The notes under the pieces were generated by a model. It worked only from the letters and a program-made list of their open reading frames with translations, was not told the DNA's origin and did no database searches. This document shows positions 1-64,000 of a stretch of 64,000 nt of DNA, one piece after another. Both the position numbers and the translations under genes were made by a program. Every line of letters begins with the position of its first letter. The stretch's first letter is position 1. The DNA is from a virus, in IMG/VR virus record IMGVR_UViG_3300005532_000007, positions 1 to 64,000 of that record; one strand, written 5' to 3'.

Positions 1-3
1 GTC

Positions 4-30
4 TGGTGTCCGAGGGGGGACTTGAACCCC
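4..30 (-). other. Attachment site: duplicated 3' end of a tRNA (probably tRNA-Leu)
   Basis: Minus strand GGGGTTCAAGTCCCCCCTCGGACACCA gives T-arm, acceptor 3' strand and CCA; similarity stops at 30, so it is not a full tRNA; resembles actinomycete tRNA-Leu 3' ends as I recall them. Confidence 0.85.
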
Positions 31-70
31 GCTTGCACAGCAGGTCAGCAGGTAGACGGCTCGCGCGAAT

Positions 71-97
71 GGCGACTAAAGGCGACTGGCGGCGAGT
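71..97 (+). repeat. Three GGCGA(C/G)T direct repeats at 10-bp spacing, candidate integrase arm/Xis sites
   Basis: ggcgactaaa ggcgactggc ggcgagt next to the att core. Confidence 0.4.
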
Positions 98-173
98 TTT
101 GACCGCTGCGTGCTCCAAAATACAGCAGCCGCCCGGCCCCGCACAGGGGCGGCAGGGCTCTGATCATGAGTGA

Positions 174-195
174 ATGACACTATTCACCGTGTCAT
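174..195. promoter_or_regulatory. Inverted repeat ATGACAC-N8-GTGTCAT upstream of the late operon
   Basis: Perfect 7-bp arms in an AT-richer patch just before the ATG at 205. Confidence 0.4.
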
Positions 196-204
196 CCTTT
201 GCGT

Positions 205-777
205 ATGACCGAAGATCGGCCGCACTGGAAGGACGAGCCGCGCACCCGCATGGGCCGGTGGGCCAAGTCCCTGGAGTCCGCCGAACGCGACGCCGAGGCC
301 GCTCGGCTGTGGGGCCGCGGCTGGACGTACGAGAAGATCTCCGACCATCTCGACTACGGCGACAAGGCCAACGCGTGGCGCGCCGTCCGCGCGGCACTCA
401 AGGCTGCTCAGAGCGAGGGCGTCGAAGAAGCACGCAAGGCGCAGATCGCTCTGATCGACGAGATGATCCGGCATGCCCTCGACGTCGCCGAAACCGATCA
501 CGTCATGGTCAGCCACGGCAAGATCATCAAGGATGACGATGGGAACCCGCTGTTCGATGACGGCCCGCGGCTTGCGGCGATCGGCCGAGTTGAGCAGCTG
601 ATCGCGCGCAAGGCGGCGCTGACCGGCACAGCAATGCCTACACGATCGAAGGTCGAATTCGGCCGTGACGACGAACGCGAGACCGAGCTGCTCGCCGAGA
701 TAGAACGGCTGCGCCGCGAACGCGCCGCTGGCGCGGACACAGAGCCGGACGGCGATGAGCGCAGCGAGCGGCCCTGA
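205..777 (+). CDS. Terminase small subunit (HTH)
   Basis: HTH-like LWGRGWTYEKISDHLDY; directly upstream of and overlapping the large terminase gene. Confidence 0.75.
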   Translation: MTEDRPHWKDEPRTRMGRWAKSLESAERDAEAARLWGRGWTYEKISDHLDYGDKANAWRAVRAALKAAQSEGVEEARKAQIALIDEMIRHALDVAETDHVMVSHGKIIKDDDGNPLFDDGPRLAAIGRVEQLIARKAALTGTAMPTRSKVEFGRDDERETELLAEIERLRRERAAGADTEPDGDERSERP

Positions 778-2686
778 CCGCGGCCCGTACCTCGAGGTCC
801 AGCGCGCCGCGCTGCGCGAGCTCGGCCACAGCGACACGGACATCGACCTCGCGGCGCTCGAACGCGAACTGGCCGACCTGCGGCTGTGGCGCCGCGCCCG
901 GGAACGCGACCGCGCCGCGCTCGAGGAGATCGCCGACCGGGAGAACGAGTTCGCGGCGCTGCTCGCGAACGCCGCCGGGTTCAACAAGCTGGTGCGCGAC
1001 GACCCGGACGTGGACGGGTACCTGCTACGGCCGGACGGTAGCGAGCACACCAGCGAGAGTTTCGACCTCACGGACTGGCTGACCGAACGCCTCGCGCCGT
1101 TCGGCGGCCTCGACTCCCCGCTGCTGCGCCGGCCCGAGGGACGCCGGGCGCTGACCGAGTGCGACCCGCTGCTGTTCGCCCTCGTCTATCTGCCGCACCA
1201 CCTCAAAACGGTGCTCCCTGGGCAGGTCGGCGAGGGCGTGTTCTCCTTCGCGGACTTCCACCTGGACGTGTGCCGGCGCGCCCGGCCCAGCGTGCAGCCC
1301 GTGCTGGAGGTGCGCGGACCCCGGGACTGCTACGTCGCCCCCCGTCACACCGGCAAAACCACCTGGCACTTCCTGCTGCTGGCCATGTGGGAGGCCGCGT
1401 TCCTGCACGAGAGCTTCATCGCCGCGTTCGCGGACTCCGCCACCCAGGCGGAGATCCACCTGATGAGCTTCCGCAACGAGCTGGAGAACAACGACCTGCT
1501 GCGCGAGGACTTCCCCGCGCTGTGCAAACCCGCGGTGAAACTGCGCGCCAGGGTCGACGACGCGGGCAACGTCCACGAGTCCGGGCGGGCGCTGAAAGAC
1601 AACGAGGCGATGTACATCGCCTCCAGCGGATTCATCTTCGCCGCCCGCGGCGTGGACACTAAGACATTGGGATTGAAGGTCGAGGAGAAACGCCCCAGCA
1701 AGCTGCTGCTCGACGACGTGGAACCGGACGAATCCAACTACAGCCAGGAGCAGTGCGCCAAACGGCTGCGCTCCATCATCGACGCGATCCTGCCGCTGAA
1801 CCTGCGCGCCCGCGTCGTGCTGGTCGGCACCGTGGTCATGCCCGGGTCGATCATCCACCAGCTCGTCGAGTCCGAGCGGTATCCGGAGGAGCAGGAGGAC
1901 AATCCGGACACTGAGTGGATCGCCGAACAGGCCATCGCGGTGCACTACTACGCGCCGATCATCGACACGTTCGACCCGGTCACCGGCGAGGCCGGGCAGC
2001 GTTCCATCTGGCCGGCGAAGTGGCCGCTGGAGTTCCTGCTCTCGATCTGCACTACCCGCGACTTCCTGAAGAACTTCGCCAACGACCCGATGGGCAGCCA
2101 GGGCACGTACTGGACGCCGGAGGACTTCGGCACCAACCGCGTCTCAGCGGAGCTGCAGGCGCAGACCCTCGCCTCCATCACGCACCAGCTGCTCGCGATC
2201 GACCCGGCGGTGACCACGAAGAAGAAGAGCGACTACACCGCGTTCGTCGTCGTCGGGTACAGCGCGGTGACCCGGCGGTGCGTGGTGCGCGACGCGTGGG
2301 CGGTGCGGGTGCAGCCGGGCGCGGCGATGTGCGCGTTCATCACGCGAGTGCTGGCGCAGTACCCGCAGATCCGCGGCCTGGTGATCGAGTCGAATCAGGG
2401 CGGCGAGACGTGGCTCGCGATCCTCGGGGATCTCGGGTTGCCGATCGAGACGGTGTGGCACAGCGAACCGAAGGAGGTGCGCGCCGCCCGACTGCTGGAC
2501 AAGTACCAGCGCGGCGGCCGGTGCTTCCATGAACGGCCGCTGCGCGAGCTCGAGCAGAACATGGTGGTCTTCCCGCGCGGCCGCAACGACGACCTGGTAG
2601 ACGGCGCCGGCACCGGGGTGGAGTGGTTCCTGGACCGACCGGCGCAGTCGCGGCGCGGCGGCGGGAAGAGCGTCGGGTACGTGTGA
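755..2686 (+). CDS. terL: Terminase large subunit
   Basis: Walker A APRHTGKTT, Walker B LLLDDVE, nuclease motifs AIDPA..SDYTA, IESNQGG, NDDLVDG. Confidence 0.93.
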   Translation: MSAASGPDRGPYLEVQRAALRELGHSDTDIDLAALERELADLRLWRRARERDRAALEEIADRENEFAALLANAAGFNKLVRDDPDVDGYLLRPDGSEHTSESFDLTDWLTERLAPFGGLDSPLLRRPEGRRALTECDPLLFALVYLPHHLKTVLPGQVGEGVFSFADFHLDVCRRARPSVQPVLEVRGPRDCYVAPRHTGKTTWHFLLLAMWEAAFLHESFIAAFADSATQAEIHLMSFRNELENNDLLREDFPALCKPAVKLRARVDDAGNVHESGRALKDNEAMYIASSGFIFAARGVDTKTLGLKVEEKRPSKLLLDDVEPDESNYSQEQCAKRLRSIIDAILPLNLRARVVLVGTVVMPGSIIHQLVESERYPEEQEDNPDTEWIAEQAIAVHYYAPIIDTFDPVTGEAGQRSIWPAKWPLEFLLSICTTRDFLKNFANDPMGSQGTYWTPEDFGTNRVSAELQAQTLASITHQLLAIDPAVTTKKKSDYTAFVVVGYSAVTRRCVVRDAWAVRVQPGAAMCAFITRVLAQYPQIRGLVIESNQGGETWLAILGDLGLPIETVWHSEPKEVRAARLLDKYQRGGRCFHERPLRELEQNMVVFPRGRNDDLVDGAGTGVEWFLDRPAQSRRGGGKSVGYV

Positions 2687-2736
2687 CAAGCCCTGAGCCT
2701 TACTATGTCCCCTAAATAGTGAGGGAGGCTCAGCAA

Positions 2737-4371
2737 ATGGCGCTCGCGTGGCCACCCACCCAGGCAGGGGCCGACCCGACCCGGTTCGTCGACGACCTCG
2801 ACGAAGGCCTCAAAGCCATGGCGCACGCCGACCGCGCCTACCGCAAAGCCCAGGTCTACTACGAGGGCTCCTTCCCCGAGGTGTTCGCCTCCCCCCGCCT
2901 GCGCGCCGCGCTCGCCCGCACCGGCGTGGACTTCCGCCTGAACTTCGCCAAGACGCCCGTGGACGCGGTGGTCTCCCGCCTGAAGATCAACGCCATCACC
3001 TCGCCCCTGGACGGCGTGCAGGACACGATCGCGCAGATCTGGAAAGACAACCAGCTCGACCTGTTCGAGATCCTCTCCTTCCGGCGGGCCTGCGAGTTCG
3101 GGGACTCCTACCTGCTGGTGTGGCCCGACGCGAACATCCCCTCAGGGGTGCGGGTGTACCTGAACAACCCGCGCGTGATGCGGATCCTGTACGACGCCGA
3201 GAACGAGATCGAGAAACGCTTCGCGATCAAAATGTGGAAGGACGGCAACGCCCACAAGGCGTTCCTGTACTACGCGGACCGCATCGAGAAGTACATCACC
3301 GCCGACGGCAAGGACGGCTCGCAACGCGACGACTGGGGCGAATACAGCGACCCGGAGGACGACGGCTGGCCGTTGGACAACCCCTTCGGCGAAGTACCGG
3401 TCTTCCATCTGCGCACCGATTTCCAGTATGGCGTCCCGGAGCACTCCGGGGCGTACGGGCCGCAGAACCTCGTGCACAAGCTGGTGATGGGACACGCCGC
3501 AGGCATCGACTACCACGCGCTGCCGCAGCGCTGGGCGCTGACCGAGACCGGCACGAACGCCAATGACTTCGCGGTGGGCGACGAGGACGAATACGCCTAC
3601 TCGCTCGATACCGGAGCTACCGGCAACGCCGATGACGGGCGGGCGCAACTGCGCTCCGAACCCGGGTCGGTGTGGTTCCTGGAGAACATCAAGGCACTGG
3701 GTGAGTTCGGGACCGGTGACCCGTCGGTGTTCATCGCGCCGATGGAGTTCTACGTGCGCGCCATGGCGCAGATCACCACCACCCCGATCCACTACTTCGA
3801 CACCATCGGGCAGACCCCGTCCGGTGAATCGCTGCGCACCATGGAAGCGCCGTTCGTGGAGAAGGTCGAAAACCGGCAGCTGCTGTTCGGCGGGGCGTGG
3901 CGCGACGCGATGGATTTCGCGCTCAAATGCCTCGGGGTCGATCAGGCGCAGATCGACGTGCACTGGAACCCGTGCTCGTCCGTGTCCGACATGCAGGCGT
4001 GGCAGACCGCGAAGATGAAGAACGACCTCGGTGTGCCGGCCAAGCAGCTGCTGTTGGAGGCCGGGTACAGCGAGGAGCAGGTCGACGCGTGGCTGGCCGA
4101 GGGCGCTCAGTCCCTCGCGCAGCAGATCGAGACCCTCAACGCGCTCGGCCTCGCGGCGCAGGGCCTGGCGGTCGCGGTTCAGCTAGGCGTGGTGGACGAG
4201 GCCGGGGTCAAGGCGCTGCTCGCGCACATGCTGCCGCAGATGCTCGGCATGGGCCCGGACGGCGAGCCGATGCCGCTCGGGTCGGCGGGCAAGGTCCCGG
4301 CGCTGACCGGGTCCGGCAGCATCGAAGACACGCAGGGCGTGGAGACCGCCGGTGACGGCGGCGATCAGTGA
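2737..4371 (+). CDS. Portal protein (SPP1 gp6-like)
   Basis: YYEG, NFAKTPVD, FGDSYLLVW, NPFGEVPVFH, PSGESLR motifs; follows terL; GGAGG RBS before ATG 2737. Confidence 0.92.
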   Translation: MALAWPPTQAGADPTRFVDDLDEGLKAMAHADRAYRKAQVYYEGSFPEVFASPRLRAALARTGVDFRLNFAKTPVDAVVSRLKINAITSPLDGVQDTIAQIWKDNQLDLFEILSFRRACEFGDSYLLVWPDANIPSGVRVYLNNPRVMRILYDAENEIEKRFAIKMWKDGNAHKAFLYYADRIEKYITADGKDGSQRDDWGEYSDPEDDGWPLDNPFGEVPVFHLRTDFQYGVPEHSGAYGPQNLVHKLVMGHAAGIDYHALPQRWALTETGTNANDFAVGDEDEYAYSLDTGATGNADDGRAQLRSEPGSVWFLENIKALGEFGTGDPSVFIAPMEFYVRAMAQITTTPIHYFDTIGQTPSGESLRTMEAPFVEKVENRQLLFGGAWRDAMDFALKCLGVDQAQIDVHWNPCSSVSDMQAWQTAKMKNDLGVPAKQLLLEAGYSEEQVDAWLAEGAQSLAQQIETLNALGLAAQGLAVAVQLGVVDEAGVKALLAHMLPQMLGMGPDGEPMPLGSAGKVPALTGSGSIEDTQGVETAGDGGDQ

Positions 4372-5411
4372 GCTCCCCCACGCTCGAGCAGCAGCCTGTC
4401 TCGGCGCAGACCGCGCAGTCGTGGGAGCACGCCGATCAGGTCGCCGCTTTCTCGGCCACGGCCGCCGCGCAGCTGACCGGCCGCGCCCCCGAGATGCTCA
4501 AGGCGCTGCTCGCGGCCGCGCTGGTGAAGTGGAGCGCGGAGGGCCTGGAGCACGCCGGTGACGGCCTGGTCGCGATGACGCGGCTGTTCGACTTCCGCAC
4601 CTGGTTCGCGGCCCGGCTCGCCGAGATCGGGGCGGCGCTGCCGGATCCGCAGCGCCTGATCCCCGCGCTGGAGCAGGCGGTCGAGCTGGGGGCGCGCCAG
4701 GCGGTCGCCGAGGCCGGGGCGGACATGCCGCCGCGTACCGCGCTGACGCTGGATCAAGGTTCGCTCGGTGAGCTGGCGTCGCTACGTTCGAAGCGGCAGA
4801 AGCTCGCGCAGGACGCGCAGGCCATGGCGGCCCAGGCCCGTACCCGCGCCCAGGTGCAGGCCGCGTTCGCGGTGGCGCAGCGGCAGGTGACGGTGACGCG
4901 CGGCACGGTCGAGGATCTGGTGCACGAGGCGGCGCATTCCGGGATCGATCAGGTCGCGCTCGCCGGGGGCTGGCAGGAGATCTGGATCGGCGAGCGCAAC
5001 GCGTGTGCGCGCTGCCAGAGCTTTCAGGGCGCGATCGCGGATGCGCCGGATTTCCTGTTCCGTCCGGTGCTGCTGGGCGCGTGGCTGCGCCCGGAGGATC
5101 ACATGGGCGTGACGATCGATCTGCATCCGCACGGCCGGTGCCGCGGGCGGCTGGTGCGCGCGCAGCAGGCGCGGGTGAGCAGCCTGATGGACCCCGGGTC
5201 GCTGGCCAGCGTGCTGCGGCGGGAGGCGCGCCGTTCGATCGTGCTCGGGCTGGCGTTGCCGTCCGAGTCGCAGGCGCTGCGCAAACGCGCGGCGCAGGAG
5301 CTGCTGGACCGGCGCGGTGGCGCGGGTCTGCCGAAGACGGTTGAGCAGCGGGCCCGGCAGCGTATCAAGGCGGGCGAGTTCCGCACGCGTGTCGATGTCA
5401 CAGCGAGATAG
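4368..5411 (+). CDS. Minor head / head morphogenesis protein (MuF-like)
   Basis: W..ERNACARC and LHPHGRCR motifs; lies between portal and scaffold. Confidence 0.75.
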   Translation: MSSPTLEQQPVSAQTAQSWEHADQVAAFSATAAAQLTGRAPEMLKALLAAALVKWSAEGLEHAGDGLVAMTRLFDFRTWFAARLAEIGAALPDPQRLIPALEQAVELGARQAVAEAGADMPPRTALTLDQGSLGELASLRSKRQKLAQDAQAMAAQARTRAQVQAAFAVAQRQVTVTRGTVEDLVHEAAHSGIDQVALAGGWQEIWIGERNACARCQSFQGAIADAPDFLFRPVLLGAWLRPEDHMGVTIDLHPHGRCRGRLVRAQQARVSSLMDPGSLASVLRREARRSIVLGLALPSESQALRKRAAQELLDRRGGAGLPKTVEQRARQRIKAGEFRTRVDVTAR

Positions 5412-5425
5412 AAAGCAGTCCCCTC

Positions 5426-6295
5426 ATGAGTGATGTGTTGGTGCTCGGTTACCGGGCGGATGGTCGTGCGGTGCATTGGATCCGCGGCGGCGCGGAAGGC
5501 GACGGCGGCGCCGCGGCGGGTGACGGGAACGCCGGGGCGGGCGCGGGCGACGGGAACCCCGCCGGCAGCGGTGGCGCGTCCGGACAGGCAGGACAAGGCG
5601 CCCAGAGCGGCAGCGGAGCGCAGCGCGCCGGCGCGGGCGACGGCGAGGAGATCGAGTACAACGAGGAGAACTTCAAGAAGCTGATCGACGACCTGAACCG
5701 CGAGCGCACCGAACGCGCCGAGCTAGAGGCGAAGCACCAGCAGGAGAAGCACTCCCTCTCCAGCGAGGCGAAGAAGTACCGGCTGCGGGCGCGGTCGCTC
5801 GCTGACATGCTCGGCGACGAGGCCACGGGTAAGCCCGGGCCGAAGGCTGCGGCGAAGGGCGCCCAGGGCCAGCAGCAGGATGCGGGGCCGGATCCGGAGG
5901 TGGCGCGGCTCGCCGCGCAGCTGGAGGAGACACGGGCGCGCATGCTTGCCTCGGAGGCGCAGGCGGAGCTGCTGCGCGCGGAGGCGAACCCGAAGCATGT
6001 GCAGCGGCTCGCGCGGATGCTGGATCTGAACGCGGACGGCCGGGAGGATGTGGCGTCGCTCGCGGAGCAGATCGCGGAGCTGAAGGCGGATATGCCGGAG
6101 CTGTTCGGCACCCCCGCCGCAGCGACGGCCGGAGCGGGCAACGGCGCCGGGACGGGCGCACGGGTGCTGCGCGCCGCCCCGGCCGTGGCCGGGAGAGGCG
6201 CCGCAGGCCGGGGCGGCAACGAGGCGGCTCAACCGCCCAAGAGCGCCAACATCCTGGCTGATCGGCTGCTCGGCCGGAGCGAACCGTCCGTTTAG
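5426..6295 (+). CDS. Capsid scaffolding protein
   Basis: Gly-rich N-terminus, coiled coil (EAKKYRLR), IAELKADMPELF motif; upstream of the capsid gene. Confidence 0.85.
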   Translation: MSDVLVLGYRADGRAVHWIRGGAEGDGGAAAGDGNAGAGAGDGNPAGSGGASGQAGQGAQSGSGAQRAGAGDGEEIEYNEENFKKLIDDLNRERTERAELEAKHQQEKHSLSSEAKKYRLRARSLADMLGDEATGKPGPKAAAKGAQGQQQDAGPDPEVARLAAQLEETRARMLASEAQAELLRAEANPKHVQRLARMLDLNADGREDVASLAEQIAELKADMPELFGTPAAATAGAGNGAGTGARVLRAAPAVAGRGAAGRGGNEAAQPPKSANILADRLLGRSEPSV

Positions 6296-6516
6296 GCCGC
6301 CAGCCGCGCCATCACCGCACTGATCGCGGCATCCACCGAGGCAATCACGCGTCCCGCGCCACAGGTGCATCCCGTGGCGCGCGGACCCAACTCGTCTGCC
6401 TCGCCGTCCGGATCCTCGTCCAGCCCTACCGCGCCGCACAGGTCGTGATGCACCGCGGTGCGCGCATCCACGAGATCGCGCCACTCCTGCGCGAGACCCG
6501 GCGGCAGAACCTCCAC
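6292..6516 (-). CDS. Small antisense hypothetical protein with His/Cys motif
   Basis: 74-aa frame VEVLPPGLAQEW..HHDLC..GCTC filling the scaffold-capsid gap; protein-like composition. Confidence 0.45.
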   Translation of the reverse strand: MEVLPPGLAQEWRDLVDARTAVHHDLCGAVGLDEDPDGEADELGPRATGCTCGAGRVIASVDAAISAVMARLAA

Positions 6517-6630
6517 GCCACATGTGTACCGTGCCGCGCCGACACGCGCGAGAGGTGCGCTTGCCCACGCAGCCATATGTGGCGCAAACTGTGAGGCAGC
6601 ATCAGGATCAAGCCAGGTCGCTCCCGGCGA

Positions 6631-6753
6631 TCCCGGTGCTTTCGAAGCCCTGAGGGCTTTCGCACGACCCGTACGCGGCCGAGCCGCACCCGCAGAAAAC
6701 TCCCACCGCAGCGCACGGCGCCCTGTGGCGCGCCCCGTACGCCAGCACCGGGA
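6631..6753 (+). ncRNA. Candidate structured RNA in the capsid gene leader
   Basis: Perfect 10-bp closing stem TCCCGGTGCT/AGCACCGGGA enclosing three further stems. Confidence 0.5.
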
Positions 6754-6824
6754 CTTACTCCTGTGACGGCTTCCTGCCCCTGTGCCCACATCCGGGGGCG
6801 GCTTCGGAAAGCGATGCCCTCAAG

Positions 6825-7850
6825 ATGCGTATCCTCCTGCCCGGCGCGGTGCTGGGCTACCGCAGCAACGGCGCCCCCATCGTCCTGATCGCAGGTGGCG
6901 CGACCGACAACTTCGACTCCTGGATCCCCGTCGAGTACTCCGCGGACGTGATCCAGAAGGTGAAGCAGACCTCTGCCGTCGAGGCGTACGGCCAGGAGGT
7001 CATGATGTCCACCAACAGCCGCAGCACGCCGCGCGACTCGGGTGCGGACATCGACCACACCGCCAAGGGCGGCTCGTACAACGAGGACACCAACACCAAC
7101 GACCAGGTCACGCTCACCGCCCAGAAGTTCACCCGGGCGTTCCGCATCGCGGAAGAGGACCTGAATGACTCCCTGGCGAACGTGATCAACTCCAAGCAGA
7201 ACGCGTGGGGTACCGCGTACGCGAAGAAGTTCGACAACGCGTGCCTCGGCGTCACCGCGAGCAAGACCACGACCGGCATGGCGTACGACTCGCTGTACTA
7301 CCTGCTCACGCAGAACGACACCGCGACCGGGTACACCGCGAACAGCAACATCACCAACTCGGCCGCGTCGCCGTCGTACGCGGAGTACAACACCTCCCTG
7401 GGCCTGTACGAGGCCGGCGACTACTTCGACGAGGGCGAAACCCTCGTGATTGCGCACCCCGACTTCAAGCAGTCCCTGCGCGGCGTGCTCGACTCGCAGA
7501 ACCGCCCGATCTTCCAGGAGTCCACCGTCGGGTTCCCCGGCGGCGGCCAGGGCGCCACCCCCGCGCGGATCTTCGGCTACCCGATCAAGTGGAGCCTCGG
7601 TGCGCGCCTGTCGGCGACCCCGACGGCCAAGCCCACCGGCCACCCGATCATGGTGTTCTGCAACCCCATGTACATGCTCGTCGGCAAGCGCATCACCAAC
7701 CCGACGAACCCTCAGGGCACCCCGGAATTCCAGGTCATCCCGCCCAACATCAGCTTGTCGGACGAGGCGGTGCTCAAGGGCCGCGCCCGTCGCGCATTCG
7801 CCCCGGGCGTCGAGCAGGCGTTCTCCATCCTCGTCGACACCAGCCGCTGA
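6825..7850 (+). CDS. Major capsid protein (HK97 fold)
   Basis: WIPVEYSADVIQ, LTAQKF, IAEEDLNDS, DSQNRPIF, IFGYPI motifs. Confidence 0.93.
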   Translation: MRILLPGAVLGYRSNGAPIVLIAGGATDNFDSWIPVEYSADVIQKVKQTSAVEAYGQEVMMSTNSRSTPRDSGADIDHTAKGGSYNEDTNTNDQVTLTAQKFTRAFRIAEEDLNDSLANVINSKQNAWGTAYAKKFDNACLGVTASKTTTGMAYDSLYYLLTQNDTATGYTANSNITNSAASPSYAEYNTSLGLYEAGDYFDEGETLVIAHPDFKQSLRGVLDSQNRPIFQESTVGFPGGGQGATPARIFGYPIKWSLGARLSATPTAKPTGHPIMVFCNPMYMLVGKRITNPTNPQGTPEFQVIPPNISLSDEAVLKGRARRAFAPGVEQAFSILVDTSR

Positions 7851-7899
7851 AGCGCGGCCTGATCAGCTTTCTGCGACTCCCGGAAGGACTCAATCGATC

Positions 7900-8340
7900 A
7901 TGCCTACAGCGGGTGGCACCGGCGACCGCAACGAGATCAAGGACCAGTTCGGCAACGTCGACGACTACGTCAGCTCCAGCGGCGAGCTCGTCGCCCAGTA
8001 CGGGCTCTCGCTCGGCGGCGCGGCCGGCCGGTTCGCAATCGGCTCCGGCGCGACCGCCACGATGCCGTCCACCGCGTCGGTCGCCTACACCAGCGCGACC
8101 GTCGCCACCGGCGGCGTGACGATCACGCTGCCGAACGCGAACGCGGTCACCCCAGGCCGTCTGTTCATCGTCAAGGACGAGAACGGCACCGCGACCGGCA
8201 CCAACGTCATCAAGGTCGTCACCGGCACCGGCGGCGGCGCGATCGACGGATCGGCGCAGGGCACCGCCGTGACCGTCGTGAACGCCGCGTACGGGTCGGC
8301 GCGGCTCTACAGCGACGGGACGAACTGGCACCAGTGCTAG
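7900..8340 (+). CDS. Putative capsid decoration / short fibre protein
   Basis: TITLP..GRLFIVKD..IDG..LYSDGTNW beta domain typical of virion appendages; directly after the capsid gene. Confidence 0.6.
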   Translation: MPTAGGTGDRNEIKDQFGNVDDYVSSSGELVAQYGLSLGGAAGRFAIGSGATATMPSTASVAYTSATVATGGVTITLPNANAVTPGRLFIVKDENGTATGTNVIKVVTGTGGGAIDGSAQGTAVTVVNAAYGSARLYSDGTNWHQC

Positions 8341-8352
8341 CGGGCTGATCCG

Positions 8353-8389
8353 GTGCCCGGGCGGATTCCGAGGGGACTGCCGCCCGGGC
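8353..8389 (+). terminator. GC-rich hairpin after the head genes
   Basis: gcccgggcgg ... ccgcccgggc inverted repeat. Confidence 0.4.
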
Positions 8390-8428
8390 GCCACCGCACC
8401 CAAAGGCCTTCGAGCAGGGAGCAGCGTG

Positions 8429-9040
8429 ATGAGTGACGAGCAGGCCACCGGCTCGGAGCAGCAGCCGGCGCAGGAGCAGGGCGACCAGTCGCTGGCGCAG
8501 CCGGTCGCAGACCCGGCCGCGCCACCGTCCGCGACGGAAGCCGAGGCGCAGTCCGCTGAGCCGTCGGTGGAGACCGGCAGCGCGACTGCGGAGGACAACG
8601 AGCAGACACCGGCCGCCGTGCCCGCACCCGAGGCTGAGCCGGAGCCTCCGGCGGCGCCCGAAGCCGCATCCGGCGAGGAGCCGGCCGAGACCAGCGCGAG
8701 CGCGCCCGCCGAGGGTTTCGACCCCGACAAGAACGTCTTCGTCAAGCAGTTCAACCTCGCCTCCGGCGCACCACTACACGAACTGTCCGCCGACGAGATC
8801 ACCGAGCACCCGCAGACCGCGGGCCTGCCGGACGCGGCCGCCCGGGCGGCACTGGACCTGGGCTACAAGCCGACCGGTCCGGCGCAGCTCGTACACGCCG
8901 AGCCCGACGGCGCCAAGAGCGCCCTGTCGTTCGCGGTGCCCGTCGAGCCGCGCCCAGGCCCGACGGCCTCGTTCGCGCCCGAGCCGTTCCAGGAGCGCCC
9001 GCGCGAAGACGGCCCGGAGTCGGCCCCGCCCGGCGAGTAA
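8429..9040 (+). CDS. Acidic Pro/Ala-rich hypothetical protein
   Basis: ORF with RBS in the structural operon. Confidence 0.7.
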   Translation: MSDEQATGSEQQPAQEQGDQSLAQPVADPAAPPSATEAEAQSAEPSVETGSATAEDNEQTPAAVPAPEAEPEPPAAPEAASGEEPAETSASAPAEGFDPDKNVFVKQFNLASGAPLHELSADEITEHPQTAGLPDAAARAALDLGYKPTGPAQLVHAEPDGAKSALSFAVPVEPRPGPTASFAPEPFQERPREDGPESAPPGE

Positions 9041-9092
9041 CCCGCTCCACCACCGAAATCGGACCGGCGCGCAAGGGAGGTGACGGCCGCTC

Positions 9093-12000
9093 ATGGTGTC
9101 CGTTTCCCTCGGCGCCTCATCCAAGCTGGACAAGTCCGGCGGCACCCTGACCGGGCCGCTGATCCTCGCGCGCGACCCGCAGCTGCCGCTGGAGGCCGCC
9201 ACCCGGCAGTGGGTGCTGGCCAGCGGCGGCGGGATCCCCCCGAGCACGGTCACGACCAAGGGCGACCTGATCGCCGCGACCGGGGCATCTGCGGTCACCC
9301 GGTTCGGGGTCGGCGCAGACGGCCAGGTGCTCACCGCGGCCTCTGGGCAGCCGACCGGACTGCAATGGGCGTCGCTGCCGTCGATCCCCGGCGCCGCCGC
9401 GAGCGTCGTGGCCGAAACCGGATACGGACAGTCCTCCGCGATCGGCGTGCTGACCAGTTACGCGCGCGAAGACCACACCCACGGCTCGCCGTTGCTGGCC
9501 TCCACCGCGCCGGCCACCACGTTGGGGATCGGGCAAGCCGCCGCGACCGGTACCGGCACAGTGCCGGCGCGCTCGGATCATGTCCACCCGCTCGCGGCCG
9601 CCGGCCTACCCGGCGGTTCCGCGGTCGGGGACACGGCCGCGACCGGCGCAGCGACCACGTTCGCCGCCAGCGACCACAGGCACGGACGCGAGAGCTTCGG
9701 CGCGGTCACCGCCCTCACCGCGTTCGGCACCGCGAGCAGCAACGGGATCAGCGCCTCGCCCGCGCGCGCGGACCACGTCCACGGCGCGCCCGCGCTGCCC
9801 GCCGCGAGCACCACCAGCGCGGGGATCGTGCAACTGGACGGCACCGCCACCGATATCGCCGCGCTCGGCGCTCAGGCGGCGGGCAGCGTCGGCAAGGCCG
9901 CGGACGCCGGGCATGTGCATCCGACCACTGGAGTGGTCCTGACCTCCAGCCTTCCGCTGTCGATCGCGCAGGGCGGCAGTGGCCAGACCACGCAGCAGGC
10001 AGCGATCAACGCGCTCACCGGAGCACAGACCGCGGGCCGCTATCTGCGCTCCGACGGCACGAACGCGGCACTGTCCACGATCCAGGCCGGTGATGTCCCG
10101 ACACTGAACCAGAACACCACGGGGACCGCTGCCGGACTGTCTGCGACGCTCGCCATCGGCTCCGGCGGCACGGGCCAGACCTCGCAACAGGCCGCGATCA
10201 ATGCCCTGACGGGCGTGCAGAGCGCCGGGCGCTACCTGAGGTCCGACGGCACGAATGCCGCTCTCGCGTCGATTCAGGCCGCCGATGTTCCGACGCTGAA
10301 TCAGAACACGACCGGAACGGCCGCTGGCCTGTCGGCGACCCTGGCCATCGCGTCCGGGGGAACCGGGCAGACCACGGCCACCGCCGCCGCCAACGCGCTC
10401 ACCAACACGGTATGGGTCAAACCGCCGTCCGGGGACAGCACCGGGGCCACCGACCAGGCGAACATCAACGCCGCGATCGCCGCGCTCCCCGCCGGCGGCG
10501 GCAGGGTGCAGCTGCAGGCCGGTACATACATCGTGCCCGCCCCGGCGTCCGCGTCCAGCGGCTGCATCAACATGAGCGTCAACAACTCCACGCTCGCGGG
10601 CATGGGCATCGGCGTCACCGTCATCCAGCTCGCCGCCGGGTCCACCGGCGTGACCGGGATCGTGCGCACGCCCTCGGGCGTGTCGAACTCGAAGATCACC
10701 TTCCGTGATTTCACGATCGACGGCAACAAGGCCGCGCAGACCGGCAACCCGACGATCATCGGGTTCTTCTGCGGCGTCACCCCCAACAGCGCGCTCACCG
10801 ACACGGACATCACGGTGGTCCGCGTCGAGGCGATGAACTGCGTCGGCTACGGCTTCGACCCGCACGAGCGCACCACGCGCCTGCTCATGATCGGCTGCGT
10901 CTCGCACGACAACGGATCGGACGGGGCGCACGACGGATTCACCCTCGACGCCCAGTACGACAGCACGCTGATCGGGTGCGTCGCCTACAACAACGGCCGC
11001 CACGGGTTCAACCTCGTCACGGCCAGCACCCGTGTGCGGCTGATCGGCTGCGAGTCCTACGGCAACACCGGCGCCGGGTACGTGATGCAGAACGGCGCGA
11101 AATACAACACGCTGACCGGCTGCACCGCCTACAACAACACCCTCGAGGGCGTCCTGATCAACGGAGTGGCGCAGAGCGGACAGCAGGACAACACCCCCGG
11201 CTCCGACAACACCGTCACCGGATGCACCATCGCCGGCAGCGGCACCCACGGCATCCACCTGGTCGGGGCGCTGCGGGCCACCGTCACCAGTAACACGATC
11301 CTGGACTCCTCGCAGACCACCACCAACACCTCCAACCAGATCTACCTGGACGAATCCGGGACCACGTACAGCACGTACTGCACGATCACCGGCAACAACC
11401 TCAACGTGACCGGTGTTGCGGCCACACCGAAATACGGGGTGCTGGAGAAGACCAGCAACGAGGACTTCAACCTCGTCACCAGCAACAAGAGCTACGGCGC
11501 GACGACCGGGCAGATCAGCCTCGCGGGCACCACCAGCAAAGCGATGGCCGCGCACAACGGCACCGTCGGCGAGCACCCGACCAGCTTCGCGTACAGCATG
11601 TTCGGGCCCTCCTACCACGGTCTGAGCGACTGGACCTACGACCCCGTCGGCATCGGGTCCACCACCAGCGCCATCACCAGCGGCACCGTGTATTTCGCCG
11701 CGGTCACCCCGCAAGCATCCGGCACCCTCACCAACATCAACCTGTACCTGGGCACCCAGGGCTCGACGTTGACCGCCGGGCAGTCGCTGGTCGGCCTGTA
11801 CTCCCTCTCCGGCGGGGTCGCCACCCTGCTCTCTTCCAGCGCCGACCAGTCCACGAACTGGTCCACCGCGGGCAACGCCAACAAGATCAGCACCGTCGCG
11901 TTGACCACCCCGCAGGCCGTCACCGCGGGCACCACCTACCTGGTCGGCATCCTGTCGGTGGGCACCACACCCCCGTCGTTCGGGCGCGGCGGCAGCTCCA

Positions 12001-12155
12001 CCGCCTCACCCCCCGACCTCGGCCTGTCCAAGAGCACCCCGCTGCGTTACGCGACGCACGTCACGCTCTCGCAGACCGCGCTGCCCGCGTCCGTGACCCT
12101 GAACACCGACGTCACCGCCACCAGCGCACTGTCCCACTGGATCGGGCTGAGCTGA
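9093..12155 (+). CDS. Fibre/spike protein with right-handed beta-helix (putative depolymerase)
   Basis: DHxH repeats, GGTG fibre repeats, DQANINAAI..GGRVQLQAGTY pectate-lyase-like start, Asn-ladder repeats. Confidence 0.85.
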   Translation: MVSVSLGASSKLDKSGGTLTGPLILARDPQLPLEAATRQWVLASGGGIPPSTVTTKGDLIAATGASAVTRFGVGADGQVLTAASGQPTGLQWASLPSIPGAAASVVAETGYGQSSAIGVLTSYAREDHTHGSPLLASTAPATTLGIGQAAATGTGTVPARSDHVHPLAAAGLPGGSAVGDTAATGAATTFAASDHRHGRESFGAVTALTAFGTASSNGISASPARADHVHGAPALPAASTTSAGIVQLDGTATDIAALGAQAAGSVGKAADAGHVHPTTGVVLTSSLPLSIAQGGSGQTTQQAAINALTGAQTAGRYLRSDGTNAALSTIQAGDVPTLNQNTTGTAAGLSATLAIGSGGTGQTSQQAAINALTGVQSAGRYLRSDGTNAALASIQAADVPTLNQNTTGTAAGLSATLAIASGGTGQTTATAAANALTNTVWVKPPSGDSTGATDQANINAAIAALPAGGGRVQLQAGTYIVPAPASASSGCINMSVNNSTLAGMGIGVTVIQLAAGSTGVTGIVRTPSGVSNSKITFRDFTIDGNKAAQTGNPTIIGFFCGVTPNSALTDTDITVVRVEAMNCVGYGFDPHERTTRLLMIGCVSHDNGSDGAHDGFTLDAQYDSTLIGCVAYNNGRHGFNLVTASTRVRLIGCESYGNTGAGYVMQNGAKYNTLTGCTAYNNTLEGVLINGVAQSGQQDNTPGSDNTVTGCTIAGSGTHGIHLVGALRATVTSNTILDSSQTTTNTSNQIYLDESGTTYSTYCTITGNNLNVTGVAATPKYGVLEKTSNEDFNLVTSNKSYGATTGQISLAGTTSKAMAAHNGTVGEHPTSFAYSMFGPSYHGLSDWTYDPVGIGSTTSAITSGTVYFAAVTPQASGTLTNINLYLGTQGSTLTAGQSLVGLYSLSGGVATLLSSSADQSTNWSTAGNANKISTVALTTPQAVTAGTTYLVGILSVGTTPPSFGRGGSSTASPPDLGLSKSTPLRYATHVTLSQTALPASVTLNTDVTATSALSHWIGLS
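9957..10380 (+). repeat. Tandem 192-bp (64-aa) duplication inside the fibre gene
   Basis: RYLRSDGTNAAL..DVPTLNQNTTGTAAGLSAT occurs twice; ccgacggcac at 10051 and 10243. Confidence 0.85.
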
Positions 12156-14248
12156 TGACCGCGACCGCATACGGATCCGGGGACAAGCTGCCGCTGACCG
12201 GCGGCACCCTCACCGGCACCCTCACCCTGACCGGCAACCCGGCGATGACGGTGGCCGCCGGCGCCGCCACCGGCAAGGTGTGGAGCAGCGACGCATCCGG
12301 CAACGGCACATGGGACTACACCGCCGGACCCTGGATCAACGTCAAAAACAGTGCGTACGGCGCGAAAGTCGACGGCACCACCGACGACACCGCCGCCGTC
12401 CAGGGCGCACTCAACGCCCTGGCCACCTTCGGCGGCGGCACCGTCGTCATCCCCGCCGGAACCTGCGTGCTGACCCCGACCGGCAGCCCCGCGCTCGCCC
12501 TGAGCATCCCGTCGAACACACGCCTGGCCGGCGCGGGCCGCACCGCCACGATCCTGAAGAAAGCCGCCAACGGCACCCTGATCAGCATGTCCGGCCCGAG
12601 TTCAGACCTGACCGGCGCCACGCACTGCCGGTTCTCCAGCCTGGAGAACCTCACCCTGCACGGCAACAGCCTGACCGGGCTGCTGGTACAGGCCTACTAC
12701 GCCGACAACCTGGTCTTCCGGGACGTGCGCTGGCTCAACAACGCGGATGTGTGCCTGGACACCGCGGAGTTCTGGGACAACCGGTTCTACAACTGCCTGT
12801 GGGATTCGTGCGGCAGCGCGAGCGCGAACGCGACCGTGCCGAATGTGTGGCTGCGCTCCTCGGCCGCCGCCTCAGGGTTCGGCTACTCCACCGACGTGCT
12901 CAACCAGGCCTATTTCCAAGGCTGCCGGTTCGAGAACTTCACCACCGGCGCGGTGCGGATCGAACGCGGACCGGGCGGCGGGATCAGCCAGCCCAACGGC
13001 GTCTACTTCGTCGAGTGCAAGTTCGAAACCAGCAGCCTCAACGGCTCCAGCCACCTGTTCGTCGACACCCCATGCCGGGATATCAACCTCAAGGCGTGCT
13101 ACTTCTACAGTGGCGGCTTCCACTCCGGGTACTCCACCGCGCAGGACGTCATCTCCTTCTCCCCCCAGTTCGGGACGCTGGACGACGTCCTGGTCTTCAA
13201 CGCCTCCGCCAGCGCCTGTGTCGCCAACGGCGTCACCGTCAACTCGGCGACCGCGAATCGCAACGTGGTGCTGCGCAACGTGCACGGCTCCTATCCGAGC
13301 GCCGCCCCGACGGGCGCGCACATCAGATTCGGGACGCAGACCGGCGGGATCCTGACCGACAACTGCACCACCGACAACGGTGCGCTCTACAGCGGCACCA
13401 CCCCGAACGCCCCGGCAGCGGGGGTCAGCAACACCCAGACGTTCACCGCGTCGGGCACCTGGACCAAACCGCCGGGCGCGGTCATGGTCACGGTGCTGCT
13501 GGTCGGCGGCGGAGGCGGCGGCGGGTCGGGCGCGGTGGAGGCCTCCGGGACGGTGTCCTCCGGCGGCGCGGGCGGCGGCGGCGGCGGATACAGCATCGTG
13601 ACCCTGCCCGCGAGCCTGCTCAATAGCACCGAGAGCGTCACCGTCGGCACCGGGGGCGCCGGCGGCAGCGCGGTCGGCACGGGCGCGAGCGTCGGCAATG
13701 CGGGCGGCAACGGCAACCCGAGCAGTTTCAAATCCACCAGCTTCGCCGTGGCCGGAGGCGGCGGGGGCGGCGCGGGCGGTTCGACCGGGTCCGCCAGCGG
13801 CGGTTTCTCCGGCGGCGGCAGCAGCAACGGCGCGCCGGGCGCGAACTCCTCCGGCAGCGGCGGCGCGGGCGCGACGAACTTCAACGCGCAGCAGGGCGGC
13901 GCGGGCGGCGGTTCGGGCGCCGGGCTGGCCACCACCCCGGCGAACGCGGCCGGCGGCGCGGGCGCGCAGGTCGCCGCGTCCGCGGGGGTGCTGGGGGGCG
14001 CCGCGGGCGCCTCCGGCGGCGGCGCGGGCGGCGCGGGGCAGAGCGCGGGCGCGAACTACCCGATCGCGGGCACGGGCGGCGGCGGCGGCGGGGCGAGCAC
14101 CACCGGCAACGGCGGCGCCGGAGGCGCGGGCGGCAACTATGGCGGCGCCGGAGGAGGCGGCGGTGGCGCGCTGACCACCCACACGTCCGGCGCGGGCGGC
14201 GCCGGAGCCGGCGGCATCGTCGTCGTCATCACCACGACGGCCACGTAA
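12155..14248 (+). CDS. Second fibre/spike protein: beta-helix plus glycine-rich C-terminal domain
   Basis: YGAKVDGTTDDTAAVQ..GGTVVIPAGT motif; FTASGTWTKP..VGGGGGGGSG Gly-rich domain. Confidence 0.85.
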   Translation: MTATAYGSGDKLPLTGGTLTGTLTLTGNPAMTVAAGAATGKVWSSDASGNGTWDYTAGPWINVKNSAYGAKVDGTTDDTAAVQGALNALATFGGGTVVIPAGTCVLTPTGSPALALSIPSNTRLAGAGRTATILKKAANGTLISMSGPSSDLTGATHCRFSSLENLTLHGNSLTGLLVQAYYADNLVFRDVRWLNNADVCLDTAEFWDNRFYNCLWDSCGSASANATVPNVWLRSSAAASGFGYSTDVLNQAYFQGCRFENFTTGAVRIERGPGGGISQPNGVYFVECKFETSSLNGSSHLFVDTPCRDINLKACYFYSGGFHSGYSTAQDVISFSPQFGTLDDVLVFNASASACVANGVTVNSATANRNVVLRNVHGSYPSAAPTGAHIRFGTQTGGILTDNCTTDNGALYSGTTPNAPAAGVSNTQTFTASGTWTKPPGAVMVTVLLVGGGGGGGSGAVEASGTVSSGGAGGGGGGYSIVTLPASLLNSTESVTVGTGGAGGSAVGTGASVGNAGGNGNPSSFKSTSFAVAGGGGGGAGGSTGSASGGFSGGGSSNGAPGANSSGSGGAGATNFNAQQGGAGGGSGAGLATTPANAAGGAGAQVAASAGVLGGAAGASGGGAGGAGQSAGANYPIAGTGGGGGGASTTGNGGAGGAGGNYGGAGGGGGGALTTHTSGAGGAGAGGIVVVITTTAT

Positions 14249-14261
14249 GGCAGGTGGCGGC

Positions 14262-15020
14262 GTGGACGTGACACAAGGGCAGCCGGGGACCTTCAACAGC
14301 CTGTGGTACGACGACACCGGCACGATGCTGGTGAACCTCGCGAGCATCGCGTTCGCGATCGTGGACCAGGCCGGGGACGTGGTGCTCGCCCCCACCGGCG
14401 CGGGCATCGTGCATGTGGCGACCGGGGTGTACACCTACACCTGGAACGTGCCCGCCGATCAGCCGCCCGGGGACTACGCGGCGATCTGGACCGGCACCGA
14501 CACCGGCGGCGCCCCGGTGCTCTCCGACGAGGACTTCGAGGTTCTCGCCTCGAACCCGAACATCTCCCCGCTCGGCTCGTGGGCGAGCCTCGACGACGTG
14601 GCCACCTACACGGGGATCACCGCGACCACCGCGCATCTCACCCGCGCGCAGGCGATCATCGACATGTTCGCGGGCCGCACCTACGACGCGCAGCCCAGGA
14701 CCGGGACGCGCGACCAGTACTGGCTCAAGCTCGCCGTCTCCTACCAGGCCGCGTGGCTGACCGCGCAACCGGACGCGTTCCAGCGCATCGACCTGGCGGC
14801 GATCACCATGTCGAACCGCGCGGTCGCGCTGAAGGACGACTCGCTGCGCGTCGCGCCGCTGGCCGCCAAAGCCCTCTCGAAAGTCTCCTGGCTGCGCGGC
14901 CGCTCCCTGCACGTCCAAGCCCCGTTCACCGACAGCTTCGGCGGGCTGCTCAACCCCAACGCCGACAGCAGCGCGAACGACCTGGCGTTCCCCTGGTACC
15001 CCGTCAGCGACTACACGTAA
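14262..15020 (+). CDS. Head-tail adaptor with extra N-terminal beta-sandwich domain
   Basis: WASLDDVATYTG..AQAIID..LKLAVSYQAAW helical adaptor domain; synteny. Confidence 0.75.
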   Translation: MDVTQGQPGTFNSLWYDDTGTMLVNLASIAFAIVDQAGDVVLAPTGAGIVHVATGVYTYTWNVPADQPPGDYAAIWTGTDTGGAPVLSDEDFEVLASNPNISPLGSWASLDDVATYTGITATTAHLTRAQAIIDMFAGRTYDAQPRTGTRDQYWLKLAVSYQAAWLTAQPDAFQRIDLAAITMSNRAVALKDDSLRVAPLAAKALSKVSWLRGRSLHVQAPFTDSFGGLLNPNADSSANDLAFPWYPVSDYT

Positions 15021-15030
15021 GGAGGCGAAC

Positions 15031-15372
15031 ATGTACGCTCTGGCGACCACCACGGTCAGCATCCTGCGCGGCACCACCACCGACGACGTCGGCGACGAAG
15101 TCGACACCGGCGACGTGTACGCCTCCGGGATCATCGCCGCGCTGATCGAGAAGAACCACACCACGTGGGACCGCGCCACCCAGCAGCGGCGCACCGTGCG
15201 CGTGATCACCTGCACGCTGCCCTCGGGTACGGACGTCACCTCCGAGGACCGGATCCGCGACGAGAAAACCGGCTACGTGTACGCGATCACCGACGTGACG
15301 CAGCCGTACGCCGTCGGGATCGTCCCGGACCTGGACCTGGAGCTCAAGCGCATCACGAGCGTGACCGCATGA
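15031..15372 (+). CDS. Head closure / stopper protein
   Basis: DDVGDEVD, GTDVTSEDRIRD..YAI motifs; synteny. Confidence 0.75.
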   Translation: MYALATTTVSILRGTTTDDVGDEVDTGDVYASGIIAALIEKNHTTWDRATQQRRTVRVITCTLPSGTDVTSEDRIRDEKTGYVYAITDVTQPYAVGIVPDLDLELKRITSVTA

Positions 15373-15704
15373 GCACCGTCGTCGTCTTCGAACCGGACTG
15401 GACGCAGCGCGTCCACGAGCGCACCGACGCGCTGTTTCTCGACCGGCTCGGTCCGGCGATCGTCGCCGACGAACGCCGCTACTGCCCGGTGGACACCGGC
15501 AACCTGCTCGAGCACTGCGAGCCGCCTCGCCTCGGCGGCGACGGCGGCCACGACCTGATCATCGAGAACAGCGCCGACTACGCCCGCTGGGTCGAAGAAG
15601 GCCACTGGACCCCCGCGCAGATCAACGGGCACCCGGCGCACCAGAGCTGGGTGCCGCCGCAGCCGTTCATCCGCCCCGCGGTGTATCAGGAGCGTGCCGG
15701 ATGA
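15369..15704 (+). CDS. HK97 gp10-like neck protein
   Basis: CPVDTGNL, YARWVEEG, PQPFIRPA motifs. Confidence 0.85.
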   Translation: MSTVVVFEPDWTQRVHERTDALFLDRLGPAIVADERRYCPVDTGNLLEHCEPPRLGGDGGHDLIIENSADYARWVEEGHWTPAQINGHPAHQSWVPPQPFIRPAVYQERAG

Positions 15705-16171
15705 GCCTGCCGCTGCGCCCGAACACCGAGCTGGTCGTCATGGCGTGGATCGCCTCCATTCCCGGGCTGTCCAGCGACATGGTGGCCACCAGCCTGCCGG
15801 ACCCCTCGGCGTGGAGCGAGGACGGATTCGTGGTGGTCACCGCCGGGGTGGGCACCACCGCGCTGGACGTGCCCGCACGCAACCCGGTCACGCAGATCGA
15901 CGCCTACGCGACCCATCCCACCAGCAACAAACCGCCGTGGGGCCGGGTGGATCTGCTGTGCGATCACATCATCGCCGAGACCCGGCAGCGCGATAGCTCC
16001 GTACGGGACCTGCCGCTCAGCGCCGGAAGCATCACCTACCCGCCGGTGCGCGTCTCCGGGGTCCGCGCGCTGACCGAGCCGCGCCGCGCCTACGGCGACC
16101 CGGCGGACTGGGCGCACAAGGTGTTCGACCTGCAGTTGCTGTGGGTCGAGACGGAGGCGACCTACTCGTGA
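15701..16171 (+). CDS. Tail terminator protein
   Basis: Size, position and PVTQIDAYA strand pattern. Confidence 0.65.
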   Translation: MSLPLRPNTELVVMAWIASIPGLSSDMVATSLPDPSAWSEDGFVVVTAGVGTTALDVPARNPVTQIDAYATHPTSNKPPWGRVDLLCDHIIAETRQRDSSVRDLPLSAGSITYPPVRVSGVRALTEPRRAYGDPADWAHKVFDLQLLWVETEATYS

Positions 16172-16178
16172 GGAGGCT

Positions 16179-16388
16179 GTGGTGGCGATGAAGCAGGGCG
16201 GCAAATCCGCCATCAAGATCAACCCGGCGAACAAGGGCAAGCTGCGCGCCGCCGCCGGGGTGAAGAAGGGCCAGAAGATCCCCGTCGCGAAGCTGCAGAC
16301 GCTGGCCAAGTCCAAGAACAAAACCACGCGGGCCCGCGCCCAGTTCGCGCTCAACGCCCGCAACTTCTCCAACAGGAAGAAAGGCTGA
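16179..16388 (+). CDS. Small highly basic phage protein
   Basis: IKINPANKGKL..KIP..RARAQFALNA motif; AGGAGG RBS. Confidence 0.7.
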   Translation: MVAMKQGGKSAIKINPANKGKLRAAAGVKKGQKIPVAKLQTLAKSKNKTTRARAQFALNARNFSNRKKG

Positions 16389-16394
16389 CCGGCC

Positions 16395-16757
16395 ATGACG
16401 CTGCTCACCCCCACCCCGCAGACCCCCACCGCGGCCGGCGGCGTCGGCGGGTACGTGCCCACGTACACCTCGCTCGGCTCCAACACCGGACTGACGTTCA
16501 CCAACGACGGCAAGTCGTGGGTGGAGGTGGTCACCACCGGCACCGCGACCACGGTCACGGAGAAGGTCGGGCGCAAGGTGCAGAACCAGACGGTCACCTC
16601 GCCGACCACGAACGTGGCCGCGACCACGCCGGCGCCGGTGAAGTTCGGGCCCTACCCGTCGGATTTCAACCAGCCCGGCACGCAGACCGTCGAGCTGGAC
16701 TTCTCCTCCTCCGTCGGCGTCAGCGTCGCGCTGTTCCGTCTGCCCGGCGTGTCCTGA
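16395..16757 (+). CDS. Small beta-rich structural protein
   Basis: FTNDGK..FGPYP motif; in the tail operon. Confidence 0.65.
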   Translation: MTLLTPTPQTPTAAGGVGGYVPTYTSLGSNTGLTFTNDGKSWVEVVTTGTATTVTEKVGRKVQNQTVTSPTTNVAATTPAPVKFGPYPSDFNQPGTQTVELDFSSSVGVSVALFRLPGVS

Positions 16758-16799
16758 CGCCGGGAACTACCGGCCGCGACCGAAAGGAGGTTTCCACTG

Positions 16800-16989
16800 A
16801 TGCCAGCGAAGAAGGGCCACCGCAAGTCTCCAGGCCCGGCTCACAGCAAGGCTCAGTGGCGACAACCGCTGGATGTACGCCACGCATAAGCCGTTCGCGA
16901 AGAAGTGGTCCGAGCAGATCGTGGCCACCCGCGGCAAGAAAACCGGTTACCGCGCGCTACCGGCCCGTAAAGGCGTCCGCAAGCGCTAG
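16800..16989 (+). pseudogene. Small basic protein gene broken by a 7-bp insertion
   Basis: Strong RBS; MPAKK..SKAQWR joins WMYATHKPFAKKW..RKR* if 16862-16868 is removed. Confidence 0.6.
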
Positions 16990-17055
16990 CGCAACCCGCA
17001 CAACCCGCACCATTCCTGTGATCCCCGGTAGACGGGGAACGAACGGAGCACCCCG

Positions 17056-17637
17056 ATGACAGGCACGCCCGGCAACATCGTCACCGGCGCCGGCAAGCTC
17101 TACGTCGCCAGCTTCGGCGCGACCGAGCCCGCCGACTCCTCCATGTCCCCCTACACCGTGCCCGACTCGAGCGTGTGGACCGACTGCGGTCTGACGACCG
17201 GCGGCATCGTGTGGGAGGACGACCTTCCCGTCACCGACCTGACGGTCGACCAGTTCCTCGGCCCGGTCGCCGGCGCGTACGTCAACGGCACCGCGCTGTC
17301 CACGATCACCGTGACGATGGCGGAATCCACGCTGGACAACTACGCGCTGGCGCTCAACAAGCTGGTGACCCGCAACTCGGGCACCGGGTGGGCCAGCGCC
17401 GAGGCGCTCGCCGCGTCGCTGCCGCCGGTGCCCACGTATGCGGCGGTGATGGTGGACGGCTGGGCGCCGGGCGGTTCGTTCCGGCGGCGGATGATCGGGC
17501 GCAAGTGTCTGTCGAAAGCGAAGGTGCAGAACACCGTCGCCCAGGACGGCAAGATCAACGGGGTGGCGGCGACCTGGACCATGTACGAGGTCTCCGAGAC
17601 CGTCGGGCGCTGGAAGCGGATCGACCAGACGGCCTGA
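17056..17637 (+). CDS. Major tail (tube) protein
   Basis: NIVTGAGKLYVA, WTDCGLTTGG, MAESTLDN motifs; precedes the chaperone and TMP genes. Confidence 0.85.
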   Translation: MTGTPGNIVTGAGKLYVASFGATEPADSSMSPYTVPDSSVWTDCGLTTGGIVWEDDLPVTDLTVDQFLGPVAGAYVNGTALSTITVTMAESTLDNYALALNKLVTRNSGTGWASAEALAASLPPVPTYAAVMVDGWAPGGSFRRRMIGRKCLSKAKVQNTVAQDGKINGVAATWTMYEVSETVGRWKRIDQTA

Positions 17638-17969
17638 TGACGATGACCACCGCGAAAACCACCACCGCGCCCGCCGCGCCAGACAACAACGACGAGCCCG
17701 AGGACCGGGTGCCCGCGTTCAAGGTCGGCGAGCACACCTATACCTTCCCCGCGCACGTGCCCGTCGGCTGGGGCCTGACCTACCTGCGGCTGTTCTACAG
17801 CACCGGGCAGGACCACGCCCTGATCTGGTCGCTGGGCAAGCTGCTGGGTTTCGAGCAGCTAGGCCGGCTCGAAACAGACCCGGCGCTCACGCGCGCAGAC
17901 CTGGACGAGGCGGCCGAGGCCTGCAAGCGGGCGCTGCTCGGGGATCTGGAGAACCCAAAAGGCTCCTAG
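17637..17969 (+). CDS. Tail assembly chaperone (gpG-like)
   Basis: Position; ends ENPKGS with a slippery heptamer. Confidence 0.8.
   Translation: MTMTTAKTTTAPAAPDNNDEPEDRVPAFKVGEHTYTFPAHVPVGWGLTYLRLFYSTGQDHALIWSLGKLLGFEQLGRLETDPALTRADLDEAAEACKRALLGDLENPKGS
17954..17960 (+). other. Programmed -1 ribosomal frameshift site C CCA AAA
   Basis: X XXY YYZ heptamer in the chaperone frame; the -1 frame is open and continuous with ORF 17996-18286. Confidence 0.8.
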
Positions 17970-18286
17970 CGGCGCGCGCGCAGCAAACCGGGTGGGTGCT
18001 GGCGTACTGGCGGGACGTGGTCAGCGACTTCAGCGTCTTCCACCGCGTCCGCTCACCCGAGCGCTGCGACGAGCTGGACGCCCCGGGATTCTTCGCGCTC
18101 GCGCACCGGCTCGACCTGTACGGAGGCGCGGTCGCGCTGCGCGTCGCCCAGCAGCGGCAGCAGCACACGGCGCCGCTGCCGGGTCCGGCCGGGGCGCCGA
18201 TGGAGTTCGACGAGTACTTCGCAGGCCGCAAAATCCAGCTGATCGAGGCCGCGGCGAGGATGGAAGGAGGTGGCGCGGATGCCTGA
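17960..18286 (+). CDS. Frameshift extension of the tail assembly chaperone (gpGT-like)
   Basis: WVLAYWRDVVSDFSVFHRV..FFALAHRL.Y.GAV; no own RBS. Confidence 0.75.
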   Translation, partial: RLLAARAQQTGWVLAYWRDVVSDFSVFHRVRSPERCDELDAPGFFALAHRLDLYGGAVALRVAQQRQQHTAPLPGPAGAPMEFDEYFAGRKIQLIEAAARMEGGGADA

Positions 18287-21167
18287 TCCGGAGGGCTTCA
18301 AGCTCGGTTCGGCGTGGATGGACGTCAAACCGAACATCGACCAGGCCGAGTGGGATGCCCGAGTCTCAGCGGCGCTGGCCGAGGCCGGCAGGGGCGCGAG
18401 CATCAGCGCCGGCTCCGGCGCCGGGTCCTCGCCGCTGAGCCGCAACCTCGTGCGCAGCCTGGAGGACGCGAAACCCGCGCTGGTCGCCGGCGCGGGCGAC
18501 GTCGGGACACAGGTCGGCGACCGGATCGCGTCGAGCACCGCCACGAGCGTGGAAGGACGGCTGCGCGACGAACACGGCCGGTTCGTGGCGGCGGGCCGCG
18601 ACAGCGGCGATCAGCTCGGCAAAGGGGTCGCCGACGGGATCCAGGACGCCGCGCCGATCGTCGAGGACGCCGGGGAGCGCCTGGGCCGCCAGCTGGCCGC
18701 GAAGTGGCGCGACCGGCTCGGCAAGGACACCGGGCAGCAGATCGGGCAGGGTATCGGCGCCGGGCTGGGCTCCGGGGTCGACGACGGGCTGACGCAGGAC
18801 ACCCCGAAGATCCGGGACCGGGCGAAGAAGACCGGGCAGGACGCGGGCGACGCGGCCGGCAAGGGCATGAGCCCGCTGATCGTCTCGGCGATCGCCGGGG
18901 CGGCGACGATCGGCGGCCCGCTGCTGGTGGCCGGGATCGGCGGCGCGATGGTCGGGGCGACCGCGCTGGTCCTGAAACAGAACAAGGTCATTTCCGCGGA
19001 CTTCGAGCAGGTCGGCAAGGACGCCGGCAACGCGATCCAGCTGGCGACCGCGCCGCTGACCGCGGACATGCACCAGGCGCTGGTCCAAGTCGACCACGAC
19101 GTCAACGCCCTGCAACCCGACTTGAAGAACCTGTTCGCGGCGGCCGAACCGGACATCTCCGCCGTCACCAGCGGGCTGACCGGGTTCGCGGGCACCGTGA
19201 TCCCCGGGGTGTCCAAGGCGGTCTCCTCCAGCCAGGTGATCGTCTCGGATTTCTCCCAGTCGCTTCCCGTGCTGGGCCAGGACATCGGCGGGTTCTTCAC
19301 CGGGCTCGTGCGCAACGCTGACCTGCAGGGCCAGGCGCTCGAGCAGACCATCGGGACGCTGGGGAACACGGTCCGCGTCGCCGGGTCCTTGATCGGATCG
19401 GCGTCTGCGGCCGCGTCGGCGGATCTGCTCGCGCTGACCCCGGTGATCAACGGGCTGGAGGGCGCGATCCAGGCGGTCGCGAACCCCGCGACGGTCGGCG
19501 GGGTGCTCGGCCTGTTCGGGGCGATGAAAGTCGACCCCGCGGTCAGCAAGGGCATCCAGAGCGTCAGCAACGGGCTGGTGACCGTGGCCGCCAAAGCCGA
19601 CGGCGCCGGCGGCCTCGTTGGCAAGGCGGGCGGTTTCGCGGAGAAGGCAGCGTCCGGGTTCGGGAAGATGGCCGACATCGTCGGCGGCCCGTGGGGCATC
19701 GCCATCGGCGCCGGCATCGGGCTGGTCTCCGGTCTGGCGGCGGCCCTGGGGCACGCGGACGACGCCACCAAGGCGATCACCGTGTCCGCGACCGACCTGC
19801 AAAGCGCGGTCGCCCAGGACGGCGCCACCGCGGGGCAGGCCACCAGCGCGTACGTGGCGGCGCAGGCGCAGCTATCCGGTCTGGCCGATGAGGCGAAGAA
19901 CGCCGGGGTGCCGCTCGACCTGCTCACGCAGGCCGCGATCGGTAACACCACGGCGATGGGGCAACTGGAGACCTCCACCCGGCACGCGAACGAGCAGTCC
20001 CGGCAGCAGCAGCAGGTCGCGGAGCAGAACCTGTCCGGGTACGCCAACCTGAACCAGGCGATGGCGACCGGCAACGACCGGCTGCAGAACTCCCTGGTGA
20101 TCACGAACTCGTTGACGACCTCCAACCGGCAGCTGCTCAACAGTGTCAAAGCGCAGGCGCAGCAGACCGCGGACGCGATCGAGAAGCAGGCGCAGCTGGA
20201 TCAGGCCACCAACGACCTGAACAACTCGACGAACATCTTCAACGCGACCCTGGACTCCGACTACCAGAAGCTCGTGGCCAAGGCGCAGGCCACCTCCGAG
20301 AGCGCGGTCGCGTCGCTGAACCTGGGTACGGGGCAGAGCGCGCTGAACCAGGCGCTGGCTGCCTCGATCGACCAGTACGACATGGCCGCCGGGGCCGGTC
20401 AGGGTTACGCGAGCGTGCTGCAGGCCCTCAACGACATGACGATGAACCTGGAGTCCTCCGAGGCGGCGTTCACGATCGCGTTGGACGGGGTGAGCAAGGC
20501 GGCGGCGGCGAACGGCCACAGCCTGGATATCAACAAGGTTTCCGGCGCGCAGAACATTCAGACGTTCACGCAGCTCGCGCAGTCGGCGGACAAGGCCGCG
20601 GCGGCGGTGTATCAGAACGAGGTCAACACCAAGGGCGCCAGTACAGCGTTCGCTGACGCGAACGCGAAACTCGCCTCGGAGAAGCAGGCGTTCATCGACG
20701 CCGCGGACAAAGCCGGGTTCAACGCGGGCAAAGTGAAGGAGCTGGCCGATCAGCTCTTCCACCTGCCGCAGGACGTGCAGGTCAACGTGGAGGCGAACAC
20801 CGCGCCGGCCCGGCAGGAACTCAACGGCCTCGTCCAGAAGATCAACGACTCGTACGGCACGGTGCAGATCTACGCCAGCGGCAGCGGCGCGCCGGGCGGC
20901 AAGGCGCTGGGGGCGAACGCAGGCGGCGGCCCGGTCACCGCAGGCACCCTGTCCACGATCAACGAGCACGGCGTCGAGACGGTGCTGTTCGGCCAGGACG
21001 CCTATGTGCTCACCCACGGGCAGACCACAGCGCTCCAAGGGCGCCCCGGCGGCATGAGCGGCACCAAACCGGCGGTCAACGCGACGTTCAACTACTACGG
21101 CACCCAGGGGCCGTCGAGCGAAACCAAGGCCCAGATGATGCGCGACCTCGCGATGGCGGTGGCCTGA
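18279..21167 (+). CDS. Tape measure protein
   Basis: ~960-aa Ala/Gly-rich helical protein, LGSAWMDV N-terminus, RLRDEHGRFV motif, follows the chaperones. Confidence 0.92.
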   Translation: MPDPEGFKLGSAWMDVKPNIDQAEWDARVSAALAEAGRGASISAGSGAGSSPLSRNLVRSLEDAKPALVAGAGDVGTQVGDRIASSTATSVEGRLRDEHGRFVAAGRDSGDQLGKGVADGIQDAAPIVEDAGERLGRQLAAKWRDRLGKDTGQQIGQGIGAGLGSGVDDGLTQDTPKIRDRAKKTGQDAGDAAGKGMSPLIVSAIAGAATIGGPLLVAGIGGAMVGATALVLKQNKVISADFEQVGKDAGNAIQLATAPLTADMHQALVQVDHDVNALQPDLKNLFAAAEPDISAVTSGLTGFAGTVIPGVSKAVSSSQVIVSDFSQSLPVLGQDIGGFFTGLVRNADLQGQALEQTIGTLGNTVRVAGSLIGSASAAASADLLALTPVINGLEGAIQAVANPATVGGVLGLFGAMKVDPAVSKGIQSVSNGLVTVAAKADGAGGLVGKAGGFAEKAASGFGKMADIVGGPWGIAIGAGIGLVSGLAAALGHADDATKAITVSATDLQSAVAQDGATAGQATSAYVAAQAQLSGLADEAKNAGVPLDLLTQAAIGNTTAMGQLETSTRHANEQSRQQQQVAEQNLSGYANLNQAMATGNDRLQNSLVITNSLTTSNRQLLNSVKAQAQQTADAIEKQAQLDQATNDLNNSTNIFNATLDSDYQKLVAKAQATSESAVASLNLGTGQSALNQALAASIDQYDMAAGAGQGYASVLQALNDMTMNLESSEAAFTIALDGVSKAAAANGHSLDINKVSGAQNIQTFTQLAQSADKAAAAVYQNEVNTKGASTAFADANAKLASEKQAFIDAADKAGFNAGKVKELADQLFHLPQDVQVNVEANTAPARQELNGLVQKINDSYGTVQIYASGSGAPGGKALGANAGGGPVTAGTLSTINEHGVETVLFGQDAYVLTHGQTTALQGRPGGMSGTKPAVNATFNYYGTQGPSSETKAQMMRDLAMAVA

Positions 21168-22408
21168 TGACCGTCTACCAGGCCGGGACCACGGCGAACC
21201 TGCAGTTCCAGTTCTTCAACGAGGACACTGGCGGCACCCTGACCGACGTGGCCGCGCTCCAGGTGGACATCACCTACGGCACCAGCACCCCCGTGCCGGG
21301 AGACTCCAGCCAGGACGTGGCCGGCGGCGGCCCGTTCACCTACCAGGGCGCCGGCACCGCGACACCGGGCCAGATCTGGCGCGTGTCCACCGGCGTGTAC
21401 CAGCTGGACTGGCCGATCCCGACGTCGATCGACTCCGGGGTGTACGTCGCGAACTGGGCCGCCACGTTCGGCAGCGATCTGATCCCGGCGCAGGAGAACT
21501 TCACCGTCACCGGGGCCTACGGCGCGGGGACGCCCGCGCCGGTGCCGGCTGACGCCGGACTGTGGCGCGACTCGATCACCGGCCCGGACGGCACCGTCCT
21601 GCAGTTCGGGGCGTTGGACGCCTCCGGGGTGGCGTGGATGCGCGAAACCCTCTCCGGGACCGGCGGCCCGGACACCAGCGGGCAGGTGGTGCAGCGCGCG
21701 AACGACCACGGCGGGTACGCCACCCCGCAGTTCTATGGCCCCCGCATGATCACCCTGACGTGCCGCGCCACCGCTCCGTCGCAGCTGCTGCGCGACGCAG
21801 CGCGCGCGAACCTGCAGCGCGCGGTCGCGATCGGCGGCGCGAGCGGCGAGATGAGCCTGCTGATCTACGACGAGCCGGTGCCGAAACAGCAACTGGTGCG
21901 CCGCAGCGGGCAGATCCAGGAGACCTACCCGACCCTGGCCACCGTCACCTTCAACATCCTGCTGGTCGCCCCCGACCCGCGCCGCTACGCCACCGTGCTG
22001 CAGTCCGCCACCGTGCAAGCTGCCGTCACCGTGCACGGGATCACCCCGCCGCTGACCCCGCCGATCACGATGCCCGCCAACGGGAAACCCGCGGTGATCG
22101 CCGCCACCAACGGCGGGAACTTCGAAACCCGCCCGGTCATCCAGGTCAACGGCCCGATCCAGAACCCCTCGCTCACGCTCGTGGACACCGGGCAGGTCGT
22201 CGCTTTCACCGGACTGCTGCTCGCCTCCGGGCAGCAGCTGCTCGTCGACTTCGACAAACGCCAAGCCACCCTCAATGGGGCGCTGGTGCCCGCGGACATC
22301 TCCTCCGCGTGGTGGGTGCTGGCGCCGGGCACCTCCACCATCCGGCTCGGCGGCATCGCCTCCTCCGGTTCCGGCATGACCGCCCAATGGCGCGACGCCT
22401 ACATCTGA
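21167..22408 (+). CDS. Distal tail protein (Dit-like) with extra N-terminal domain
   Basis: GPRMITL, LVAPDPRRY, NGGNFETRPVI.V.GP..NP, WWVLAPG, WRDAYI motifs. Confidence 0.85.
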   Translation: MTVYQAGTTANLQFQFFNEDTGGTLTDVAALQVDITYGTSTPVPGDSSQDVAGGGPFTYQGAGTATPGQIWRVSTGVYQLDWPIPTSIDSGVYVANWAATFGSDLIPAQENFTVTGAYGAGTPAPVPADAGLWRDSITGPDGTVLQFGALDASGVAWMRETLSGTGGPDTSGQVVQRANDHGGYATPQFYGPRMITLTCRATAPSQLLRDAARANLQRAVAIGGASGEMSLLIYDEPVPKQQLVRRSGQIQETYPTLATVTFNILLVAPDPRRYATVLQSATVQAAVTVHGITPPLTPPITMPANGKPAVIAATNGGNFETRPVIQVNGPIQNPSLTLVDTGQVVAFTGLLLASGQQLLVDFDKRQATLNGALVPADISSAWWVLAPGTSTIRLGGIASSGSGMTAQWRDAYI

Positions 22409-22424
22409 CAGGAAAGGACCACCC

Positions 22425-23495
22425 ATGGGCACCAGCGCCACGCTGCGCAACCCGCCGTGGCTCGACGGCATCACCTTCACCTCGCAGGACGCGCGCCTGG
22501 CGATCGTGGCCGCGCTGCTGGCGGCCGCCGGATCCTCCGGCACCACCGGGATCGCCGCGCGCGCCGGGGTGCGGCCCGGGGTCGGCTCGCCGCTGCTGGT
22601 GCAGGCCGCCTCCGGCATGAACATCACCGTCAACAACGGGTTCGCGTTCGTGCAGGGCTCCACCGCGCTGGACTCCGGGATCTACCCGGTGTGCCTGGAC
22701 GCGGCCACGACGTTGACGGTGAGCACCGCCGACCCGTCCAACCCCCGGATCGACAACGTGTGCCTCACGCTGGTGGACAACGGGGACGCCACCAGCACGT
22801 TCGTCGTGCAGATCCAGGCCGGCACCCCCGCCGCATCCCCGGCCGCGCCGACCCTGCCCGGCAACTCGCTGCTGCTGGCCACGATCCAGGTCAACGCCGG
22901 CGCGTCGTCGATCACCGCCGGGAACATCACCGACCAGCGGATCTTCACCACCGGGCACGGCGGGATCCTGTACTGCACCTCCTCCGCGCAGTACCCCGGC
23001 GCGGGCCCGGAGCAGCAATACCTGCACGACGGCACCACGCACCGGCTGCGGCGCCTCAACGGCACCGGCGGCACCGTGCCGCCGAACGTCGCGCCGTTCG
23101 CGACCGTCGCCACGCAGGTCACCAGCCCCGTCACGTGCACCTCGAACGTCACCAAGCAGCTGGTGGCGCAGGTCACGGTGACCGTGGACGGCACCAGCCC
23201 GGTGCAGGTGACCGCATCCTGGTCGCACATCGTGGCCAACACCGCCCCGGTCGGGGACTCGTGCGTGATGCAGCTGTGGCGTGACACCACGCAGATCAAA
23301 CAACTGACGACGGTGCGGGATCAAAGCACGCACACCACGATGGACGGTGCGACGCTCACCACGCAGGAAACCCCGGCGTCCGGGACGCACACCTACAGCC
23401 TCTATATGATCAACAGTTTCGCGGGTGACTCGTTCAGCATGTACGCGGCAGCGGGCGCCCCGATCGACCTGATCGTCGCCCCGGTGCCGCTGTGA
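22425..23495 (+). CDS. Minor tail protein
   Basis: ADPSNPRID, GTPAASPAAP, ITDQR motifs typical of actinophage baseplate proteins. Confidence 0.8.
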   Translation: MGTSATLRNPPWLDGITFTSQDARLAIVAALLAAAGSSGTTGIAARAGVRPGVGSPLLVQAASGMNITVNNGFAFVQGSTALDSGIYPVCLDAATTLTVSTADPSNPRIDNVCLTLVDNGDATSTFVVQIQAGTPAASPAAPTLPGNSLLLATIQVNAGASSITAGNITDQRIFTTGHGGILYCTSSAQYPGAGPEQQYLHDGTTHRLRRLNGTGGTVPPNVAPFATVATQVTSPVTCTSNVTKQLVAQVTVTVDGTSPVQVTASWSHIVANTAPVGDSCVMQLWRDTTQIKQLTTVRDQSTHTTMDGATLTTQETPASGTHTYSLYMINSFAGDSFSMYAAAGAPIDLIVAPVPL

Positions 23496-23502
23496 GCCCG
23501 CG

Positions 23503-24636
23503 GTGACCGACTACCGGTATGTCTCCACCGACCTGGTCACGGGCAGGCTGCTGGCCGATGAGATCCCGCTGCACGTGCAGGGCTTCGCGCGGCAGATCGG
23601 GCAGGAGATGCCGCTGACCGGGTACCTGGATTTGACCGCGGGCAACGCGAAATACCTCGCGGCGTTGGAGACGCGCCGCACGATGCTGTGGGTGCTGGAG
23701 GACAACTACCCGGTGTGGTGCGGGGTGATCTGGGACGAGCCCACCCAGTCGATCCTGGACGGCAGATACCAGATCGGCGCGAAAACCCTCGAGTCGCTGT
23801 TCGCCCGCCGCCGCATCCGCGACAACCTGACCTACACCAACCTTGACTACTGCGACGTGTGGCGGGCGCTGCTGCGCTACGCCACCGACCCGGTGCTCAA
23901 GGGCAAACAGGCCGCGGTCGCCGGGCTGTCGATGCAGGACACACAGATCGGTTCGCAGGTCACCACCTCGTACGCGGCCGGGGACCTGAAGGACGTGGCC
24001 GGCGCCCTGGCCGACCTGGAGACCGCCGGGAACTTCGAGGCGACGTTCGAACCGATGCTGGACGGCTCCGGGAACCTCGCCGTCCTCGCCCGGCTCGCCG
24101 CCACCCTGGGGCAGCCGTATCAGCAGACCAACGTGCAGCTGGTGTTCCCCGGCAACCTGACCGACTACGGGTGGCCGCGCATGGGTTCGCAGGGCGCGAA
24201 CATGGTGATCGCGACCGCGCCGACCTCCGGGATGGGTACCTGGACCTCCGGGTACAGCGCCGGGTACGGCGTGGATGAGGCGGACCTGGCCGCCGGGTAT
24301 CCGCTGCTGGAGACCGCGGTGCAGTACAACGGGGCGGCGATCACCAGCCAGGCGCAGATCGACGCCTACGCCGACGGGTACCTGGGCATCACCGGGCACT
24401 CCCCGACGGTGCCGCCGATCGTGATTGACACCTCCTCGCCGTCGGCGCCGGCGATCCGGGCCCTGGGGCTCGGGGACCGGGCGGCGCTGCTGGCGACCTC
24501 GCCGCGGCACCCGGCGCGCGCGGACGGCTCCCCCGGGCTGCAGGCGGTGGTGCGCGTGATCGGCTGGCAGGTGGTGCCTCCGGACGACGGCCAGGACGGG
24601 AAGATCACGTTGACGGCGGGGGATGTGGCGGCATGA
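23503..24636 (+). CDS. Minor tail / baseplate hub protein
   Basis: DLVTG, PVWCGVIW, AGYPLLE, LGLGD motifs; synteny. Confidence 0.75.
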   Translation: MTDYRYVSTDLVTGRLLADEIPLHVQGFARQIGQEMPLTGYLDLTAGNAKYLAALETRRTMLWVLEDNYPVWCGVIWDEPTQSILDGRYQIGAKTLESLFARRRIRDNLTYTNLDYCDVWRALLRYATDPVLKGKQAAVAGLSMQDTQIGSQVTTSYAAGDLKDVAGALADLETAGNFEATFEPMLDGSGNLAVLARLAATLGQPYQQTNVQLVFPGNLTDYGWPRMGSQGANMVIATAPTSGMGTWTSGYSAGYGVDEADLAAGYPLLETAVQYNGAAITSQAQIDAYADGYLGITGHSPTVPPIVIDTSSPSAPAIRALGLGDRAALLATSPRHPARADGSPGLQAVVRVIGWQVVPPDDGQDGKITLTAGDVAA

Positions 24637-25463
24637 CGCAGTATCCGACGCCGGTCGAGCAGGCGCTGCCGAAACTGATCCGCGACCTGAGGGCGCGGGT
24701 GACATCGCTTGAGCAGCGCACCAACGCGCTCGGTTCGGCGGCCGGCACCGGGGCGCTCTCCCTGCCCGCGGTCACGGTGACGGGGCCGAACGGGACGCTG
24801 ACGCTGGCGCAGAACCCGTCGCTGCCTTCCCCCGGCACCAGCAGCCCGGCGCTGATCCTGAGCGACGGGCAGGGGTCCAGCGCGTACGCGCCGCAGCTGT
24901 ACAGCCACGAGGTCACTGCGGGCAGTAATCAGCCGTTCGAGGAGCTGGTGGCGGCGGGCCCGCAGTCCTCGGCGGACACGCAACTGTCCGCGGCGAGCAT
25001 GGTGCTGGACGGCGGGGGGACGGGGGTGAACGCGGCGCGCGGCGCGCTCAAGTGGGCGCAGAACGTGGGCGCCGCGGCGCTGGCCGCTGTGGGGTGGGAT
25101 CAGTGGGGTGTCACCCTGGCGCAGCCCGCGTCCGGGTCGGCCGCCTCCGGTGGGGCGCAGGTGACCGGGTCGGCGGTGCAGAACGATGTCGCGCCGTCCG
25201 GTGGTTCCAGCGCGAAGTTCGTGCGCATGGGCGTGTTGTCCGGGACGACGGACGGATCGGGGAACCTGGCGGTCACCGGCCTGGCGCTGGGTTTCACCCC
25301 GTCCGGGGTGGTGGTGATGCGCAACGGCGGCACAGGGCCGGCCGCGGTGGCGTGCAAGTCGGCGTCGGGCCTGTCGTCGTCGGGGTTCTCAACCTATTGG
25401 GACAACGCCGGGGTGGCTTACGCATCCAGTGCGGTCGCGGGCTGGTTCATCGTGTTCGGCTGA
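24633..25463 (+). CDS. Minor tail protein / tail fibre
   Basis: N-terminal LRARVTSLEQR coiled coil, C-terminal LGFTP..GF..WFIVFG domain. Confidence 0.7.
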   Translation: MTQYPTPVEQALPKLIRDLRARVTSLEQRTNALGSAAGTGALSLPAVTVTGPNGTLTLAQNPSLPSPGTSSPALILSDGQGSSAYAPQLYSHEVTAGSNQPFEELVAAGPQSSADTQLSAASMVLDGGGTGVNAARGALKWAQNVGAAALAAVGWDQWGVTLAQPASGSAASGGAQVTGSAVQNDVAPSGGSSAKFVRMGVLSGTTDGSGNLAVTGLALGFTPSGVVVMRNGGTGPAAVACKSASGLSSSGFSTYWDNAGVAYASSAVAGWFIVFG

Positions 25464-25879
25464 GCGGGCGGCACGGTGATGGCTTCCTCGGTCGCGGCGC
25501 CGTGGTGGATGCGCCAGGCGCGCAGCACCGGCGCGGCTGGGTCTTTGAGCGACACGATCAGGTAGAGGGTCTGCGGGTCGGCGGCGTGCAGGATGTCCAC
25601 GGCGGAGGGCCGCGCTTCGGTGGCGGTGTGGGAGTGCACGATCGCGAGGGGGTCTTCGCCGCGCTGGTCCATGTCCTGGTAGGCGGCGAGCTGTTGGGCG
25701 GGGTCGAACTGGTAGAGGTAGGGGCGTGCGGGCTCGTGGGCGGCGTTGCGCATGGGGATGTACCGGGTGGGGGTGTGGCTGCCGGGTGGTCCGGCGAGGA
25801 TGCCGCAGGCTTCGTCGGGTTTCGCGGCGAGGGTGTGCGCGAGTATTTCGTGGCGCAGGGCCTGGGTGAGGGTCAGCAC
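25418..25879 (-). CDS. JAB/MPN+ (M67) metallopeptidase, Mec/CysO-cysteine-peptidase-like
   Basis: PDEACGILAG and intact JAMM motif HSHTATEARPSAVD; YLIVSL..LRAWRI; GTG start overlaps the upstream stop. Confidence 0.92.
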   Translation of the reverse strand: MLTLTQALRHEILAHTLAAKPDEACGILAGPPGSHTPTRYIPMRNAAHEPARPYLYQFDPAQQLAAYQDMDQRGEDPLAIVHSHTATEARPSAVDILHAADPQTLYLIVSLKDPAAPVLRAWRIHHGAATEEAITVPPAQPNTMNQPATALDA

Positions 25880-26112
25880 GGTGTTTCCGGGTCCGGGTAG
25901 ACGATGCGGGTCGCGCCGCCGTGTCCGTTGATCGCGATTAGGTCGTCGAGGCTGTCCCAGTGGACGGTGGATGGCCGGGCGCCTCGCCAGCGGACGGTGA
26001 TGGTGCCGTCGGGCCATTGCACGCCGTCGGCGACGTGCCCGGTGCCGGAGATCCCGCTCACGTCCACGTCCCGCTCGAGGCGGAACAACCGCGGCGCTGG
26101 TCCCCCGCTCAT
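25873..26112 (-). CDS. Conserved small actinophage protein
   Basis: RDVDVSGISGTG.VADGVQW.DG..RW..GHGG.T motif. Confidence 0.75.
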   Translation of the reverse strand: MSGGPAPRLFRLERDVDVSGISGTGHVADGVQWPDGTITVRWRGARPSTVHWDSLDDLIAINGHGGATRIVYPDPETPC

Positions 26113-26693
26113 CGGGCGGTCGCGTGTTCGTCAAGGAATCGGGCGATCACTCGGTTGTGTCGGGCGTCCTGCAGAGCGTTGTGGTGCCCGTCGATCTGCG
26201 GTGGCATGTCGTCATCGCTTAGTCCGAGGCGCGCGGCTTCCTGCTTGAGGTCGTTGGTCCACATCGGGATGCCGTCGGGCAGGTCGATCATCCGGCCGAA
26301 CAGCTGCGCTAGTACCACGTGGTCGTAGGCGCCGTACCAGGCCCACAGCTGCGGGCTCGGGTGGCTAAGGATGAATCTGCTCACGTCGTGGGCGATCTGC
26401 GCGCGGGTCGCCACCTCGTCGGCGCCCCAGTTGAACAGGCGCTTGACGTGTCGGTACGCGGATGCGCCTTCGCTCATGGACGCGAGGAGCATCATCCGGG
26501 CATCGCCGCGCACCTGGGGCAGCGACGGCCACACGTTGGCCATCAGCCAGTCGTTCTTGGCGAAGGCCTTGCGGTCGAACTCAGAGCTGACGGCGTAGTA
26601 CTCGGCACCGGTTTCGGCGACGATGCCGATCGAGACGAGGTCGATCGTCTTGCCGTCTTCGATGAACTCGCAGTCGTAGAAGAGCCTTGTCAT
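26109..26693 (-). CDS. 3'-5' exoribonuclease, RNase AS/DUF5051-like (DEDDh)
   Basis: FYDCEFIEDGKTIDLVSIG, LWAWYGAYDHV, HNALQDAR. Confidence 0.9.
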   Translation of the reverse strand: MTRLFYDCEFIEDGKTIDLVSIGIVAETGAEYYAVSSEFDRKAFAKNDWLMANVWPSLPQVRGDARMMLLASMSEGASAYRHVKRLFNWGADEVATRAQIAHDVSRFILSHPSPQLWAWYGAYDHVVLAQLFGRMIDLPDGIPMWTNDLKQEAARLGLSDDDMPPQIDGHHNALQDARHNRVIARFLDEHATAR

Positions 26694-26929
26694 TGTTCGC
26701 GCTCGATCCTGCTCGGGCCGATCCGCTGGAACGTGACGACCAGATCGCGATGCCGCCGCGGCTCCAGCGGGCCGCGCACCACGAGCTTCGTGCCGTCGTC
26801 CGCCACCGACTCCACAAACGCCACATGCGACTGGCCGTCACCGGCCTGCACGTGCATCAGATCCCCTAGCCGCGGCGGCACATGCCCGCACGCGGTCTGG
26901 ACTGGCCGGTCGATCACAAGAGTGTCCAT
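26690..26929 (-). CDS. Hypothetical protein
   Basis: Coupled ORF in the leftward block. Confidence 0.6.
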   Translation of the reverse strand: MDTLVIDRPVQTACGHVPPRLGDLMHVQAGDGQSHVAFVESVADDGTKLVVRGPLEPRRHRDLVVTFQRIGPSRIEREQ

Positions 26930-26933
26930 GCCG

Positions 26934-27134
26934 CTAGTCGCCGATCCGATCGTGGAGCACGTGCTTGCCGTCGCTGTCCTTGCCGACGCTGACCCAGGCG
27001 TCGCCGACGCCGAGCTCCAGGCGCATATTCGGGGAGATCCGCACTCCGGTCTTCGCCTCGACCTCGTCCAGCAGCTCCAGCGCTTGGGCGAGTTGCCGCA
27101 ACTCCTGCGGGCTCGCCACGATCGGCATGCTCAC
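26934..27134 (-). CDS. Hypothetical protein
   Basis: Coupled ORF (MPIVASPQELRQLA). Confidence 0.6.
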   Translation of the reverse strand: MSMPIVASPQELRQLAQALELLDEVEAKTGVRISPNMRLELGVGDAWVSVGKDSDGKHVLHDRIGD

Positions 27135-27454
27135 GGCTGCTCCGGTACGTGCGGCTGCTGCGGGTGCTCCAGCGCGTACGCGATCCGCGCGTCCTGGATC
27201 GCGTCCCAGTGCTGCGAGACCCACGCCCCGAACCCGGGATCCTCCAGGGACGGTGTGGCCTGCTGCGCGAGCGCCGCCAACCCCTCCAGCTCGCCGCGCA
27301 CCGACCCCAGATCCGCGTTCAACACCGCGACCGCCTGCTGAGACTCCGCCAGCGCGCTCTGCGCGAACGCCAAATCGTGCGTAACCTCCGCGAGCCTGCT
27401 GCGATACCACTCCACGACGTTCGCCGCGTTCGCCCGCACCTGCTGCCCGCTCAT
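27131..27454 (-). CDS. Coiled-coil hypothetical protein
   Basis: ATG overlaps the upstream stop; GGGAGG RBS. Confidence 0.65.
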   Translation of the reverse strand: MSGQQVRANAANVVEWYRSRLAEVTHDLAFAQSALAESQQAVAVLNADLGSVRGELEGLAALAQQATPSLEDPGFGAWVSQHWDAIQDARIAYALEHPQQPHVPEQP

Positions 27455-27945
27455 GCCCGGCCCCTCCCCTGCGTGCTGTTCATCGCCGCCATGGCCTGCG
27501 CCGCGGCCTGCCCCATCGCCGTGCGCCGCCGCGCATCCTGCGCGAGGCTCAGGATCGCCCGATTCCAGTCCCGGACGCGGTGCTGCGGGATCAGGATCCC
27601 GGTGACGCCGTCCACGATCAGGCCGCGCAGCGGCCACCGCGCGGTCGCGATGACGGGAACGCCGGCGCGCATGACCGCGGTGGCGCGTTTCGCCAGAGCC
27701 GCGCCGTCCACCGGGGGCCGGATCAACGGGGCGAGCATGATGTGGAAGTCGCGTGCGGCACCGGGCGGGCTGATGCGCCAGCGGCCTTCGAGCCGCCACA
27801 GCGGTTCGTCGGCGGCGCCGGGGTAGCCGATGGTGTGCACGCTGATCGCGGGTTCGGCGAGGGCGGCGCGCAGGATCTCGTCCTGGATGGAGGTCAGGTG
27901 CGGGGCGTCGGCGGGGGCGCCTTCCCAGCCGACGATCACGTCCAC
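27451..27945 (-). CDS. Glycosyltransferase family 4-like C-terminal domain only
   Basis: MRAGVPVIAT..IVDGVTGILI..RRRTAMGQAA; N-terminal domain and E-x7-E motif absent. Confidence 0.6.
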   Translation of the reverse strand: MDVIVGWEGAPADAPHLTSIQDEILRAALAEPAISVHTIGYPGAADEPLWRLEGRWRISPPGAARDFHIMLAPLIRPPVDGAALAKRATAVMRAGVPVIATARWPLRGLIVDGVTGILIPQHRVRDWNRAILSLAQDARRRTAMGQAAAQAMAAMNSTQGRGRA

Positions 27946-28024
27946 GCGTTGCCTTTCCGGTGGTCTCGGCCCGAGATGCTGAGTGATTGTAACCTTTCCG
28001 TGGGTTAAGCATCAGGAGGCCGTC

Positions 28025-28318
28025 ATGGCGTGGCTCGCGCACATCCTCGGCATCGACAACGTCTCCGGGGCCTGGTACGCGTTCTGGTCGGGCTTCGGGT
28101 CCGACCTCGGTGAGGTCGCGATCGTCGGGAGCCTGTTGGCGGCGTACCGGCGGCATACCTGCCATGTCGATAGCCCGCGGTTCTGCTGGCGCCCCGGGGT
28201 GCATCCCGTGGAGGGAACGCCGTACAAGGTGTGCAAGCGGCATCATCCGCGCGTTCCGGACGCCGTATCCGCGCATCACATCGCTCAGGCACATCAACAG
28301 GCGAGCGCTGATTCCTAG
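28025..28318 (+). CDS. Small membrane protein with Cys/His motif
   Basis: WYAFWSGFGSD, TM segment, HTCH..CWR..CKRHHP; AGGAGG RBS. Confidence 0.7.
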   Translation: MAWLAHILGIDNVSGAWYAFWSGFGSDLGEVAIVGSLLAAYRRHTCHVDSPRFCWRPGVHPVEGTPYKVCKRHHPRVPDAVSAHHIAQAHQQASADS

Positions 28319-28396
28319 CGGCTGGGTGCAGGAACACGAGCGGCGAGTACCATCGCCTCAGCACTAGTTACAGTCCCTCACAATCAGGAGCACCGC

Positions 28397-28798
28397 ATGT
28401 CTCTGGGTGAACTTCTCGCGGACGCTAAGGACGCGATCTCCCGGCTGCTCACGCACGCCGACCCGCAGGTGACCGCGATCGCCCAGGAGGTGCACGACAA
28501 GGTCGGCGCCGCGCTGGAGCAGGCCGGTGCGGACGCCGCGGCGCTGGGGCACGAGGCGGTCGCGGACGCCGAGCAGCTCGGGCGCGAGGGTTCCGCCGCG
28601 GTCGCGCCGCTCGTGACGGAGGCCGAGCACGACGTGCAGGAGCTCGGCGGCGAGGCCGTGCATGACGCGGAGAGCATCGCGCAGTCGGCGGCCTCACCGC
28701 AGCAGGCCGCGGCCACCGAGCCCGCCCCCGCGCCGACCCCGGAGGCGCCGGCCGAGGGCGCCGCTCCCGAGGCCGAGCCGTCCGCGCCGACCGCATAA
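28397..28798 (+). CDS. Acidic helical hypothetical protein
   Basis: AGGAG RBS, amphipathic repeats. Confidence 0.7.
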   Translation: MSLGELLADAKDAISRLLTHADPQVTAIAQEVHDKVGAALEQAGADAAALGHEAVADAEQLGREGSAAVAPLVTEAEHDVQELGGEAVHDAESIAQSAASPQQAAATEPAPAPTPEAPAEGAAPEAEPSAPTA

Positions 28799-28821
28799 CG
28801 GCGGCAGCGCCACACATCTGT

Positions 28822-28857
28822 ACGGGCCACCGCCACCATCCCCGGGCGGTGGCCCGT
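28822..28857 (+). terminator. Perfect 13-bp hairpin before the lysis genes
   Basis: acgggccaccgcc / ggcggtggcccgt. Confidence 0.55.
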
Positions 28858-28882
28858 CACATACCCCCGGAAGGAGCCGCCG

Positions 28883-29677
28883 GTGAGCAGGAGCATGTAT
28901 GACGGCGTGGACGCCTCGAGGCTGCCCGCCGGCGCGCAGCTCGTCGCCGGCTACGTCGACGGCCTCTACGCGTGGTCCGACGCGGACTGGGCGAGGTTCC
29001 CGAACTCGGTGAAGGTCCGCATCGCCTGCTTCGCCGACACCGACGACGGCGAGGTCCTGGACGTCGAACCCGGCAACGCCACCCCGGCCGAATCAGTGGA
29101 CTGGGTTCTGATGCGGCGGCGCGCCGGAGCGGACCCGACCGTGTACATGAACACGTCCACCTGGCCCACCGTGCGTTCCGCGTTCGCCGCGCGGAACGTG
29201 GCCGAACCGCACTACTGGGTCGCGCAGTACGACGGCGTCGCCACGCTGCCCGCCGGGGCGCACGCCAAGCAGTACTACAACAACGACCAGGCCGGATACG
29301 ACCTGTCCGTGGTCGCGGACTACTGGCCCGGCATCGACCGCGCACCCGCCGGGGGCGCCGCTGTGAACCTGACCCCCGCGGACACGCGCAGGAGGAACGA
29401 CATGCACGTCGACCTGAAGCCGAACACCCCCGTGGTGTTCACCAACCCGGCCGCCGCGCTCGGCGGCACCTCCACGCTGCTGCTCGCCTCCGACTTCGGC
29501 GACGCGACCGTGCGGGTGGCCACGTTCAGTTTCAAGACCGCGAGTTGGACGGTCGTGAACCACGTGATCGGCAGCAAGGGCGGCGCGTTCAGCATGCCGA
29601 TGCCGCCGGATACCAACAAGGTCAGTGTGGTGTTGCAGACCGATGGTGTGCCCGTCGGCCTGGACGTGCTGGCCTGA
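28883..29677 (+). CDS. Endolysin, GH25-like muramidase
   Basis: MYD, AGYVDG, LDVEPG, PTVY, YWVAQY, AKQY, YDLSVV; upstream of a holin-like gene. Confidence 0.75.
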   Translation: MSRSMYDGVDASRLPAGAQLVAGYVDGLYAWSDADWARFPNSVKVRIACFADTDDGEVLDVEPGNATPAESVDWVLMRRRAGADPTVYMNTSTWPTVRSAFAARNVAEPHYWVAQYDGVATLPAGAHAKQYYNNDQAGYDLSVVADYWPGIDRAPAGGAAVNLTPADTRRRNDMHVDLKPNTPVVFTNPAAALGGTSTLLLASDFGDATVRVATFSFKTASWTVVNHVIGSKGGAFSMPMPPDTNKVSVVLQTDGVPVGLDVLA

Positions 29678-29678
29678 C

Positions 29679-29987
29679 ATGGCCACCGTCGCGGGAGACA
29701 GCCGCGGCCCGGTGCGCCAAGCGATCGACCAGGAAGCAGCGCACTACCACCCGTGGGCGCAACTGGCCTGGTTCCTCACCTTATTCACGGGTGCGCTGAT
29801 CATGCAGCTGTTCGGCGGTGCACACGTGGCCGGGTGGGCGGATCTGCGTTCCCTTTTAGTGAGCTGCGCCGGGATCGCGTGGAAGCAGTGGCGCAAGACC
29901 CTACCGGTGAAAACTGCGCAGCGCGTCGCGACAGAACACGAACAGGCCTGCGCCGGGCGTGATCCAGCAAACCCAGCAACACCGTAA
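29679..29987 (+). CDS. Putative holin
   Basis: Two hydrophobic segments and a basic C-terminal region; follows the endolysin. Confidence 0.6.
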   Translation: MATVAGDSRGPVRQAIDQEAAHYHPWAQLAWFLTLFTGALIMQLFGGAHVAGWADLRSLLVSCAGIAWKQWRKTLPVKTAQRVATEHEQACAGRDPANPATP

Positions 29988-29997
29988 AAGGAGCCCG

Positions 29998-30213
29998 GTG
30001 AATGGCGACCCGCCGCGCAACCTCACTCTGGCCGAACTGTGGCGGATGCTTCAAGCCCTCACCGAACGCCTCCAGAAAGCCGAGGACGCGATCGAAGAAC
30101 TGGAGAAACGCGGCCGCTGGACGCGCGCCGAGGTCATGCAGTTCGTATCGGTGGCGATCGCGGCGCTGGTAGTGGTGTGGAGCGTGTACACGGCGACGAA
30201 GGGTGCGAAGTGA
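29998..30213 (+). CDS. Coiled-coil protein with C-terminal TM (lysis cassette)
   Basis: AAGGAG RBS; coiled coil followed by one TM. Confidence 0.65.
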
Positions 30214-31076
30214 GCGGGCCGGGTCTGACGCGTAGTCGGCGGCGCTGGCGCGCGGCTGGTGTGGTGCTGCTGGTGGTGGTCGCCGGGTACGCGGTGTGGG
30301 GTATCCGGCAGTTGCAGGAGGCGAACGCGTCGCGGGACCGGGCGATCAGTGCTCTGTCGGTGCAGGTGGAGGCCTACCGGTCGCAGGCGGCTCAGCATGG
30401 GTTGCCGACGGGGCCGCCTCCGGTGCAGATCGTGCAGGGCGCGACGGGCGCGGCGGGTCCGCAGGGCGTGGCGGGGGCGCCGGGGATGCCGGGAGCCGCG
30501 GGCAGTCCTGGGCCGCGTGGCGAAACCGGTCCGGCCGGCAGTCCAGGTCCGGTCGGGCCAAGCGGCCCCGCTGGCGCTGCCGGTCCAGCCGGACCGGCCG
30601 GTGCGCAAGGCGAACCCGGGCCGGTGGGACCTCAAGGCGAGCCGGGCCCCGCTGGCCCGAGCGGCCCACCGGGGCCTGCCTGCCCGGACGGGTACAGCCA
30701 GCAACCGGAGAAGATCAACGGGCATGAGGCGCTGGTGTGCGAGGTGACACCGTCGCCGTCGCCCACCGGATCAGCCAGCGCTTCCGCGTCGCCGCCGTCC
30801 GCGTCTCCGACTCCTGTGCTGTCGACACCGGCACCGTCGGCCCAGCGCCGCGCGGCCGCACAACCGAGCCCGGCAGCCGTGATGGCGCGCAGTGCGCGCG
30901 TGGACATGGCCCCGGCCGCCGACGTGACGCCCACTTGCCCTGCCCCGGGTGCGCCGTCGCCGTCCACGCCGTCAGGTCCCGGGCCGCTCGCGCCGCTGAG
31001 CCTGTCGGATCCCGCGGCCCGGGTGCGGCGGATCGTGCCGGGGCCGGGTCAGCCGGTGTGGCCCACGGCGGCGTAG
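30210..31076 (+). CDS. Membrane-anchored collagen-like protein
   Basis: N-terminal TM, (Gly-X-Y)n tract, CPDGY..LVC motif as in actinophage lysis cassettes. Confidence 0.8.
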
Positions 31077-31579
31077 GCCAGGCCGTTCTTCGCGGCACGG
31101 CCTTCGTTCATCAGCTGCACGAGGGTCGCGCCGAGCAGGGTGCCGGTGATGCCAGTGTCTCTGGCGATGGTTTTGGAGTCGCTGGCGCCGTGGGCGCGCA
31201 GGTAGGCGAGGATCACTTGGTCGGGGCTCAGGTCGGCCTCGTCCTCGGCGTCGGCTTCGGCAGGCTCGTCGGCGGTGGCCGGTCCGGGCAGGCTGGTGAC
31301 GAAGCCCTCGTCCTGCGGGGTCGTGACGTGCTCCAGGAGCGTCTGCTCGTCGTAGACCGTGCCCAGCAGGGTGTGCGCGGCGCCGGCGCTGCTGGTCATG
31401 CCGAGGGCGGCCGCGAGCCGCTGGACGTCGACCGGCCCGTCTACGGAGAGCACGACGTACGGGGTGCCGTCGACTTTGAGGAAGCCCTGGATTTTGGTGA
31501 GGGTCGCCATTTCGCGCTTGTGTTGCGCGGTCGGCGCGGCCGGGGCCTGTTCGGTCTCAGCCGTCGGGGTGGTGGTCAC
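31049..31579 (-). CDS. Hypothetical protein with C-terminal winged HTH
   Basis: [28 protein letters not shown]. Confidence 0.7.
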
Positions 31580-31607
31580 GGTGGCTCCCGGCGGTATCGG
31601 TGGGACG

Positions 31608-31644
31608 AAAAACGGCCCCGGCCACGTGGGGCGGCCGGGGCCGT
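31608..31644 (-). terminator. Intrinsic terminator
   Basis: 11-bp GC stem followed by TTTTT on the minus strand. Confidence 0.65.
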
Positions 31645-31833
31645 GTGCGCGAGGCGAAGTTGCTGTGGGATCCGGGTCCGCAATGGCCCCGCGTCGCGCC
31701 TGTTGAGGATATCGCGTGCGGCGTGGGCGAGCCCCGTACGCCGGGGGGAAGGACGTGACGGGGCTCGCGATCCGGATCCAGGACCCACGGTAGCGGGCAC
31801 AGCGCCGCCAGATGGAGCAGTTGAGCGCGGCGC

Positions 31834-32664
31834 CTACAGATACTGCCCAGTACCCCGCTCGGCGTCAGGCTCCGGTTCCCGGGAACCGACGCCCCACGCC
31901 GGGGCGAGCAGTGCCGCCGTGGCCGGGTCGTTGCCCAGCGCGGCGCGGGCCTCCGGACCCAGCTGCAGCAGCTCGCGTAGCGACGCGCCGATCGCCGGGC
32001 CGGTCCAGCGGGCCCCGGCCTGCTGCGCGTATGGGTCGTAGCCCAGGGCCATCGCGGTCTGCGCGCGCAGTGCCTCGCGCTGGGTGCGGGCGTTCTCTTT
32101 GATCCGGGTGCGTTCGATCGCGGCGTCGGCCCGCACTTGTTCGACAGTGATCGTGGTCGCGGCCTCGATCTGTTTGTGGCTCAAATCGGCGGCCCGCTGT
32201 GCCCGGCGTTCGGCGTCGCCGCGGCCGAGCAGGTGCCGCACGGATCCGGCGACCACGGCGGCGACCACGGCCCAGCCGACACGCAGCCACGGGTTGGTGG
32301 TGTACGCGCCGATCCCGAATTCGACGGCGCCGGCGGTCACGCCGAGGCAGGTGGCGGCGAGCCCCGGGTGGCGGCGCACCAGCACACCGCAGGCGCAGCT
32401 GGCGCCGGCAACCAGTCCCGCGATCACGGCGTCGCCTGCTGAGTGCGCGGCTCCGCCGGCGGATGCGCTGAAGGATGCCGCGAGGATGGCGGCGGGAGCG
32501 ATCGAGGGTGGCCCGGCGGCGCGCAGGGCACGCCACAGCCAGCCGCCTGCGGGTTGAGCCGCGCCCTGAGCAACTGGATAGGTTCCGTCGTGATGCTGGT
32601 ACGAGCTCGGCGCCCACGGTGCCTCGTACGGCGCGGGCAGCCGGCTGCCAGGGGTGTGGTTCAT
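31834..32664 (-). CDS. Multi-TM membrane protein with coiled coil (Spd-like)
   Basis: About four hydrophobic segments; translationally coupled to the TraB-like gene. Confidence 0.65.
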   Translation of the reverse strand: MNHTPGSRLPAPYEAPWAPSSYQHHDGTYPVAQGAAQPAGGWLWRALRAAGPPSIAPAAILAASFSASAGGAAHSAGDAVIAGLVAGASCACGVLVRRHPGLAATCLGVTAGAVEFGIGAYTTNPWLRVGWAVVAAVVAGSVRHLLGRGDAERRAQRAADLSHKQIEAATTITVEQVRADAAIERTRIKENARTQREALRAQTAMALGYDPYAQQAGARWTGPAIGASLRELLQLGPEARAALGNDPATAALLAPAWGVGSREPEPDAERGTGQYL

Positions 32665-34727
32665 GCTGCTGCTCCGTCCAGGACAGTGGCGCCGTTTCGC
32701 TGCGCGGCCGGGGCGAGGTATTTCGCCAGGGTCCAGCGGCCGGTGCCGGGTTCCTGGACGGCGCCGTTGCGCTGTAGGGCGTTTATCACGGCCGTGTCGG
32801 TGGCGCCGACCGCGGCGGCGATGTCGCATACGCGTTGCGGGTCGCCGGTGAACTCGAGGAACTGCTCCACGCGCGGCCAGGTCTCGCCGCGGGCCGGCTT
32901 GGTCTTCACGGTGATCGGCGTTGCCGATGCGTTTGCCGCAGGGGCGGCGTGCTCCGGTGCTGGTTGCGGTGCCGCGGCGCGGGTGTTCGCGGCGACCAGC
33001 GCGGGGTCGCGCAGCTGCCGGGCGAACAGTTCGCGCAGCGCGGCCGCCTGCTCGACGTGCGCCGAGCGGCCCGTGGCCAGCCAGCGGGCATCGGACTGCA
33101 CGAAACGGATCGGCTGCCCGACCTCATCGCCGCCCGACGCCCGATAACCCAGGCCGCCGGTCGGCGAGCCGTCCGCGAAATGCGCCTGCAGTCCGCGCGG
33201 ATCCACCCCGGCCACGCCGGGCGCCATGTTCAGCTTCGTCGCCAGACTCCCGCCACGCAGCAGGAACTTGTCCCCGGACACCAGGGCGTCGCGCAGCGTG
33301 TGGCTCGTGAGCACGTCCTCCGCGACCGAGATCGACAGGACGGTCAGGCGCACTGCCGCCTTACGGCCGCCCTCGGCGAGCTCCTCCAGCAGCCCGAGGA
33401 TCTTCTTGTCGCGGCGCATCAGCGTCGGGACCTCGTCGATGTACCCGGACACCAGCGGCCGCTCAAAGGTGGGCCGGATCAGGTCGATGCCCTCGGCGGC
33501 CATCTGCCCGACCCGGGTGCGCAGCACCTGCACCATCGCCTCGAGGCTCAGGCGGATCTGCACGTACAGGTCCTCGATCGGCAGCGGGCGCGCGAACAGG
33601 TCGAGCTTGTCCAGCCACCCGGCGTAGGAGGCGCCGGCGTGCGGGTCGAGCACCCACGGCGCCACCACGGGACGCCCGTGCTCGTCCGTGGTGTGCATGT
33701 CCAGGGTCAGCAGGGTGCGCGCGAGCTGGCTCTTGCCCGAGCCGGTCGAGCCGACGGCGACACGGTGTGGTGAGCCGAATCCGTCGATCCACACCCGGTA
33801 GGGCTGGTATTCGCCGGTGACGGTGCGGGCTAGCTGCGGGTGGGTGAACGAACCGGGCTGCGCGACGCGCTCGAGGCGGGCGGTGGCCTGCAGCGGGTTG
33901 CGTTCGAACACGTACAGGCGGGCGGTGCCGTCCGGGCGTGGCTGCGCGATGACGTTCGCCGGGTGGATCGCGGCGCGGCCGTCGCCGACGCCGGTGTACG
34001 CCTGCGCGATCAGATCGGTGTGCTCGATCAGCATCGCGGGCCGCTGCCGCACGGGCCCCTTGCCGAGGTTGAAGCGCACGGTGGCGGCGAACGCGAACCC
34101 GCCGGTGTCACTGAGCCGCTCGATCTGGTCGAGGGCGGTGCGGGGGAACTGGCCGCCCTCGCAGGCGAAACCCTCCTCCCACACATCCGCGATCAGGCGG
34201 GTGAACGCGTCGCGCGGATCGGCTGGGTCTTGCTGCTCGCCAGCAGACGGCTGGGTTTCGGCCGCGGCCGGGGCTGCGGGCGCTGCGGGCACGAGGCGGC
34301 GCAGCCACCAGGCGAGCGACAGCGGCGCGGTCAGCGTCCCGAACAGGATCAGCATGCTCTCGTGCAGCGGAGAGACCGCGCTGGCGCACGCGAGATACGT
34401 GATGGAGGAGGACGCGAGCGCGGCCTGATAGAGGCGGTGCGCGTTGGCCAGCGGGCGGCCGTTGCGTTTGCGCCACAGCCGGTGCGCGGCGTGCCCGCCG
34501 AGCGCCGCCGCCGTGGCGGCGCCCAAACCGAGCGCGTCGGTGACCCCGGTGACGCGGTGTGCTTCGCATCCGGCGGCGAACAGCACAGCCGCGCCGGTGA
34601 CGGGCGCGTAGGCGGCGCGGTGACGCCAGTAGTGGCGTGCGGCCTTCCCGGGCGCGGTGTCGGCGAACTTCACCGGCGCTGCGGCCGGTGCCGGCAGCAC
34701 GGGAAGGTTCTGGCTCGGGCGGCCCAT
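32661..34727 (-). CDS. TraB-like FtsK/SpoIIIE-family DNA translocase
   Basis: N-terminal TM segments, Walker A GSTGSGKS, Walker B YIDE, GRKAAV motif, GLGY, C-terminal winged helix. Confidence 0.82.
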   Translation of the reverse strand: MGRPSQNLPVLPAPAAAPVKFADTAPGKAARHYWRHRAAYAPVTGAAVLFAAGCEAHRVTGVTDALGLGAATAAALGGHAAHRLWRKRNGRPLANAHRLYQAALASSSITYLACASAVSPLHESMLILFGTLTAPLSLAWWLRRLVPAAPAAPAAAETQPSAGEQQDPADPRDAFTRLIADVWEEGFACEGGQFPRTALDQIERLSDTGGFAFAATVRFNLGKGPVRQRPAMLIEHTDLIAQAYTGVGDGRAAIHPANVIAQPRPDGTARLYVFERNPLQATARLERVAQPGSFTHPQLARTVTGEYQPYRVWIDGFGSPHRVAVGSTGSGKSQLARTLLTLDMHTTDEHGRPVVAPWVLDPHAGASYAGWLDKLDLFARPLPIEDLYVQIRLSLEAMVQVLRTRVGQMAAEGIDLIRPTFERPLVSGYIDEVPTLMRRDKKILGLLEELAEGGRKAAVRLTVLSISVAEDVLTSHTLRDALVSGDKFLLRGGSLATKLNMAPGVAGVDPRGLQAHFADGSPTGGLGYRASGGDEVGQPIRFVQSDARWLATGRSAHVEQAAALRELFARQLRDPALVAANTRAAAPQPAPEHAAPAANASATPITVKTKPARGETWPRVEQFLEFTGDPQRVCDIAAAVGATDTAVINALQRNGAVQEPGTGRWTLAKYLAPAAQRNGATVLDGAAA

Positions 34728-34771
34728 GATCCTGGCTCCTTCTAGTGGTGCGGTCGGTCGGATGCGGATGG

Positions 34772-36001
34772 TTAGGCCAGCAGGAAGTCGTGGTCAGCCG
34801 AGCCGTGCCCGACGCGCGCCGTCTCGTCGCGGAACCCGCCCTGGTGGTTGGCGAGCGTCGCGCGCACCTGCCCGGCGACCTGCGCTGCGTTCTCCGCGTC
34901 ACCCTGCACGCCCGGCATGAGCGCAGCCAGGGACGCTTCCATCTGCGCGATCTGGTCGCTCAGTTGCGCGGCCTGCGCGGCCTTGGCGGCCATCGCCTGG
35001 TAGACCTGCACGCTGTCGGCCATGGCGCCGACGGAGGCCTGGTCCACGCCGCGTTCGGCGGCGTTCTGGGTGCTGGCGGCCCACGCCGCGGCGGCCTGCC
35101 GGGCGGACGCGGCCAGCGCGTCGAGTGCCTGCGCGCGGGCGCCGGCGGAGGCGGCGCGGTTGGTGGCGATCGCGGCGTGCTGCCCGGCCTGACCGCTGAT
35201 CTGGGTGGCGGCCTCGGCGCTACCGGAGGCGGCGGTCATGACTTGGCTGTAGGTCTCGGCAGCGGCGGGGGCGAGTTCATTGGCCATGGTTGTTCCGATC
35301 TGTGCGATGGGGATGTTCGTGGTGGGGATGCCGCGCGGTGCGCGCGGGAAAATGCCGTCGATAGTCGGGTCGTGAACAACCTCGGCGTCGGCGACATCCG
35401 CGGGTTCGGCGCGAGCCGTGGGGGCATCGGCAGCGTCGTCGACGATCTCGCCGTCCGCCGTGTCGCCGTCCTTCCAGTCGGCGGCGCGCGGCGGGGCACC
35501 TCCCGCCGGGCCGGGACCCGGCCGGGAGCCACCGAACCGGCGTCCGGCTCGATCGAACGGGCCGCGCGGCCACGATCCGGTAAAGCCGCCGCGGGTGCGG
35601 TCACCGGCCGGGCCGCTCGCCGCGTCAGGCTCGTCGCCGCTACTCGTCGGCCGTGTGCCTTCGCGCGGGGCGCCCGGTTCGCGAGCGGGCCCGCCCAGGG
35701 CGCCGCGTGCGGCGCGCTTGGCCAGGTGCCAGCCGTCCACACCGGCCGCCCAACCGAACCCGGCGCCCAGCGCCAGGGCCCAGCCGATGCCCCGCGCGCC
35801 GAGATCCGCGAGCACCGATCCGGCGCCCGGGCCGCCCGGTTGCGCGGGGAACGCGTGGCGCAGCGCAGCGGCGATGCGCTGCGCTGACGCGGGCACCCGC
35901 TCGCTGAGCATCTCCCGCCCGTGCCGGACGACGGCGACCAACGACCAGATGATCACCGCGCCGAGTAGCACGCCCCACGCCTGCGCCGCATTGGTCACCA
36001 T
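34772..36001 (-). CDS. Transfer accessory protein (TraA-like position), N-terminal TM plus Ala-rich helical domain
   Basis: Immediately upstream of the TraB-like gene; ends H..F..(A)DHDFL. Confidence 0.55.
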   Translation of the reverse strand: MVTNAAQAWGVLLGAVIIWSLVAVVRHGREMLSERVPASAQRIAAALRHAFPAQPGGPGAGSVLADLGARGIGWALALGAGFGWAAGVDGWHLAKRAARGALGGPAREPGAPREGTRPTSSGDEPDAASGPAGDRTRGGFTGSWPRGPFDRAGRRFGGSRPGPGPAGGAPPRAADWKDGDTADGEIVDDAADAPTARAEPADVADAEVVHDPTIDGIFPRAPRGIPTTNIPIAQIGTTMANELAPAAAETYSQVMTAASGSAEAATQISGQAGQHAAIATNRAASAGARAQALDALAASARQAAAAWAASTQNAAERGVDQASVGAMADSVQVYQAMAAKAAQAAQLSDQIAQMEASLAALMPGVQGDAENAAQVAGQVRATLANHQGGFRDETARVGHGSADHDFLLA

Positions 36002-36008
36002 CGCTGGC

Positions 36009-36635
36009 TCACCCGAGCCCGAACCAAGAGCCGACCAGATGCCCGATCTCCGCCGCGAGCGCGGCGAACGGCACCGCAGCCATCGCTCCGGCCGGTCCGG
36101 GCAGCGTGACGGTCAGCGGGCCGACGCCGATCGCGCCGTACTTCTCGAAGCGGTGCTCGATCCACTGCCAGGACTTGCCGCCGGAGCGGCCCGCGGCGGC
36201 GCCTGGCCCGGCGGTGATGGCCGCGGGCCCGCTGCCGGCGCCGGTCCGCGAGCGGGCGGCCCGACGGCCTTGGACCGCGTCCCACAGGTGCAGGGCCGCC
36301 CACAGCAGCAGCGGGATCTCGATCAACGTCAGGATGCCGACGCTCGAGGGCCAGTTCGACGTGAGCTGCGTGGCGCGCGCCGCGTCGCGCAGCAGGCCCG
36401 CGGACCAGGTGTTGATGCCCTGCAGCAGGCGCGCGCCGGGAGACGCGAACAGGATCGTCGCGCCGGCCGCCATGAGGATCTTGGCGAGCAGGTCGAGGAT
36501 GCGGTGGCGGTGGGCGAGCTTGTGGTGCGCGAACCACGCGATCGCCAGGGTGATAGCGCCGACCGCCGCGGAGACGGCGGCGGTTCCGGCGGACAGTGCG
36601 AGGGTGGCGCTCTGCGCGAGCGCTTGCGGGTGCAT
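36009..36635 (-). CDS. Membrane protein (Spd-like)
   Basis: Multiple TM segments. Confidence 0.65.
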   Translation of the reverse strand: MHPQALAQSATLALSAGTAAVSAAVGAITLAIAWFAHHKLAHRHRILDLLAKILMAAGATILFASPGARLLQGINTWSAGLLRDAARATQLTSNWPSSVGILTLIEIPLLLWAALHLWDAVQGRRAARSRTGAGSGPAAITAGPGAAAGRSGGKSWQWIEHRFEKYGAIGVGPLTVTLPGPAGAMAAVPFAALAAEIGHLVGSWFGLG

Positions 36636-36757
36636 CAGGGGGCTCCGTTTCCGTTTTGACGTGAGTGGATCAGTGCTCTAATCTCGCGCGCGCGGGCGCG
36701 CGCCCGCGTGTAGGACCCGTTTTCGGGCCCGGGGCGGGTGTGAGCGGGGTTGTGAGT

Positions 36758-37087
36758 TCACGTGCCGTACCTCGCGATCACGGCGTCGAGTGCCTTGGTG
36801 GCGGCGGTCAGTGCCCGCTCGTTGTCCAGGGCGCGCACCTGGTCGGCGGCGACTTCGAACAGGGCGCGGGGGCTGTTGGCGGCGCGGTGGCGGCGGTCGG
36901 CGTAGAACGCGGCTCGGCGTGCGGCGCGGCGTTCGGATTTGCGCGGCCGGGCGCCCGCGGTGGGCGCCGGCTCGTCGTGGGTCGTCGAAGAGCGGCTCGC
37001 CGGGGTGGGCGACTCGACGCGTTGCGCGTCGGGTGATTCGCCGAGCCACTGCAACGCCCGCCGCGCCGCGGGTTTACGCGCCGTCAT
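36758..37087 (-). CDS. Hypothetical protein
   Basis: Coupled to the DUF2637 gene; AGGAG RBS. Confidence 0.55.
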   Translation of the reverse strand: MTARKPAARRALQWLGESPDAQRVESPTPASRSSTTHDEPAPTAGARPRKSERRAARRAAFYADRRHRAANSPRALFEVAADQVRALDNERALTAATKALDAVIARYGT

Positions 37088-38226
37088 GAGGCACGCTCCT
37101 GCGGGGTGTCATCCGCGTTGCCGCGGCCGCCGCTCTTGCTGCGTCGGCTGCGTGTCACGCGCACGTAGACCTTGTCAACGGTGACACCCCGTGCGGCGAG
37201 TAGCGCTACGGCGTGTGAGGCGACACGCCCGGGTAGCAGGTCGTCGAGCCGCCGCACGGCTTCGGCCTGTGTCATCTCGTGCCACGCCGGGGGCCCGGCG
37301 GCGTCGAGGACGCGCAGGTCGGCTTCGAGATCGGCGTGCGGCAGGGGTGTCGCTGCGCCCGCGGTCAGGGGCGTCACGGTGGGGCGTGTCGCGCGGGGAC
37401 GGCGGGGTGTCGCGGGAGTGTCGGTGCTACGTGCAGGGCGCGCCGGGGTATCGGCGCCTGCCGTCTCGCCCGTGGCGGTGGGCGTGTCAGTCGCAGGGGT
37501 ATCGCCGCTACGCGTCGCGGCGACCGCGGCGGGGGTGTCGCTTTCGCCGAGGGCGATGGAGAGACGTGTCGCGGCCGATACGTGCCAGCGCCAGGCGCGG
37601 CCGTGTGTATCGCGCAGCGCGGCGATGCGGCCGAGACGTACACGTTCCATCGCGAGGGCGGTGCTGTAGGAGTTCTGGTGCCACAGGATCATGCGCCGCC
37701 ACAGCTTCAGGGTCGGCCACGGCGAAAGCAGCCAGCGCGCCGCCGGGATCGGCTCGCGCAGGCTGCCGCCGTGCCGCAGCGCGGTGCGCCGCACGACGTG
37801 CCGCATGAGTTCGACGAACATCACCCACACGCTGGGCATCAGGACGTGCGCGACGCGGCCGGTGAGGTCTCCGCCGGCGGCGTAGTTGAGCCACACGGTC
37901 CCGAAGGTGGCGCCGTACACGGTCCAGCGCGCGAGCGGGTGGCTCATGCCGAGCCGGTTGAGGACGAGGTCGACGCCGGAGAACACCAGGACGGTCAGGT
38001 CGACGACGAGCGGGACAAGCCACGCCCAGCGGGGCCCGAAGCTGGGGGTCATACGCACGGAGACGGCGTGGAAGGACAGGGCCATGCCGGCGACGGCGAT
38101 GAGGGCGGCGAGGACGCCGATGACGACGGTGACGGTGAGCCAGCCGGGGCCGAGCGGTTCGGGCGTGGGGTCCGGGCCGTTGGGGTCGCGCTGGGTGGTC
38201 ATGGTCGCCTCGCTGGTGGTGGTCAT
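37084..38226 (-). CDS. DUF2637 / SpdA-like membrane protein
   Basis: ALSF, AWLVPLVVD, TVWLN, HVLMP, IPAARWLLSPWPTLKLWRRMILW motifs. Confidence 0.8.
   Translation of the reverse strand: MTTTSEATMTTQRDPNGPDPTPEPLGPGWLTVTVVIGVLAALIAVAGMALSFHAVSVRMTPSFGPRWAWLVPLVVDLTVLVFSGVDLVLNRLGMSHPLARWTVYGATFGTVWLNYAAGGDLTGRVAHVLMPSVWVMFVELMRHVVRRTALRHGGSLREPIPAARWLLSPWPTLKLWRRMILWHQNSYSTALAMERVRLGRIAALRDTHGRAWRWHVSAATRLSIALGESDTPAAVAATRSGDTPATDTPTATGETAGADTPARPARSTDTPATPRRPRATRPTVTPLTAGAATPLPHADLEADLRVLDAAGPPAWHEMTQAEAVRRLDDLLPGRVASHAVALLAARGVTVDKVYVRVTRSRRSKSGGRGNADDTPQERAS
37103..37570. repeat. Cluster of GG(G/C/A)GT(G/A)TC 8-mers, candidate clt/TraB recognition sequences
   Basis: Copies at about 37103, 37344, 37383, 37404, 37415, 37445, 37481, 37496, 37532 (variants 37149, 37368, 37563; inverted 37183, 37222). 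Confidence 0.6.
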
Positions 38227-38318
38227 CGGTCTCGCCTCCTTCGGAACTGGGGGTCAGATGGCGCGGTAGCGGTCGGTTTGCCCGGGCCAGGGGATGCCGT
38301 CCAGGGCGCGGGTCAGGG

Positions 38319-39065
38319 CTAGTGGTGCGGCGACCGGGAAGCGGCGGCCTCGATCACGTCCAGGTCGGCGCCGGACACCTGCGCGAGCCCGGCATGGACG
38401 AGCCACAGCACCCACACCGGTTCGATCCCGGGCGTGTCGGCGCTGCCGTGGGCGTAGGCGACGGTACGGGTGACCAGGTCGGTGATCTGGGTGGCGGTGA
38501 GCCAGCGGGCGTTGCGGGTTTCGCGCGCGCTGGGGCTCAGCTGCCCAGTGGCGCTGGCGGTGTACACGCTCCAGTGGTGGCCGATGCCTGCGGGCCCGGC
38601 GGGGCGGCGGCAGACGTTGGGGCGCCATCCTCCGGTCACGAGGGTGAGCGGTCCGACGGTAAGGCCGGTTTCCTCGGCGGCTTCTGCTGCGGCGCCCTGT
38701 TCGGGGGTGCCGTGGGTGTCGATGTGTCCGGCGGCGGGGGCGGTGCCGGGGGGCGGGGTGTTGCGGTCGAACATGAGCCAGGTGCCGGTTTCGGGGTTGT
38801 GGATGAGGATCCCGACGCTGGTGTTGTCGCAGTGCGGGGTGATCGCGAGGATGCGGGCGGCGTCGAGGACGCGGGTGTGGCTGGGGCCGTGGGGGGTGAG
38901 GCGTGCGGGGATGAGTAGGTGGAGTCCGGGCGTGGGGTTGGTGGTCAGTTCGCGTAGGGCGTCGAGTTCGTCGGGTGTGACGCTGGCTGTGAGGGTTTGG
39001 GGATGGGGGTTGTCGGTTTGGTAGGTGATGTCGGCGGTGAGGGTGGCGGTCATGGTGGGGGTCAT
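38319..39065 (-). CDS. Nudix hydrolase
   Basis: APAAGHID..PEQGAAAEAAEETGL Nudix box; CDNTSVGILI, NVCRR, GHHWSVY. Confidence 0.85.
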   Translation of the reverse strand: MTPTMTATLTADITYQTDNPHPQTLTASVTPDELDALRELTTNPTPGLHLLIPARLTPHGPSHTRVLDAARILAITPHCDNTSVGILIHNPETGTWLMFDRNTPPPGTAPAAGHIDTHGTPEQGAAAEAAEETGLTVGPLTLVTGGWRPNVCRRPAGPAGIGHHWSVYTASATGQLSPSARETRNARWLTATQITDLVTRTVAYAHGSADTPGIEPVWVLWLVHAGLAQVSGADLDVIEAAASRSPHH

Positions 39066-39158
39066 GGTGGGGGTCTCGTTTTCGTTGCGGTCGGGGCTGG
39101 CTCTCCGCCGGGGCACGTCCGGGGCACGTCCCGCGTGGGGGCGTGCCCTGGCGGAGGG

Positions 39159-39614
39159 TCAGAGCGTCGGGTAGTGCGGGACGGGTTCGGTCAGGTAGCC
39201 GGGCAGGTCCGGGTCGCCGAGCGGGATGGTGGCGATGACCGTGTGCCAGTCGCCGCGCGTGGTCTCGGTCAGTGAACTGGCCAGGACGGCGATGATGAGC
39301 AGGCCGCGGCCGTGTTCGTCGGTTTCGTAGGGGTCTTCGTTGTCGGCGGGAGTTTTGCCGGGCCGGTCGGTGACGGTGAGGGTGAGCAGGTCGCCGGGCA
39401 GGTGTGCAGTAATGGCGAGCGGGGGTAGGGCGTGGGTGAGGGCGTTGGTGAAGAGTTCGGAGAGGACGAGGACGGCACCGTCGGCGGTGTCGCCTTGGTA
39501 GCCGCGGCGGGTCAGATAGTCCGACAGCCAGGTGCGGGCGTGGGCGACGGTGGTTTTGTTCGGGTGGGCATAGGTGACGGCGTGGGTTGCCTGCTCGATC
39601 GTCGCGGCGGTCAT
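39159..39614 (-). CDS. ATP-binding protein (HATPase_c-like, anti-sigma-factor type)
   Basis: LVLSELFTNALTHA, VTD, DEHGRGLLII motifs. Confidence 0.88.
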   Translation of the reverse strand: MTAATIEQATHAVTYAHPNKTTVAHARTWLSDYLTRRGYQGDTADGAVLVLSELFTNALTHALPPLAITAHLPGDLLTLTVTDRPGKTPADNEDPYETDEHGRGLLIIAVLASSLTETTRGDWHTVIATIPLGDPDLPGYLTEPVPHYPTL

Positions 39615-39658
39615 CGGTCCACTCCCGTGTGCTGCTGTGCGGCGCGCGTTGGTGTGTG

Positions 39659-39937
39659 TCACGCGGCACCGTCCAGGTGCGGCAGGTGGTCGAGGGCGTC
39701 GAGGGCGCTGACGGCCTGCTGGTCGTGTTCGGGGGTGTCGTTGAGGGCTTGGGTGGCCCATGCGGCGGCGGCGCGCCAGATGTCGGCGAGTACGTCCGTG
39801 GGGCGGCGGCCGGCGGCGAGTTGGTCGAGGCCGATTTCGACGGCGTCGTCCATGGCTTCGAGCTGTTCGAGGATCGCGCCGCGCGGCGCGGTCGAGGTGT
39901 GCCGGTGGCCGGTGGGGAATTCCAGCACGACGCTCAC
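39659..39937 (-). CDS. Hypothetical protein
   Basis: Coupled ORF. Confidence 0.6.
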   Translation of the reverse strand: MSVVLEFPTGHRHTSTAPRGAILEQLEAMDDAVEIGLDQLAAGRRPTDVLADIWRAAAAWATQALNDTPEHDQQAVSALDALDHLPHLDGAA

Positions 39938-40275
39938 GAGGCCACCTGCCCGCTGTTCGCCGCGTCGGCGGCGGTGTCCCACAGATCGAGCAGCGTGTCG
40001 CGCACGGTGCCGCGGGCGTTTTCGTGCAGGGCGAGCGCGGTCATGAGCGCCGTGGTGGCCTGCTCGACGAGCTCGTGGGTGTCGGTGGGCTGGCCGTTCA
40101 CAGACGGCGGGTCGATGCGCGGGGTGCCGGCGGTGACCCCACCCAGGTCGCTGAACTTCTCGATCTCGAGGGCGGCCTCGGACGCCATGAACTCGGCATA
40201 CTTGGCCGCAGTCGTGCCGGCCGGGACCTCGAACGTGACGGGCAGGTGCAGGACGGTGCGGGCAGTGTCGCTCAT
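39934..40275 (-). CDS. Hypothetical protein
   Basis: Coupled ORF (MSDTARTVLHLPV). Confidence 0.6.
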   Translation of the reverse strand: MSDTARTVLHLPVTFEVPAGTTAAKYAEFMASEAALEIEKFSDLGGVTAGTPRIDPPSVNGQPTDTHELVEQATTALMTALALHENARGTVRDTLLDLWDTAADAANSGQVAS

Positions 40276-40640
40276 CAGGCGCCCGCGGTTTCCGCGGTAC
40301 CCGCGAGGGCCTGCAGCTCGTAGTAGCGGGCGAGGTCCAGGTCGCCGTGCAGCAGCGCGTCGGTGGCCAGCAGCGCCATCGCCATCGGCTTGATCTGGTC
40401 CGGCTCCAGGGACATCCCGAACCCGGCCATGACGGTGAGCTGGGTGTTGCCCTTGTGCCGCTGCAGGGAGAAGACGGCCTCGGTCACGGCGTCTTCGTGG
40501 GGTCCGCGGTCGCCGAAGTTCAGGCGGATCGGGGTGTTGTAGCAGGAGCCGGCACCGGGTTCGTCGGGGTCCTCGTAGTGCTCGGCGGGGCTGCACCACG
40601 CGGCGTGGTTGTCGGCCGGCTGGGGTACGGTGGTGGTCAT
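40275..40640 (-). CDS. Hypothetical protein (H..WC...H motif common in AICE small genes)
   Basis: HAAWCSPAEH..C; AGAGGA RBS. Confidence 0.65.
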   Translation of the reverse strand: MTTTVPQPADNHAAWCSPAEHYEDPDEPGAGSCYNTPIRLNFGDRGPHEDAVTEAVFSLQRHKGNTQLTVMAGFGMSLEPDQIKPMAMALLATDALLHGDLDLARYYELQALAGTAETAGA

Positions 40641-40789
40641 TGATCCGGTTCCTCTCGCGTGGTGGCGGATCGCGGGCCCGGCGGTGAAGGCGTCACCGCC
40701 GGGCTTCGGCCTGCTCGGGGATGGTGCTGGTCGGACTGGGCGCCCAGCGGCCGTGCGTGGAGGGGGCGGCCGCCGGGCTTCCGGCCCGG

Positions 40790-40984
40790 TCAGGACGTGC
40801 TGATCTCATTGCGCACGGCGTTATAGACCAGGTCCATGTCGCCGTCGTTCAGGTCGATGCCGTTGTCGGCGCAGTAGTCCTCGATCCACTGGGTGATCGA
40901 GGCGCCGTCGGGGTGGGGACCGTGCTCGTCAAGCAGCCCGGGGGTGACCTGCTTGGCGAGGTCGGCGGCTTCGATGGCGTCCAT
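40790..40984 (-). CDS. Small acidic hypothetical protein
   Basis: AGGAAGGA RBS. Confidence 0.6.
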   Translation of the reverse strand: MDAIEAADLAKQVTPGLLDEHGPHPDGASITQWIEDYCADNGIDLNDGDMDLVYNAVRNEISTS

Positions 40985-41070
40985 CGGTTCGGGTTCCTTC
41001 CTGCTGGCTGGTGCGGGGTGGCTGCCGCCCGCGGCTGGAGTGCGGCCAGGCCGCGGGCGGCGGCTCGGGG

Positions 41071-41241
41071 TTACCGCGGGACGCCGTCGGGCCAGATCAG
41101 CGCGGTCAGGCGCGCCGAGTCCTGCGCTTGGTCTGGGGAGGGCTCTCCTGCCGCGTTGGTGTGGTTGTTGAGCCGGTTGCGCAGGGACTCGGCTTGGGTT
41201 TCGAGCGTGACGCGTTCTGCGGGGGTCAGGGGTCTGGGCAT
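41071..41241 (-). CDS. Small hypothetical protein (56 aa, not in the ORF track)
   Basis: AAGGAG RBS; MPRPLTPAERVTLE..LIWPDGVPR*. Confidence 0.55.
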   Translation of the reverse strand: MPRPLTPAERVTLETQAESLRNRLNNHTNAAGEPSPDQAQDSARLTALIWPDGVPR

Positions 41242-41286
41242 GTCGGTCTCCTTGTTTGGCCGGTTTCGGGCGGCGCTCGTGGGCGG

Positions 41287-41499
41287 CTAAGCCGCAGCGG
41301 GGGTGGCGCCAATCGCGTTGCGAGCCATGTACGCCTCGACGGATGAGCGGGTTACGCGGATGCGGGTCTTAGTCGGCCCGACGCGAAACGCCTCGAACTC
41401 CCCTGCCGCGATCTCCCGCAGGATCGTCGCCTTACTCACGCCGACGATGCCGGCGACCTGCGCGGGCGTCAGCTTGTCGGTGCCCTCGGTGGTCTGCAT
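41287..41499 (-). CDS. xis: Excisionase-family HTH protein
   Basis: LTPAQVAGIVGVSKATILREI..G..AFRVG..IRV....VEAYM. Confidence 0.85.
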   Translation of the reverse strand: MQTTEGTDKLTPAQVAGIVGVSKATILREIAAGEFEAFRVGPTKTRIRVTRSSVEAYMARNAIGATPAAA

Positions 41500-41542
41500 C
41501 GGTCGGCTCCTAGCTGGTGCGTTACTTCCAACGCCTCAACCG

Positions 41543-41575
41543 TAGCGCTATGGTGCTATGGCGTCAATGACGCTA
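41543..41575. promoter_or_regulatory. Operator: tandem TAGCGCTA-like 8-mers upstream of xis
   Basis: TAGCGCTA TGGTGCTA TGGCGTCA a TGACGCTA. Confidence 0.65.
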
Positions 41576-41588
41576 GGCTGAATCAGGC

Positions 41589-41617
41589 AAAGAAAAAGCC
41601 CCGGAGTCAGCCGGGGC
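41589..41617 (-). terminator. Intrinsic terminator of the GntR gene
   Basis: gccccgg/ccggggc stem followed by TTTTTCTTT on the minus strand. Confidence 0.75.
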
Positions 41618-41633
41618 CGCTGGCGAGGAGGTG

Positions 41634-42371
41634 TCAGGCGTCGTGAACCGGAAGGTCATACTCCAGCTCGTAGCGCTCGGCACTGAACACGATGTCCAGC
41701 GCCTCAACCGGATGCCCATCGTCAGTCCACGTCACGCGCAGGGTGCGCAGAACCGGGACACCCGACGGAATCCGCAGTGTCTCCACCTCGAACGAAGTGG
41801 GCATTCTGCCCGTCACCCATTCGCGACAGGCCCGCGGCGGGTAGCCCAGCCGCTTCAGCACCGTGGGCGTCGCACCCTTGAGCTTCGCTCTGAAGGCGAG
41901 TGGCGTGTCGAATGCGACGTCCAACGGGAAGTACGAGGTCGCGATCTCCAGCGGATCACCGTTCGCGTTGCGCATGACGCGCCGCCGCATCACGACCTGC
42001 TCGTCGGGTTCGACCTCCAGCTTCAAAGCCACTTCATCAGGAGGCGTCACGACATCAACCTCTGGCGGGTCAGAGCGGCCGTGTGGCGGTTTGGTGCCTT
42101 CGGCGACCGGCGATACGAAGTCTGCCGATCGGCTGATCTCGCGCTTCACCTGCCGCACGTAGACACCCTTGCCAGGCGCGGATTCCACCAGGCCGGCCGC
42201 CTTGAGTGCGCGCACCGCCTTCTGGACCGTCGTGGCCGCCACATGATGCTGAGCGGCCAACGCCGTCACCGAGGGGATCGCGGCGCCTGGTGGGATCTCG
42301 CCGTTCTCGATCTTCTTCCGAAGATCCGTCACGATCCGGATGTACGCCGGTTCGCCACTCCACTCGGTCAT
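41634..42371 (-). CDS. GntR/HutC-family repressor (KorSA-like, wHTH + UTRA)
   Basis: PAYIRI..LR.KI..G..PGAAIPS..TVQKAV..L...GLV....GKGVYV plus C-terminal UTRA domain. Confidence 0.92.
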   Translation of the reverse strand: MTEWSGEPAYIRIVTDLRKKIENGEIPPGAAIPSVTALAAQHHVAATTVQKAVRALKAAGLVESAPGKGVYVRQVKREISRSADFVSPVAEGTKPPHGRSDPPEVDVVTPPDEVALKLEVEPDEQVVMRRRVMRNANGDPLEIATSYFPLDVAFDTPLAFRAKLKGATPTVLKRLGYPPRACREWVTGRMPTSFEVETLRIPSGVPVLRTLRVTWTDDGHPVEALDIVFSAERYELEYDLPVHDA

Positions 42372-42398
42372 GGGCGGCCTCACTCCCTGTCGGCGTCT

Positions 42399-42438
42399 AA
42401 GCGCTACAGCACCAAAGATGCTCTAGCGCTATACGCTA
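42399..42438. promoter_or_regulatory. Operator: TAGCGCTA-like 8-mers upstream of the GntR gene
   Basis: AAGCGCTA CAGCACCA ... TAGCGCTA TACGCTA, same motif as at 41543. Confidence 0.65.
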
Positions 42439-42512
42439 CACAGTGTGTAGGGCGTCCCGTCAATGCGACCCGATATCCGCTACCTGCGGCTTTCGTGGCA
42501 ACGACAGAGCAA

Positions 42513-42956
42513 CTATGCGGCTTTCCCGTGGCTGCCGCGGTGCAACTGCGTATCCGACGTGTGCGCCGCCAAATCAGCCTTAATCGCCTGAACCACCCGC
42601 TGCACATCCTCAATCCGCGATGTCAACCGCGCCTCGGCCCGACCCACCTCACCGGTCACAAACTCCGGCAAAGCAGCGATCGCCTGCTGCTGCTGATGCA
42701 CGATCCCCGAGATCGCCTCAAGGGTCTGCGTGGTCTCCGTGTGCCGAGATTCGGCCAGCTCAACATATGCGTGGAAGTCCAGCCTCAGCGTGCCCAGATC
42801 AGACTTGATCCCGGCGACGTCATCACGCACCGCGTTCTGGCCAGCCGCAAGAGCAGCGATCGCCGCACCATGCTCACCCTGCACACGAGCCACCGCGCCG
42901 ATCGCATCCAACACGTCACGCAGCGTCGGCTCGCCAGCGGGCTGAGGGCTCGTCAT
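42513..42956 (-). CDS. Coiled-coil hypothetical protein, probably leaderless
   Basis: TACGGT-N6-ATG; EPTLRDVLDAI followed by heptad repeats. Confidence 0.7.
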   Translation of the reverse strand: MTSPQPAGEPTLRDVLDAIGAVARVQGEHGAAIAALAAGQNAVRDDVAGIKSDLGTLRLDFHAYVELAESRHTETTQTLEAISGIVHQQQQAIAALPEFVTGEVGRAEARLTSRIEDVQRVVQAIKADLAAHTSDTQLHRGSHGKAA

Positions 42957-43096
42957 GACACCACCGTACCGGGCGGCGCTGCACGCATAAAGCGACTCTC
43001 CGGAAACGCATCAGCACGCGGCTTGATCAGCAAAGACGCACGGAAACGAGAAACGCTTCAATGCGTCATTATTGAGGGGCACTCACTACCCCAAGC

Positions 43097-43132
43097 AAAA
43101 GGAAAGGCCGGTTCCCGGGGAAGGAACCGGCC
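43097..43132 (-). terminator. Terminator-like hairpin antisense to the rep leader
   Basis: ggccggttcc/ggaaccggcc stem with TTTCCTTTT on the minus strand. Confidence 0.6.
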
Positions 43133-43286
43133 CCCACGATCAGCGAGTTGGCCGCTCGCCAGACCACTTGCGCTAAGGAGTCGCGACACCCGATGGACAA
43201 CACGATCAACTCATCCACAAAGCAGTCGCACTCATGACGATAACGCATCTCGCCGACAGCCGCCGCCGACCACCACGCGGTGCCTC

Positions 43287-44069
43287 GTGAGCCACGAAGC
43301 CATCGACTGGGCCATCAAGCAGGACGCACGCGGCAACGCCCCCCGGAAGCTGATCCTCATCCTCCTCGCCAACCGCGCCGACGACGCATGGGTCTGCTGG
43401 CCAAGCAACCGCCTGATCGCCGAGGAGTCCGGGCTGAGCATCCGACAAGTCGTCCGACACATCGCATCACTCGAACAGGACGGCCTGATCCGGCGCGTGC
43501 CCTGGGAACGGGCAGATGGCGGCCAAGGCGCGAACGTCTTCGCGCTCGGCCCAACAGCCACCGATGCCCCCGTGTCATGTACGACACGGGGAGGGGGTCA
43601 TGTACGACATGGGGGGTGGGTCACTGATGACACCCCCCGGGTGTCATACACGACACCCCTAGAACCCAAAGAAGAAACCACAAAGAACCCTCACTCATCC
43701 GGCCCGCGCGAAGAATCGCGGGGCCGCTCGCTCGCTGACGCGAACGAGACGCACACGCCGCACCAGCCAACCGAACGCGAACTCTGGCAAGCGATCCGCG
43801 CCACCGCGCTCCACAACCCCGACACCTACCAACGGCAAATCGACACCATCCGCGCCCGCGCACCCCGGCTCTGGCGAGACGCCACAGACGCCGCGTTCAC
43901 GCAGTTCCGAGAGAACGACTCTCCCCACCAGCACGACCCCGCGCAGGTCGCATTGCTCGCCTACCAGTACGTGATCCAGATGCGGGCACCGGATTGGCCG
44001 GCGTGGCTGCTCGGTCCGCTGCTGCCGATGCTCGCCACAACCCAAACCGACACCACCCGCGCCGCATGA
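43287..44069 (+). CDS. Phage replication initiator (N-terminal HTH, lambda-O-like layout)
   Basis: MSHEAIDWA..KLILILLANRAD....CWPS...IA.ESGLS.RQV.R.I..LE..GLI.R; internal iterons. Confidence 0.85.
   Translation: MSHEAIDWAIKQDARGNAPRKLILILLANRADDAWVCWPSNRLIAEESGLSIRQVVRHIASLEQDGLIRRVPWERADGGQGANVFALGPTATDAPVSCTTRGGGHVRHGGWVTDDTPRVSYTTPLEPKEETTKNPHSSGPREESRGRSLADANETHTPHQPTERELWQAIRATALHNPDTYQRQIDTIRARAPRLWRDATDAAFTQFRENDSPHQHDPAQVALLAYQYVIQMRAPDWPAWLLGPLLPMLATTQTDTTRAA
43568..43658. repeat. Four iterons GTCA-N5-GACA (replication origin)
   Basis: gtgtcatgtacgacac, gggtcatgtacgacat, gggtcactgatgacac, gtgtcatacacgacac followed by an A-rich tract. Confidence 0.8.
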
Positions 44070-44206
44070 CCAGCACCGGAGCAACCATGGCCGAAGCGAA
44101 ATCGCAGGTTCACATAGTGCCTGTCGGCTTTGCCGACGCGTGCGCCTTCAGTGAGTTGCGCGGCACCGAAGGCGTGCAGCGCACCCTGTGGGAGGCCGCC
44201 GCGTGA
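44066..44206 (+). pseudogene. Internally deleted XF1762-like gene remnant
   Basis: N-terminal VHIVPVGFADACAF fused directly to C-terminal RGTEGVQRTLWEAA, as I recall the two ends of this family. Confidence 0.5.
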
Positions 44207-44211
44207 TCATT

Positions 44212-45045
44212 TCAGCACTTCGTCCAACCACCCGTCGGATCCGAACACACCTGCGCCGACGCGATGTTGTACCCGCCATCCGCGCTCGCGCTGTTGCTCG
44301 TCTGATCCGCGAACCCGCCCAGATCGTCGATCTGCACGGTGGTTGTGCACGACACGCTGCCGCCGCCTTGCAGTTGCGCGCTGGTGACGTAGTACAGAGC
44401 GCCCTGGGTGAGCGGGTCGGTGTGGCTGAACGGAAGGCTCGACGCGGAGTGCTGCGACCCGTTCGGGCCGTAGGTGATGTTCACGCCACCGTGCCCGGTA
44501 CAGGCGTAGGTGACTTGTTCGGGGGCGGGTGTTGCGGCGACGGTCGGGGACGGCGACGGGTCCTGCGTATAGAGCACGCCGCCGAGAATCCCCTCGGCTT
44601 GCTGCGCGTAGGCCGGCGGAGCCTCCAGGGACCAGTTCACGCCGGTGAGCATCACGCGGCCGTCGTCGAACTGGAAGTGCGCCGAGACCAGGCTCATGAC
44701 GTCGCTGTGTGCTTTGAAGACCACGATGTCGACGTCGAGGGAGGCGGTGTTCGGGCTTGCGCATTCGTCGGAGGCGATTGCGTTGTCGAGTTGCGATGGG
44801 TCCTGTGCCTGTACCGATCCGCAGGGCGCACCGCCGTATGCGAGTGCGCGTTCGATTTGTTCGGCGTCTCCGTAGGTGCCGCCATCTGCGGGCAGTTGCG
44901 TGGCGACTGGGCTGACGGCCGGGGTGGTCGGTGGTGGGGTGGATGCGTCTGCGGCCGGCTTGTTGCCGCTCGACGAGCAGCCGCACGCCAGACCCACAAC
45001 CAGACCCACAACGACCGCCGCAAATCGACAACGCATCAGCCCCAC
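44212..45045 (-). CDS. Lipoprotein with C-terminal MmpS-like domain
   Basis: Signal peptide with lipobox LACGC; VTY..G..NITYG..SLPF..SAQ..GSVSCT; antisense to the early operon. Confidence 0.75.
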   Translation of the reverse strand: MGLMRCRFAAVVVGLVVGLACGCSSSGNKPAADASTPPPTTPAVSPVATQLPADGGTYGDAEQIERALAYGGAPCGSVQAQDPSQLDNAIASDECASPNTASLDVDIVVFKAHSDVMSLVSAHFQFDDGRVMLTGVNWSLEAPPAYAQQAEGILGGVLYTQDPSPSPTVAATPAPEQVTYACTGHGGVNITYGPNGSQHSASSLPFSHTDPLTQGALYYVTSAQLQGGGSVSCTTTVQIDDLGGFADQTSNSASADGGYNIASAQVCSDPTGGWTKC

Positions 45046-45146
45046 CTCTCACGATTCGCTATCAGTGCTCGCACGGTAACGCCGGGCGCTGACTGCTTAC
45101 AGCACTTTGACGCAACCGTGACCGCGACGACTGGAAGGACCCGAAC

Positions 45147-45908
45147 GTGACCACTGCAACGCTCCCCACCATTCCGATCGAACGCCCCGACGACGGGATC
45201 GCCATCGTCACCCTCACCGCCCCGCTCGACGCCGACACGACTGCGGCCCTGCGCGGCACGCTCACCGCGCTCTCCGCCGAGGGACGCCGGCACGTGGCCA
45301 TCGATCTGGCCTCTGTAGTTTTCGCTGGCACCGCCGCTGGGATTGCGGATCTTGCCCGCCAGGTTGAGAGCCAGCGTGCGGCGGCCGGAGACCTGTACCT
45401 GATCAGCCCGCCCAGCGGCCTCGCGGAGGCAGTCAAGGCCCGCGCGTTCAGGGACCGGGCGTTCTGGGACCGGTTCGGCGGCCTGCGCCTCATGCCGATG
45501 CCGCACCCGATCCGGTACACGCCCATCGACCGGGTCCTGGCCGACTCGGAGGTCTTCTACGGCGTGCCGGTCGTGGAGATCGGCGAGGACGGCGAGATCG
45601 TGCTGGTCCTCGGGCATCACGAGCCGCGCAGGTTCTACGCTGCGCTGTGCGCGTTCGCCCGTCGTAACGGCTGCGACCCGGCCGACTACCTGCTGGACCG
45701 GGTCGAGGACTTGGCTGGGTTCGCGGCGAAGGCGACTGGCTGGCATGTGATATACACGCACGCCGACCGGGCGACGCTCGGCAACGCGCTGCCGGGCGAC
45801 GACCCGCAGTGGTGTGTGTGCGACGAGGGCTGCGGCTGGTACGCGGACCAGGTCGTCGAGGGCACTGAGCGCGCGGTCCCGACGATGACGTACTGGATCG
45901 GGGGCTGA
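45147..45908 (+). CDS. Degenerate STAS-domain fusion protein
   Basis: IVTLTAPLDADTTAALR..VAIDLASVVF..GDLYLI; lacks the DSxG serine. Confidence 0.65.
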   Translation: MTTATLPTIPIERPDDGIAIVTLTAPLDADTTAALRGTLTALSAEGRRHVAIDLASVVFAGTAAGIADLARQVESQRAAAGDLYLISPPSGLAEAVKARAFRDRAFWDRFGGLRLMPMPHPIRYTPIDRVLADSEVFYGVPVVEIGEDGEIVLVLGHHEPRRFYAALCAFARRNGCDPADYLLDRVEDLAGFAAKATGWHVIYTHADRATLGNALPGDDPQWCVCDEGCGWYADQVVEGTERAVPTMTYWIGG

Positions 45909-45909
45909 G

Positions 45910-46584
45910 GTGACCACACCAACCGCTCCCCCGCCGCCTGGGATTCTTTCGCACGCCGACCTGCGCGACGCGGTCGAATTCGCACTCACCAACACCCCCG
46001 CGAAGCACGCGGCGGACCGCGGCGGCCAGATCGACACGCACGGCACTGAGCATCGCTACAACGGCAGCTGCGCTTTATGCCGTGGTGAGGCGGACACGCT
46101 CACCGACGCCGTCATAAACCTGATGGGCGACCAGAACCCGAAACCACACGCTGATGAAGCCGCGCGGATCGTGCGCGCTTTCGCCGTGCGCTGGATACTC
46201 AAGATCGCCGAGGAAGGCTACGCGAAGGGTTTCGACGCTTTCGACGAGCAGGGTAAGCCGATCCGGATGACACCGGAGCATCTGCTCACCGTCGTTACTG
46301 ACCGGATGCTCGCGATTGCTCATGACCGGCAGCCGTATCCGACGCCGTTCGCGTATGAGCAGGCGTGTGAGGCGCTGCGTAAGCACCGTGAGCGCGCGGA
46401 CGCTGCGGAGGCGCGCGTTGACGCGCTACGTGCGCTGCCTGAGCGGTTGCGTGTTACGGCGGCCGCGGCTGGCCCGAATCCTGATGCGCGGCGTGCCGCG
46501 TTGCGTGAGGCGGCGCTGCTGATCGACAAGGCGCTGATCGACACCGCGCCCAACCCGTTGACTGCCCCAGAAGTCGAGGGCTGA
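45910..46584 (+). CDS. Hypothetical phage protein
   Basis: CALC and YPT.FAYEQAC.AL.KH motifs. Confidence 0.65.
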   Translation: MTTPTAPPPPGILSHADLRDAVEFALTNTPAKHAADRGGQIDTHGTEHRYNGSCALCRGEADTLTDAVINLMGDQNPKPHADEAARIVRAFAVRWILKIAEEGYAKGFDAFDEQGKPIRMTPEHLLTVVTDRMLAIAHDRQPYPTPFAYEQACEALRKHRERADAAEARVDALRALPERLRVTAAAAGPNPDARRAALREAALLIDKALIDTAPNPLTAPEVEG

Positions 46585-46587
46585 GCG

Positions 46588-46827
46588 ATGGCGACCTATT
46601 CGCGCCGTGAGCGCATCACCCGCACCGTCGAATTCCCCGTCCCAGCCGAACCACCGTACGGCGCGTGCTGGGCCGAAGTCTGGAAAGCGTTCAATGCAGC
46701 CAGGCAGGAACTGGTAGCGGCTGGCCTGCTGGAGAAGGACGTCATGCCGCCTGACGACGTGATCCGGATCCTCGCGGGCGACGACGAGGTCATCGTCTGC
46801 TACGAGATGGAAGAAGCCAAGCCATGA
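46588..46827 (+). CDS. Hypothetical phage protein
   Basis: ORF in the early operon. Confidence 0.65.
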
Positions 46828-47450
46828 CCGGCTGGGAAATGTACGGGCACGAACGCCAACGCTTCGAGCGCGACGCCGACCCACAGACCATCACCGAGCG
46901 ACTCGTCAAAGCACGCCAAGAACTCGCCACCCTGCAGGCGCACATCGAATGGCTCGACAAGCTCTACAACCAGCGCGTCACCGAACAAGCCGCAGGCACC
47001 TGGCCCTACCCGCCGAACCCGCGCGCCGAGCGCTTCCCCTGCGGCCGGTCGCACGTATGCGTTTCGTGCTCGCCGGAGCTCGACGTGCGCGGGCCCGGCT
47101 GCATCAACTGCCGCCAGACCGGCTATGACCAGACGCCCTGCCTCGCCTGCGCGAAAGCGATCCGCGGCCGAACCCCGATAGGTTCAGACCTCGGCATGCT
47201 GATCGAGGCCGCCGAGCAGGTCATCTCCACGCAGTTCGGTTCCCGCTCCATGGTCCAGCGGCGCCTGCGCGTCGGGTTCGCCAAGGTCGGGCATCTCATG
47301 GACTTGTTGGAGGAGCGGGACATCATCGCTCCGGGTGTCGGCTCGGCCGCTCGGCGGGTGCTTGTGCCGCGAGACAGGCTCGCCGAGGCCATCGACGCGA
47401 TTCGGTCCGAAGCCGGCACCGAGACGACGAGCCCGAGGACAAACCAGTGA
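46824..47450 (+). CDS. Cys-rich protein with C-terminal FtsK gamma (wHTH) domain
   Basis: [46 protein letters not shown]; several CxxC pairs upstream. Confidence 0.85.
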
Positions 47451-47737
47451 TCCGCGACTACTCAGCCGGCGCCACTGGCGTCACGCTCCCCCACCAGCGC
47501 CTCACCTGGCATCCCGCGGCCAGCATCCGCCTGCACCCCGTGGGCGACTGGCCGACTCCTGTCGCCGAGCCGAAGACCACGCTCGCGATCAACTCGGTCG
47601 CGTTCGCGGACGGCTGGGTCATCACCAGCGGCGGCGGCCCTGAACAGCCCGCAGTGGTGGTCGCCTATCCCGCATGGCGCGTGATCGAGATCGCCTTGCA
47701 ACCGATCCCCACAAAGCAGGAGGTTGATCGTGATTGA
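47447..47737 (+). CDS. Hypothetical protein
   Basis: Coupled ORF. Confidence 0.6.
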
Positions 47738-48218
47738 GATTCGCGGGTTATCGGTCCGCCAGCCCTGGGCGGCGTGCATCGCCTCCGGCCGCAAGACCAC
47801 CGAGAACCGCACCTGGCCCACCCGCTACCGCGGCCCGGTCCTCATCCACGCCGCGCAAGCTGTCGACACCGACGCCCTGCAGATCAGCGCGAGGCGCGAA
47901 CACATGTGGCGCGCCCTCGCCGCCGATCCCACACTCGTCCACGTACGCGGCGCCGTGATTGCGATCGCGCGCCTGACCGACTGCCACCTCGAAGACCACC
48001 AGGGCTGCTGCGCCCCGTGGGGCGAGACCGGCCGCGGGATCTGGCATTGGACGCTTCAGGATGTGGTCAAGCTATCGAGCCCGGTGCCGTGCAAGGGTCG
48101 GCTGGGGTTGTGGATCCCGGACGGCGGGTTGATGGCGGCGTTGCGGGAGCCGTTGGGGTTGACGGATGCTGTGCTCGCCGAATACACGCTCACCGCCGCG
48201 GCGAAAGCAGCCCGGTGA
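47730..48218 (+). CDS. ASCH-domain protein
   Basis: LSVRQPWA..I..G.KT.ENRTW.T.YRGP.LIHA; PVPCKGRLGLW. Confidence 0.9.
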   Translation: MIEIRGLSVRQPWAACIASGRKTTENRTWPTRYRGPVLIHAAQAVDTDALQISARREHMWRALAADPTLVHVRGAVIAIARLTDCHLEDHQGCCAPWGETGRGIWHWTLQDVVKLSSPVPCKGRLGLWIPDGGLMAALREPLGLTDAVLAEYTLTAAAKAAR

Positions 48219-48565
48219 CCTCCAGCGTCGGTCCGCGTCTGGGCCCCGAGGACACCGAGCCCCGCGCGATCTGCGGCTACGCCGACGACGAACAAGCCCC
48301 ACGCTGCCAGGCCCCTGCGGAGATCCACCTATGGGTCCTGATGCCCGACGGGTACGAGACGATGCTCGCCGCCTGCCTACGCCACTACCCGATCGCGCGC
48401 CTGGTCGGCACGGTGATCGACCGGCACCGTCATTGGGGCGTGTGCGGGCTGCCGGGCACGGTGTGGTCGTTCGATCTGCAGCAGTGCGTGCTCGACGACA
48501 GCGGCCAAGAACCGGAACGGTCCGCCGAGAACGCGTCGCCCGTTCTCACCGCCGCCCACGCATGA
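48215..48565 (+). CDS. Cys/His-rich hypothetical protein
   Basis: Coupled ORF; C..H, CGLPG..W motifs. Confidence 0.6.
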   Translation: MTSSVGPRLGPEDTEPRAICGYADDEQAPRCQAPAEIHLWVLMPDGYETMLAACLRHYPIARLVGTVIDRHRHWGVCGLPGTVWSFDLQQCVLDDSGQEPERSAENASPVLTAAHA

Positions 48566-49125
48566 CCAGCCGCGCCACGAGCGAGCACGCTGCGCGTGAA
48601 GCCGAACGCATCCTCACCACACACCACCCCACTGGCACACTGCCCATCCCGGTCGAAGCCATCGCCCACGCCCTCGGCTACCGCGTCCTACGCAACCACC
48701 ACGACGGCCCGCAGATCAGCTTCTACCTGCAAGACGCCAACGGGCGCCCGCATCTCGGCCTGAACACCGCGATGAGCCACGGCCGGCAGCGGTTCGCCGC
48801 GGCGCATGCCCTCGGCCATGGGCTGCTGCATCCTCGTGATCTGGTCATCTGCTCGTGGCTGCGCCTCGACGAAGACGGCGAGCATCGGCGGCCGGCCGAG
48901 GCGACGGACGCGGAGGAGAGCGCGGCGACCCGGTTCGCGACGGAACTGCTCATGCCGCGCCAGGTCTTCATCGAGCACACAGGCCAGCTACTCGCCGCGC
49001 TGCCGCCCAGGTTCACCGACACGGCGCAACGCGACAGCATCGTGCAGGAGTTGGCGCGCGAGTTCGGGGTGAGCTGGGAGGCTATCCGGTTCCGAATGAT
49101 GGATCTGGCGATCGTCGGTAACTGA
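48562..49125 (+). CDS. ImmA/IrrE-family metallopeptidase-like protein, catalytic Glu replaced
   Basis: PIPVEAIA, RQRFAAAHALGH, FATELLMP, LAREFGVS.EAIRFR. Confidence 0.85.
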   Translation: MTSRATSEHAAREAERILTTHHPTGTLPIPVEAIAHALGYRVLRNHHDGPQISFYLQDANGRPHLGLNTAMSHGRQRFAAAHALGHGLLHPRDLVICSWLRLDEDGEHRRPAEATDAEESAATRFATELLMPRQVFIEHTGQLLAALPPRFTDTAQRDSIVQELAREFGVSWEAIRFRMMDLAIVGN

Positions 49126-49309
49126 CGGACCGCCCCGGTTCCTCTGGCTGCGGCGCCCCCGCTCGAACGAGGACGCCGCACGTGCCTGCCCAGCGTGACG
49201 ATCAGCTCTGAAAGCCGCCACCGATGACGCTACCGGTTGTCGCCCGGCGTTGCGCCTTAAGCCCGCGAACCCGGACAGGTGTCCGCGGATCCGGACAGCG
49301 CTCACGGTC

Positions 49310-49555
49310 TCAGCTGTCGCTCGCGTGTTCGCGTAGCCGCTCGACCATCGCCACCAACTCGTCCACGACCTCCCGCCGCAGCAACCGATCCGGACCGAAC
49401 ACGCCATTGCGCGCGAGCCGCATATCCCGCAGCAGCGCCAGCACCGCGGGCCCGGTGCGGATCCCGAACTGCGCGAGGGGCCGGGTCAGCTCGGACCAGA
49501 TGGCGAGCGCGATGTCCTCGTCGTCCTGACCCGGCGGTGTCGGCGGGGGCGTCAC
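49310..49555 (-). CDS. Hypothetical protein
   Basis: Protein-like frame VTPPPTPPGQDDEDIALAIW. Confidence 0.5.
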   Translation of the reverse strand: MTPPPTPPGQDDEDIALAIWSELTRPLAQFGIRTGPAVLALLRDMRLARNGVFGPDRLLRREVVDELVAMVERLREHASDS

Positions 49556-49635
49556 GCGCCCACCACTAGGGCCACGACACCGGCCGCGGCCAACAGCACC
49601 GCCAGACCCGTCAGGAACGCCACAGCGAGCCCCAT

Positions 49636-50064
49636 TCAGCCCTCCCCTGACCCTGCGTCGCCAGAGCCGTTTTCGGCGCTGTACGACGCCCACAGACGTC
49701 TCCCGCGCGCATCCAGCTCCGCGCCCCACTCAAGGCTCGCCGCCTCCAAGCGCGCCACCTGCTCCCGGCCACCCGCAGCGAGCAGCCACACCGGCCGCCG
49801 CGGCAATGTCTCATGCCGGTCCGCGACCTCCGTGAACAACAACGGCGGATCCCACACCAGCGTTATCTCCACCAGCACGTTCGGGTCGTTCGCGCGCAGC
49901 CACCCGAGCAGCTCGCCCAGGCCGGTACACGCCGCCGCCTCGAGGTGCCCCAGGCCCCAGTCCGGCAGTTGCGCCCGCGCGAACAGCCGGGCATTCTCCG
50001 CCGCGGAGTCGTCGGCGAGCAGGGACGTGGAGCGGGTTTGCGCGTTCGTCAGCGCCGTCACCAC
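49636..50064 (-). CDS. Degenerate HATPase_c / anti-sigma-like protein
   Basis: AR.FARAQLPDWGL..L.....ELL, EVAD, EWG...GRRLWA; ATP-binding N and G boxes eroded. Confidence 0.6.
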   Translation of the reverse strand: MVTALTNAQTRSTSLLADDSAAENARLFARAQLPDWGLGHLEAAACTGLGELLGWLRANDPNVLVEITLVWDPPLLFTEVADRHETLPRRPVWLLAAGGREQVARLEAASLEWGAELDARGRRLWASYSAENGSGDAGSGEG

Positions 50065-50188
50065 GCCCGCTCCGTTTCTGGCCACGCCGCATGGTGCCGT
50101 GTATTCGTCATGTGACGGACGGTAAACGCGTGTGGTGTTGGCTCGGAAGGGCTATTCACGCTCCCGCATATTGGCTTCCACGTTGCAG

Positions 50189-51406
50189 CTACGTGCCAAC
50201 GGTTGCGATGCGTTGCCGGATCGCTGGTTCCTGCTTCACGGACTGGCCAATGCCGAGGTCTCCACAGGCTGCCACCGCATGCCCTGCGGCGGTAAGGATG
50301 TTGCGCGCCGCGTTCACGTCGGCGTGCTCGCGATGGCCGCAGGACGTGCAACGGAAGACGGCTTGGCTCTCGCGCGACTTCGCGTCCACGTGCCTGCATC
50401 GCGAACAGGTCTGGCTCGTGTACGGCGCGGGGACTTTCTTCACCTCCGTCCCGGTGTACCGGGCGGCGGAGCGTAGAGCTCGTTCGAACAGATACCAGCC
50501 CTTGTCGAGGATCGTGCGGTTCAATGCCGTCTTCGCTCGCACGTTTCGGCCGGGCTTCTCGACTGTGCCTGCAGCAGACGAAGTCATGTTCGTCGTCTTC
50601 AAGTTCTCGAGGACTACCACTGCGTATCGCACAGCGATCAAGTGGGCTAGCTGGGCGCAGAAGTCCCTACGCCTTGCTCGTGTGCGGGCGTAATGTCGTT
50701 GGATGAGTAGCCTGACCTGCTTCGACTTGCGGGAATCAATGCAAGATCGAGAACGCCGCTGGAGCAACCGCCGTAATCGCACGCGCTCTGGGGTGGTAGC
50801 AAAGAGGCGGTCATAAAACTCAGCATCGCTCGTGACGACGGCAGCTTTCACGCCTCGGTCGACACCGATCGCCGATGATGGATCCGCATGGCACTTGGGT
50901 GCCGTCTCTTCGTCATCGATACAGAATGAGACGAACCAACGTCCTGCGTCATAACTGACAGTCGCATTGCGGATTTGGCCTCCGATAGCACGTGTCCATC
51001 GGAACCGCGCCCAACCGATCTTCGGCAGCAGAACGCGAGCCCATCTCTTGTTTAACCTCTCGACACGGATCGCGTAGCCACGGGGGCATCGGAAGGTTGG
51101 CTTCCAGTAGCGCGCCGAGCGCCAATGGATCTTCCACACTCCGTGCGTTCGACAGGCCTTATCCAAGTCACGCAATGCCTGTTGGAGTACCTCGCGCGGC
51201 GCTTCTGCAAGCCAATCAGATTCGCGTCGCGCTTCCGTGAACTGACGGGACTGTTCGTTGTAAGAGATGTAGGCGTCTTTGCGCCGGTAGATGCGGCGCT
51301 GTTCCAGGGCGATGTTCCATACGTATCGGCAAGCTTCCGAGACTCGTTCCGCGTTTGCCTGTTGCTCGGGCGTGAAATCGAGCAGATACTTTCGTCCCGT
51401 CAGCAC
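50189..51406 (-). CDS. tnpB: RNA-guided endonuclease TnpB (IS200/IS605 family), no tnpA
   Basis: RuvC I GVDRG, RuvC II LENL, zinc finger CSRC..CTSC, RuvC III ADVNAARNI; lower GC than the flanks. Confidence 0.95.
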   Translation of the reverse strand: MLTGRKYLLDFTPEQQANAERVSEACRYVWNIALEQRRIYRRKDAYISYNEQSRQFTEARRESDWLAEAPREVLQQALRDLDKACRTHGVWKIHWRSARYWKPTFRCPRGYAIRVERLNKRWARVLLPKIGWARFRWTRAIGGQIRNATVSYDAGRWFVSFCIDDEETAPKCHADPSSAIGVDRGVKAAVVTSDAEFYDRLFATTPERVRLRRLLQRRSRSCIDSRKSKQVRLLIQRHYARTRARRRDFCAQLAHLIAVRYAVVVLENLKTTNMTSSAAGTVEKPGRNVRAKTALNRTILDKGWYLFERALRSAARYTGTEVKKVPAPYTSQTCSRCRHVDAKSRESQAVFRCTSCGHREHADVNAARNILTAAGHAVAACGDLGIGQSVKQEPAIRQRIATVGT

Positions 51407-51427
51407 GCGAACGCCCTCATGAGAGCC

Positions 51428-51450
51428 ATTATATGGCCGAGCACTGACAA
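51428..51450 (-). promoter_or_regulatory. PafBC/RecA-NDp-type DNA-damage promoter upstream of tnpB
   Basis: TTGTCAGTGCTCGGCCATATAAT = tTGTCRGtg-N8-TAnnnT. Confidence 0.7.
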
Positions 51451-51458
51451 TCTCCGTG

Positions 51459-52325
51459 CTACACCGATCGGTCCATGGCCTGGTACTCGGCAGCTGCGGC
51501 GCGCAGAAACGCGGCGGCCTGCGCGCCGACCAACGCCACATCCCAGAACCGATCGAACACCCCGCGGTGGTAGGCGACGTCCTGCGGGTCGTGCAACAGC
51601 ACCTCACCACTGAGGACTTCGACGGTGACGAACCGGTCGTCGTACAGCACGAACACGTTCAGGGCCATCAGCGGCCAGCGCGCGGCGAACGGAACCAGGC
51701 CGACCTCCACGCTGGGCGCGCCGGCCTCGGCGAGATCCGCCATGTGCCCGCACTGCCCCGCCATCACGCTCAGGGGTGCGACGCGGGCGCGGATCGCGGT
51801 CTCCGTCATCAAGAACACAAACCGGCGCTCCGGATCGCGCAGCGCGTCCTGCCGGGCCATCTTCGCGTCGATCACCTGCCCGAACACCCCCGACGGCACC
51901 GTGCCCAACGCCGCGAGCGTCGCCTCCGCGTACGCCCGCGTGTGCAGCAACCCCGTCGGCACCGCCGGCAGGAAATGCCGCATCACCGCAGCCGAACGCT
52001 CCAGGCCCGCGAGCTCAGCCTGCTTGCGGTCCATCCCCCGCTGCCGGCTCGCACGACCCGACCGGTACTCCTGCGCCGCCGACCGCGCGAGCACCAAGAC
52101 CCGCGCCGCCATCTCCTCGTCAGCGCCGTACGCCTTCAGCAGCCGCTCGACATCCGAGAGCGACGGCAGTGCGCGCCCCGTCTCCACCCGGGAGATCTGC
52201 GACTGCGACATCAGCGCACGGCGTCCCGCTTCGACCCCCGACAAGCCAGTGGCCCCGCGCAGGTCGCGCAGGGCCTTGGCGAGGTCGCGACGGGTTGCCG
52301 CGGCCGGATCCGGCGGTTCAGGCAT
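51459..52325 (-). CDS. XRE HTH regulator with DUF5753 domain
   Basis: LRDLR...GLS......SQSQISRVETG; VP.GLL.T.AYA, F.FLMTE. Confidence 0.9.
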   Translation of the reverse strand: MPEPPDPAAATRRDLAKALRDLRGATGLSGVEAGRRALMSQSQISRVETGRALPSLSDVERLLKAYGADEEMAARVLVLARSAAQEYRSGRASRQRGMDRKQAELAGLERSAAVMRHFLPAVPTGLLHTRAYAEATLAALGTVPSGVFGQVIDAKMARQDALRDPERRFVFLMTETAIRARVAPLSVMAGQCGHMADLAEAGAPSVEVGLVPFAARWPLMALNVFVLYDDRFVTVEVLSGEVLLHDPQDVAYHRGVFDRFWDVALVGAQAAAFLRAAAAEYQAMDRSV

Positions 52326-52837
52326 CAGGGCCGGTAGTCGGCGAACGGGATGGAGGCGGCGATCGCGGCGTCCCTGGCGCGCAGGAACGGCCCAGGGTCT
52401 GTGTCGAGCAGTTCCCGGCCGGTCTGCGTGCCGTCCTGCTCATACAGCATCGCGACCACGGCGGTGTCGTCGAACAGCCAGAAGTCGAAGTTCGGCAGCG
52501 CCTCGGGTCTCGTGGTGCGGGAAAGATCGAGGATCCGCACGTCCTCACCCGCCTGCACGCTGTACGGGTAGTACCAGCTCGTTTCGAAACGCAGGTACTC
52601 GCTCAATGGCGGGGTGAGCACGTGCACCCGGCCGATGCTTTTGCCTGCGGCGCGGGCGGTACGGATCTTGCGGTGCCAGTCCTCGTTGATTCCCGCGGGG
52701 CGTGGGGCACCGGCGCGGAAGGCGGTCAAGGCCTCGGCTTCCTGCGGCACGAGGTACTGGGGCAGTAGTTCGAGGCGCCACGCGGAGCGCTGGAAGTCCC
52801 GGAAATAGGCGGCCCAGGTCTCACCTTCCAAGCGCAC
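52325..52837 (-). CDS. DUF6879-like protein
   Basis: SAWRLE..PQY, RVHV...PLSEYLRFE, AGEDVRI, DFWLFDD. Confidence 0.8.
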   Translation of the reverse strand: MRLEGETWAAYFRDFQRSAWRLELLPQYLVPQEAEALTAFRAGAPRPAGINEDWHRKIRTARAAGKSIGRVHVLTPPLSEYLRFETSWYYPYSVQAGEDVRILDLSRTTRPEALPNFDFWLFDDTAVVAMLYEQDGTQTGRELLDTDPGPFLRARDAAIAASIPFADYRP

Positions 52838-53045
52838 GCGCGGCCTCCAGCAGGATCTCTCGCGGGATCTCGACAATGCCCTCCCCTGTCGGTACCGGGT
52901 GGTCGAACACGTAGCCCTGGACAGCGATGCTGCCGGTGGGGGTTTCGTAGACGGTGGGGCAGTCGTCCCCGCCGCAGGGCGGGTCGTCGTCTCCTGAGGT
53001 AGCGGGCGTGGTGGTGCAGGTTCCGGCGAGGCGGGTGAGCTGCAA
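52821..53045 (-). CDS. Small protein of the DUF6879/XRE cluster
   Basis: CPTVY....VQGY....E..VEIP; GAAGGAG RBS. Confidence 0.75.
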   Translation of the reverse strand: MQLTRLAGTCTTTPATSGDDDPPCGGDDCPTVYETPTGSIAVQGYVFDHPVPTGEGIVEIPREILLEAARALGR

Positions 53046-53206
53046 GACGGGCTCCTTCGTCAGTGAGCGCTCTGATGCTGACGGTATTCAGCGTTCGCTT
53101 GGCGCGGCAAGCACCCGAGCAGGGTGATTCGCGTTCCCGCATAACCGCGCTGTGGCGAGATGGGATGCTGAGCCAATGGAAACATCCACTAGCGAAACCG
53201 ATGCTG

Positions 53207-53758
53207 ATGCCTGAACCGATGCCCACACCCAACGACCACCCGCCGATCCAAGACCTCGTCATCGAGGACATCGAGAAACGCCGCCGCATCGGCATCCAGA
53301 CCTACGGCACACCGCTACAGCCGTTCAACGGCCGGCGCAGCCTCGTGGACGCATACGAGGAAGCCCTCGACCTCGCGATGTACCTGCGTCAGGCGATCTA
53401 CGAGGCCGAGCACCCGCAGCCGCCACAGCCGTCCGCGACCTGCGGCACGTGCAAAGGTCACGGGTATGTTCCGGACTGGTCGAACTTCAATCCGGAGTTC
53501 GGCGAGCCGAGGCCGAAGCCGTGCCCGACCTGTTCGATCGCTGTCGCGGGCGTCCCGGCTGACCTCGTCGCGCTGTTCGTCCAGCATGCGGCCTCGGTGG
53601 TCTTCGACGAGACGACGCCGGATGACACCCCGATCACTGCGTTGCGCGAGCAGGCGACTGCGCGGGGCCTCGCCGCGGTCATCCCGCTGATCGAGGCCCG
53701 GGCGCTCGATCGGCTGCGACCGTCGGCGGTCGCCGCGACGGGAGCGGAGCGGCCGTGA
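53207..53758 (+). CDS. MazG-like all-alpha domain plus zinc ribbon
   Basis: R..IG..TYG..L..FNGR..L.DAYEEALDLAMYL; CGTCKG..CPTC. Confidence 0.6.
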   Translation: MPEPMPTPNDHPPIQDLVIEDIEKRRRIGIQTYGTPLQPFNGRRSLVDAYEEALDLAMYLRQAIYEAEHPQPPQPSATCGTCKGHGYVPDWSNFNPEFGEPRPKPCPTCSIAVAGVPADLVALFVQHAASVVFDETTPDDTPITALREQATARGLAAVIPLIEARALDRLRPSAVAATGAERP

Positions 53759-54018
53759 GCGGCGGTATGCCAGAGTGGGCGCGCACCCCGACGAGCGCCC
53801 CGTTCACCCGCGCCGGCTACACCTGCAAGTGGGTGTCCACGCAGTCGCACTATCCGGAATTCCTCGACCCCGAGGACCCGACGCTGAAAATCGTCGTGTC
53901 GGTGCGCGACCGACTGCGGCGCAAACACCTGATCGACTTCGAGCCTGCGGCGTTCTTCCAGATGAGCGACGCCGTGTTCGCGGCGCAGCTACGTCCGATC
54001 GGGAGCGGTGGCGGATGA
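53755..54018 (+). CDS. Hypothetical protein
   Basis: Coupled ORF. Confidence 0.55.
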   Translation: MSGGMPEWARTPTSAPFTRAGYTCKWVSTQSHYPEFLDPEDPTLKIVVSVRDRLRRKHLIDFEPAAFFQMSDAVFAAQLRPIGSGGG

Positions 54019-54311
54019 CGAACTTCGTACACACCGACGACTACGACCAGAACCCGGAACGCCAGCTCGAGGACATGAAACGCCTCGTCGTGCTCCTCAT
54101 GAACCGGCTCGGCACAGACCGGATCGAGATCGGCTACGACGAGATCTACGAGTCGCAGCTCCAGCGCGCAGAGATCGTCATCTGGCCCGACCGGATGACG
54201 GACAAGCTGATGGTCGCCGTGCGCACGCCCAGACCGGATGAACCAGTGGACACCGAGACGCTCAACGATGCGATCATGGGCGCCGTACGGGAGGCACTCA
54301 CCGATGGCTGA
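54015..54311 (+). CDS. Hypothetical protein
   Basis: Coupled ORF (MTNFVHTDDY). Confidence 0.6.
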   Translation: MTNFVHTDDYDQNPERQLEDMKRLVVLLMNRLGTDRIEIGYDEIYESQLQRAEIVIWPDRMTDKLMVAVRTPRPDEPVDTETLNDAIMGAVREALTDG

Positions 54312-54657
54312 GATCCTGCTGCGCTTGCGCGTCCTCGACCACGGCACGAACGAGCGCGCCAAAACCGACAAGCGCTGGCAGCGTTCGATCGACGTCGAAT
54401 TCCTGCCTTCGCTCGGCGATCTCATCCAGCTGTGGGGCCGCGAAGACGGTGTTCTGTCTCCGGTGCGCCGGCGCTGGTGGCGCCCGGACGGCACGCCGTT
54501 GCTCGTGCTCGCGCAGCTGAGCGTGGACAGCCCTTATACGACTCCTCCCCCGGATGAACCCGGTCTCGGGCCGAGGTGGATTCCGTGGTCTTCGGATAAG
54601 GGCGATCTCGCGGCGTGGCTGCGCTCGGCCGGCTGGGCGGTGCTCACCGATGCCTGA
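54304..54657 (+). CDS. Hypothetical protein
   Basis: GGAGG RBS; coupled. Confidence 0.6.
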   Translation: MAEILLRLRVLDHGTNERAKTDKRWQRSIDVEFLPSLGDLIQLWGREDGVLSPVRRRWWRPDGTPLLVLAQLSVDSPYTTPPPDEPGLGPRWIPWSSDKGDLAAWLRSAGWAVLTDA

Positions 54658-55474
54658 GCCGGTCAATAGCCACACAATCCTGATCGACGGACCCATGGCC
54701 GGGCACTGCTGGCCGATCCCGCCGGAGTGCAAGTACTCGTACGCGATCACCGTCCCGCAACCGCTCAGCATCGCCGCGTTCGACCCGGAGAAACTCGCCA
54801 CGGTCACGGACACGCATGCGTACTACCAGCTGCGCACCGTCACCTTCACGGATCAGCTCGGCCTGGAACACGCGGTCCGGATCGGCTGGAGCAAGGCAGG
54901 TCAGCCGAACCAGCAGGATCTTCTCGAGCACGTCCCGACTGGGCTCGCCGAACAGGGCGTCATCCCGTGGGAATACGTCCCGCACACGGTCCTCGACCGC
55001 ATGGCGAAAGTCCCGATCCTCGAATACGGCGACGTCGCCAAGGACTGCGCGATCACCGTCACCAACCCGTACACCTCCTGCGTCGCAGTCCTCGATGCGT
55101 GGTGCGGCTGCGGATGGCGCACCGATCGCGTCGCACTGGACCAGCGATCCTGGCTGCTTCGCGCGGCGTACCGGCATGCGATCGGGCAGGATGCGCGGCA
55201 GGAACGCTTCAAGCAGCCGATCCGGGTCGTGTCCGCGGGCAGTGGCGGGCAGCCGGACTGCTATGCCGGGATCGCCGAGGACGAGTTCAACGAGTGCGTG
55301 TACGGGAAGTGCCGGCGCTGCAGTTGGCAGACCGAGCAGATCGAGTACTACCGCACGGGACCGTTGCAGGCCCTGTGCCAGGCGCACACGGGTCCTGATG
55401 GGGTTCGGCGTGTGCGGGATCAGTTGCTCGCATCGCTCGGGCTGCCGCCGGCCGGGGAGGCGCGGGATGGCTGA
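54650..55474 (+). CDS. Hypothetical protein with two C-x-CGW/CxxCxW zinc-type motifs
   Basis: LIDGP.AG, WCGCGW..H, CRRCSW..H. Confidence 0.6.
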   Translation: MPEPVNSHTILIDGPMAGHCWPIPPECKYSYAITVPQPLSIAAFDPEKLATVTDTHAYYQLRTVTFTDQLGLEHAVRIGWSKAGQPNQQDLLEHVPTGLAEQGVIPWEYVPHTVLDRMAKVPILEYGDVAKDCAITVTNPYTSCVAVLDAWCGCGWRTDRVALDQRSWLLRAAYRHAIGQDARQERFKQPIRVVSAGSGGQPDCYAGIAEDEFNECVYGKCRRCSWQTEQIEYYRTGPLQALCQAHTGPDGVRRVRDQLLASLGLPPAGEARDG

Positions 55475-55727
55475 CGAGCGTCCGGACGATGCCGCGCTCG
55501 CGTGGGCGCGCGACCAGGTCGAGCAGGTCGCCGCGAAATACGACGGGTTCGCAGAACACGAAACCAACCCGATCCTCGCGACCGCGTTCCAGCTCACCGC
55601 GCGGCTGATGCGCCTCGAGCTCTGCGGCGACCTCGACACCGACCTCGGTAAGCGCGTCATCGGCCGGTTTGAGCCCGGATTCCGCGACGAGCAGCCCGGT
55701 GAGACAACGACGAGTATCGATGCCTGA
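55467..55727 (+). CDS. Hypothetical protein
   Basis: GGAGG RBS; coupled. Confidence 0.6.
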   Translation: MADERPDDAALAWARDQVEQVAAKYDGFAEHETNPILATAFQLTARLMRLELCGDLDTDLGKRVIGRFEPGFRDEQPGETTTSIDA

Positions 55728-56130
55728 CAACCCGCCGTGGCAGGACGTGCTGGCCGAGTACCAGCGTCTGCTCGACACGACGCCCCAAGTGCCGCGCGAG
55801 ATCGCTGCGAGCGACGGTGCGACGGTGGACGCTCTGCTCGCGGGCATTCCCAAATCTGAGCCGGGCGCGCTCGCCGGCACATTCGGCTCGATCCCGATCG
55901 TCATCGACGCGGGCCTGCCACCGGGCCGGGTTGAGCTCCGTGACCGCGACGGCAACGCCACCACCAGGCTGCGACTGGTGGCCGGGCATTGGTTCGACGA
56001 GGACGAACTGGCCGCGGCCGCCGAGTGGGCGCGGCAGATTTCCTTGACGGACAACTTCCGAATCCGCTCGTCACTGAGGATTTCCGCAGGTCCGCTCTTT
56101 GACGGTCGTTTGCCGCCCCCGGGCGTCTAG
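55720..56130 (+). CDS. Hypothetical protein
   Basis: IPIVID..LP.G.VELRD motif; coupled. Confidence 0.6.
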   Translation: MPDNPPWQDVLAEYQRLLDTTPQVPREIAASDGATVDALLAGIPKSEPGALAGTFGSIPIVIDAGLPPGRVELRDRDGNATTRLRLVAGHWFDEDELAAAAEWARQISLTDNFRIRSSLRISAGPLFDGRLPPPGV

Positions 56131-56139
56131 GGTCGAGGC

Positions 56140-56598
56140 GTGGACGATGCGCAACAAGGCCGCTGGGTCGACGAGCCGCCCTTACGCGAACTCGCCACTC
56201 CCCCGCCCCACCTGATCCAGACCCACGGCGCGCAACTCGTGCGCATCTACACAATCGACGACCCAGACCCGCGCAGACACGAGGGATACACCGAAGCCCT
56301 GTTCCTCGCCTGGGCGCCGATCCCCAACAGCAGGGACTGGGCGGTGCTCGCCGCGTGGCTCTCCGCCTGGCAGGACGGTGTCCGCACCACCGGGAAGGGA
56401 CGCTACGGCTGGCTGCGGATCGTGATGCCGGCTGATATCGAGAGCGGCCGGGTGCGGGCAGTGAAGCCGTTTGTGATGGATGAGGATGAATGGCATGGCC
56501 ACCATCCTTTGGCGGAGTTCTCGATTGCGGTGCGTGCAGCTGTGGCGAGCCTGCCGGAGGGTCTGCGGGAGCGTGCGGTCAGGCCGCGCGAGACGTGA
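56140..56598 (+). CDS. Hypothetical protein
   Basis: ORF with GAGG RBS. Confidence 0.6.
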   Translation: MDDAQQGRWVDEPPLRELATPPPHLIQTHGAQLVRIYTIDDPDPRRHEGYTEALFLAWAPIPNSRDWAVLAAWLSAWQDGVRTTGKGRYGWLRIVMPADIESGRVRAVKPFVMDEDEWHGHHPLAEFSIAVRAAVASLPEGLRERAVRPRET

Positions 56599-56788
56599 CG
56601 CCGCGGCGGCGCTGGTTGCGTTCCCGGACGGTGCGCAGCGCGGCCATGGGCAGCGCGGCGGCGAGCGTGCCGACCGTGAGCAGCGCGGCCAGCGCGTATC
56701 CGATTGCGGCGATCCCGAGTGTGAGCAGCCAGAAGAACAAGCCGCCGCTGACTGTGGTACGGCGTGTGGTGCGCGCGTGCACGCGCAT
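56579..56788 (-). CDS. Small membrane protein
   Basis: GGGAGG RBS; long hydrophobic segment. Confidence 0.55.
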   Translation of the reverse strand: MRVHARTTRRTTVSGGLFFWLLTLGIAAIGYALAALLTVGTLAAALPMAALRTVRERNQRRRGVTSRAA

Positions 56789-56864
56789 CGTGGTTTCCCT
56801 CCCCTGCGGCGCTTTGCCGCTACAGCACACAATACCCGCGGTCGCCGACTGCCATGCTGGGAGG

Positions 56865-57122
56865 GTGTTCTCCTTTGGTCCTTTCTCGCCGCTGCAATCG
56901 GCCATACGGGCGCAACAGGCGCAGATCGATGCGCACACCAAGCGGCACGATGACGAGCTACTCGGATTGCCGCCGCGCGGCCCGGAGTTTGGCCGTGCGC
57001 CGAGCCATGAGCCGTCGTTTCTACGCCCGGTGGAGGGGCTGCGCCCGTCGCGCGTTCCGAAGTGGCTGATCCGCTGGCGGTGGGGGCGCTATCGTGTGCG
57101 CAGGGTCGGCCGCCAGCAATAG
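56865..57122 (+). CDS. Hypothetical protein
   Basis: Protein-like frame divergent from the membrane gene. Confidence 0.45.
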   Translation: MFSFGPFSPLQSAIRAQQAQIDAHTKRHDDELLGLPPRGPEFGRAPSHEPSFLRPVEGLRPSRVPKWLIRWRWGRYRVRRVGRQQ

Positions 57123-57355
57123 GAACCATCTTCGCGGGCCGACCCGAGGAACCCCATCTCAAAGAGAGGGGGACGCAAAGGGAAGGGAGCCAGACCCTTG
57201 AGTCTGGCGGGCTCCGCTAAGCCCCGAGAGGCGGTCCCTGTCCCCCGACGATGCAGGGCGTGCCTCCGATGCCGTGGCAGTGGCGGCGGGAGCAGGTGGC
57301 CCGGCGGGTGCCCTGGCCGACCATGGCCAGGGCATCACGCTTTAAGGTGTCAGGC

Positions 57356-57700
57356 ATGGACAAAATCGAGGTCGCATTCAGCGTGAAGCCAGGTGACTGG
57401 ATCTGGGATGACCTCGACGTGCGCGCGGCACGGATCAGCGAAGAGCTCGCGGCGCTACAGCGCACCACCTATCCGTGGCTGACCGGGACCTGCGTGTGGA
57501 ACAGCATCGACGGCGCTGACGATGCCGTCGCCAGGACGCCGGGAAACATGGTCGTCAGCGCGGACCTGCATGATGATCAGCCGGTCACTGAGGTGCTGAC
57601 CAGGGTGACGCGGGGGATGTGCCCGGGATTCGAGTTCGAATCGATCACGGCGTCAGTGGTCCACTACGAGGACGACGAGGGCTTTGAGTTGAGTGTTTAG
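57356..57700 (+). CDS. Hypothetical protein, probably leaderless
   Basis: TAAGGT-N6-ATG; MDKIEVAFSV. Confidence 0.65.
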   Translation: MDKIEVAFSVKPGDWIWDDLDVRAARISEELAALQRTTYPWLTGTCVWNSIDGADDAVARTPGNMVVSADLHDDQPVTEVLTRVTRGMCPGFEFESITASVVHYEDDEGFELSV

Positions 57701-57827
57701 TGCCGGGAGCCGGATTTGAACCGGCCTCAAACCACCTGATCGGGCCCGTTCCCCTGCGCGGAGCACGGGGCGCGGCCCGGGCTGCTCGGCCTACCGCGTG
57801 AGCGGGTACCACCTGGCATATCCCGGC
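57701..57827 (-). ncRNA. Enlarged tRNA-like RNA (127 nt)
   Basis: Acceptor GCCGGGA/TCCCGGC-A, T-arm GCCGG-TTCAAAT-CCGGC, U8A9 and D-loop AGGTGGTA, expanded centre without a canonical anticodon loop. Confidence 0.75.
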
Positions 57828-57836
57828 AGATCGAGG

Positions 57837-58217
57837 CTAGTCGCCGTCCGCGTCCGAACCGGGCGCCTCGTTGACGAACGGTCCGTCATGACGCTCGACG
57901 ATCAACGTGAGCTGCGGGCCCACAGTCGGCATCGGCTCGTTGGCTGGCCAATTCGTTGACCCGCGCTGCGAAAACATCCACGACCGTTCGATCACCTTGT
58001 ATCCGTCGCCGAACAACACGAGGTCGCCGACCTGCGGCGGGTGCATCGACCAGATGTCCATCAGGCTGCTGTGGTACTTGCCGGTGTCGACGGGTTCGTA
58101 CCGGTAGAGCGGCGCGCCGTCGGCTCCGAGCACGGGGTCGCCGTCGACCGTCACAGGCGTGCGGACGTAAAAGGACAGGTTGACGAGGTGGCGCTGCGGG
58201 TGCTGTTCCATGGTCAC
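57837..58217 (-). CDS. Hypothetical phage protein
   Basis: HPPQVGDLV..VIERSW..GS.NWP; TAAGGAAG RBS. Confidence 0.7.
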   Translation of the reverse strand: MTMEQHPQRHLVNLSFYVRTPVTVDGDPVLGADGAPLYRYEPVDTGKYHSSLMDIWSMHPPQVGDLVLFGDGYKVIERSWMFSQRGSTNWPANEPMPTVGPQLTLIVERHDGPFVNEAPGSDADGD

Positions 58218-58588
58218 GCTTCCTTAATCGCAGTGAACGTCTCGCACGGCCACGCCTCCGGGTTCGCTTCCCACCCATCGACCGGATGCGCGCACTCCGC
58301 CCAGCCCATCACGCCCTGAACCGGATGATGGACCTTCAACACGGCGAGCGCCGGCGCGTTCCCAGCCAGCCGCTCGCACACCGCCTTCCAGTCGGCTTGG
58401 GCCTGCGCGAGCTGGTCGGCGCGTTCCTGCTCGCGTTTCCGATTCGCCTCGGCGCGTTGCGCGGGTGTCATCGCGGCCTGACGGCGTTCGGATTCCCGCA
58501 TCGCCTCGGCGTCGGCAAGGTCGTCCTCGCTCACCTGGACGTGCATCGGGAAGCGACGCGCCTGCAACGGCTGCTCGGGGCCGACCAT
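58214..58588 (-). CDS. Hypothetical phage protein
   Basis: VL..H.P...C.....WPC.T motif. Confidence 0.7.
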   Translation of the reverse strand: MVGPEQPLQARRFPMHVQVSEDDLADAEAMRESERRQAAMTPAQRAEANRKREQERADQLAQAQADWKAVCERLAGNAPALAVLKVHHPVQGVMGWAECAHPVDGWEANPEAWPCETFTAIKEA

Positions 58589-58884
58589 CAGCAGCACACC
58601 TCGCCGGGCGTCGTGTGCGCGCCGATGCAGCCGGGAAGACCGCACCGGTACGGGCCGCGTGCGATCTCCTCGTCGCGCGGGATCCGTGACGCGGGCGGCT
58701 GCATCTCGTTGACCATGGTTACGCGCTCCGCTGGGATCGTCACCGTGACCGTCGGCGTCTTGTCTAACGCGGGCGCGGGCACGACGATCCCCGCCGTGTA
58801 CCAAGGGAACGGCTGCCCGTCGATCGTGATCTGCGGCGCTCCGTGCTTGTCCTGGTCGACGCGGATCTCCTTCGCGAACTCCAC
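58588..58884 (-). CDS. Hypothetical phage protein
   Basis: IDG.PFPW..PTVTVTIPA.RV motif. Confidence 0.65.
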   Translation of the reverse strand: MEFAKEIRVDQDKHGAPQITIDGQPFPWYTAGIVVPAPALDKTPTVTVTIPAERVTMVNEMQPPASRIPRDEEIARGPYRCGLPGCIGAHTTPGEVCC

Positions 58885-58885
58885 G

Positions 58886-59080
58886 TCAGCTCTCCACTTC
58901 GCGGTCGACCTGAACACTGCCGTCGACCGGCAGTCCGGCGGCGCGGCGTTTCGCGTGGCCCGCGTCGATCGCGTCCGCGAGCAGCGGCACACGGCGCGCC
59001 CACGCGGGCAGTACCAGCGGATGCACGAACGGGTCCGTCGTGCCATACAGGAGCTCCGCCGTCACGGGTTCGCTGGCCAT
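58886..59080 (-). CDS. Hypothetical protein
   Basis: Coupled ORF. Confidence 0.5.
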   Translation of the reverse strand: MASEPVTAELLYGTTDPFVHPLVLPAWARRVPLLADAIDAGHAKRRAAGLPVDGSVQVDREVES

Positions 59081-59586
59081 TCCCGCTCCGCTGTCGTCAA
59101 TTGCACGCCGCTGCCGCTGTGACCCGCGTCGAACCAGCCCGCGCCCAGCACGTCGCACTCGTTGTCCGTCCACGACCGCGACTGCCCGTCCGGCTGCGTC
59201 GAATGATGGCGCTTCTCTGGCCCGTGCGGCGGCAACTCGCACCGGGTGCGGTAAGCCGTCGCGCTCAGCGACGCGCCACACGTACCGGCCGGCGTCCATA
59301 TCTGCCCGAGTGTCTCCGGCAGCCGCGTGAGCTTCTCGCCGCGTTCCCGCACCGCCTGACCCACCGCAGTCAGCAACCGGCCGAGCGGATGCGTGCCGAC
59401 ATGCTCCGACACCGCCTGCTCCACGACCGGCTCGGTGCCGCTGGTCTCCCAGTCGCACTCGTGGCACTGCGCCCGGAACCAGCCGGGTGAGCGCACGGAG
59501 TCGGTGTCCTCGAACACGAACACGCGGTCGGCTTCGGCACGAAACAGGTGGTCGATCTGGTGCGCGGTGTACTGGTCCGGGGTCAT
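59062..59586 (-). CDS. Hypothetical protein with zinc-type motifs
   Basis: CHECDW..H, C....C.L...H...H. Confidence 0.6.
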   Translation of the reverse strand: MTPDQYTAHQIDHLFRAEADRVFVFEDTDSVRSPGWFRAQCHECDWETSGTEPVVEQAVSEHVGTHPLGRLLTAVGQAVRERGEKLTRLPETLGQIWTPAGTCGASLSATAYRTRCELPPHGPEKRHHSTQPDGQSRSWTDNECDVLGAGWFDAGHSGSGVQLTTAEREWPANP

Positions 59587-59792
59587 CACGAACCCAGCGT
59601 ATCCATCGTGACCGTCTTGGCCTCGGTCTTCGGGCAGCGCGTACACGCCCGGATCCGCTGCACGAGATCAACGCCACGCCATGTGAACCGGCGCGGGTCC
59701 GACCACGGCCCGAACCGGTGACCGAGCAGCCGGCACATCAGCCGCGCGGCGTGCACGCGGCGGTCGCCCCATAGGTCGGCACGTAGATTCAC
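59586..59792 (-). CDS. Small zinc-ribbon protein
   Basis: CRLLGHR..R.CTRC. Confidence 0.65.
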   Translation of the reverse strand: MNLRADLWGDRRVHAARLMCRLLGHRFGPWSDPRRFTWRGVDLVQRIRACTRCPKTEAKTVTMDTLGS

Positions 59793-59837
59793 GATCAGGT
59801 TCCCCCTTGTCGGGCCGGGTGCAACTGAACCGCGGGT

Positions 59838-60215
59838 TCAGTTGGAAGTCCCGGCCGAACTAGCAACATCACTTGACCCGTCGTTGCGCGCTAGCCACGC
59901 CTCCAGCGCGCCGCGCACCGGCTCGTCCGGCACGATGCCTTGAGCCAGACGGGTCAACACCGACGCCGGCGCACCCACGAGCCGGGCCAGCTCGCGCCAC
60001 GTCACCCCGAGTTGGGTGCGGGCCGCGTCCAGTCGAGCGTAGAGATCCGCCGCGGCCGGGTGCGGCGGATGCAGAAGTTCGTGGTGGCGTTGCGCGGCGG
60101 CCACGATCTCGGCGAGCGCCGCGATGCCTTCCGCGGTCGGTTCCCGGTCGCCGCGCACGATGACGACCTGCCCGTCTGGCAGCTCGACTGGACGGCACTG
60201 GTCACGTCGTCGCAT
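59838..60215 (-). CDS. HTH DNA-binding protein
   Basis: LYARLDAAR...GVTWRELAR.VG..ASVLTRLAQG..P. Confidence 0.7.
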   Translation of the reverse strand: MRRRDQCRPVELPDGQVVIVRGDREPTAEGIAALAEIVAAAQRHHELLHPPHPAAADLYARLDAARTQLGVTWRELARLVGAPASVLTRLAQGIVPDEPVRGALEAWLARNDGSSDVASSAGTSN

Positions 60216-60735
60216 GCGGCGGCTCCCAGGGTTGCGGCGTGAGGTCGGCGCGCAGGTACAGCGGATGCCGAGGCTGCCCCGCGCCGGTCAACGCCAGCGC
60301 GTGCAACCGGCCCGCACCCGGCGCCTTGCGGTGGATCTGAAGGAACCGCGCTATCCGATCCGGCCGAGCATGCGCACCCCACGCCACCACCACCTCGTGA
60401 CCGGTCAGCGTCTCGCGCAGATGCTCGTCATTGTCCGGTCCTATCGGATCAGCCGCGCGCCACAGGTCGCTCGGCTCCGTCGCCCGGTACGCGTACAGGT
60501 TCACGACGATCAACCGGCTGAAACCCATGCGCCTGCTGAATCCGGTGATGCGCCGCAGCGTCGGGTCGTCCGTGTACGCGTCCGCGGTGGAGGGATTGAG
60601 CATCACCCAGGTGACGGTGAACCCGCCGGGCGCCCAGCGGCGTTCGAGCCGGTACCGGTAGAGGCCATCGTCGGAGATGACGGCGGTACGGTCGGCGCCG
60701 AACTCGTCGAGCGCGAGCGCGGTCTGCTCAGTCAC
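60202..60735 (-). CDS. DUF1643 family protein
   Basis: YRYRLERRW, MLNPSTAD...DDPT, VNLYAYRAT.P, AWG, PRHPLY. Confidence 0.9.
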   Translation of the reverse strand: MTEQTALALDEFGADRTAVISDDGLYRYRLERRWAPGGFTVTWVMLNPSTADAYTDDPTLRRITGFSRRMGFSRLIVVNLYAYRATEPSDLWRAADPIGPDNDEHLRETLTGHEVVVAWGAHARPDRIARFLQIHRKAPGAGRLHALALTGAGQPRHPLYLRADLTPQPWEPPHATT

Positions 60736-61282
60736 CGAACACCTGCGCCCACGGGCACACAGTGCGCCGCATCAACGTCCACCGCGACGCCTCCGCCTCG
60801 GTGACCGACAACACCACCTCGCGCGCATCACCCTCACAGTCCATCGGATGCAGGAACTCGCGGCCCATCACGGACGTGAACCGCACCGCCCACTCAAACT
60901 TGATCACGCCCGGGTCCGCAGTCTCGGGAATAACCGAACGCACCTCGCCGATCATCTCCCGGATCTGCTCCGCGCCCGTGACATCGCCGCTGTCCTCGCG
61001 GGCGTCTGCGTATCCGGCGAGGCCGTGCATGACTAGGGCGATCAGGCGTAGCCGTTCGTGCAGGTCGAGGGCGTCGTGTGATTCGTGGCGTAGGGTCAGG
61101 CCCGCGTTGTCGGCGGCGCGCAGCCAGTGCCGGGCTTCGGTGGTCGCTCGCTCGCGTTGGTACTCGTCGAGCGCCTCCCAGGGCGGGGCGGGAAATGTGT
61201 TGGCGCGTGAGGCGATGTGCTGGCGTGCCATGGCCAGGCGCACGGCTTGATCGCGTTCGGCGTCAGATGTGAAGTCAGGCAT
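60728..61282 (-). CDS. Hypothetical protein
   Basis: Coupled ORF. Confidence 0.6.
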   Translation of the reverse strand: MPDFTSDAERDQAVRLAMARQHIASRANTFPAPPWEALDEYQRERATTEARHWLRAADNAGLTLRHESHDALDLHERLRLIALVMHGLAGYADAREDSGDVTGAEQIREMIGEVRSVIPETADPGVIKFEWAVRFTSVMGREFLHPMDCEGDAREVVLSVTEAEASRWTLMRRTVCPWAQVFGD

Positions 61283-61703
61283 CAGCGGCCTCGATCCCGG
61301 CGAGCACCCCGAGCTCACCCATCCCGTGTAGCCCGGCCAGATCCGTCACCATCATCGCGACGTGATGCGCATAGTCCGAGAACCGCGTCGAGTCCAGCAC
61401 CATCACGATGCTGCCCTCCCCGATCCAGCCCGGCCGCTTGACGTTCTTGGCCCACTCGGAACACTCGTCGTACTGCTTGAACAGGGTCCAGCCGAGCGCG
61501 GTCAGGAACGCACGTATCCGCGCCGGGCTGTGGTGTTCGCGGCTGATGAACGGTTCCAGCGAGCGGGGCATGACGCGCAGCCTGCGCGCGGCCTCGGCTT
61601 CGTTGCAGAGCGCCTCGAGAACGGGTGCCAGTTCGGCTGCGAGGCCGCCCTCGTCAGCGGCGGCGGTCTTAGCCAGGGCGCGTGCCTGGGTCAGGTCGAT
61701 CAT
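61275..61703 (-). CDS. Hypothetical protein
   Basis: GAGGAG RBS; FL...GW, FSDY motifs. Confidence 0.6.
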   Translation of the reverse strand: MIDLTQARALAKTAAADEGGLAAELAPVLEALCNEAEAARRLRVMPRSLEPFISREHHSPARIRAFLTALGWTLFKQYDECSEWAKNVKRPGWIGEGSIVMVLDSTRFSDYAHHVAMMVTDLAGLHGMGELGVLAGIEAADA

Positions 61704-62092
61704 GACGGGTGCTCCTCGTCGCTCAGGGATTCGATCTGCTCCAGCAATCGCCGGCGCCCGTTGGCCCACCCGTTCGCGTATGCCTCGGTCGGGCTGGCCA
61801 TGAGTAGAGTCACGGGGCCGCGCGCCAGCACGTCCTCCCAGTGAGGGTGCAGCGGCACCTCGTTCGGGCCCGGGCGGGGCGCGGGCCCGCGGTCTGTGAG
61901 CTTCTCCAACTCGCTGCGCGGATCGACCCACGCCTTCGGGCGGCCGAACTCGCCGCCGAGTGGATACCAATTCCCGATGTTCGCGCCCGAACGAACCCAG
62001 ATCTCCTGCCGCCGATAGTCGCCCCAGTGTACGGCGACGATCGCGCCGGACTCCTGCGGCTCGTCCTCGCAGCCGACTGCTTCGGCGGTCAC
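61700..62092 (-). CDS. Hypothetical protein
   Basis: Coupled ORF. Confidence 0.6.
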   Translation of the reverse strand: MTAEAVGCEDEPQESGAIVAVHWGDYRRQEIWVRSGANIGNWYPLGGEFGRPKAWVDPRSELEKLTDRGPAPRPGPNEVPLHPHWEDVLARGPVTLLMASPTEAYANGWANGRRRLLEQIESLSDEEHPS

Positions 62093-62652
62093 GTCAGAAT
62101 CTCTTTCAGGTCGTCTCGGGTGATGTGCTGCCGCTGGTCGACGGCCCTTTGCCACGCCGCGCGCACTGCGGGCAGCAGCCCGAAGGCCACCGACTCCAGG
62201 CACCCGGCCGGCATGTCCGCGTCGGCCGCGATCCGCCGCTCGGCATGCGCTCAGTTGATCGGCCACTCGGACTCGATGACCGAGGCGAGCGTCCCGTCCG
62301 GCGACCACAGAAGCCAGCCGCGCGAGAACTGCCCGGTCACCGCCGTCAGCATCGCGAGCACGTCCTCGGCCCGATCCGCGACCTGCTGGCAGAACTCCTC
62401 ACCCAGCAGCAGGATCCGCGGCCCATCGCCGTAGGGAATCGTGCGGCGTCCGAGTTCCATCGGGTAGCCGCCACTGTCCCCGTAGGCGACGATCCGCAGC
62501 GCGTCCTCGCAGGGCGCGAGCGCCACGGTGAGCGGTGTGGCGGGAGCGCCGGGTTCTACGAGCACGAACGGTTCGTCGGGGCAGCATTCGATCAGCGCCG
62601 TGCACACGCAGCGGGCGATCTCGTTGCCACGGATCTCGATGACGGCCATCAC
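62089..62652 (-). pseudogene. Hypothetical gene with in-frame TGA at 62251-62253
   Basis: The frame continues 53 codons past the stop to a second stop that overlaps the next start codon. Confidence 0.5.
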
Positions 62653-63029
62653 GTGCCCCTCTCGTTGAGCTCCGGGTAGCCCTCGTGGCGCAGCCAGCGG
62701 GACACCGCCGCGCGGCGCGCCTTGGCCTGCTCGTACGCCTCACGGTCGATGGTGCGGCCGGCGAAGAAGTCGTTGTGGAACGTGTCGACGCCGCCGGCGT
62801 GCAGTTCGATCGACCACACGTCCAGATCGGGTAGGCGCTGGCCGTCGTGGAACGCGGCGAGGGCCGTGGAGGCTTTGGCCATGGCGCTGTCGAACGCGGC
62901 CTGGGCCTTGGCGAGTTCAGCGTGCGCCGTTTCCATCTGGGCTGTGTAGTAGCCCTCGATTTCTTCGCGGGCGATCTGCTCGTCGTCGGGCTGCATCGGC
63001 TCGAGCTTCGGGCGTTTCGCGGCCATCAC
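62649..63029 (-). CDS. Hypothetical protein
   Basis: GGAGG RBS; coupled. Confidence 0.65.
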   Translation of the reverse strand: MMAAKRPKLEPMQPDDEQIAREEIEGYYTAQMETAHAELAKAQAAFDSAMAKASTALAAFHDGQRLPDLDVWSIELHAGGVDTFHNDFFAGRTIDREAYEQAKARRAAVSRWLRHEGYPELNERGT

Positions 63030-63109
63030 ACGCCTCCGATCCGGATCTCGGCTGCGGTCAGCGGCGGGTCAATCCGGATCTCGCCGCTGTAACGGTTCTC
63101 GTAGCTCAC
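63026..63109 (-). pseudogene. 27-codon remnant (DUF6205-like N-terminus)
   Basis: AAGGAG RBS; MSY....GEIRIDPPLT.AEIR then an immediate stop coupled to the next gene. Confidence 0.4.
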
Positions 63110-63168
63110 GGTGCTCCTTCGGTTTGGGCCGCGCGCGCTTCGGGTGGTGGACCGAGCGCGCACGGAGA

Positions 63169-63474
63169 TCAGTGGGTAGCGGGGTCGAACTCGACCACGA
63201 GCGGGGCGAGGCGACGCGCCACCTGCTGCACCCCGGCATCGGCCAGCGCGTCCAGCACCGCGGACAGGACCGCGTCGTACAGGCCGGGTGGCACCTCGCA
63301 CGTGACGCCCTCGCCGTGGCAGCGCGCGCACGGCCGGGACGCGTACGGCTCCAGGACACGGGCCTGCGTGCGGTGGCCGTTGCAGCTGCGGCAGGTCGCG
63401 ATCTGGATCTCGTTCTGCAGGTCCACGATCGCGCTGGCGAGGTCCACGACGCTCGGAGTTGTCTCGGCCATCAC
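63169..63474 (-). CDS. Zinc-ribbon hypothetical protein
   Basis: CRSCNG..CARCHGEG. Confidence 0.65.
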   Translation of the reverse strand: MMAETTPSVVDLASAIVDLQNEIQIATCRSCNGHRTQARVLEPYASRPCARCHGEGVTCEVPPGLYDAVLSAVLDALADAGVQQVARRLAPLVVEFDPATH

Positions 63475-64000
63475 GCGATCAGTTCGCTCGCGTGCATCGC
63501 CGTGACCACCGCGCCGTCACGCCACACCAGCCGCAGCGGACCGAACGAGTCGTAAGCGCGCTCGGCGGCCATACCGTCGCCACCGACGTAGAGGTGTCCG
63601 CCAGCGCCACAAACCAGCGGCTGCGGGATCGACTTCTCGAGGTTGCCGAGCCACACGTCGCCGACCTGCGGCGGCCAGAACGTCGACCTCGGGTCAGGCT
63701 CGGGTGGCGTAGGCTCGGCGCCCTTCGGCGCGAGCAGCTCCAGCGCGCCCTCCACGGTCTCGGCGTGCGGGATCGCCTTATGCACGCCCGTGACCCGCAG
63801 CGATTTCCCGGGGCGGCTGTCGAGGTCTACGAGGAGGGCCAGCCGGCCGCCGTGCGCTACCGCGCGCTTGGCTGCGCCGACGATCACGCCGAGGCCCGTC
63901 GAGTCGAGCAGGTCCACGCCGCGCAGGTCGATCACCTGCCGGTATCGGGCCTCGTTGATCAGGCCGATCAGCTTGCTGCGCAGTTCGGGCGCGGCGTACA
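63471..64000 (-). CDS. STAS anti-anti-sigma factor (BldG/RsbV-like) fused to a phage domain; 5' end beyond the window
   Basis: YAAPELR..L..LI......VIDL.GVDLLDSTGLGVIVG..KR..AHGG.L.L; C-terminal WPPQVGDVW domain. Confidence 0.85.
   Translation of the reverse strand, partial: YAAPELRSKLIGLINEARYRQVIDLRGVDLLDSTGLGVIVGAAKRAVAHGGRLALLVDLDSRPGKSLRVTGVHKAIPHAETVEGALELLAPKGAEPTPPEPDPRSTFWPPQVGDVWLGNLEKSIPQPLVCGAGGHLYVGGDGMAAERAYDSFGPLRLVWRDGAVVTAMHASELIA

What the first reader, a model, noticed from the sequence alone, without database searches (positions are those of the whole stretch)
5441..6902. Scaffold and major capsid protein share an N-terminal leader ending in Gly-Gly-Ala
Seen: scaffold residues 6-23 VLGYRADGRAVHWIRGGA (5441-5494) and capsid residues 9-26 VLGYRSNGAPIVLIAGGA (6849-6902) align without gaps (VLGYRxxGxx[VI]xxIxGGA), although the proteins are otherwise unrelated. 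No prohead protease gene is recognisable in the head module. Established: staphylococcal phage 80alpha scaffold and capsid share an N-terminal motif removed by the host protease Prp; ubiquitin-like sulfur carriers (CysO/MoaD/ThiS) end in a hydrophobic strand plus GG. Inference: this is a cleavable maturation tag imitating a ubiquitin-like C-terminus, cut at GG/A.
Basis: partly seen in the sequence, partly recalled or inferred. Interest (0 to 1): 0.8.

Follow-up and report, generated by a model that had tools for sequence, protein, structure and literature searches.

The report
Gly-Gly head-protein leaders, phage JAB protease
This soil phage starts both its head-scaffold and its coat protein with the same short hairpin tag ending in Gly-Gly, and it carries a copy of a host enzyme that cuts after Gly-Gly, so a new but still unproven way of maturing a phage head is likely.

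Summary
Scaffold (5426-6295) and HK97-fold capsid (6825-7850) of this 88-kb actinophage share an N-terminal hairpin ending Gly-Gly-Ala. The strict motif occurs only at these two places in six frames of the genome.

- **Module boundary:** 65 of 120 listed capsid homologues carry the leader. Leaderless ones start Met-Ala at the residue after Gly-Gly.
- **Spread:** the leader is mainly a scaffold feature. 233 cluster representatives matched at E<=0.001, and Gly-Gly was kept in 96 of 116 single-copy hits.
- **Candidate protease:** no classical prohead protease was found. The phage encodes a Mec-type JAB/JAMM metalloprotease (25418-25879, minus strand).
- **Co-occurrence:** JAB is present in 15 of 21 records whose capsid has the leader and in 0 of 15 without. 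Shared ancestry confounds this.
- **Position:** in several relatives the JAB gene lies between the scaffold and capsid genes.
- **Complex model:** it places the Gly-Gly at the zinc site (0.88 against best control 0.02).
- **Experimental parallel:** published data on mycobacteriophage Patience fit cutting after Gly-Gly.

Cleavage is not shown for this phage. Six leader-bearing records and all seven scaffold-only records lack a JAB. The scan has noted the same theme before on other DNA (at least eight notes).

The parts
5426..6295 (+). Scaffolding protein gene (289 aa): leader, Gly/Ala/Asp-rich spacer, coiled coil, basic C-terminus
   Evidence: ORF. PF06810 Phage_scaffold E=2.6e-5, 24.7 bits, below the cut-off of 35. 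It lies between the MuF-like and capsid genes. Related scaffolds reach 58 bits.
5426..5491 (+). Scaffold leader, residues 1-22. The hairpin core is residues 6-20, Gly-Gly is residues 21-22 (5486-5491), and the predicted cut is before Ala23 (5492).
   Evidence: The capsid-only leader profile gives E=0.012. Relatives' scaffolds carry a closer copy, E about 1e-6.
6825..7850 (+). Major capsid protein gene (341 aa), HK97 fold
   Evidence: PF05065 47.2 bits, PF25209 30.7 bits, phrog_10. 570 homologues at E<=0.001. AlphaFold2 mean pLDDT 78.9.
6825..6899 (+). Capsid leader, residues 1-25. Strands are residues 9-12 and 18-20, Gly-Gly is residues 24-25 (6894-6899), and the predicted cut is before Ala26 (6900).
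   Evidence: G24 is invariant and A26 at least 90% conserved in 44 capsids. In the AlphaFold2 model the hairpin block 11-20 has pLDDT 86 and residues 24-45 are below 50. The complex model contacts residues 19-30.
25418..25879 (-). Stand-alone Mec-type JAB/JAMM zinc metalloprotease gene (153 aa), the candidate leader peptidase
   Evidence: PF14464 Prok-JAB E=1.3e-24, 86.7 bits, cut-off 25. It is the only match in the genome. E23, H82, H84, S92 and D95 are invariant in 14 phage JABs. Nearest solved chains are 2kks and JAMM1 5lda/5ld9.
4368..5411 (+). MuF-like minor head protein gene (context, head module)
   Evidence: No Pfam hit of its own. 39% identical over 152 residues (E=1e-20) to the L061 protein, which matches PF04233 weakly.
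2719..4371 (+). Portal protein gene (context)
   Evidence: PF05133 54.9 bits, phrog_104.
755..2686 (+). Terminase large subunit gene (context)
   Evidence: phrog_38 E=2.3e-59.

Best explanation
The two N-terminal stretches are copies of one portable leader. It is a two-strand beta-hairpin (hydrophobic-hydrophobic-G-aromatic-x-x-x-G-x-P-hydrophobic) followed by a short hydrophobic strand that ends A-G-G.

The leader is native to the scaffolding proteins of a large group of actinobacterial phages. In one capsid lineage, which includes this phage, it was also placed on the coat protein.

Proposed mechanism:
1. Both proteins are made as precursors.
2. The leader acts during procapsid assembly. Its exact role is unknown.
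3. The peptide bond after Gly-Gly is then hydrolysed by a Mec-type JAMM zinc peptidase. Here that is the phage's own JAB (25418-25879). In JAB-less relatives it is possibly the host's Mec, the enzyme that cuts after the Gly-Gly tail of the sulfur carrier CysO.
4. This leaves mature proteins that begin with Ala, as leaderless homologues do after loss of their Met.

Shown here: the shared homologous leader, its exact module boundary, conservation of Gly-Gly, the intact JAB gene and its position in the head modules of relatives.

Inferred, not shown: that the bond is cut, that JAB or Mec does it, and what the leader does before it is cut.
For: 1. **Module boundary.** 65 of the 120 listed capsid homologues carry the leader. 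The other 55 do not, and most of those start M-A-R-N at the residue that follows Gly-Gly in the leader forms. Leaderless scaffolds likewise start M-A then an acidic run, where leader forms read G-G-A then an acidic run.

2. **Residues around the junction.** Position -2 is Gly in 44 of 44 capsids, -1 is G, A or S, and +1 is Ala in at least 90%. Of the 116 single-copy hits among the best 150 of a 1.84-billion-protein profile search, 96 have G-G and 13 have G-A at -2/-1. The median position of the +1 residue is 31.

3. **The enzyme.** The phage encodes an intact Prok-JAB with a complete JAMM motif. The genome has no ThiS/CysO-like protein for it to act on and no other protease family I searched for.

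4. **Origin of the enzyme.** Phage JABs score about 190 bits against host Mec genes. In Saccharothrix the host copy sits in a mec-cysO-cysM cluster. Twelve host CysO tails end L-P-A-V-A-G-G, against the leader's I-x-x-I-A-G-G.

5. **Co-occurrence.** A JAB is present in 15 of 21 records whose capsid has the leader and in 0 of 15 without.

6. **Gene position.**
   - In L057 the JAB starts 3 bases after the scaffold stop and precedes the capsid gene.
   - In L059 and L061 it lies between scaffold and capsid.
   - In L032 it is immediately upstream of the capsid.
   - In prophage L092 it is 1.4 kb upstream of the capsid, and in L093 about 4 kb upstream.

7. **Complex model.** The chains were JAB, Zn and capsid residues 1-60.
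   - Score 0.88 against a best of three controls of 0.02. That mark was reached by 58 of 80 solved complexes and 2 of 110 mismatched pairs.
   - The runs agree in at least 64% of their contacts, and the partner's pLDDT is at least 53.
   - JAB residues E23, C25, 54-58, H82, H84 and S92-D95 touch capsid residues 19-30, with G24 next to H82 and D95.
   - The calibration counts hold only roughly, because my own alignments and a riding zinc were used.

8. **Fold of the leader.** AlphaFold2 gives a confident hairpin (residues 11-20, pLDDT 86) followed by a flexible stretch that starts at G24.

9. **Experimental parallel, checked here.**
   - Patience gp19, annotated 'protease', is a Prok-JAB (E=6.8e-10).
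   - Its gp21 and capsid gp23 both carry P-I-F-G-G-T.
   - PMC4324244 (passages) reports that the N-terminal-most gp21 peptides start at residue 35, after a glycine.
   - PMC11965321 (passages) built the capsid model from Thr20, the residue after G-G.
Against: - **No direct data.** No proteomic or N-terminal data exist for this phage or its close relatives.
- **Leader without JAB.** 6 of 21 capsid-leader records have no JAB: G002 (37% complete), G006 (90%), G013 (75%), G018 (100%), G020 (97%) and the complete cultured phage Rooney. Among the 9 cultured phages of the Rooney group, tblastn finds a JAB only in Dryad. The head modules of L063 and L025 hold no extra gene.
- **Scaffold-only phages.** All 7 records with a leader on the scaffold only lack a JAB. 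The leader therefore works without a phage cutter, and a host Mec role is only assumed.
- **Shared ancestry.** On the capsid tree the leader-bearing capsids form essentially one clade plus Rooney. Only 2-3 independent contrasts exist, so no test can reach significance.
- **JAB position in this genome.** Here the JAB is 18.5 kb from the capsid gene, on the other strand, next to a tail-fibre-like gene.
- **Complex model from memory.** JAMM peptidases bound to ubiquitin-like tails have been solved, so the pass may reflect likeness to known complexes (caveat printed).
- **A common hairpin.** The hairpin core also occurs as an internal tandem repeat, without Gly-Gly, in unrelated proteins (26 of the best 150 hits had more than one copy). 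It is a common small structural unit.
- **Conflicting Patience data.** PMC4324244 also states that the Patience capsid is cut between residues 82 and 83, which does not fit the Thr20 start.
- **80alpha precedent.** Its scaffold leader is needed for assembly, but its cleavage is dispensable.
Confidence: 0.5

Rival explanations
1. The leader is a permanent assembly or interaction hairpin that is never removed. It might mediate contacts between scaffold and coat or portal, folding, or regulation. In that case the phage JAB has an unrelated job, such as stripping ubiquitin-like tags laid down by Bil or CBASS-type defences, or acting as a metabolic Mec copy.
For: - The leader sits on scaffolds in 58 of 113 loci. 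That includes 7 whole records with no JAB and a leaderless capsid.
- Six capsid-leader records lack a JAB.
- The same hairpin core is a repeat unit in unrelated proteins that lack Gly-Gly.
- In 80alpha the scaffold leader is essential for assembly while its cleavage is dispensable (PMC5744158).
- In this genome the JAB lies beside tail genes, not head genes.
Against: - Small residues are strictly kept at -2, -1 and +1, and the boundary coincides exactly with the Met-Ala start of leaderless homologues.
- The JAB sits between scaffold and capsid genes in L057, L059 and L061, and directly before the capsid gene in L032.
- The complex model scores 0.88 against a best control of 0.02, with Gly-Gly at the zinc site (see its caveats).
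- Patience proteins start right after G-G.
- A coat protein that kept 25-45 extra residues on its N-arm in every one of several hundred copies would be unusual (established knowledge of HK97-fold capsids; inference).
Confidence: 0.27
2. The leader is cut off, but by a protease other than a JAMM enzyme. That could be an unrecognised phage protein, such as the MuF-like protein, or an unrelated host peptidase.
For: - Many leader-bearing phages have no JAB.
- The 347-residue MuF-like protein has no family assignment for most of its length.
- The 80alpha precedent shows that a host protease can do this job.
Against: - None of the six protease families searched is present in the genome.
- A Mec-type JAB is present in 51 of 61 sampled host-class genomes, 45 of 55 without the unpublished ones, so a JAMM enzyme is normally at hand.
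- Cutting after Gly-Gly is the defining specificity of this JAMM group (established knowledge).
Confidence: 0.15
3. The resemblance is chance or a composition effect in a GC-rich genome.
For: 42 of 63,903 ORF N-terminus pairs in this genome reach the same raw identity.
Against: - The capsid-only profile finds scaffold N-termini across dozens of loci.
- 233 cluster representatives match at E<=0.001 in 1.84 billion proteins.
- The motif is unique to these two sites in the genome.
Confidence: 0.01

Closest known systems
Staphylococcus phage 80alpha: capsid and scaffold leaders removed by host protease Prp (PMC5744158; abstract and passages read)
   Same: Two otherwise unrelated head proteins share a short N-terminal leader. 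The leader resembles the natural substrate of a cellular protease. The mature proteins start with Ala. No classical prohead protease is present.
   Different: - Prp is a cysteine protease that cuts between Phe and Ala of an L27-like motif. No Peptidase_Prp was found here.
- The candidate here is a zinc JAMM peptidase that cuts after Gly-Gly, and the phage often carries its own copy.
- Cleavage is proven for 80alpha and not for this phage.
Mec (JAMM peptidase) with CysO/CysM of actinobacterial cysteine synthesis, and archaeal desampylases (JAMM1; PDB 5lda, 5ld9)
   Same: The phage protein has the same domain and a complete JAMM motif. Host mec genes score about 190 bits against the phage profile and sit beside cysO and cysM. 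The bond cut lies after a C-terminal-type Gly-Gly. That Mec releases cysteine from CysO is recalled knowledge, not from a call.
   Different: - The phage has no CysO, ThiS or CysM gene.
- The proposed substrate is an N-terminal leader of 22-45 residues, not a beta-grasp protein.
- Phage JABs sit on long branches relative to host Mec.
- The NCBIfam desampylase score of 77.9 is below its cut-off of 130.
Mycobacteriophage Patience gp19 (annotated 'protease'), gp21 and gp23 (PMC4324244 and PMC11965321; passages read)
   Same: A JAB gene lies in the head module. A shared leader ending G-G sits on a scaffold-like protein and on the capsid. Published N-termini lie right after G-G.
   Different: - The capsid family differs (no Pfam hit), and so does the leader sequence. 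My leader profile does not match it.
- The passages I read do not link gp19 to cutting after Gly-Gly.
- PMC4324244 also reports a capsid cut at residues 82/83.
Classical prohead proteases (HK97 S78, T4 S77, lambda/ClpP-S49 types) that remove delta domains or scaffolds
   Same: They play the same part in the head assembly pathway. In L057 and L061 the JAB occupies the usual protease position, near the scaffold and capsid genes.
   Different: They are serine proteases of the herpesvirus-assemblin or ClpP folds. None is present here.
Lambda gpK-type tail assembly proteins with an MPN/JAB domain
   Same: They are phage-encoded JAB domains. They appear as weak tblastn hits (E 1e-4 to 1e-3, 28-33% identity).
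   Different: They lie in the tail module and are fused to or next to an NlpC/P60 domain. Here the link is to head proteins.

Membership tests
Prok-JAB / JAMM zinc metalloprotease (PF14464), Mec type | Domain match above the curated cut-off | tested here: met
   86.7 bits against a cut-off of 25; 87.1 bits in the genome scan.
Prok-JAB / JAMM zinc metalloprotease (PF14464), Mec type | Catalytic motif Glu ... His-x-His-x7-Ser-x2-Asp | tested here: met
   E23, H82, H84, S92 and D95 are invariant in the alignment of 14 phage JABs.
Prok-JAB / JAMM zinc metalloprotease (PF14464), Mec type | Neighbourhood with cysO (ThiS-like) and cysM | tested here: not met
   In the phage the neighbours are a tail-fibre-like ORF and an Rv2179c-like exoribonuclease, and the genome has no ThiS-family match. 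The feature is met for the host copy in L129.
Prok-JAB / JAMM zinc metalloprotease (PF14464), Mec type | Hydrolysis of the bond after a Gly-Gly tail | not testable with these tools
   Only a complex model is available: 0.88 against a best control of 0.02.
80alpha-type leader processing (shared capsid/scaffold leader cut by a cellular-type protease) | The same N-terminal leader on capsid and scaffold | tested here: met
80alpha-type leader processing (shared capsid/scaffold leader cut by a cellular-type protease) | The leader resembles the protease's cellular substrate | tested here: inconclusive
   Only the last seven residues resemble the CysO tail (hydrophobic-x-x-hydrophobic-A-G-G).
80alpha-type leader processing (shared capsid/scaffold leader cut by a cellular-type protease) | Prp protease and an L27-like Phe-Ala site | tested here: not met
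   No PF04327 match in the phage, and the site here is Gly-Gly then Ala. Host genomes were not searched for Prp.
80alpha-type leader processing (shared capsid/scaffold leader cut by a cellular-type protease) | Mature proteins lack the leader | not testable with these tools
   This needs virion proteomics.
HK97-fold major capsid protein (PF05065) | Domain match above the cut-off and the HK97 fold | tested here: met
   47.2 bits against 24.2; AlphaFold2 pTM 0.75 (no fold search was run).
Phage scaffolding protein (PF06810) | Domain match above the cut-off | tested here: inconclusive
   24.7 bits against a cut-off of 35 for the window protein. The L061 homologue reaches 58.2 bits. 23 of 86 leader-bearing representatives match at E<=0.001.
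Ubiquitin-like beta-grasp protein (ThiS/MoaD/CysO) | Beta-grasp fold of about 65 or more residues that ends in Gly-Gly | tested here: not met
   The leader is 22-25 residues here and at most about 45 in relatives. The model shows only two strands. It is a tail look-alike, not a member.
Double-glycine leader peptides cut by C39 peptidase transporters | C39 peptidase partner | tested here: not met
   No PF03412 match in the phage genome. Hosts were not searched.

The most novel reading that the evidence does not exclude
A JAMM zinc metalloprotease captured from the host's CysO/Mec sulfur-carrier pathway serves as the head-maturation protease of a large group of actinobacterial phages. It removes a portable hairpin-plus-Gly-Gly leader, which imitates the CysO tail, from scaffold and coat proteins. 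Phages without their own copy borrow the host's Mec. This would add a new enzyme class, and the first metalloprotease, to phage head maturation. It would also be a second, independent case of substrate mimicry of a cellular processing enzyme, after 80alpha and Prp.
Probability: 0.45. Interest if true: 0.8.

Novelty: new variant of a known kind. Interest (0 to 1): 0.7.

Why it matters
**Enzyme class.** All well-studied tailed-phage head proteases are serine proteases of two folds, and 80alpha adds one host cysteine protease. A deubiquitinase-type zinc peptidase would widen the known chemistry of capsid maturation.

**Annotation.** It would explain why many actinophage head modules seem to lack a protease. 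It would also give annotators a simple rule: a hairpin leader ending in Gly-Gly on scaffold or capsid, plus a small JAB gene.

**Testability.** The leader is short, portable and sharply bounded. Leader fusions and cultured relatives can test the idea directly: Dryad has a JAB, and Rooney and Gibson do not.

**Open question.** It bears on whether phages exploit the nearly universal actinobacterial Mec enzyme.

I found no paper that links a JAB enzyme to capsid maturation in four full-text searches. Only Creative Commons PMC and bioRxiv texts were searched.

Tried and rejected
I reached neighbourhoods of distant capsid homologues through the search for related loci with an alignment instead.
- **Scaffold tblastn** against cultured phages found nothing. 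Scaffolds are too divergent, so the leader profile was used instead.
- **Polyprotein idea.** Very long stop-free frames around some scaffold leaders suggested MuF-scaffold fusions. I rejected this: the upstream parts are Arg/Pro-rich out-of-frame readings of GC-rich DNA, and each scaffold has its own start.
- **JAB remnant in the 530-base scaffold-capsid gap.** tblastn with 14 JABs gave only noise (best E=0.016).
- **Statistical proof of the JAB-leader link.** The independent-pairs test found only 2-3 contrasts, so it cannot reach significance.
- **Counting captures of JAB from hosts.** The tree is unresolved. The host/phage split has 40% support, and one origin is not excluded.
- **Leader profile against Patience.** There was no meaningful match, so Patience is a parallel variant and not the same leader family.
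- **Structure papers** on actinophage capsids (10.1101/2022.09.09.507160 and PMC7150772, passages only) held nothing on this capsid family.
- **Supplements closed.** Table S1 of PMC4324244 lists peptides and could settle the N-terminus of Patience gp23. I could not see it.


Full report
**What is there**

The window is the first 64 kb of a single-contig, 88,172-base virus record with direct terminal repeats. Its left end is a head module:

| Gene | Coordinates |
|---|---|
| Terminase large subunit | 755-2686 |
| SPP1-type portal | 2719-4371 |
| MuF-like protein | 4368-5411 |
| Scaffolding protein | 5426-6295 |
| Non-coding gap (530 bases) | 6296-6824 |
| HK97-fold major capsid protein | 6825-7850 |

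These assignments rest.

They align without gaps at 10 of 18 residues. The strict motif occurs only at these two N-termini in all six frames of the whole genome.

Raw identity of this size is not rare among the junk ORFs of a GC-rich genome: 42 of 63,903 N-terminus pairs reach it. The case for homology therefore rests on profiles. A model built from capsid leaders alone finds the window's scaffold at E=0.012, with the next unrelated ORF at 0.54. It finds the scaffolds of close relatives at about 1e-6. Codon-level comparison with relatives shows mostly third-position changes, so both leaders are translated.

**The leader is a separable module that ends at Gly-Gly**

Of the 120 best capsid homologues listed (570 at E<=0.001), 65 carry the leader and 55 do not. 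Most leaderless proteins begin M-A-R-N, aligned to the A-R/T-D/N that follows Gly-Gly in the leader forms.

The cultured phages KimJongPhill and OscarSo and the satellite Mulchroom are leaderless. In KimJongPhill there are stop codons just upstream of the start. Leaderless scaffolds start M-A then an acidic run, where leader scaffolds read G-G-A/S then an acidic run.

In 44 aligned leader capsids the Gly at -2 is invariant, -1 is G, A or S, and +1 is Ala in at least 90%. AlphaFold2 models residues 9-12 and 18-20 as a hairpin, with block 11-20 at pLDDT 86. A low-confidence stretch follows from G24 to residue 45.

**The leader belongs first of all to scaffolds**

I ran the capsid-leader profile on six-frame ORFs of 113 related loci. 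At 9 bits or more it hit the ORF just upstream of the capsid in 58 loci. Some loci are overlapping cuts of one contig. 31 loci had no hit.

Many Streptomyces prophages and proviruses have the leader on the scaffold only, while their capsids are leaderless. Scaffolds that the profile missed in L028, L029 and L033 turned out to carry divergent copies.

A mixed profile (A4, 47 leaders) was searched against 1.84 billion representative proteins. It gave 233 hits at E<=0.001. I re-scanned the best 150 locally:
- 116 have one copy, 26 have more than one, and 8 have none at the domain threshold.
- Of the 116, 96 have G-G and 13 have G-A at -2/-1.
- The +1 residue sits at a median position of 31.
- 88 are 150-330 residues long.

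Of 86 representatives of scaffold length, 23 match PF06810. So the refutation test 'Gly-Gly not conserved in homologues' is passed. On the capsid tree the leader-bearing capsids form essentially one clade plus the Rooney group. This suggests, by inference, that the leader was copied from scaffold to capsid.

**A candidate cutter**

None of the six protease families I searched for is present in the genome: S78, ClpP, S49, S77, Prp and C39. I confirmed the following:
- It matches Prok-JAB at 86.7 bits against a cut-off of 25.
- Its JAMM motif is complete.
- It is the only such gene in the genome.
- No ThiS/CysO-like gene accompanies it.

Its nearest solved relatives are small stand-alone JAMM proteins, including archaeal JAMM1.

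Host genomes carry a very similar gene. It appears in 5 of 5 prophage hosts and in 51 of 61 sampled genomes of that class, or 45 of 55 without the unpublished genomes. In Saccharothrix it lies in a mec-cysO-cysM cluster. Twelve host CysO proteins end in a D-G turn, a hydrophobic strand and A-G-G. The leader's last seven residues follow the same pattern. That is the full extent of the 'ubiquitin-like' mimicry.

**Link between JAB and leader**

Across 35 whole records plus the own genome, a JAB is present in 15 of 21 records with a capsid leader. It is present in 0 of 15 without one; of those 15, 7 have a scaffold-only leader and 8 have none.

This association is not independent of ancestry. Only 2-3 independent contrasts exist, and the JAB tree is unresolved.

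Position is more telling:
- In L057 the JAB starts three bases after the scaffold stop and precedes the capsid gene.
- In L059 and L061 it lies between scaffold and capsid, after a 176-residue ORF of unknown family.
- In L032 it is directly upstream of the capsid.
- In prophages L092 and L093 it is 1.4 kb and about 4 kb upstream of the capsid.

In the window and its nearest relatives it is instead about 17-18 kb away on the opposite strand.

**Complex model**

The job used JAB (14-row alignment), zinc and capsid residues 1-60 (44-row alignment). It scored 0.88, 0.87 and 0.88 in three runs against a best control of 0.02. That mark was reached by 58 of 80 solved complexes and 2 of 110 mismatched pairs. 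Contact agreement between runs is at least 64%, and the partner's pLDDT is at least 53.

The catalytic Glu, both His residues and the Ser-Asp segment touch capsid residues 19-30, with G24 next to H82 and D95.

Two caveats apply. My own alignments and a riding zinc differ from the calibration. And JAMM enzymes bound to ubiquitin-like tails have been solved, so part of the pass may come from likeness to those complexes.

**An experimental parallel**

I followed a lead from earlier notes (e1-5963375 and e1-5963384) and checked mycobacteriophage Patience myself:
- gp19, annotated 'protease', is a Prok-JAB.
- gp21 and the capsid gp23 share a leader ending P-I-F-G-G, followed by Thr at residues 35 and 20 respectively.
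- PMC4324244 (passages) reports that the N-terminal-most gp21 peptides start at residue 35, after a glycine. It says that neither trypsin nor translation initiation explains this.
- PMC11965321 (passages) built the capsid model from Thr20.

The first paper also says the capsid is cut between residues 82 and 83, which conflicts with this. Neither passage connects gp19 with cutting after Gly-Gly. Patience has a different capsid family and leader sequence, so it is a parallel case, not the same system.

**What speaks against**

- Cleavage is not shown here.
- Six records with a capsid leader lack a JAB, three of them 97-100% complete. Eight of the nine cultured phages of the Rooney group also lack one.
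- All scaffold-only records lack a JAB. Either the host Mec serves them, or the leader is not cut there.
- In 80alpha the scaffold leader is needed for assembly but its cleavage is not.
- The hairpin core also occurs as an internal repeat in unrelated proteins.

**Verdict**

| Reading | Weight |
|---|---|
| Precursor leader cut after Gly-Gly by a Mec-type JAMM peptidase, phage-encoded here | about 0.5 |
| Uncleaved assembly hairpin with an unrelated JAB | about 0.27 |
| Cut by a different protease | about 0.15 |

The scan has noted the same theme on other DNA at least eight times. Four literature searches found no paper that links a JAB enzyme to head maturation.

Noticed in passing
proteins P0131, P0146, P0175, P0188, P0198, P0206, P0211, P0214, P0219 and others: Large proteins of 400-1260 residues with no Pfam family carry 3-5 copies of a unit G-E-G-S-R-G-G followed by the same hairpin core (I-I-G-H-T-K-S-G-K-P-I-Y). 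Here a Gly-Gly precedes the hairpin rather than following it. Whether these are cut polyproteins, packaged phage proteins or something else is unknown.
   Followed up: partly
proteins P0129, P0133, P0158, P0276: Small secreted-looking proteins with a PG_binding_1 domain end in 3-6 tandem Cys-flanked copies of the hairpin core (C-x-E-G-T-I-I-G-Y-x-x-x-G-x-P-I-Y-C). P0130 combines such repeats with a TrbI conjugation domain. The hairpin is therefore a widespread mini-repeat.
   Followed up: partly
L061:7929-8459 and L059:3635-4165: A conserved 176-residue ORF sits between the scaffold and JAB genes in two related phages. It has no Pfam or NCBIfam match. Its role in the head module is unknown.
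   Followed up: partly
window 6296-6824: The non-coding gap between the scaffold and capsid genes is unusually long, at 530 bases. The minus-strand ORF 6292-6789 has no family hit, and there is no JAB remnant.
   Followed up: partly
window 26109-26693 (minus strand): The gene next to the JAB encodes an Rv2179c-like 3'-5' exoribonuclease (PF16473, E=2.9e-14).
   Followed up: no
window 199-777: The ORF upstream of the terminase matches phrog_645, which is labelled 'Rnase E' (E=2.5e-19). By its position it is more likely a terminase small subunit.
   Followed up: no
window 9093-12155: A 1020-residue tail-fibre-like protein has repeated Gly/Ala/Thr-rich units and what looks by eye like a beta-helix region. 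It follows the head genes directly, with no obvious tail-tube or tape-measure genes in between.
   Followed up: no
L001 (Streptomyces phage Rooney) 4897-5778: The N-terminus of Rooney's scaffold has a stretched, divergent version of the leader: G-Y-E, then an insertion, then P-V-F-Y-A-D-G-G, then an acidic run. Its capsid keeps the canonical leader.
   Followed up: no

What the first reader, a model, noticed from the sequence alone, without database searches (positions are those of the whole stretch)
25418..25879. Phage-encoded Mec-like JAB peptidase: candidate protease for the GG leaders, or an anti-ubiquitin-defence factor
Seen: intact E..HSH-x7-S-x2-D JAMM motif in a stand-alone gene with no ubiquitin-like, E1, E2 or cysteine-synthase neighbour. 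Established: JAB enzymes cut after a C-terminal Gly-Gly; mycobacterial Mec releases Cys from CysO-GG; bacterial Bil and CBASS type II defences use ubiquitin-like conjugation. Inference: the clearest Ubl-like GG strands I can see in the window are the scaffold and capsid leaders, suggesting a JAB-dependent head-maturation system. Alternatively it strips host conjugates from phage proteins.
Basis: partly seen in the sequence, partly recalled or inferred. Interest (0 to 1): 0.78.

Follow-up and report, generated by a model that had tools for sequence, protein, structure and literature searches.

The report
Phage JAB protease for head leaders
An intact zinc protease gene of the ubiquitin-tail-cutting (JAB) type in a soil actinobacterial phage most likely clips a shared Gly-Gly-ended tag off the phage's scaffold and capsid proteins; that would be a new enzyme class for virus head maturation, but nobody has shown the cut.

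Summary
Window 25418-25879 (minus strand) encodes a 153-aa Prok-JAB protein with an intact E..HSH-x7-S-x2-D motif. The 88-kb phage has no ThiS/CysO, ThiF, Prok-E2, cysteine-synthase or classical prohead-protease gene.

Its cellular relatives (43-50% identical) are actinobacterial Mec genes, and 76 of 80 are followed directly by cysO. The phage JABs sit on long branches outside that cluster.

Every phage record with this JAB that could be assessed also has one capsid family. Its capsid and scaffold start with the same hairpin-like leader ending Gly-Gly, then Ala. Leaderless capsid homologues begin exactly at that Ala. In 6 of 22 JAB-bearing records the JAB lies between the scaffold and capsid genes, in three separate branches of the capsid tree.

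A controlled complex prediction scored 0.87 (best control 0.02). Its interface includes the capsid leader's Gly-Gly-Ala and the catalytic residues.

Against: about half of the leader-bearing complete phages lack any JAB, so host Mec would have to serve them. Some leaders end Gly-Ala. The JAB evolves much faster than its neighbours. No cleavage data exist for this lineage.

Best reading: leader peptidase for head maturation (about 0.5). The anti-defence reading gained no support. This scan has made the same kind of finding on at least 10 other genomes.

The parts
25418..25879 (-). JAB/JAMM metallopeptidase gene (153 aa; E23, H82, S83, H84, S92, D95). It is the last gene of a short leftward gene island between the tail genes and the lysis region.
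   Evidence: Translation; PF14464 at 86.9 bits; invariant motif; 49% identical to an Actinomadura Mec that is followed by cysO.
25873..26112 (-). 79-aa gene directly upstream of the JAB. Its stop overlaps the JAB start by 7 nt, so translational coupling is likely. Function unknown.
   Evidence: phrog_7499 at E 1.9e-22, no Pfam match. A 59%-identical homologue lies directly upstream of the JAB in L008. It is absent beside the JAB of G001/G003. The single-sequence fold was poor, pLDDT 49.9.
26109..26693 (-). Rv2179c/RNase AS-like 3'-5' exonuclease gene in the same leftward gene run. This is context and not shown to be linked to the JAB.
   Evidence: PF16473 at E 2.9e-14; phrog_2259 at E 6.6e-49; NCBIfam RNase_AS at 159.4 bits, below its cut-off of 200.
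24633..25463 (+). Last tail-module gene. It converges on the JAB gene and overlaps its 3' end by 46 nt.
   Evidence: ORF list; 78-79% identical homologues converge on the JAB in G001 and G003.
5426..6295 (+). Scaffolding protein gene (289 aa), a proposed substrate.
   Evidence: Lies between the MuF-like gene and the capsid gene. Weak Phage_scaffold PF06810 match, 24.7 bits against a cut-off of 35. The L241 counterpart matches at 58.2 bits.
5426..5491 (+). Scaffold leader, residues 1-22, ending Gly21-Gly22. Ala23 follows, then a Gly/acidic-rich stretch.
   Evidence: Scaffold leaders of the same style, followed by an acidic run, occur in relatives.
6825..7850 (+). Major capsid protein gene (341 aa), a proposed substrate.
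   Evidence: phrog_10 major head protein at E 8.1e-20; homologues annotated as major capsid protein in 19 phage records.
6825..6899 (+). Capsid leader, residues 1-25, ending Gly24-Gly25. The proposed cut is before Ala26 (6900-6902).
   Evidence: G16, G24 and A26 are invariant in 9 capsids. Leaderless homologues start Met-Ala at the position of Gly25-Ala26. The leader is modelled as two short strands at low confidence. The predicted interface includes leader residues 19-30 and the JAB catalytic residues.

Best explanation
The gene encodes an active-looking Mec-derived JAMM zinc peptidase. Its most likely job is to remove the N-terminal leader shared by this phage's scaffolding protein (cut after Gly22) and major capsid protein (cut after Gly25) during head assembly.

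Proposed mechanism:
- The leader forms a small hairpin. Its second strand and Gly-Gly end resemble the last strand and tail of the host sulfur carrier CysO.
- That strand pairs with the JAB strand at residues 54-58.
- This lays the Gly-Gly-Ala bond on the zinc site (E23, H82, H84, S92, D95).
- Hydrolysis leaves a capsid protein that starts at the same Ala as the naturally leaderless homologues.
- Phages of the lineage without a JAB would depend on the host's own Mec. This parallels staphylococcal phage 80alpha, which depends on the host protease Prp.

Shown here: the gene and its motif; its Mec ancestry; the shared leader and its boundary; the lineage-wide and positional association; a predicted complex that passes its controls.

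Inferred: that the peptide is cut, where it is cut, that host Mec can substitute, and when the gene is expressed.
For: 1. Enzyme. PF14464 at 86.9 bits. The JAMM motif is invariant in 23 relatives and in 20 of 20 phage copies.

2. Ancestry. The best 80 genomic relatives (43-50% identical) are all Actinomycetota. 79 of 80 loci hold a CysO-like ORF ending in Gly-Gly, and in 76 it lies directly downstream on the same strand. The parent enzyme therefore cuts after a Gly-Gly tail.

3. No other candidate. The 88-kb genome has no match at E<=1 to Peptidase_S78, ClpP, S49 or Prp. The head module is portal, MuF-like, scaffold, capsid, and annotated relatives show no protease there.

4. Leader boundary. 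Of 10 printed capsid N-termini, 7 carry the leader and 3 (KimJongPhill, OscarSo, Wyvern) begin Met-Ala-Arg-Asn-Thr exactly where the others have Gly-Ala. L099 and L102 do the same. G24 and A26 are invariant in 9 capsids.

5. Association.
- A tblastn of the JAB against 50,697 phage records hits one record, Dryad. Dryad is one of the 19 records holding this capsid family.
- The ten best IMG/VR JAB hits (37-47% identical) come from phages with homologous TerL, portal or capsid genes. 8 of 9 such records searched hold the capsid gene, matched from residue 5-6 on; the ninth is a 15-kb fragment.
- In the capsid-first samples, none of the 5 leaderless records at 87% or more completeness has a JAB, against 9 of 19 leader-bearing ones.

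6. Position. In 6 of 22 JAB-bearing records the JAB lies between the scaffold and capsid genes on the same strand (G009, G011, G022, G024, G025, G026). In L241 the stops and starts abut or overlap through scaffold, a 176-aa ORF and the JAB. On the capsid tree this placement needs 3 independent changes. In 3 more records the JAB lies just upstream of TerL.

7. Complex prediction. JAB residues 1-140 with zinc and capsid residues 1-50 scored 0.88, 0.87 and 0.87; the best of 3 controls scored 0.02. That mark was reached by 58 of 80 solved complexes and by 2 of 110 mismatched pairs. The runs share at least 88% of contacts, and the partner's pLDDT is 61-63. The interface joins JAB residues 23, 25, 54-58, 82, 84-87 and 92-95 to leader residues 19-30.

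8. Precedents.
- 80alpha capsid and scaffold share an N-terminal motif with ribosomal protein L27 and are cut by host Prp (PMC5744158, passages).
- A Deinococcus JAMM is reported to cleave a MoaD-MoaE fusion (PMC8832034, abstract only).
- In mycobacteriophage Patience the N-terminal-most peptides of virion protein gp21 start at residue 35, after a Gly (PMC4324244, passages). I found that residues 33-34 are Gly-Gly within a motif also present at capsid residues 13-19. The head-module 'protease' gp19 is a Prok-JAB at 39.3 bits.
Against: 1. Many complete leader-bearing phages have no PF14464 match at E<=0.01: Rooney, phiRKBJ001, Gibson, Wentworth and Yara, and G020, G028, G029, G030 and G031. The phage JAB is therefore dispensable, unless the host supplies the activity, which is untested.

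2. In this window the gene is 17.6 kb from the capsid gene, on the other strand, in a leftward gene run with an exonuclease and a glycosyltransferase fragment. Its timing is unknown, and no promoter or terminator was found.

3. Some JAB-bearing phages have leaders that do not end Gly-Gly. G010 has Ala-Gly-Ala and Thr-Gly-Ala. G025 has Gly-Ala-Ala. Several scaffolds have Gly-Ala. Known JAMM enzymes prefer Gly-Gly (recalled).

4. The JAB diverges much faster than its surroundings. It is 47% identical in G001/G003, where the flanking tail genes are 78-82% and the capsid 86% identical and the leaders are nearly the same. It is 85.6% identical in DNA between G008 and G018, whose flanks are 97.6-99.2% identical. 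That pattern suits an arms-race or freely swapped accessory gene.

5. The scaffold-capsid gap is a general landing site for extra genes: a TROVE gene in L008, an 86-aa gene in Yara and L248, and a 116-aa gene in L211. Position alone is therefore weak evidence.

6. Association with the lineage could reflect descent only. The phylogenetically independent comparison has 2-3 pairs and is not significant.

7. The complex pass may be the model's memory of solved JAMM-ubiquitin-tail complexes. It used my own alignments and a riding zinc ion, unlike the calibration.

8. In Patience the paper places the capsid cut between residues 82 and 83, which are Gln and Ile, and not at its Gly-Gly motif.

9. In 80alpha, cleavage itself is dispensable. 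A cut, if it occurs here, need not matter.
Confidence: 0.5

Rival explanations
1. Counter-defence enzyme. The phage JAB strips host ubiquitin-like conjugates (Bil-type tagging of tail proteins, or Cap2-type priming of cGAS-like enzymes), or cuts a host Ubl precursor, and so disarms a conjugation-based defence.
For: - The gene stands alone with no Ubl, E1 or E2 in the genome, so a substrate encoded elsewhere is needed.
- It is patchy: at least 7 gains or losses on the capsid tree.
- It moves about the genome: 7 changes of position class.
- It evolves much faster than its flanks, as anti-defence genes often do.
- In this window it converges on the last tail gene. The Bil system tags a tail-tip protein (10.1101/2023.09.04.556158, abstract and passages).
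Against: - No match to any of 5027 PADLOC defence models at E<=0.01. Its relatives are housekeeping Mec genes beside cysO.
- It is confined to one capsid lineage and has not spread among actinophages: 1 of 50,697 records.
- It sits between the scaffold and capsid genes in 6 of 22 records.
- The Bil preprint's passages name no phage-encoded deubiquitinase ('phage-encoded' occurs 0 times). My searches listed no paper on a phage JAB counter-defence (listing only).
Confidence: 0.15
2. Metabolic helper. The phage keeps a Mec-like enzyme to act on the host's CysO, MoaD or ThiS carriers, releasing cysteine or maturing carrier precursors, and so boosts sulfur metabolism during infection.
For: It is 43-50% identical to cellular Mec, and 76 of 80 of those genes are followed by cysO. 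The active site is intact. JGI labels many metagenomic relatives as CysO-cysteine hydrolase.
Against: - The phage has no cysO, cysM or thiF.
- The phage copies lie on long branches (1.1-5.9 changes per column, against a median of 0.09) outside the tight, taxonomy-following cellular cluster. This points to a changed substrate or constraint.
- A metabolic gene would not be expected to track one capsid type, nor to sit between the scaffold and capsid genes.
- It scores 77.9 bits against NCBIfam's desampylase model, below the cut-off of 130.
Confidence: 0.12
3. The JAB binds the leader but does not act as a maturation protease. It could be an assembly chaperone or timer that holds the scaffold and capsid N-termini. 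Alternatively it is an unrelated accessory gene that merely lands in permissive gaps of the late operon.
For: The 80alpha work shows that the scaffold's N-terminal sequence is needed for assembly while its cleavage is not. The scaffold-capsid gap takes up other unrelated genes. The JAB is dispensable in about half of the lineage.
Against: All catalytic residues are kept in 20 of 20 phage copies despite fast divergence elsewhere, which argues for catalysis. The predicted interface includes the Gly-Gly-Ala residues and the catalytic residues themselves.
Confidence: 0.1
4. Tail-assembly JAB, like the MPN domain of lambda tail-tip protein K.
For: Weak PHROG matches to 'tail' families: phrog_30 at 50.2 bits over profile positions 288-386 of 544, and phrog_2635 at 45.7 bits. 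The gene abuts the tail module.
Against: It is on the opposite strand to the tail genes. It is 153 aa with no second (NlpC/P60) domain. It lies far from the tail genes in most relatives. Its closest relatives are Mec.
Confidence: 0.03

Closest known systems
Actinobacterial Mec (JAMM hydrolase of the mec-cysO-cysM cysteine pathway; the biochemistry is recalled from work on M. tuberculosis, not read here)
   Same: Same fold family and motif. 43-50% identity, and 49% to an Actinomadura copy followed by cysO. The parent enzyme cuts after the Gly-Gly tail of a small carrier, and CysO tails in 76 of 80 loci end Ala-Gly-Gly or similar.
   Different: The phage has no cysO, cysM or thiF. The phage copies lie outside the cellular cluster on long branches. 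The window's clade has a 3-residue insertion just before the strand predicted to bind the leader. The proposed substrate is an N-terminal leader on a large protein, not a beta-grasp carrier.
Staphylococcus phage 80alpha: capsid and scaffold leaders cut by host protease Prp (PMC5744158, passages read; PMC9405229, passages read)
   Same: Scaffold and capsid, otherwise unrelated, share an N-terminal motif that copies a host protein's processing site. The phage has no classical prohead protease. The enzyme has a housekeeping role in the host.
   Different: Prp is a cysteine protease that cuts Phe/Ala and copies ribosomal protein L27. Here the enzyme would be a JAMM zinc protease cutting after Gly-Gly and copying CysO, and about half of the phages carry their own copy. 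Cleavage is proven for 80alpha and not here.
Mycobacteriophage Patience gp19 'protease' with gp21 and gp23 (PMC4324244, passages read)
   Same: A Prok-JAB gene (39.3 bits) sits in the head module. Virion protein gp21 has a non-tryptic N-terminus at residue 35, right after Gly-Gly, and the capsid carries the same motif near its start.
   Different: It belongs to a different capsid family and to a JAB too distant for tblastn at 1e-5. The paper reports the capsid cut at residues 82/83, not at the Gly-Gly motif. In the passages I read, the paper does not name the enzyme family or link it to Gly-Gly.
Prokaryotic JAMMs that cut linear Ubl fusions or conjugates: Deinococcus DRJAMM on MoaD-MoaE (PMC8832034, abstract); Pyrococcus JAMM1 (PDB 5ld9/5lda); unnamed solved relatives 2kks and 2kcq
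   Same: Profile matches: 2kks at E 4.2e-37, 2kcq at 4.6e-25, JAMM1 at 7.3e-13. The chemistry is the same, and there is precedent for cutting an ordinary peptide bond after Gly-Gly.
   Different: Those substrates are full beta-grasp domains. Here the recognised element would be a hairpin of about 20 residues.
Defence-linked JAB enzymes (Cap3 of type II CBASS, BilC of Bil)
   Same: JAB fold; they cut after a Ubl-like C-terminus (listing and passages).
   Different: No PADLOC model matches. There is no E1, E2 or Ubl in the genome. The gene is phage-borne.

Membership tests
JAMM/MPN+ metallopeptidases (Pfam Prok-JAB PF14464) | Profile match above the curated cut-off | tested here: met
   86.9 bits against a cut-off of 25, E 1.1e-24, residues 6-124.
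JAMM/MPN+ metallopeptidases (Pfam Prok-JAB PF14464) | E-x(n)-H-S/T-H-x7-S-x2-D zinc and catalytic motif | tested here: met
   E23, H82, S83, H84, S92 and D95 are invariant in 23 relatives and in 20 of 20 phage copies.
JAMM/MPN+ metallopeptidases (Pfam Prok-JAB PF14464) | Zinc-dependent peptidase or isopeptidase activity | not testable with these tools
   Needs an enzyme assay.
Mec (CysO-cysteine hydrolase of the mec-cysO-cysM operon) | Adjacent cysO (ThiS-family carrier) and cysM | tested here: not met
   No ThiS, ThiF or PALP match at E<=1 in the 88 kb, and no CysO by tblastn. Cellular relatives: 76 of 80 have cysO directly downstream.
Mec (CysO-cysteine hydrolase of the mec-cysO-cysM operon) | Placement inside the cellular Mec cluster on a tree | tested here: not met
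   On a quick tree of 100 rows, the 80 cellular rows (with 3 unlabelled metagenome proteins) form one tight cluster that follows taxonomy (support 83). The phage rows lie outside it on long branches, and the window groups with 6 metagenome proteins (support 90).
Mec (CysO-cysteine hydrolase of the mec-cysO-cysM operon) | High sequence similarity to bona fide Mec | tested here: met
   43-50% identity over 124-152 residues; 49%, E 8e-44, to the Actinomadura copy.
Archaeal desampylase (NCBIfam NF041370 equivalog) | Score above the curated cut-off | tested here: not met
   77.9 bits against a cut-off of 130.
Prohead (capsid maturation) proteases, as a functional class | Homology to a known prohead protease family (S78, ClpP/S14, S49, Prp) | tested here: not met
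   The JAB matches none of them. The genome has no match at E<=1 to PF04586, PF00574, PF01343 or PF04327.
Prohead (capsid maturation) proteases, as a functional class | Gene placed in the head module between portal and capsid | tested here: inconclusive
   Not so in this window (17.6 kb away, opposite strand). It is so in 6 of 22 JAB-bearing relatives, and the gene lies just upstream of TerL in 3 more.
Prohead (capsid maturation) proteases, as a functional class | Head proteins carry a common cleavage motif and are cut there | tested here: inconclusive
   The shared motif and its boundary are shown. The cut itself was not tested, and I found no proteomic data for this lineage (listing only).
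Defence-associated JAB (Cap3/BilC) | Match to defence-system models; E1/E2/Ubl neighbours | tested here: not met
   PADLOC gives 0 families at E<=0.01. No ThiF or Prok-E2.
Lambda K-like tail-tip JAB (phrog_30) | JAB fused to an NlpC/P60 domain, inside the tail operon | tested here: not met
   153 aa with a single domain. Only profile positions 288-386 of 544 match. The gene is on the opposite strand to the tail genes.

The most novel reading that the evidence does not exclude
A whole lineage of actinobacterial phages matures its heads with Mec-type JAMM zinc peptidases. Scaffold and capsid carry a short hairpin leader that copies the tail of the host sulfur carrier CysO. Either the host's Mec (in phages without the gene) or a fast-evolving phage copy (as here) can then clip it off after Gly-Gly. 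This would be a metalloprotease class of prohead protease. It would also be the second known case, after 80alpha/Prp/L27, of capsid maturation by mimicry of a host housekeeping substrate.
Probability: 0.45. Interest if true: 0.85.

Novelty: new variant of a known kind. Interest (0 to 1): 0.75.

Why it matters
All established prohead proteases are serine or cysteine enzymes (recalled). My searches listed no paper linking a JAMM enzyme to prohead maturation, within a library that lacks most subscription journals.

If the reading holds, three things follow:
- A deubiquitinase-type zinc protease joins the set of head-maturation enzymes.
- It explains why unrelated scaffold and capsid proteins share a leader in SPP1-like head modules that have 'no protease'.
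- It generalises the 80alpha principle, that phages borrow a host housekeeping protease by copying its substrate, to Actinobacteria and to the ubiquitin-like world.

It is directly testable, because cultured relatives exist both with the gene (Dryad) and without it (Rooney, Gibson, Yara), on Streptomyces hosts that can be manipulated genetically. It would also correct routine annotation of these genes as 'metalloprotease' or 'hypothetical'.

Tried and rejected
- Neighbour as hidden Ubl. The 79-aa upstream protein does not end in Gly-Gly. Its internal Gly-Gly is Asp-Gly in the L008 homologue. It has no Pfam match, and its single-sequence fold was too poor to read (pLDDT 49.9). It is dropped as a partner, but only weakly.
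- Context of the closest relatives. I used the search for related loci, the genome search and the fetch from genomes instead.
- A single-protein scan of viral contigs found nothing. The alignment-based scan did.
- The promoter and terminator scan of 25200-28500 found nothing, so operon limits and timing remain unknown.
- The phylogenetically independent test of leader against JAB has only 2-3 usable pairs. They point the same way but are not significant.
- The capsid fold (9-row alignment) was mediocre: pLDDT 59.7, with the leader at 50-57. It only hints at a two-strand leader.
- Literature searches listed no paper on a phage JAB as counter-defence or as head protease, and no N-terminal proteomics for this Streptomyces phage group. 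Many hits for 'JAMM' were the word 'jammed'. Supplementary tables of the Patience paper were not open to me and may hold the peptide evidence.
- Rows left out of the capsid tree: G016 and G017 (near-copies of G012/G015); G013 (no capsid in the fragment); JAB-negative records under 87% complete (G002, G004-G007, G021, G033-G035, G038-G049); and INPHARED records that I did not fetch (PHTowN, Lizz, ShakeNBake, Zuko, Isperia, Mulchroom, MiniFlayer).
- One search was given 33 of the 80 loci, the ones on longer contigs. The other 47 were not searched; eleven of them lie on records already searched, and the rest were not searched for the JAB at all.
- Resemblance of the leader to the CysO tail is by eye only, with no statistics; see below.
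Full report
WHAT IS THERE

The window is the first 64 kb of an 88,172-bp IMG/VR virus record with direct terminal repeats. G+C is about 70%. The plus strand carries a structural module:
- large terminase, 755-2686
- portal, 2719-4371
- a 347-aa MuF-position gene, 4368-5411
- scaffold, 5426-6295
- major capsid protein, 6825-7850
- tail genes up to 25463

The finding's ORF lies on the minus strand at 25418-25879 and gives 153 aa from a GTG start. It overlaps the 3' end of the last tail gene by 46 nt in convergent orientation. It overlaps the stop of the upstream 79-aa gene by 7 nt. It is the last gene of a short leftward gene run. That run also holds an Rv2179c/RNase AS-like exonuclease (26109-26693) and a glycosyltransferase fragment (27451-27945).

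The protein matches Prok-JAB PF14464 at 86.9 bits against a cut-off of 25. E23, H82, S83, H84, S92 and D95 form the JAMM motif with the stated spacing. They are invariant in 23 relatives and in 20 of 20 phage copies.

The gene truly stands alone. The whole genome has no match at E<=1 to ThiS, ThiF, PALP, Prok-E2_A or Prok-E2_B. It also has no match to the prohead protease families S78, ClpP, S49 or Prp.

WHERE THE ENZYME COMES FROM

The best 80 genomic relatives are all Actinomycetota and are 43-50% identical. In 79 of 80 loci a CysO-like ORF is present, and in 76 it lies directly downstream on the same strand. Where printed, it ends in Ala-Gly-Gly. The cellular relatives are therefore Mec of the mec-cysO operon.

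On a quick tree of 100 rows these cellular genes (with 3 unlabelled metagenome proteins) form a tight cluster that follows taxonomy. The phage copies lie outside it on long branches. The protein is Mec-derived, but it fails two Mec membership tests: it has no cysO neighbour and it is not inside the cellular cluster. It is below the cut-off for NCBIfam's desampylase and matches no PADLOC defence model. The closest solved relatives are 2kks, 2kcq and Pyrococcus JAMM1.

THE LEADERS

A loose scan of the genome found it, in a coding frame, only there.

The motif is a lineage trait. It is on the capsid of Dryad, Rooney, phiRKBJ001, Gibson, Wentworth and Yara. It is also on the capsids, and usually the scaffolds, of the IMG/VR relatives. 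In the scaffolds an acidic run follows it.

Five homologous capsids lack the leader: KimJongPhill, OscarSo, Wyvern, L099 and L102. They begin Met-Ala at exactly the position of the second Gly and the invariant Ala. This marks a clean domain boundary. It does not prove a cut.

THE LINK BETWEEN JAB AND HEAD GENES

1. Searching with the JAB.
- One of 50,697 phage records matches (Dryad), and Dryad belongs to the 19 records holding this capsid family.
- The ten best IMG/VR JAB hits come from phages with homologous terminase, portal or capsid genes.
- 8 of 9 such records searched hold the leader-type capsid; the ninth is a 15-kb fragment.

2. Searching with the capsid. There are 304 IMG/VR relatives, of which the best 80 were kept. 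I searched 33 of those 80 for PF14464, and 9 have it. Together with the records, the capsid-first records at 87% or more completeness divide as follows:
- Leader-bearing with JAB (9): G001, G003, G009, G018, G019, G023, G025, G026, Dryad.
- Leader-bearing without JAB (10): G020, G028, G029, G030, G031, Rooney, phiRKBJ001, Gibson, Wentworth, Yara.
- Leaderless (5): G032, G036, KimJongPhill, OscarSo, Wyvern. None has a JAB.

3. Position. Of 22 JAB-bearing records with a located capsid gene:
- In 6 the JAB lies between scaffold and capsid on the same strand (G009, G011, G022, G024, G025, G026).
- In L241 the order is scaffold (PF06810, 58.2 bits), a 176-aa ORF, JAB (74.6 bits), capsid. The stops and starts abut or overlap up to the JAB, and a gap of about 90 nt precedes the capsid gene.
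- In 3 the JAB lies just upstream of the large terminase.
- The window, G001, G003 and the G012 group have it converging on the tail genes.

On a capsid tree of 35 rows, the placement in front of the capsid gene needs 3 independent changes. JAB presence needs at least 7 changes and the leader 3. The independent-pairs test has too few pairs to be significant.

PREDICTED COMPLEX

I submitted JAB residues 1-140 (alignment A1), a zinc ion, and capsid residues 1-50 (alignment A2).
- Scores were 0.88, 0.87 and 0.87, and the best of three controls was 0.02.
- That mark was reached by 58 of 80 solved complexes and by 2 of 110 mismatched pairs.
- The runs agree in at least 88% of contacts, and the partner's pLDDT is 61-63.
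- Leader residues 19-25 pair with JAB residues 55-58.
- The interface includes E23, H82, H84, S92-D95 and leader residues 24-26.

The tool warns that such a pass may reflect likeness to solved JAMM-ubiquitin-tail complexes. It also warns that my own alignments and the riding zinc ion depart from its calibration. I take the result as support that the leader looks like a JAMM substrate tail, and not as proof of binding.

PRECEDENTS

In staphylococcal phage 80alpha, capsid and scaffold share an N-terminal motif with ribosomal protein L27. Both are cut by the host protease Prp. The cut itself is dispensable, but the scaffold's N-terminus is essential (PMC5744158, passages; PMC9405229, passages).

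A Deinococcus JAMM is reported to cleave a MoaD-MoaE fusion (PMC8832034, abstract only).

Earlier notes of this scan pointed to mycobacteriophage Patience, and I checked this myself.
[quoted passage not shown] It lists gp19 as 'protease' in the head module (PMC4324244, passages).
- gp19 is a Prok-JAB at 39.3 bits.
- gp21 residues 33-34 are Gly-Gly, and the same motif stands at capsid residues 13-19.
- The paper, however, places the capsid cut at residues 82/83.

WHAT SPEAKS AGAINST THE LEADER-PEPTIDASE READING

- Ten complete or near-complete leader-bearing phages have no JAB. The phage gene is therefore an optional copy at best, and the host-Mec substitution is pure inference.
- In this window the gene lies outside the head module, and its timing is unknown.
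- Some JAB-bearing phages have Gly-Ala, Ala-Gly-Ala or Thr-Gly-Ala in place of Gly-Gly.
- The JAB diverges far faster than its flanks. It is 47% identical where the tail genes are 78-82% and the capsid 86%. It is 85.6% where the flanks are 97.6-99.2%. This pattern suits host-interaction genes.
- The scaffold-capsid gap also takes up unrelated genes.

VERDICT

The best explanation is a Mec-derived JAMM peptidase that removes the shared leader from scaffold and capsid (about 0.5). The rivals are:
- counter-defence deconjugase, 0.15
- Mec-like metabolic helper, 0.12
- leader binder or unrelated accessory gene, 0.10
- lambda K-like tail role, 0.03

It is a new variant of a known kind: head maturation by leader removal, with 80alpha/Prp as the model, carried out by an enzyme class not described for this role in the papers I could search. 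The same theme has been reported by this scan on at least 10 other genomes. This window adds a case in which the JAB lies outside the head module. The case is tied to the others through relatives, a tree and a controlled complex prediction.

Noticed in passing
L007 14172-14185, L008 11160-11173, L200 2387-2400, L214 2386-2399, L234 2389-2402 and 20 more loci: An exact 14-base motif lies roughly 40-110 nt upstream of the capsid start in 25 of the 279 loci held (several are overlapping cuts of the same records). It spans several capsid subgroups and reads as a conserved in-frame peptide. It is absent from the window's own 530-bp scaffold-capsid gap. It could be a late promoter, a leader RNA or another regulatory element.
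   Followed up: partly
window 6295-6825: A 530-bp gap between the scaffold and capsid genes holds a possible minus-strand ORF (6292-6789, Cys/His-rich C-terminal half). It occupies the same slot where relatives carry the JAB or other inserted genes.
   Followed up: no
L241 1417-1947 and L238 1417-1947: A 176-aa ORF sits between the scaffold and the JAB, and its end overlaps the JAB start. It has no Pfam match at E<=0.01. It may be a second component of the head-module JAB cassette.
   Followed up: partly
L008 8720-10363: A 547-aa TROVE-domain (Ro60-like) protein gene (PF05731, E 6.2e-17) lies between the JAB and the capsid gene, in a 7-kb island of extra genes inside the head module of an 80.6-kb provirus record.
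   Followed up: partly
window 25873-26112; L008 7336-8007: The 79-aa phrog_7499 protein lies directly upstream of the JAB in the window. In L008 it is the N-terminal part of a 223-aa protein (59% identical). It is missing beside the JAB of G001/G003. Function unknown.
   Followed up: partly
L273 2650-3012 and L274 371-730 against window 25418-25879; L275 1905-2254 against L007 7523-7872: At conserved positions, the JAB is much more diverged than its flanks: 47% protein identity against 78-82% for the adjacent tail genes, and 85.6% DNA identity against 97.6-99.2% for the flanks. This suggests either a hot spot of divergence or allele swapping.
   Followed up: partly
window 9093-12155 and 12155-14248: Two very large ORFs (1020 and 697 aa) lie between the head and tail genes. 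They have repeated Gly/Thr/Ala-rich N-terminal segments, and the first has no PHROG match. L238, L239 and L241 have similar genes after the capsid gene. They may be head fibres or decoration proteins with an enzyme domain.
   Followed up: no
window 26109-26693: The Rv2179c/RNase AS-like exonuclease scores 159.4 bits, below NCBIfam's equivalog cut-off of 200. Only a 110-130-nt stretch of this gene (window about 26224-26356) is 88-92% identical in DNA to genes annotated 'DnaQ-like' in six Gordonia phage records.
   Followed up: no
L007 8315-8620; L010 2261-2536; L211 1851-2201: Small genes of about 91-116 aa recur near the JAB (L007, L010) or in the scaffold-capsid gap (L211). The L007 and L010 products look alike by eye. 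The L007 and L211 ones have no Pfam match; the L010 one was not scanned.
   Followed up: no
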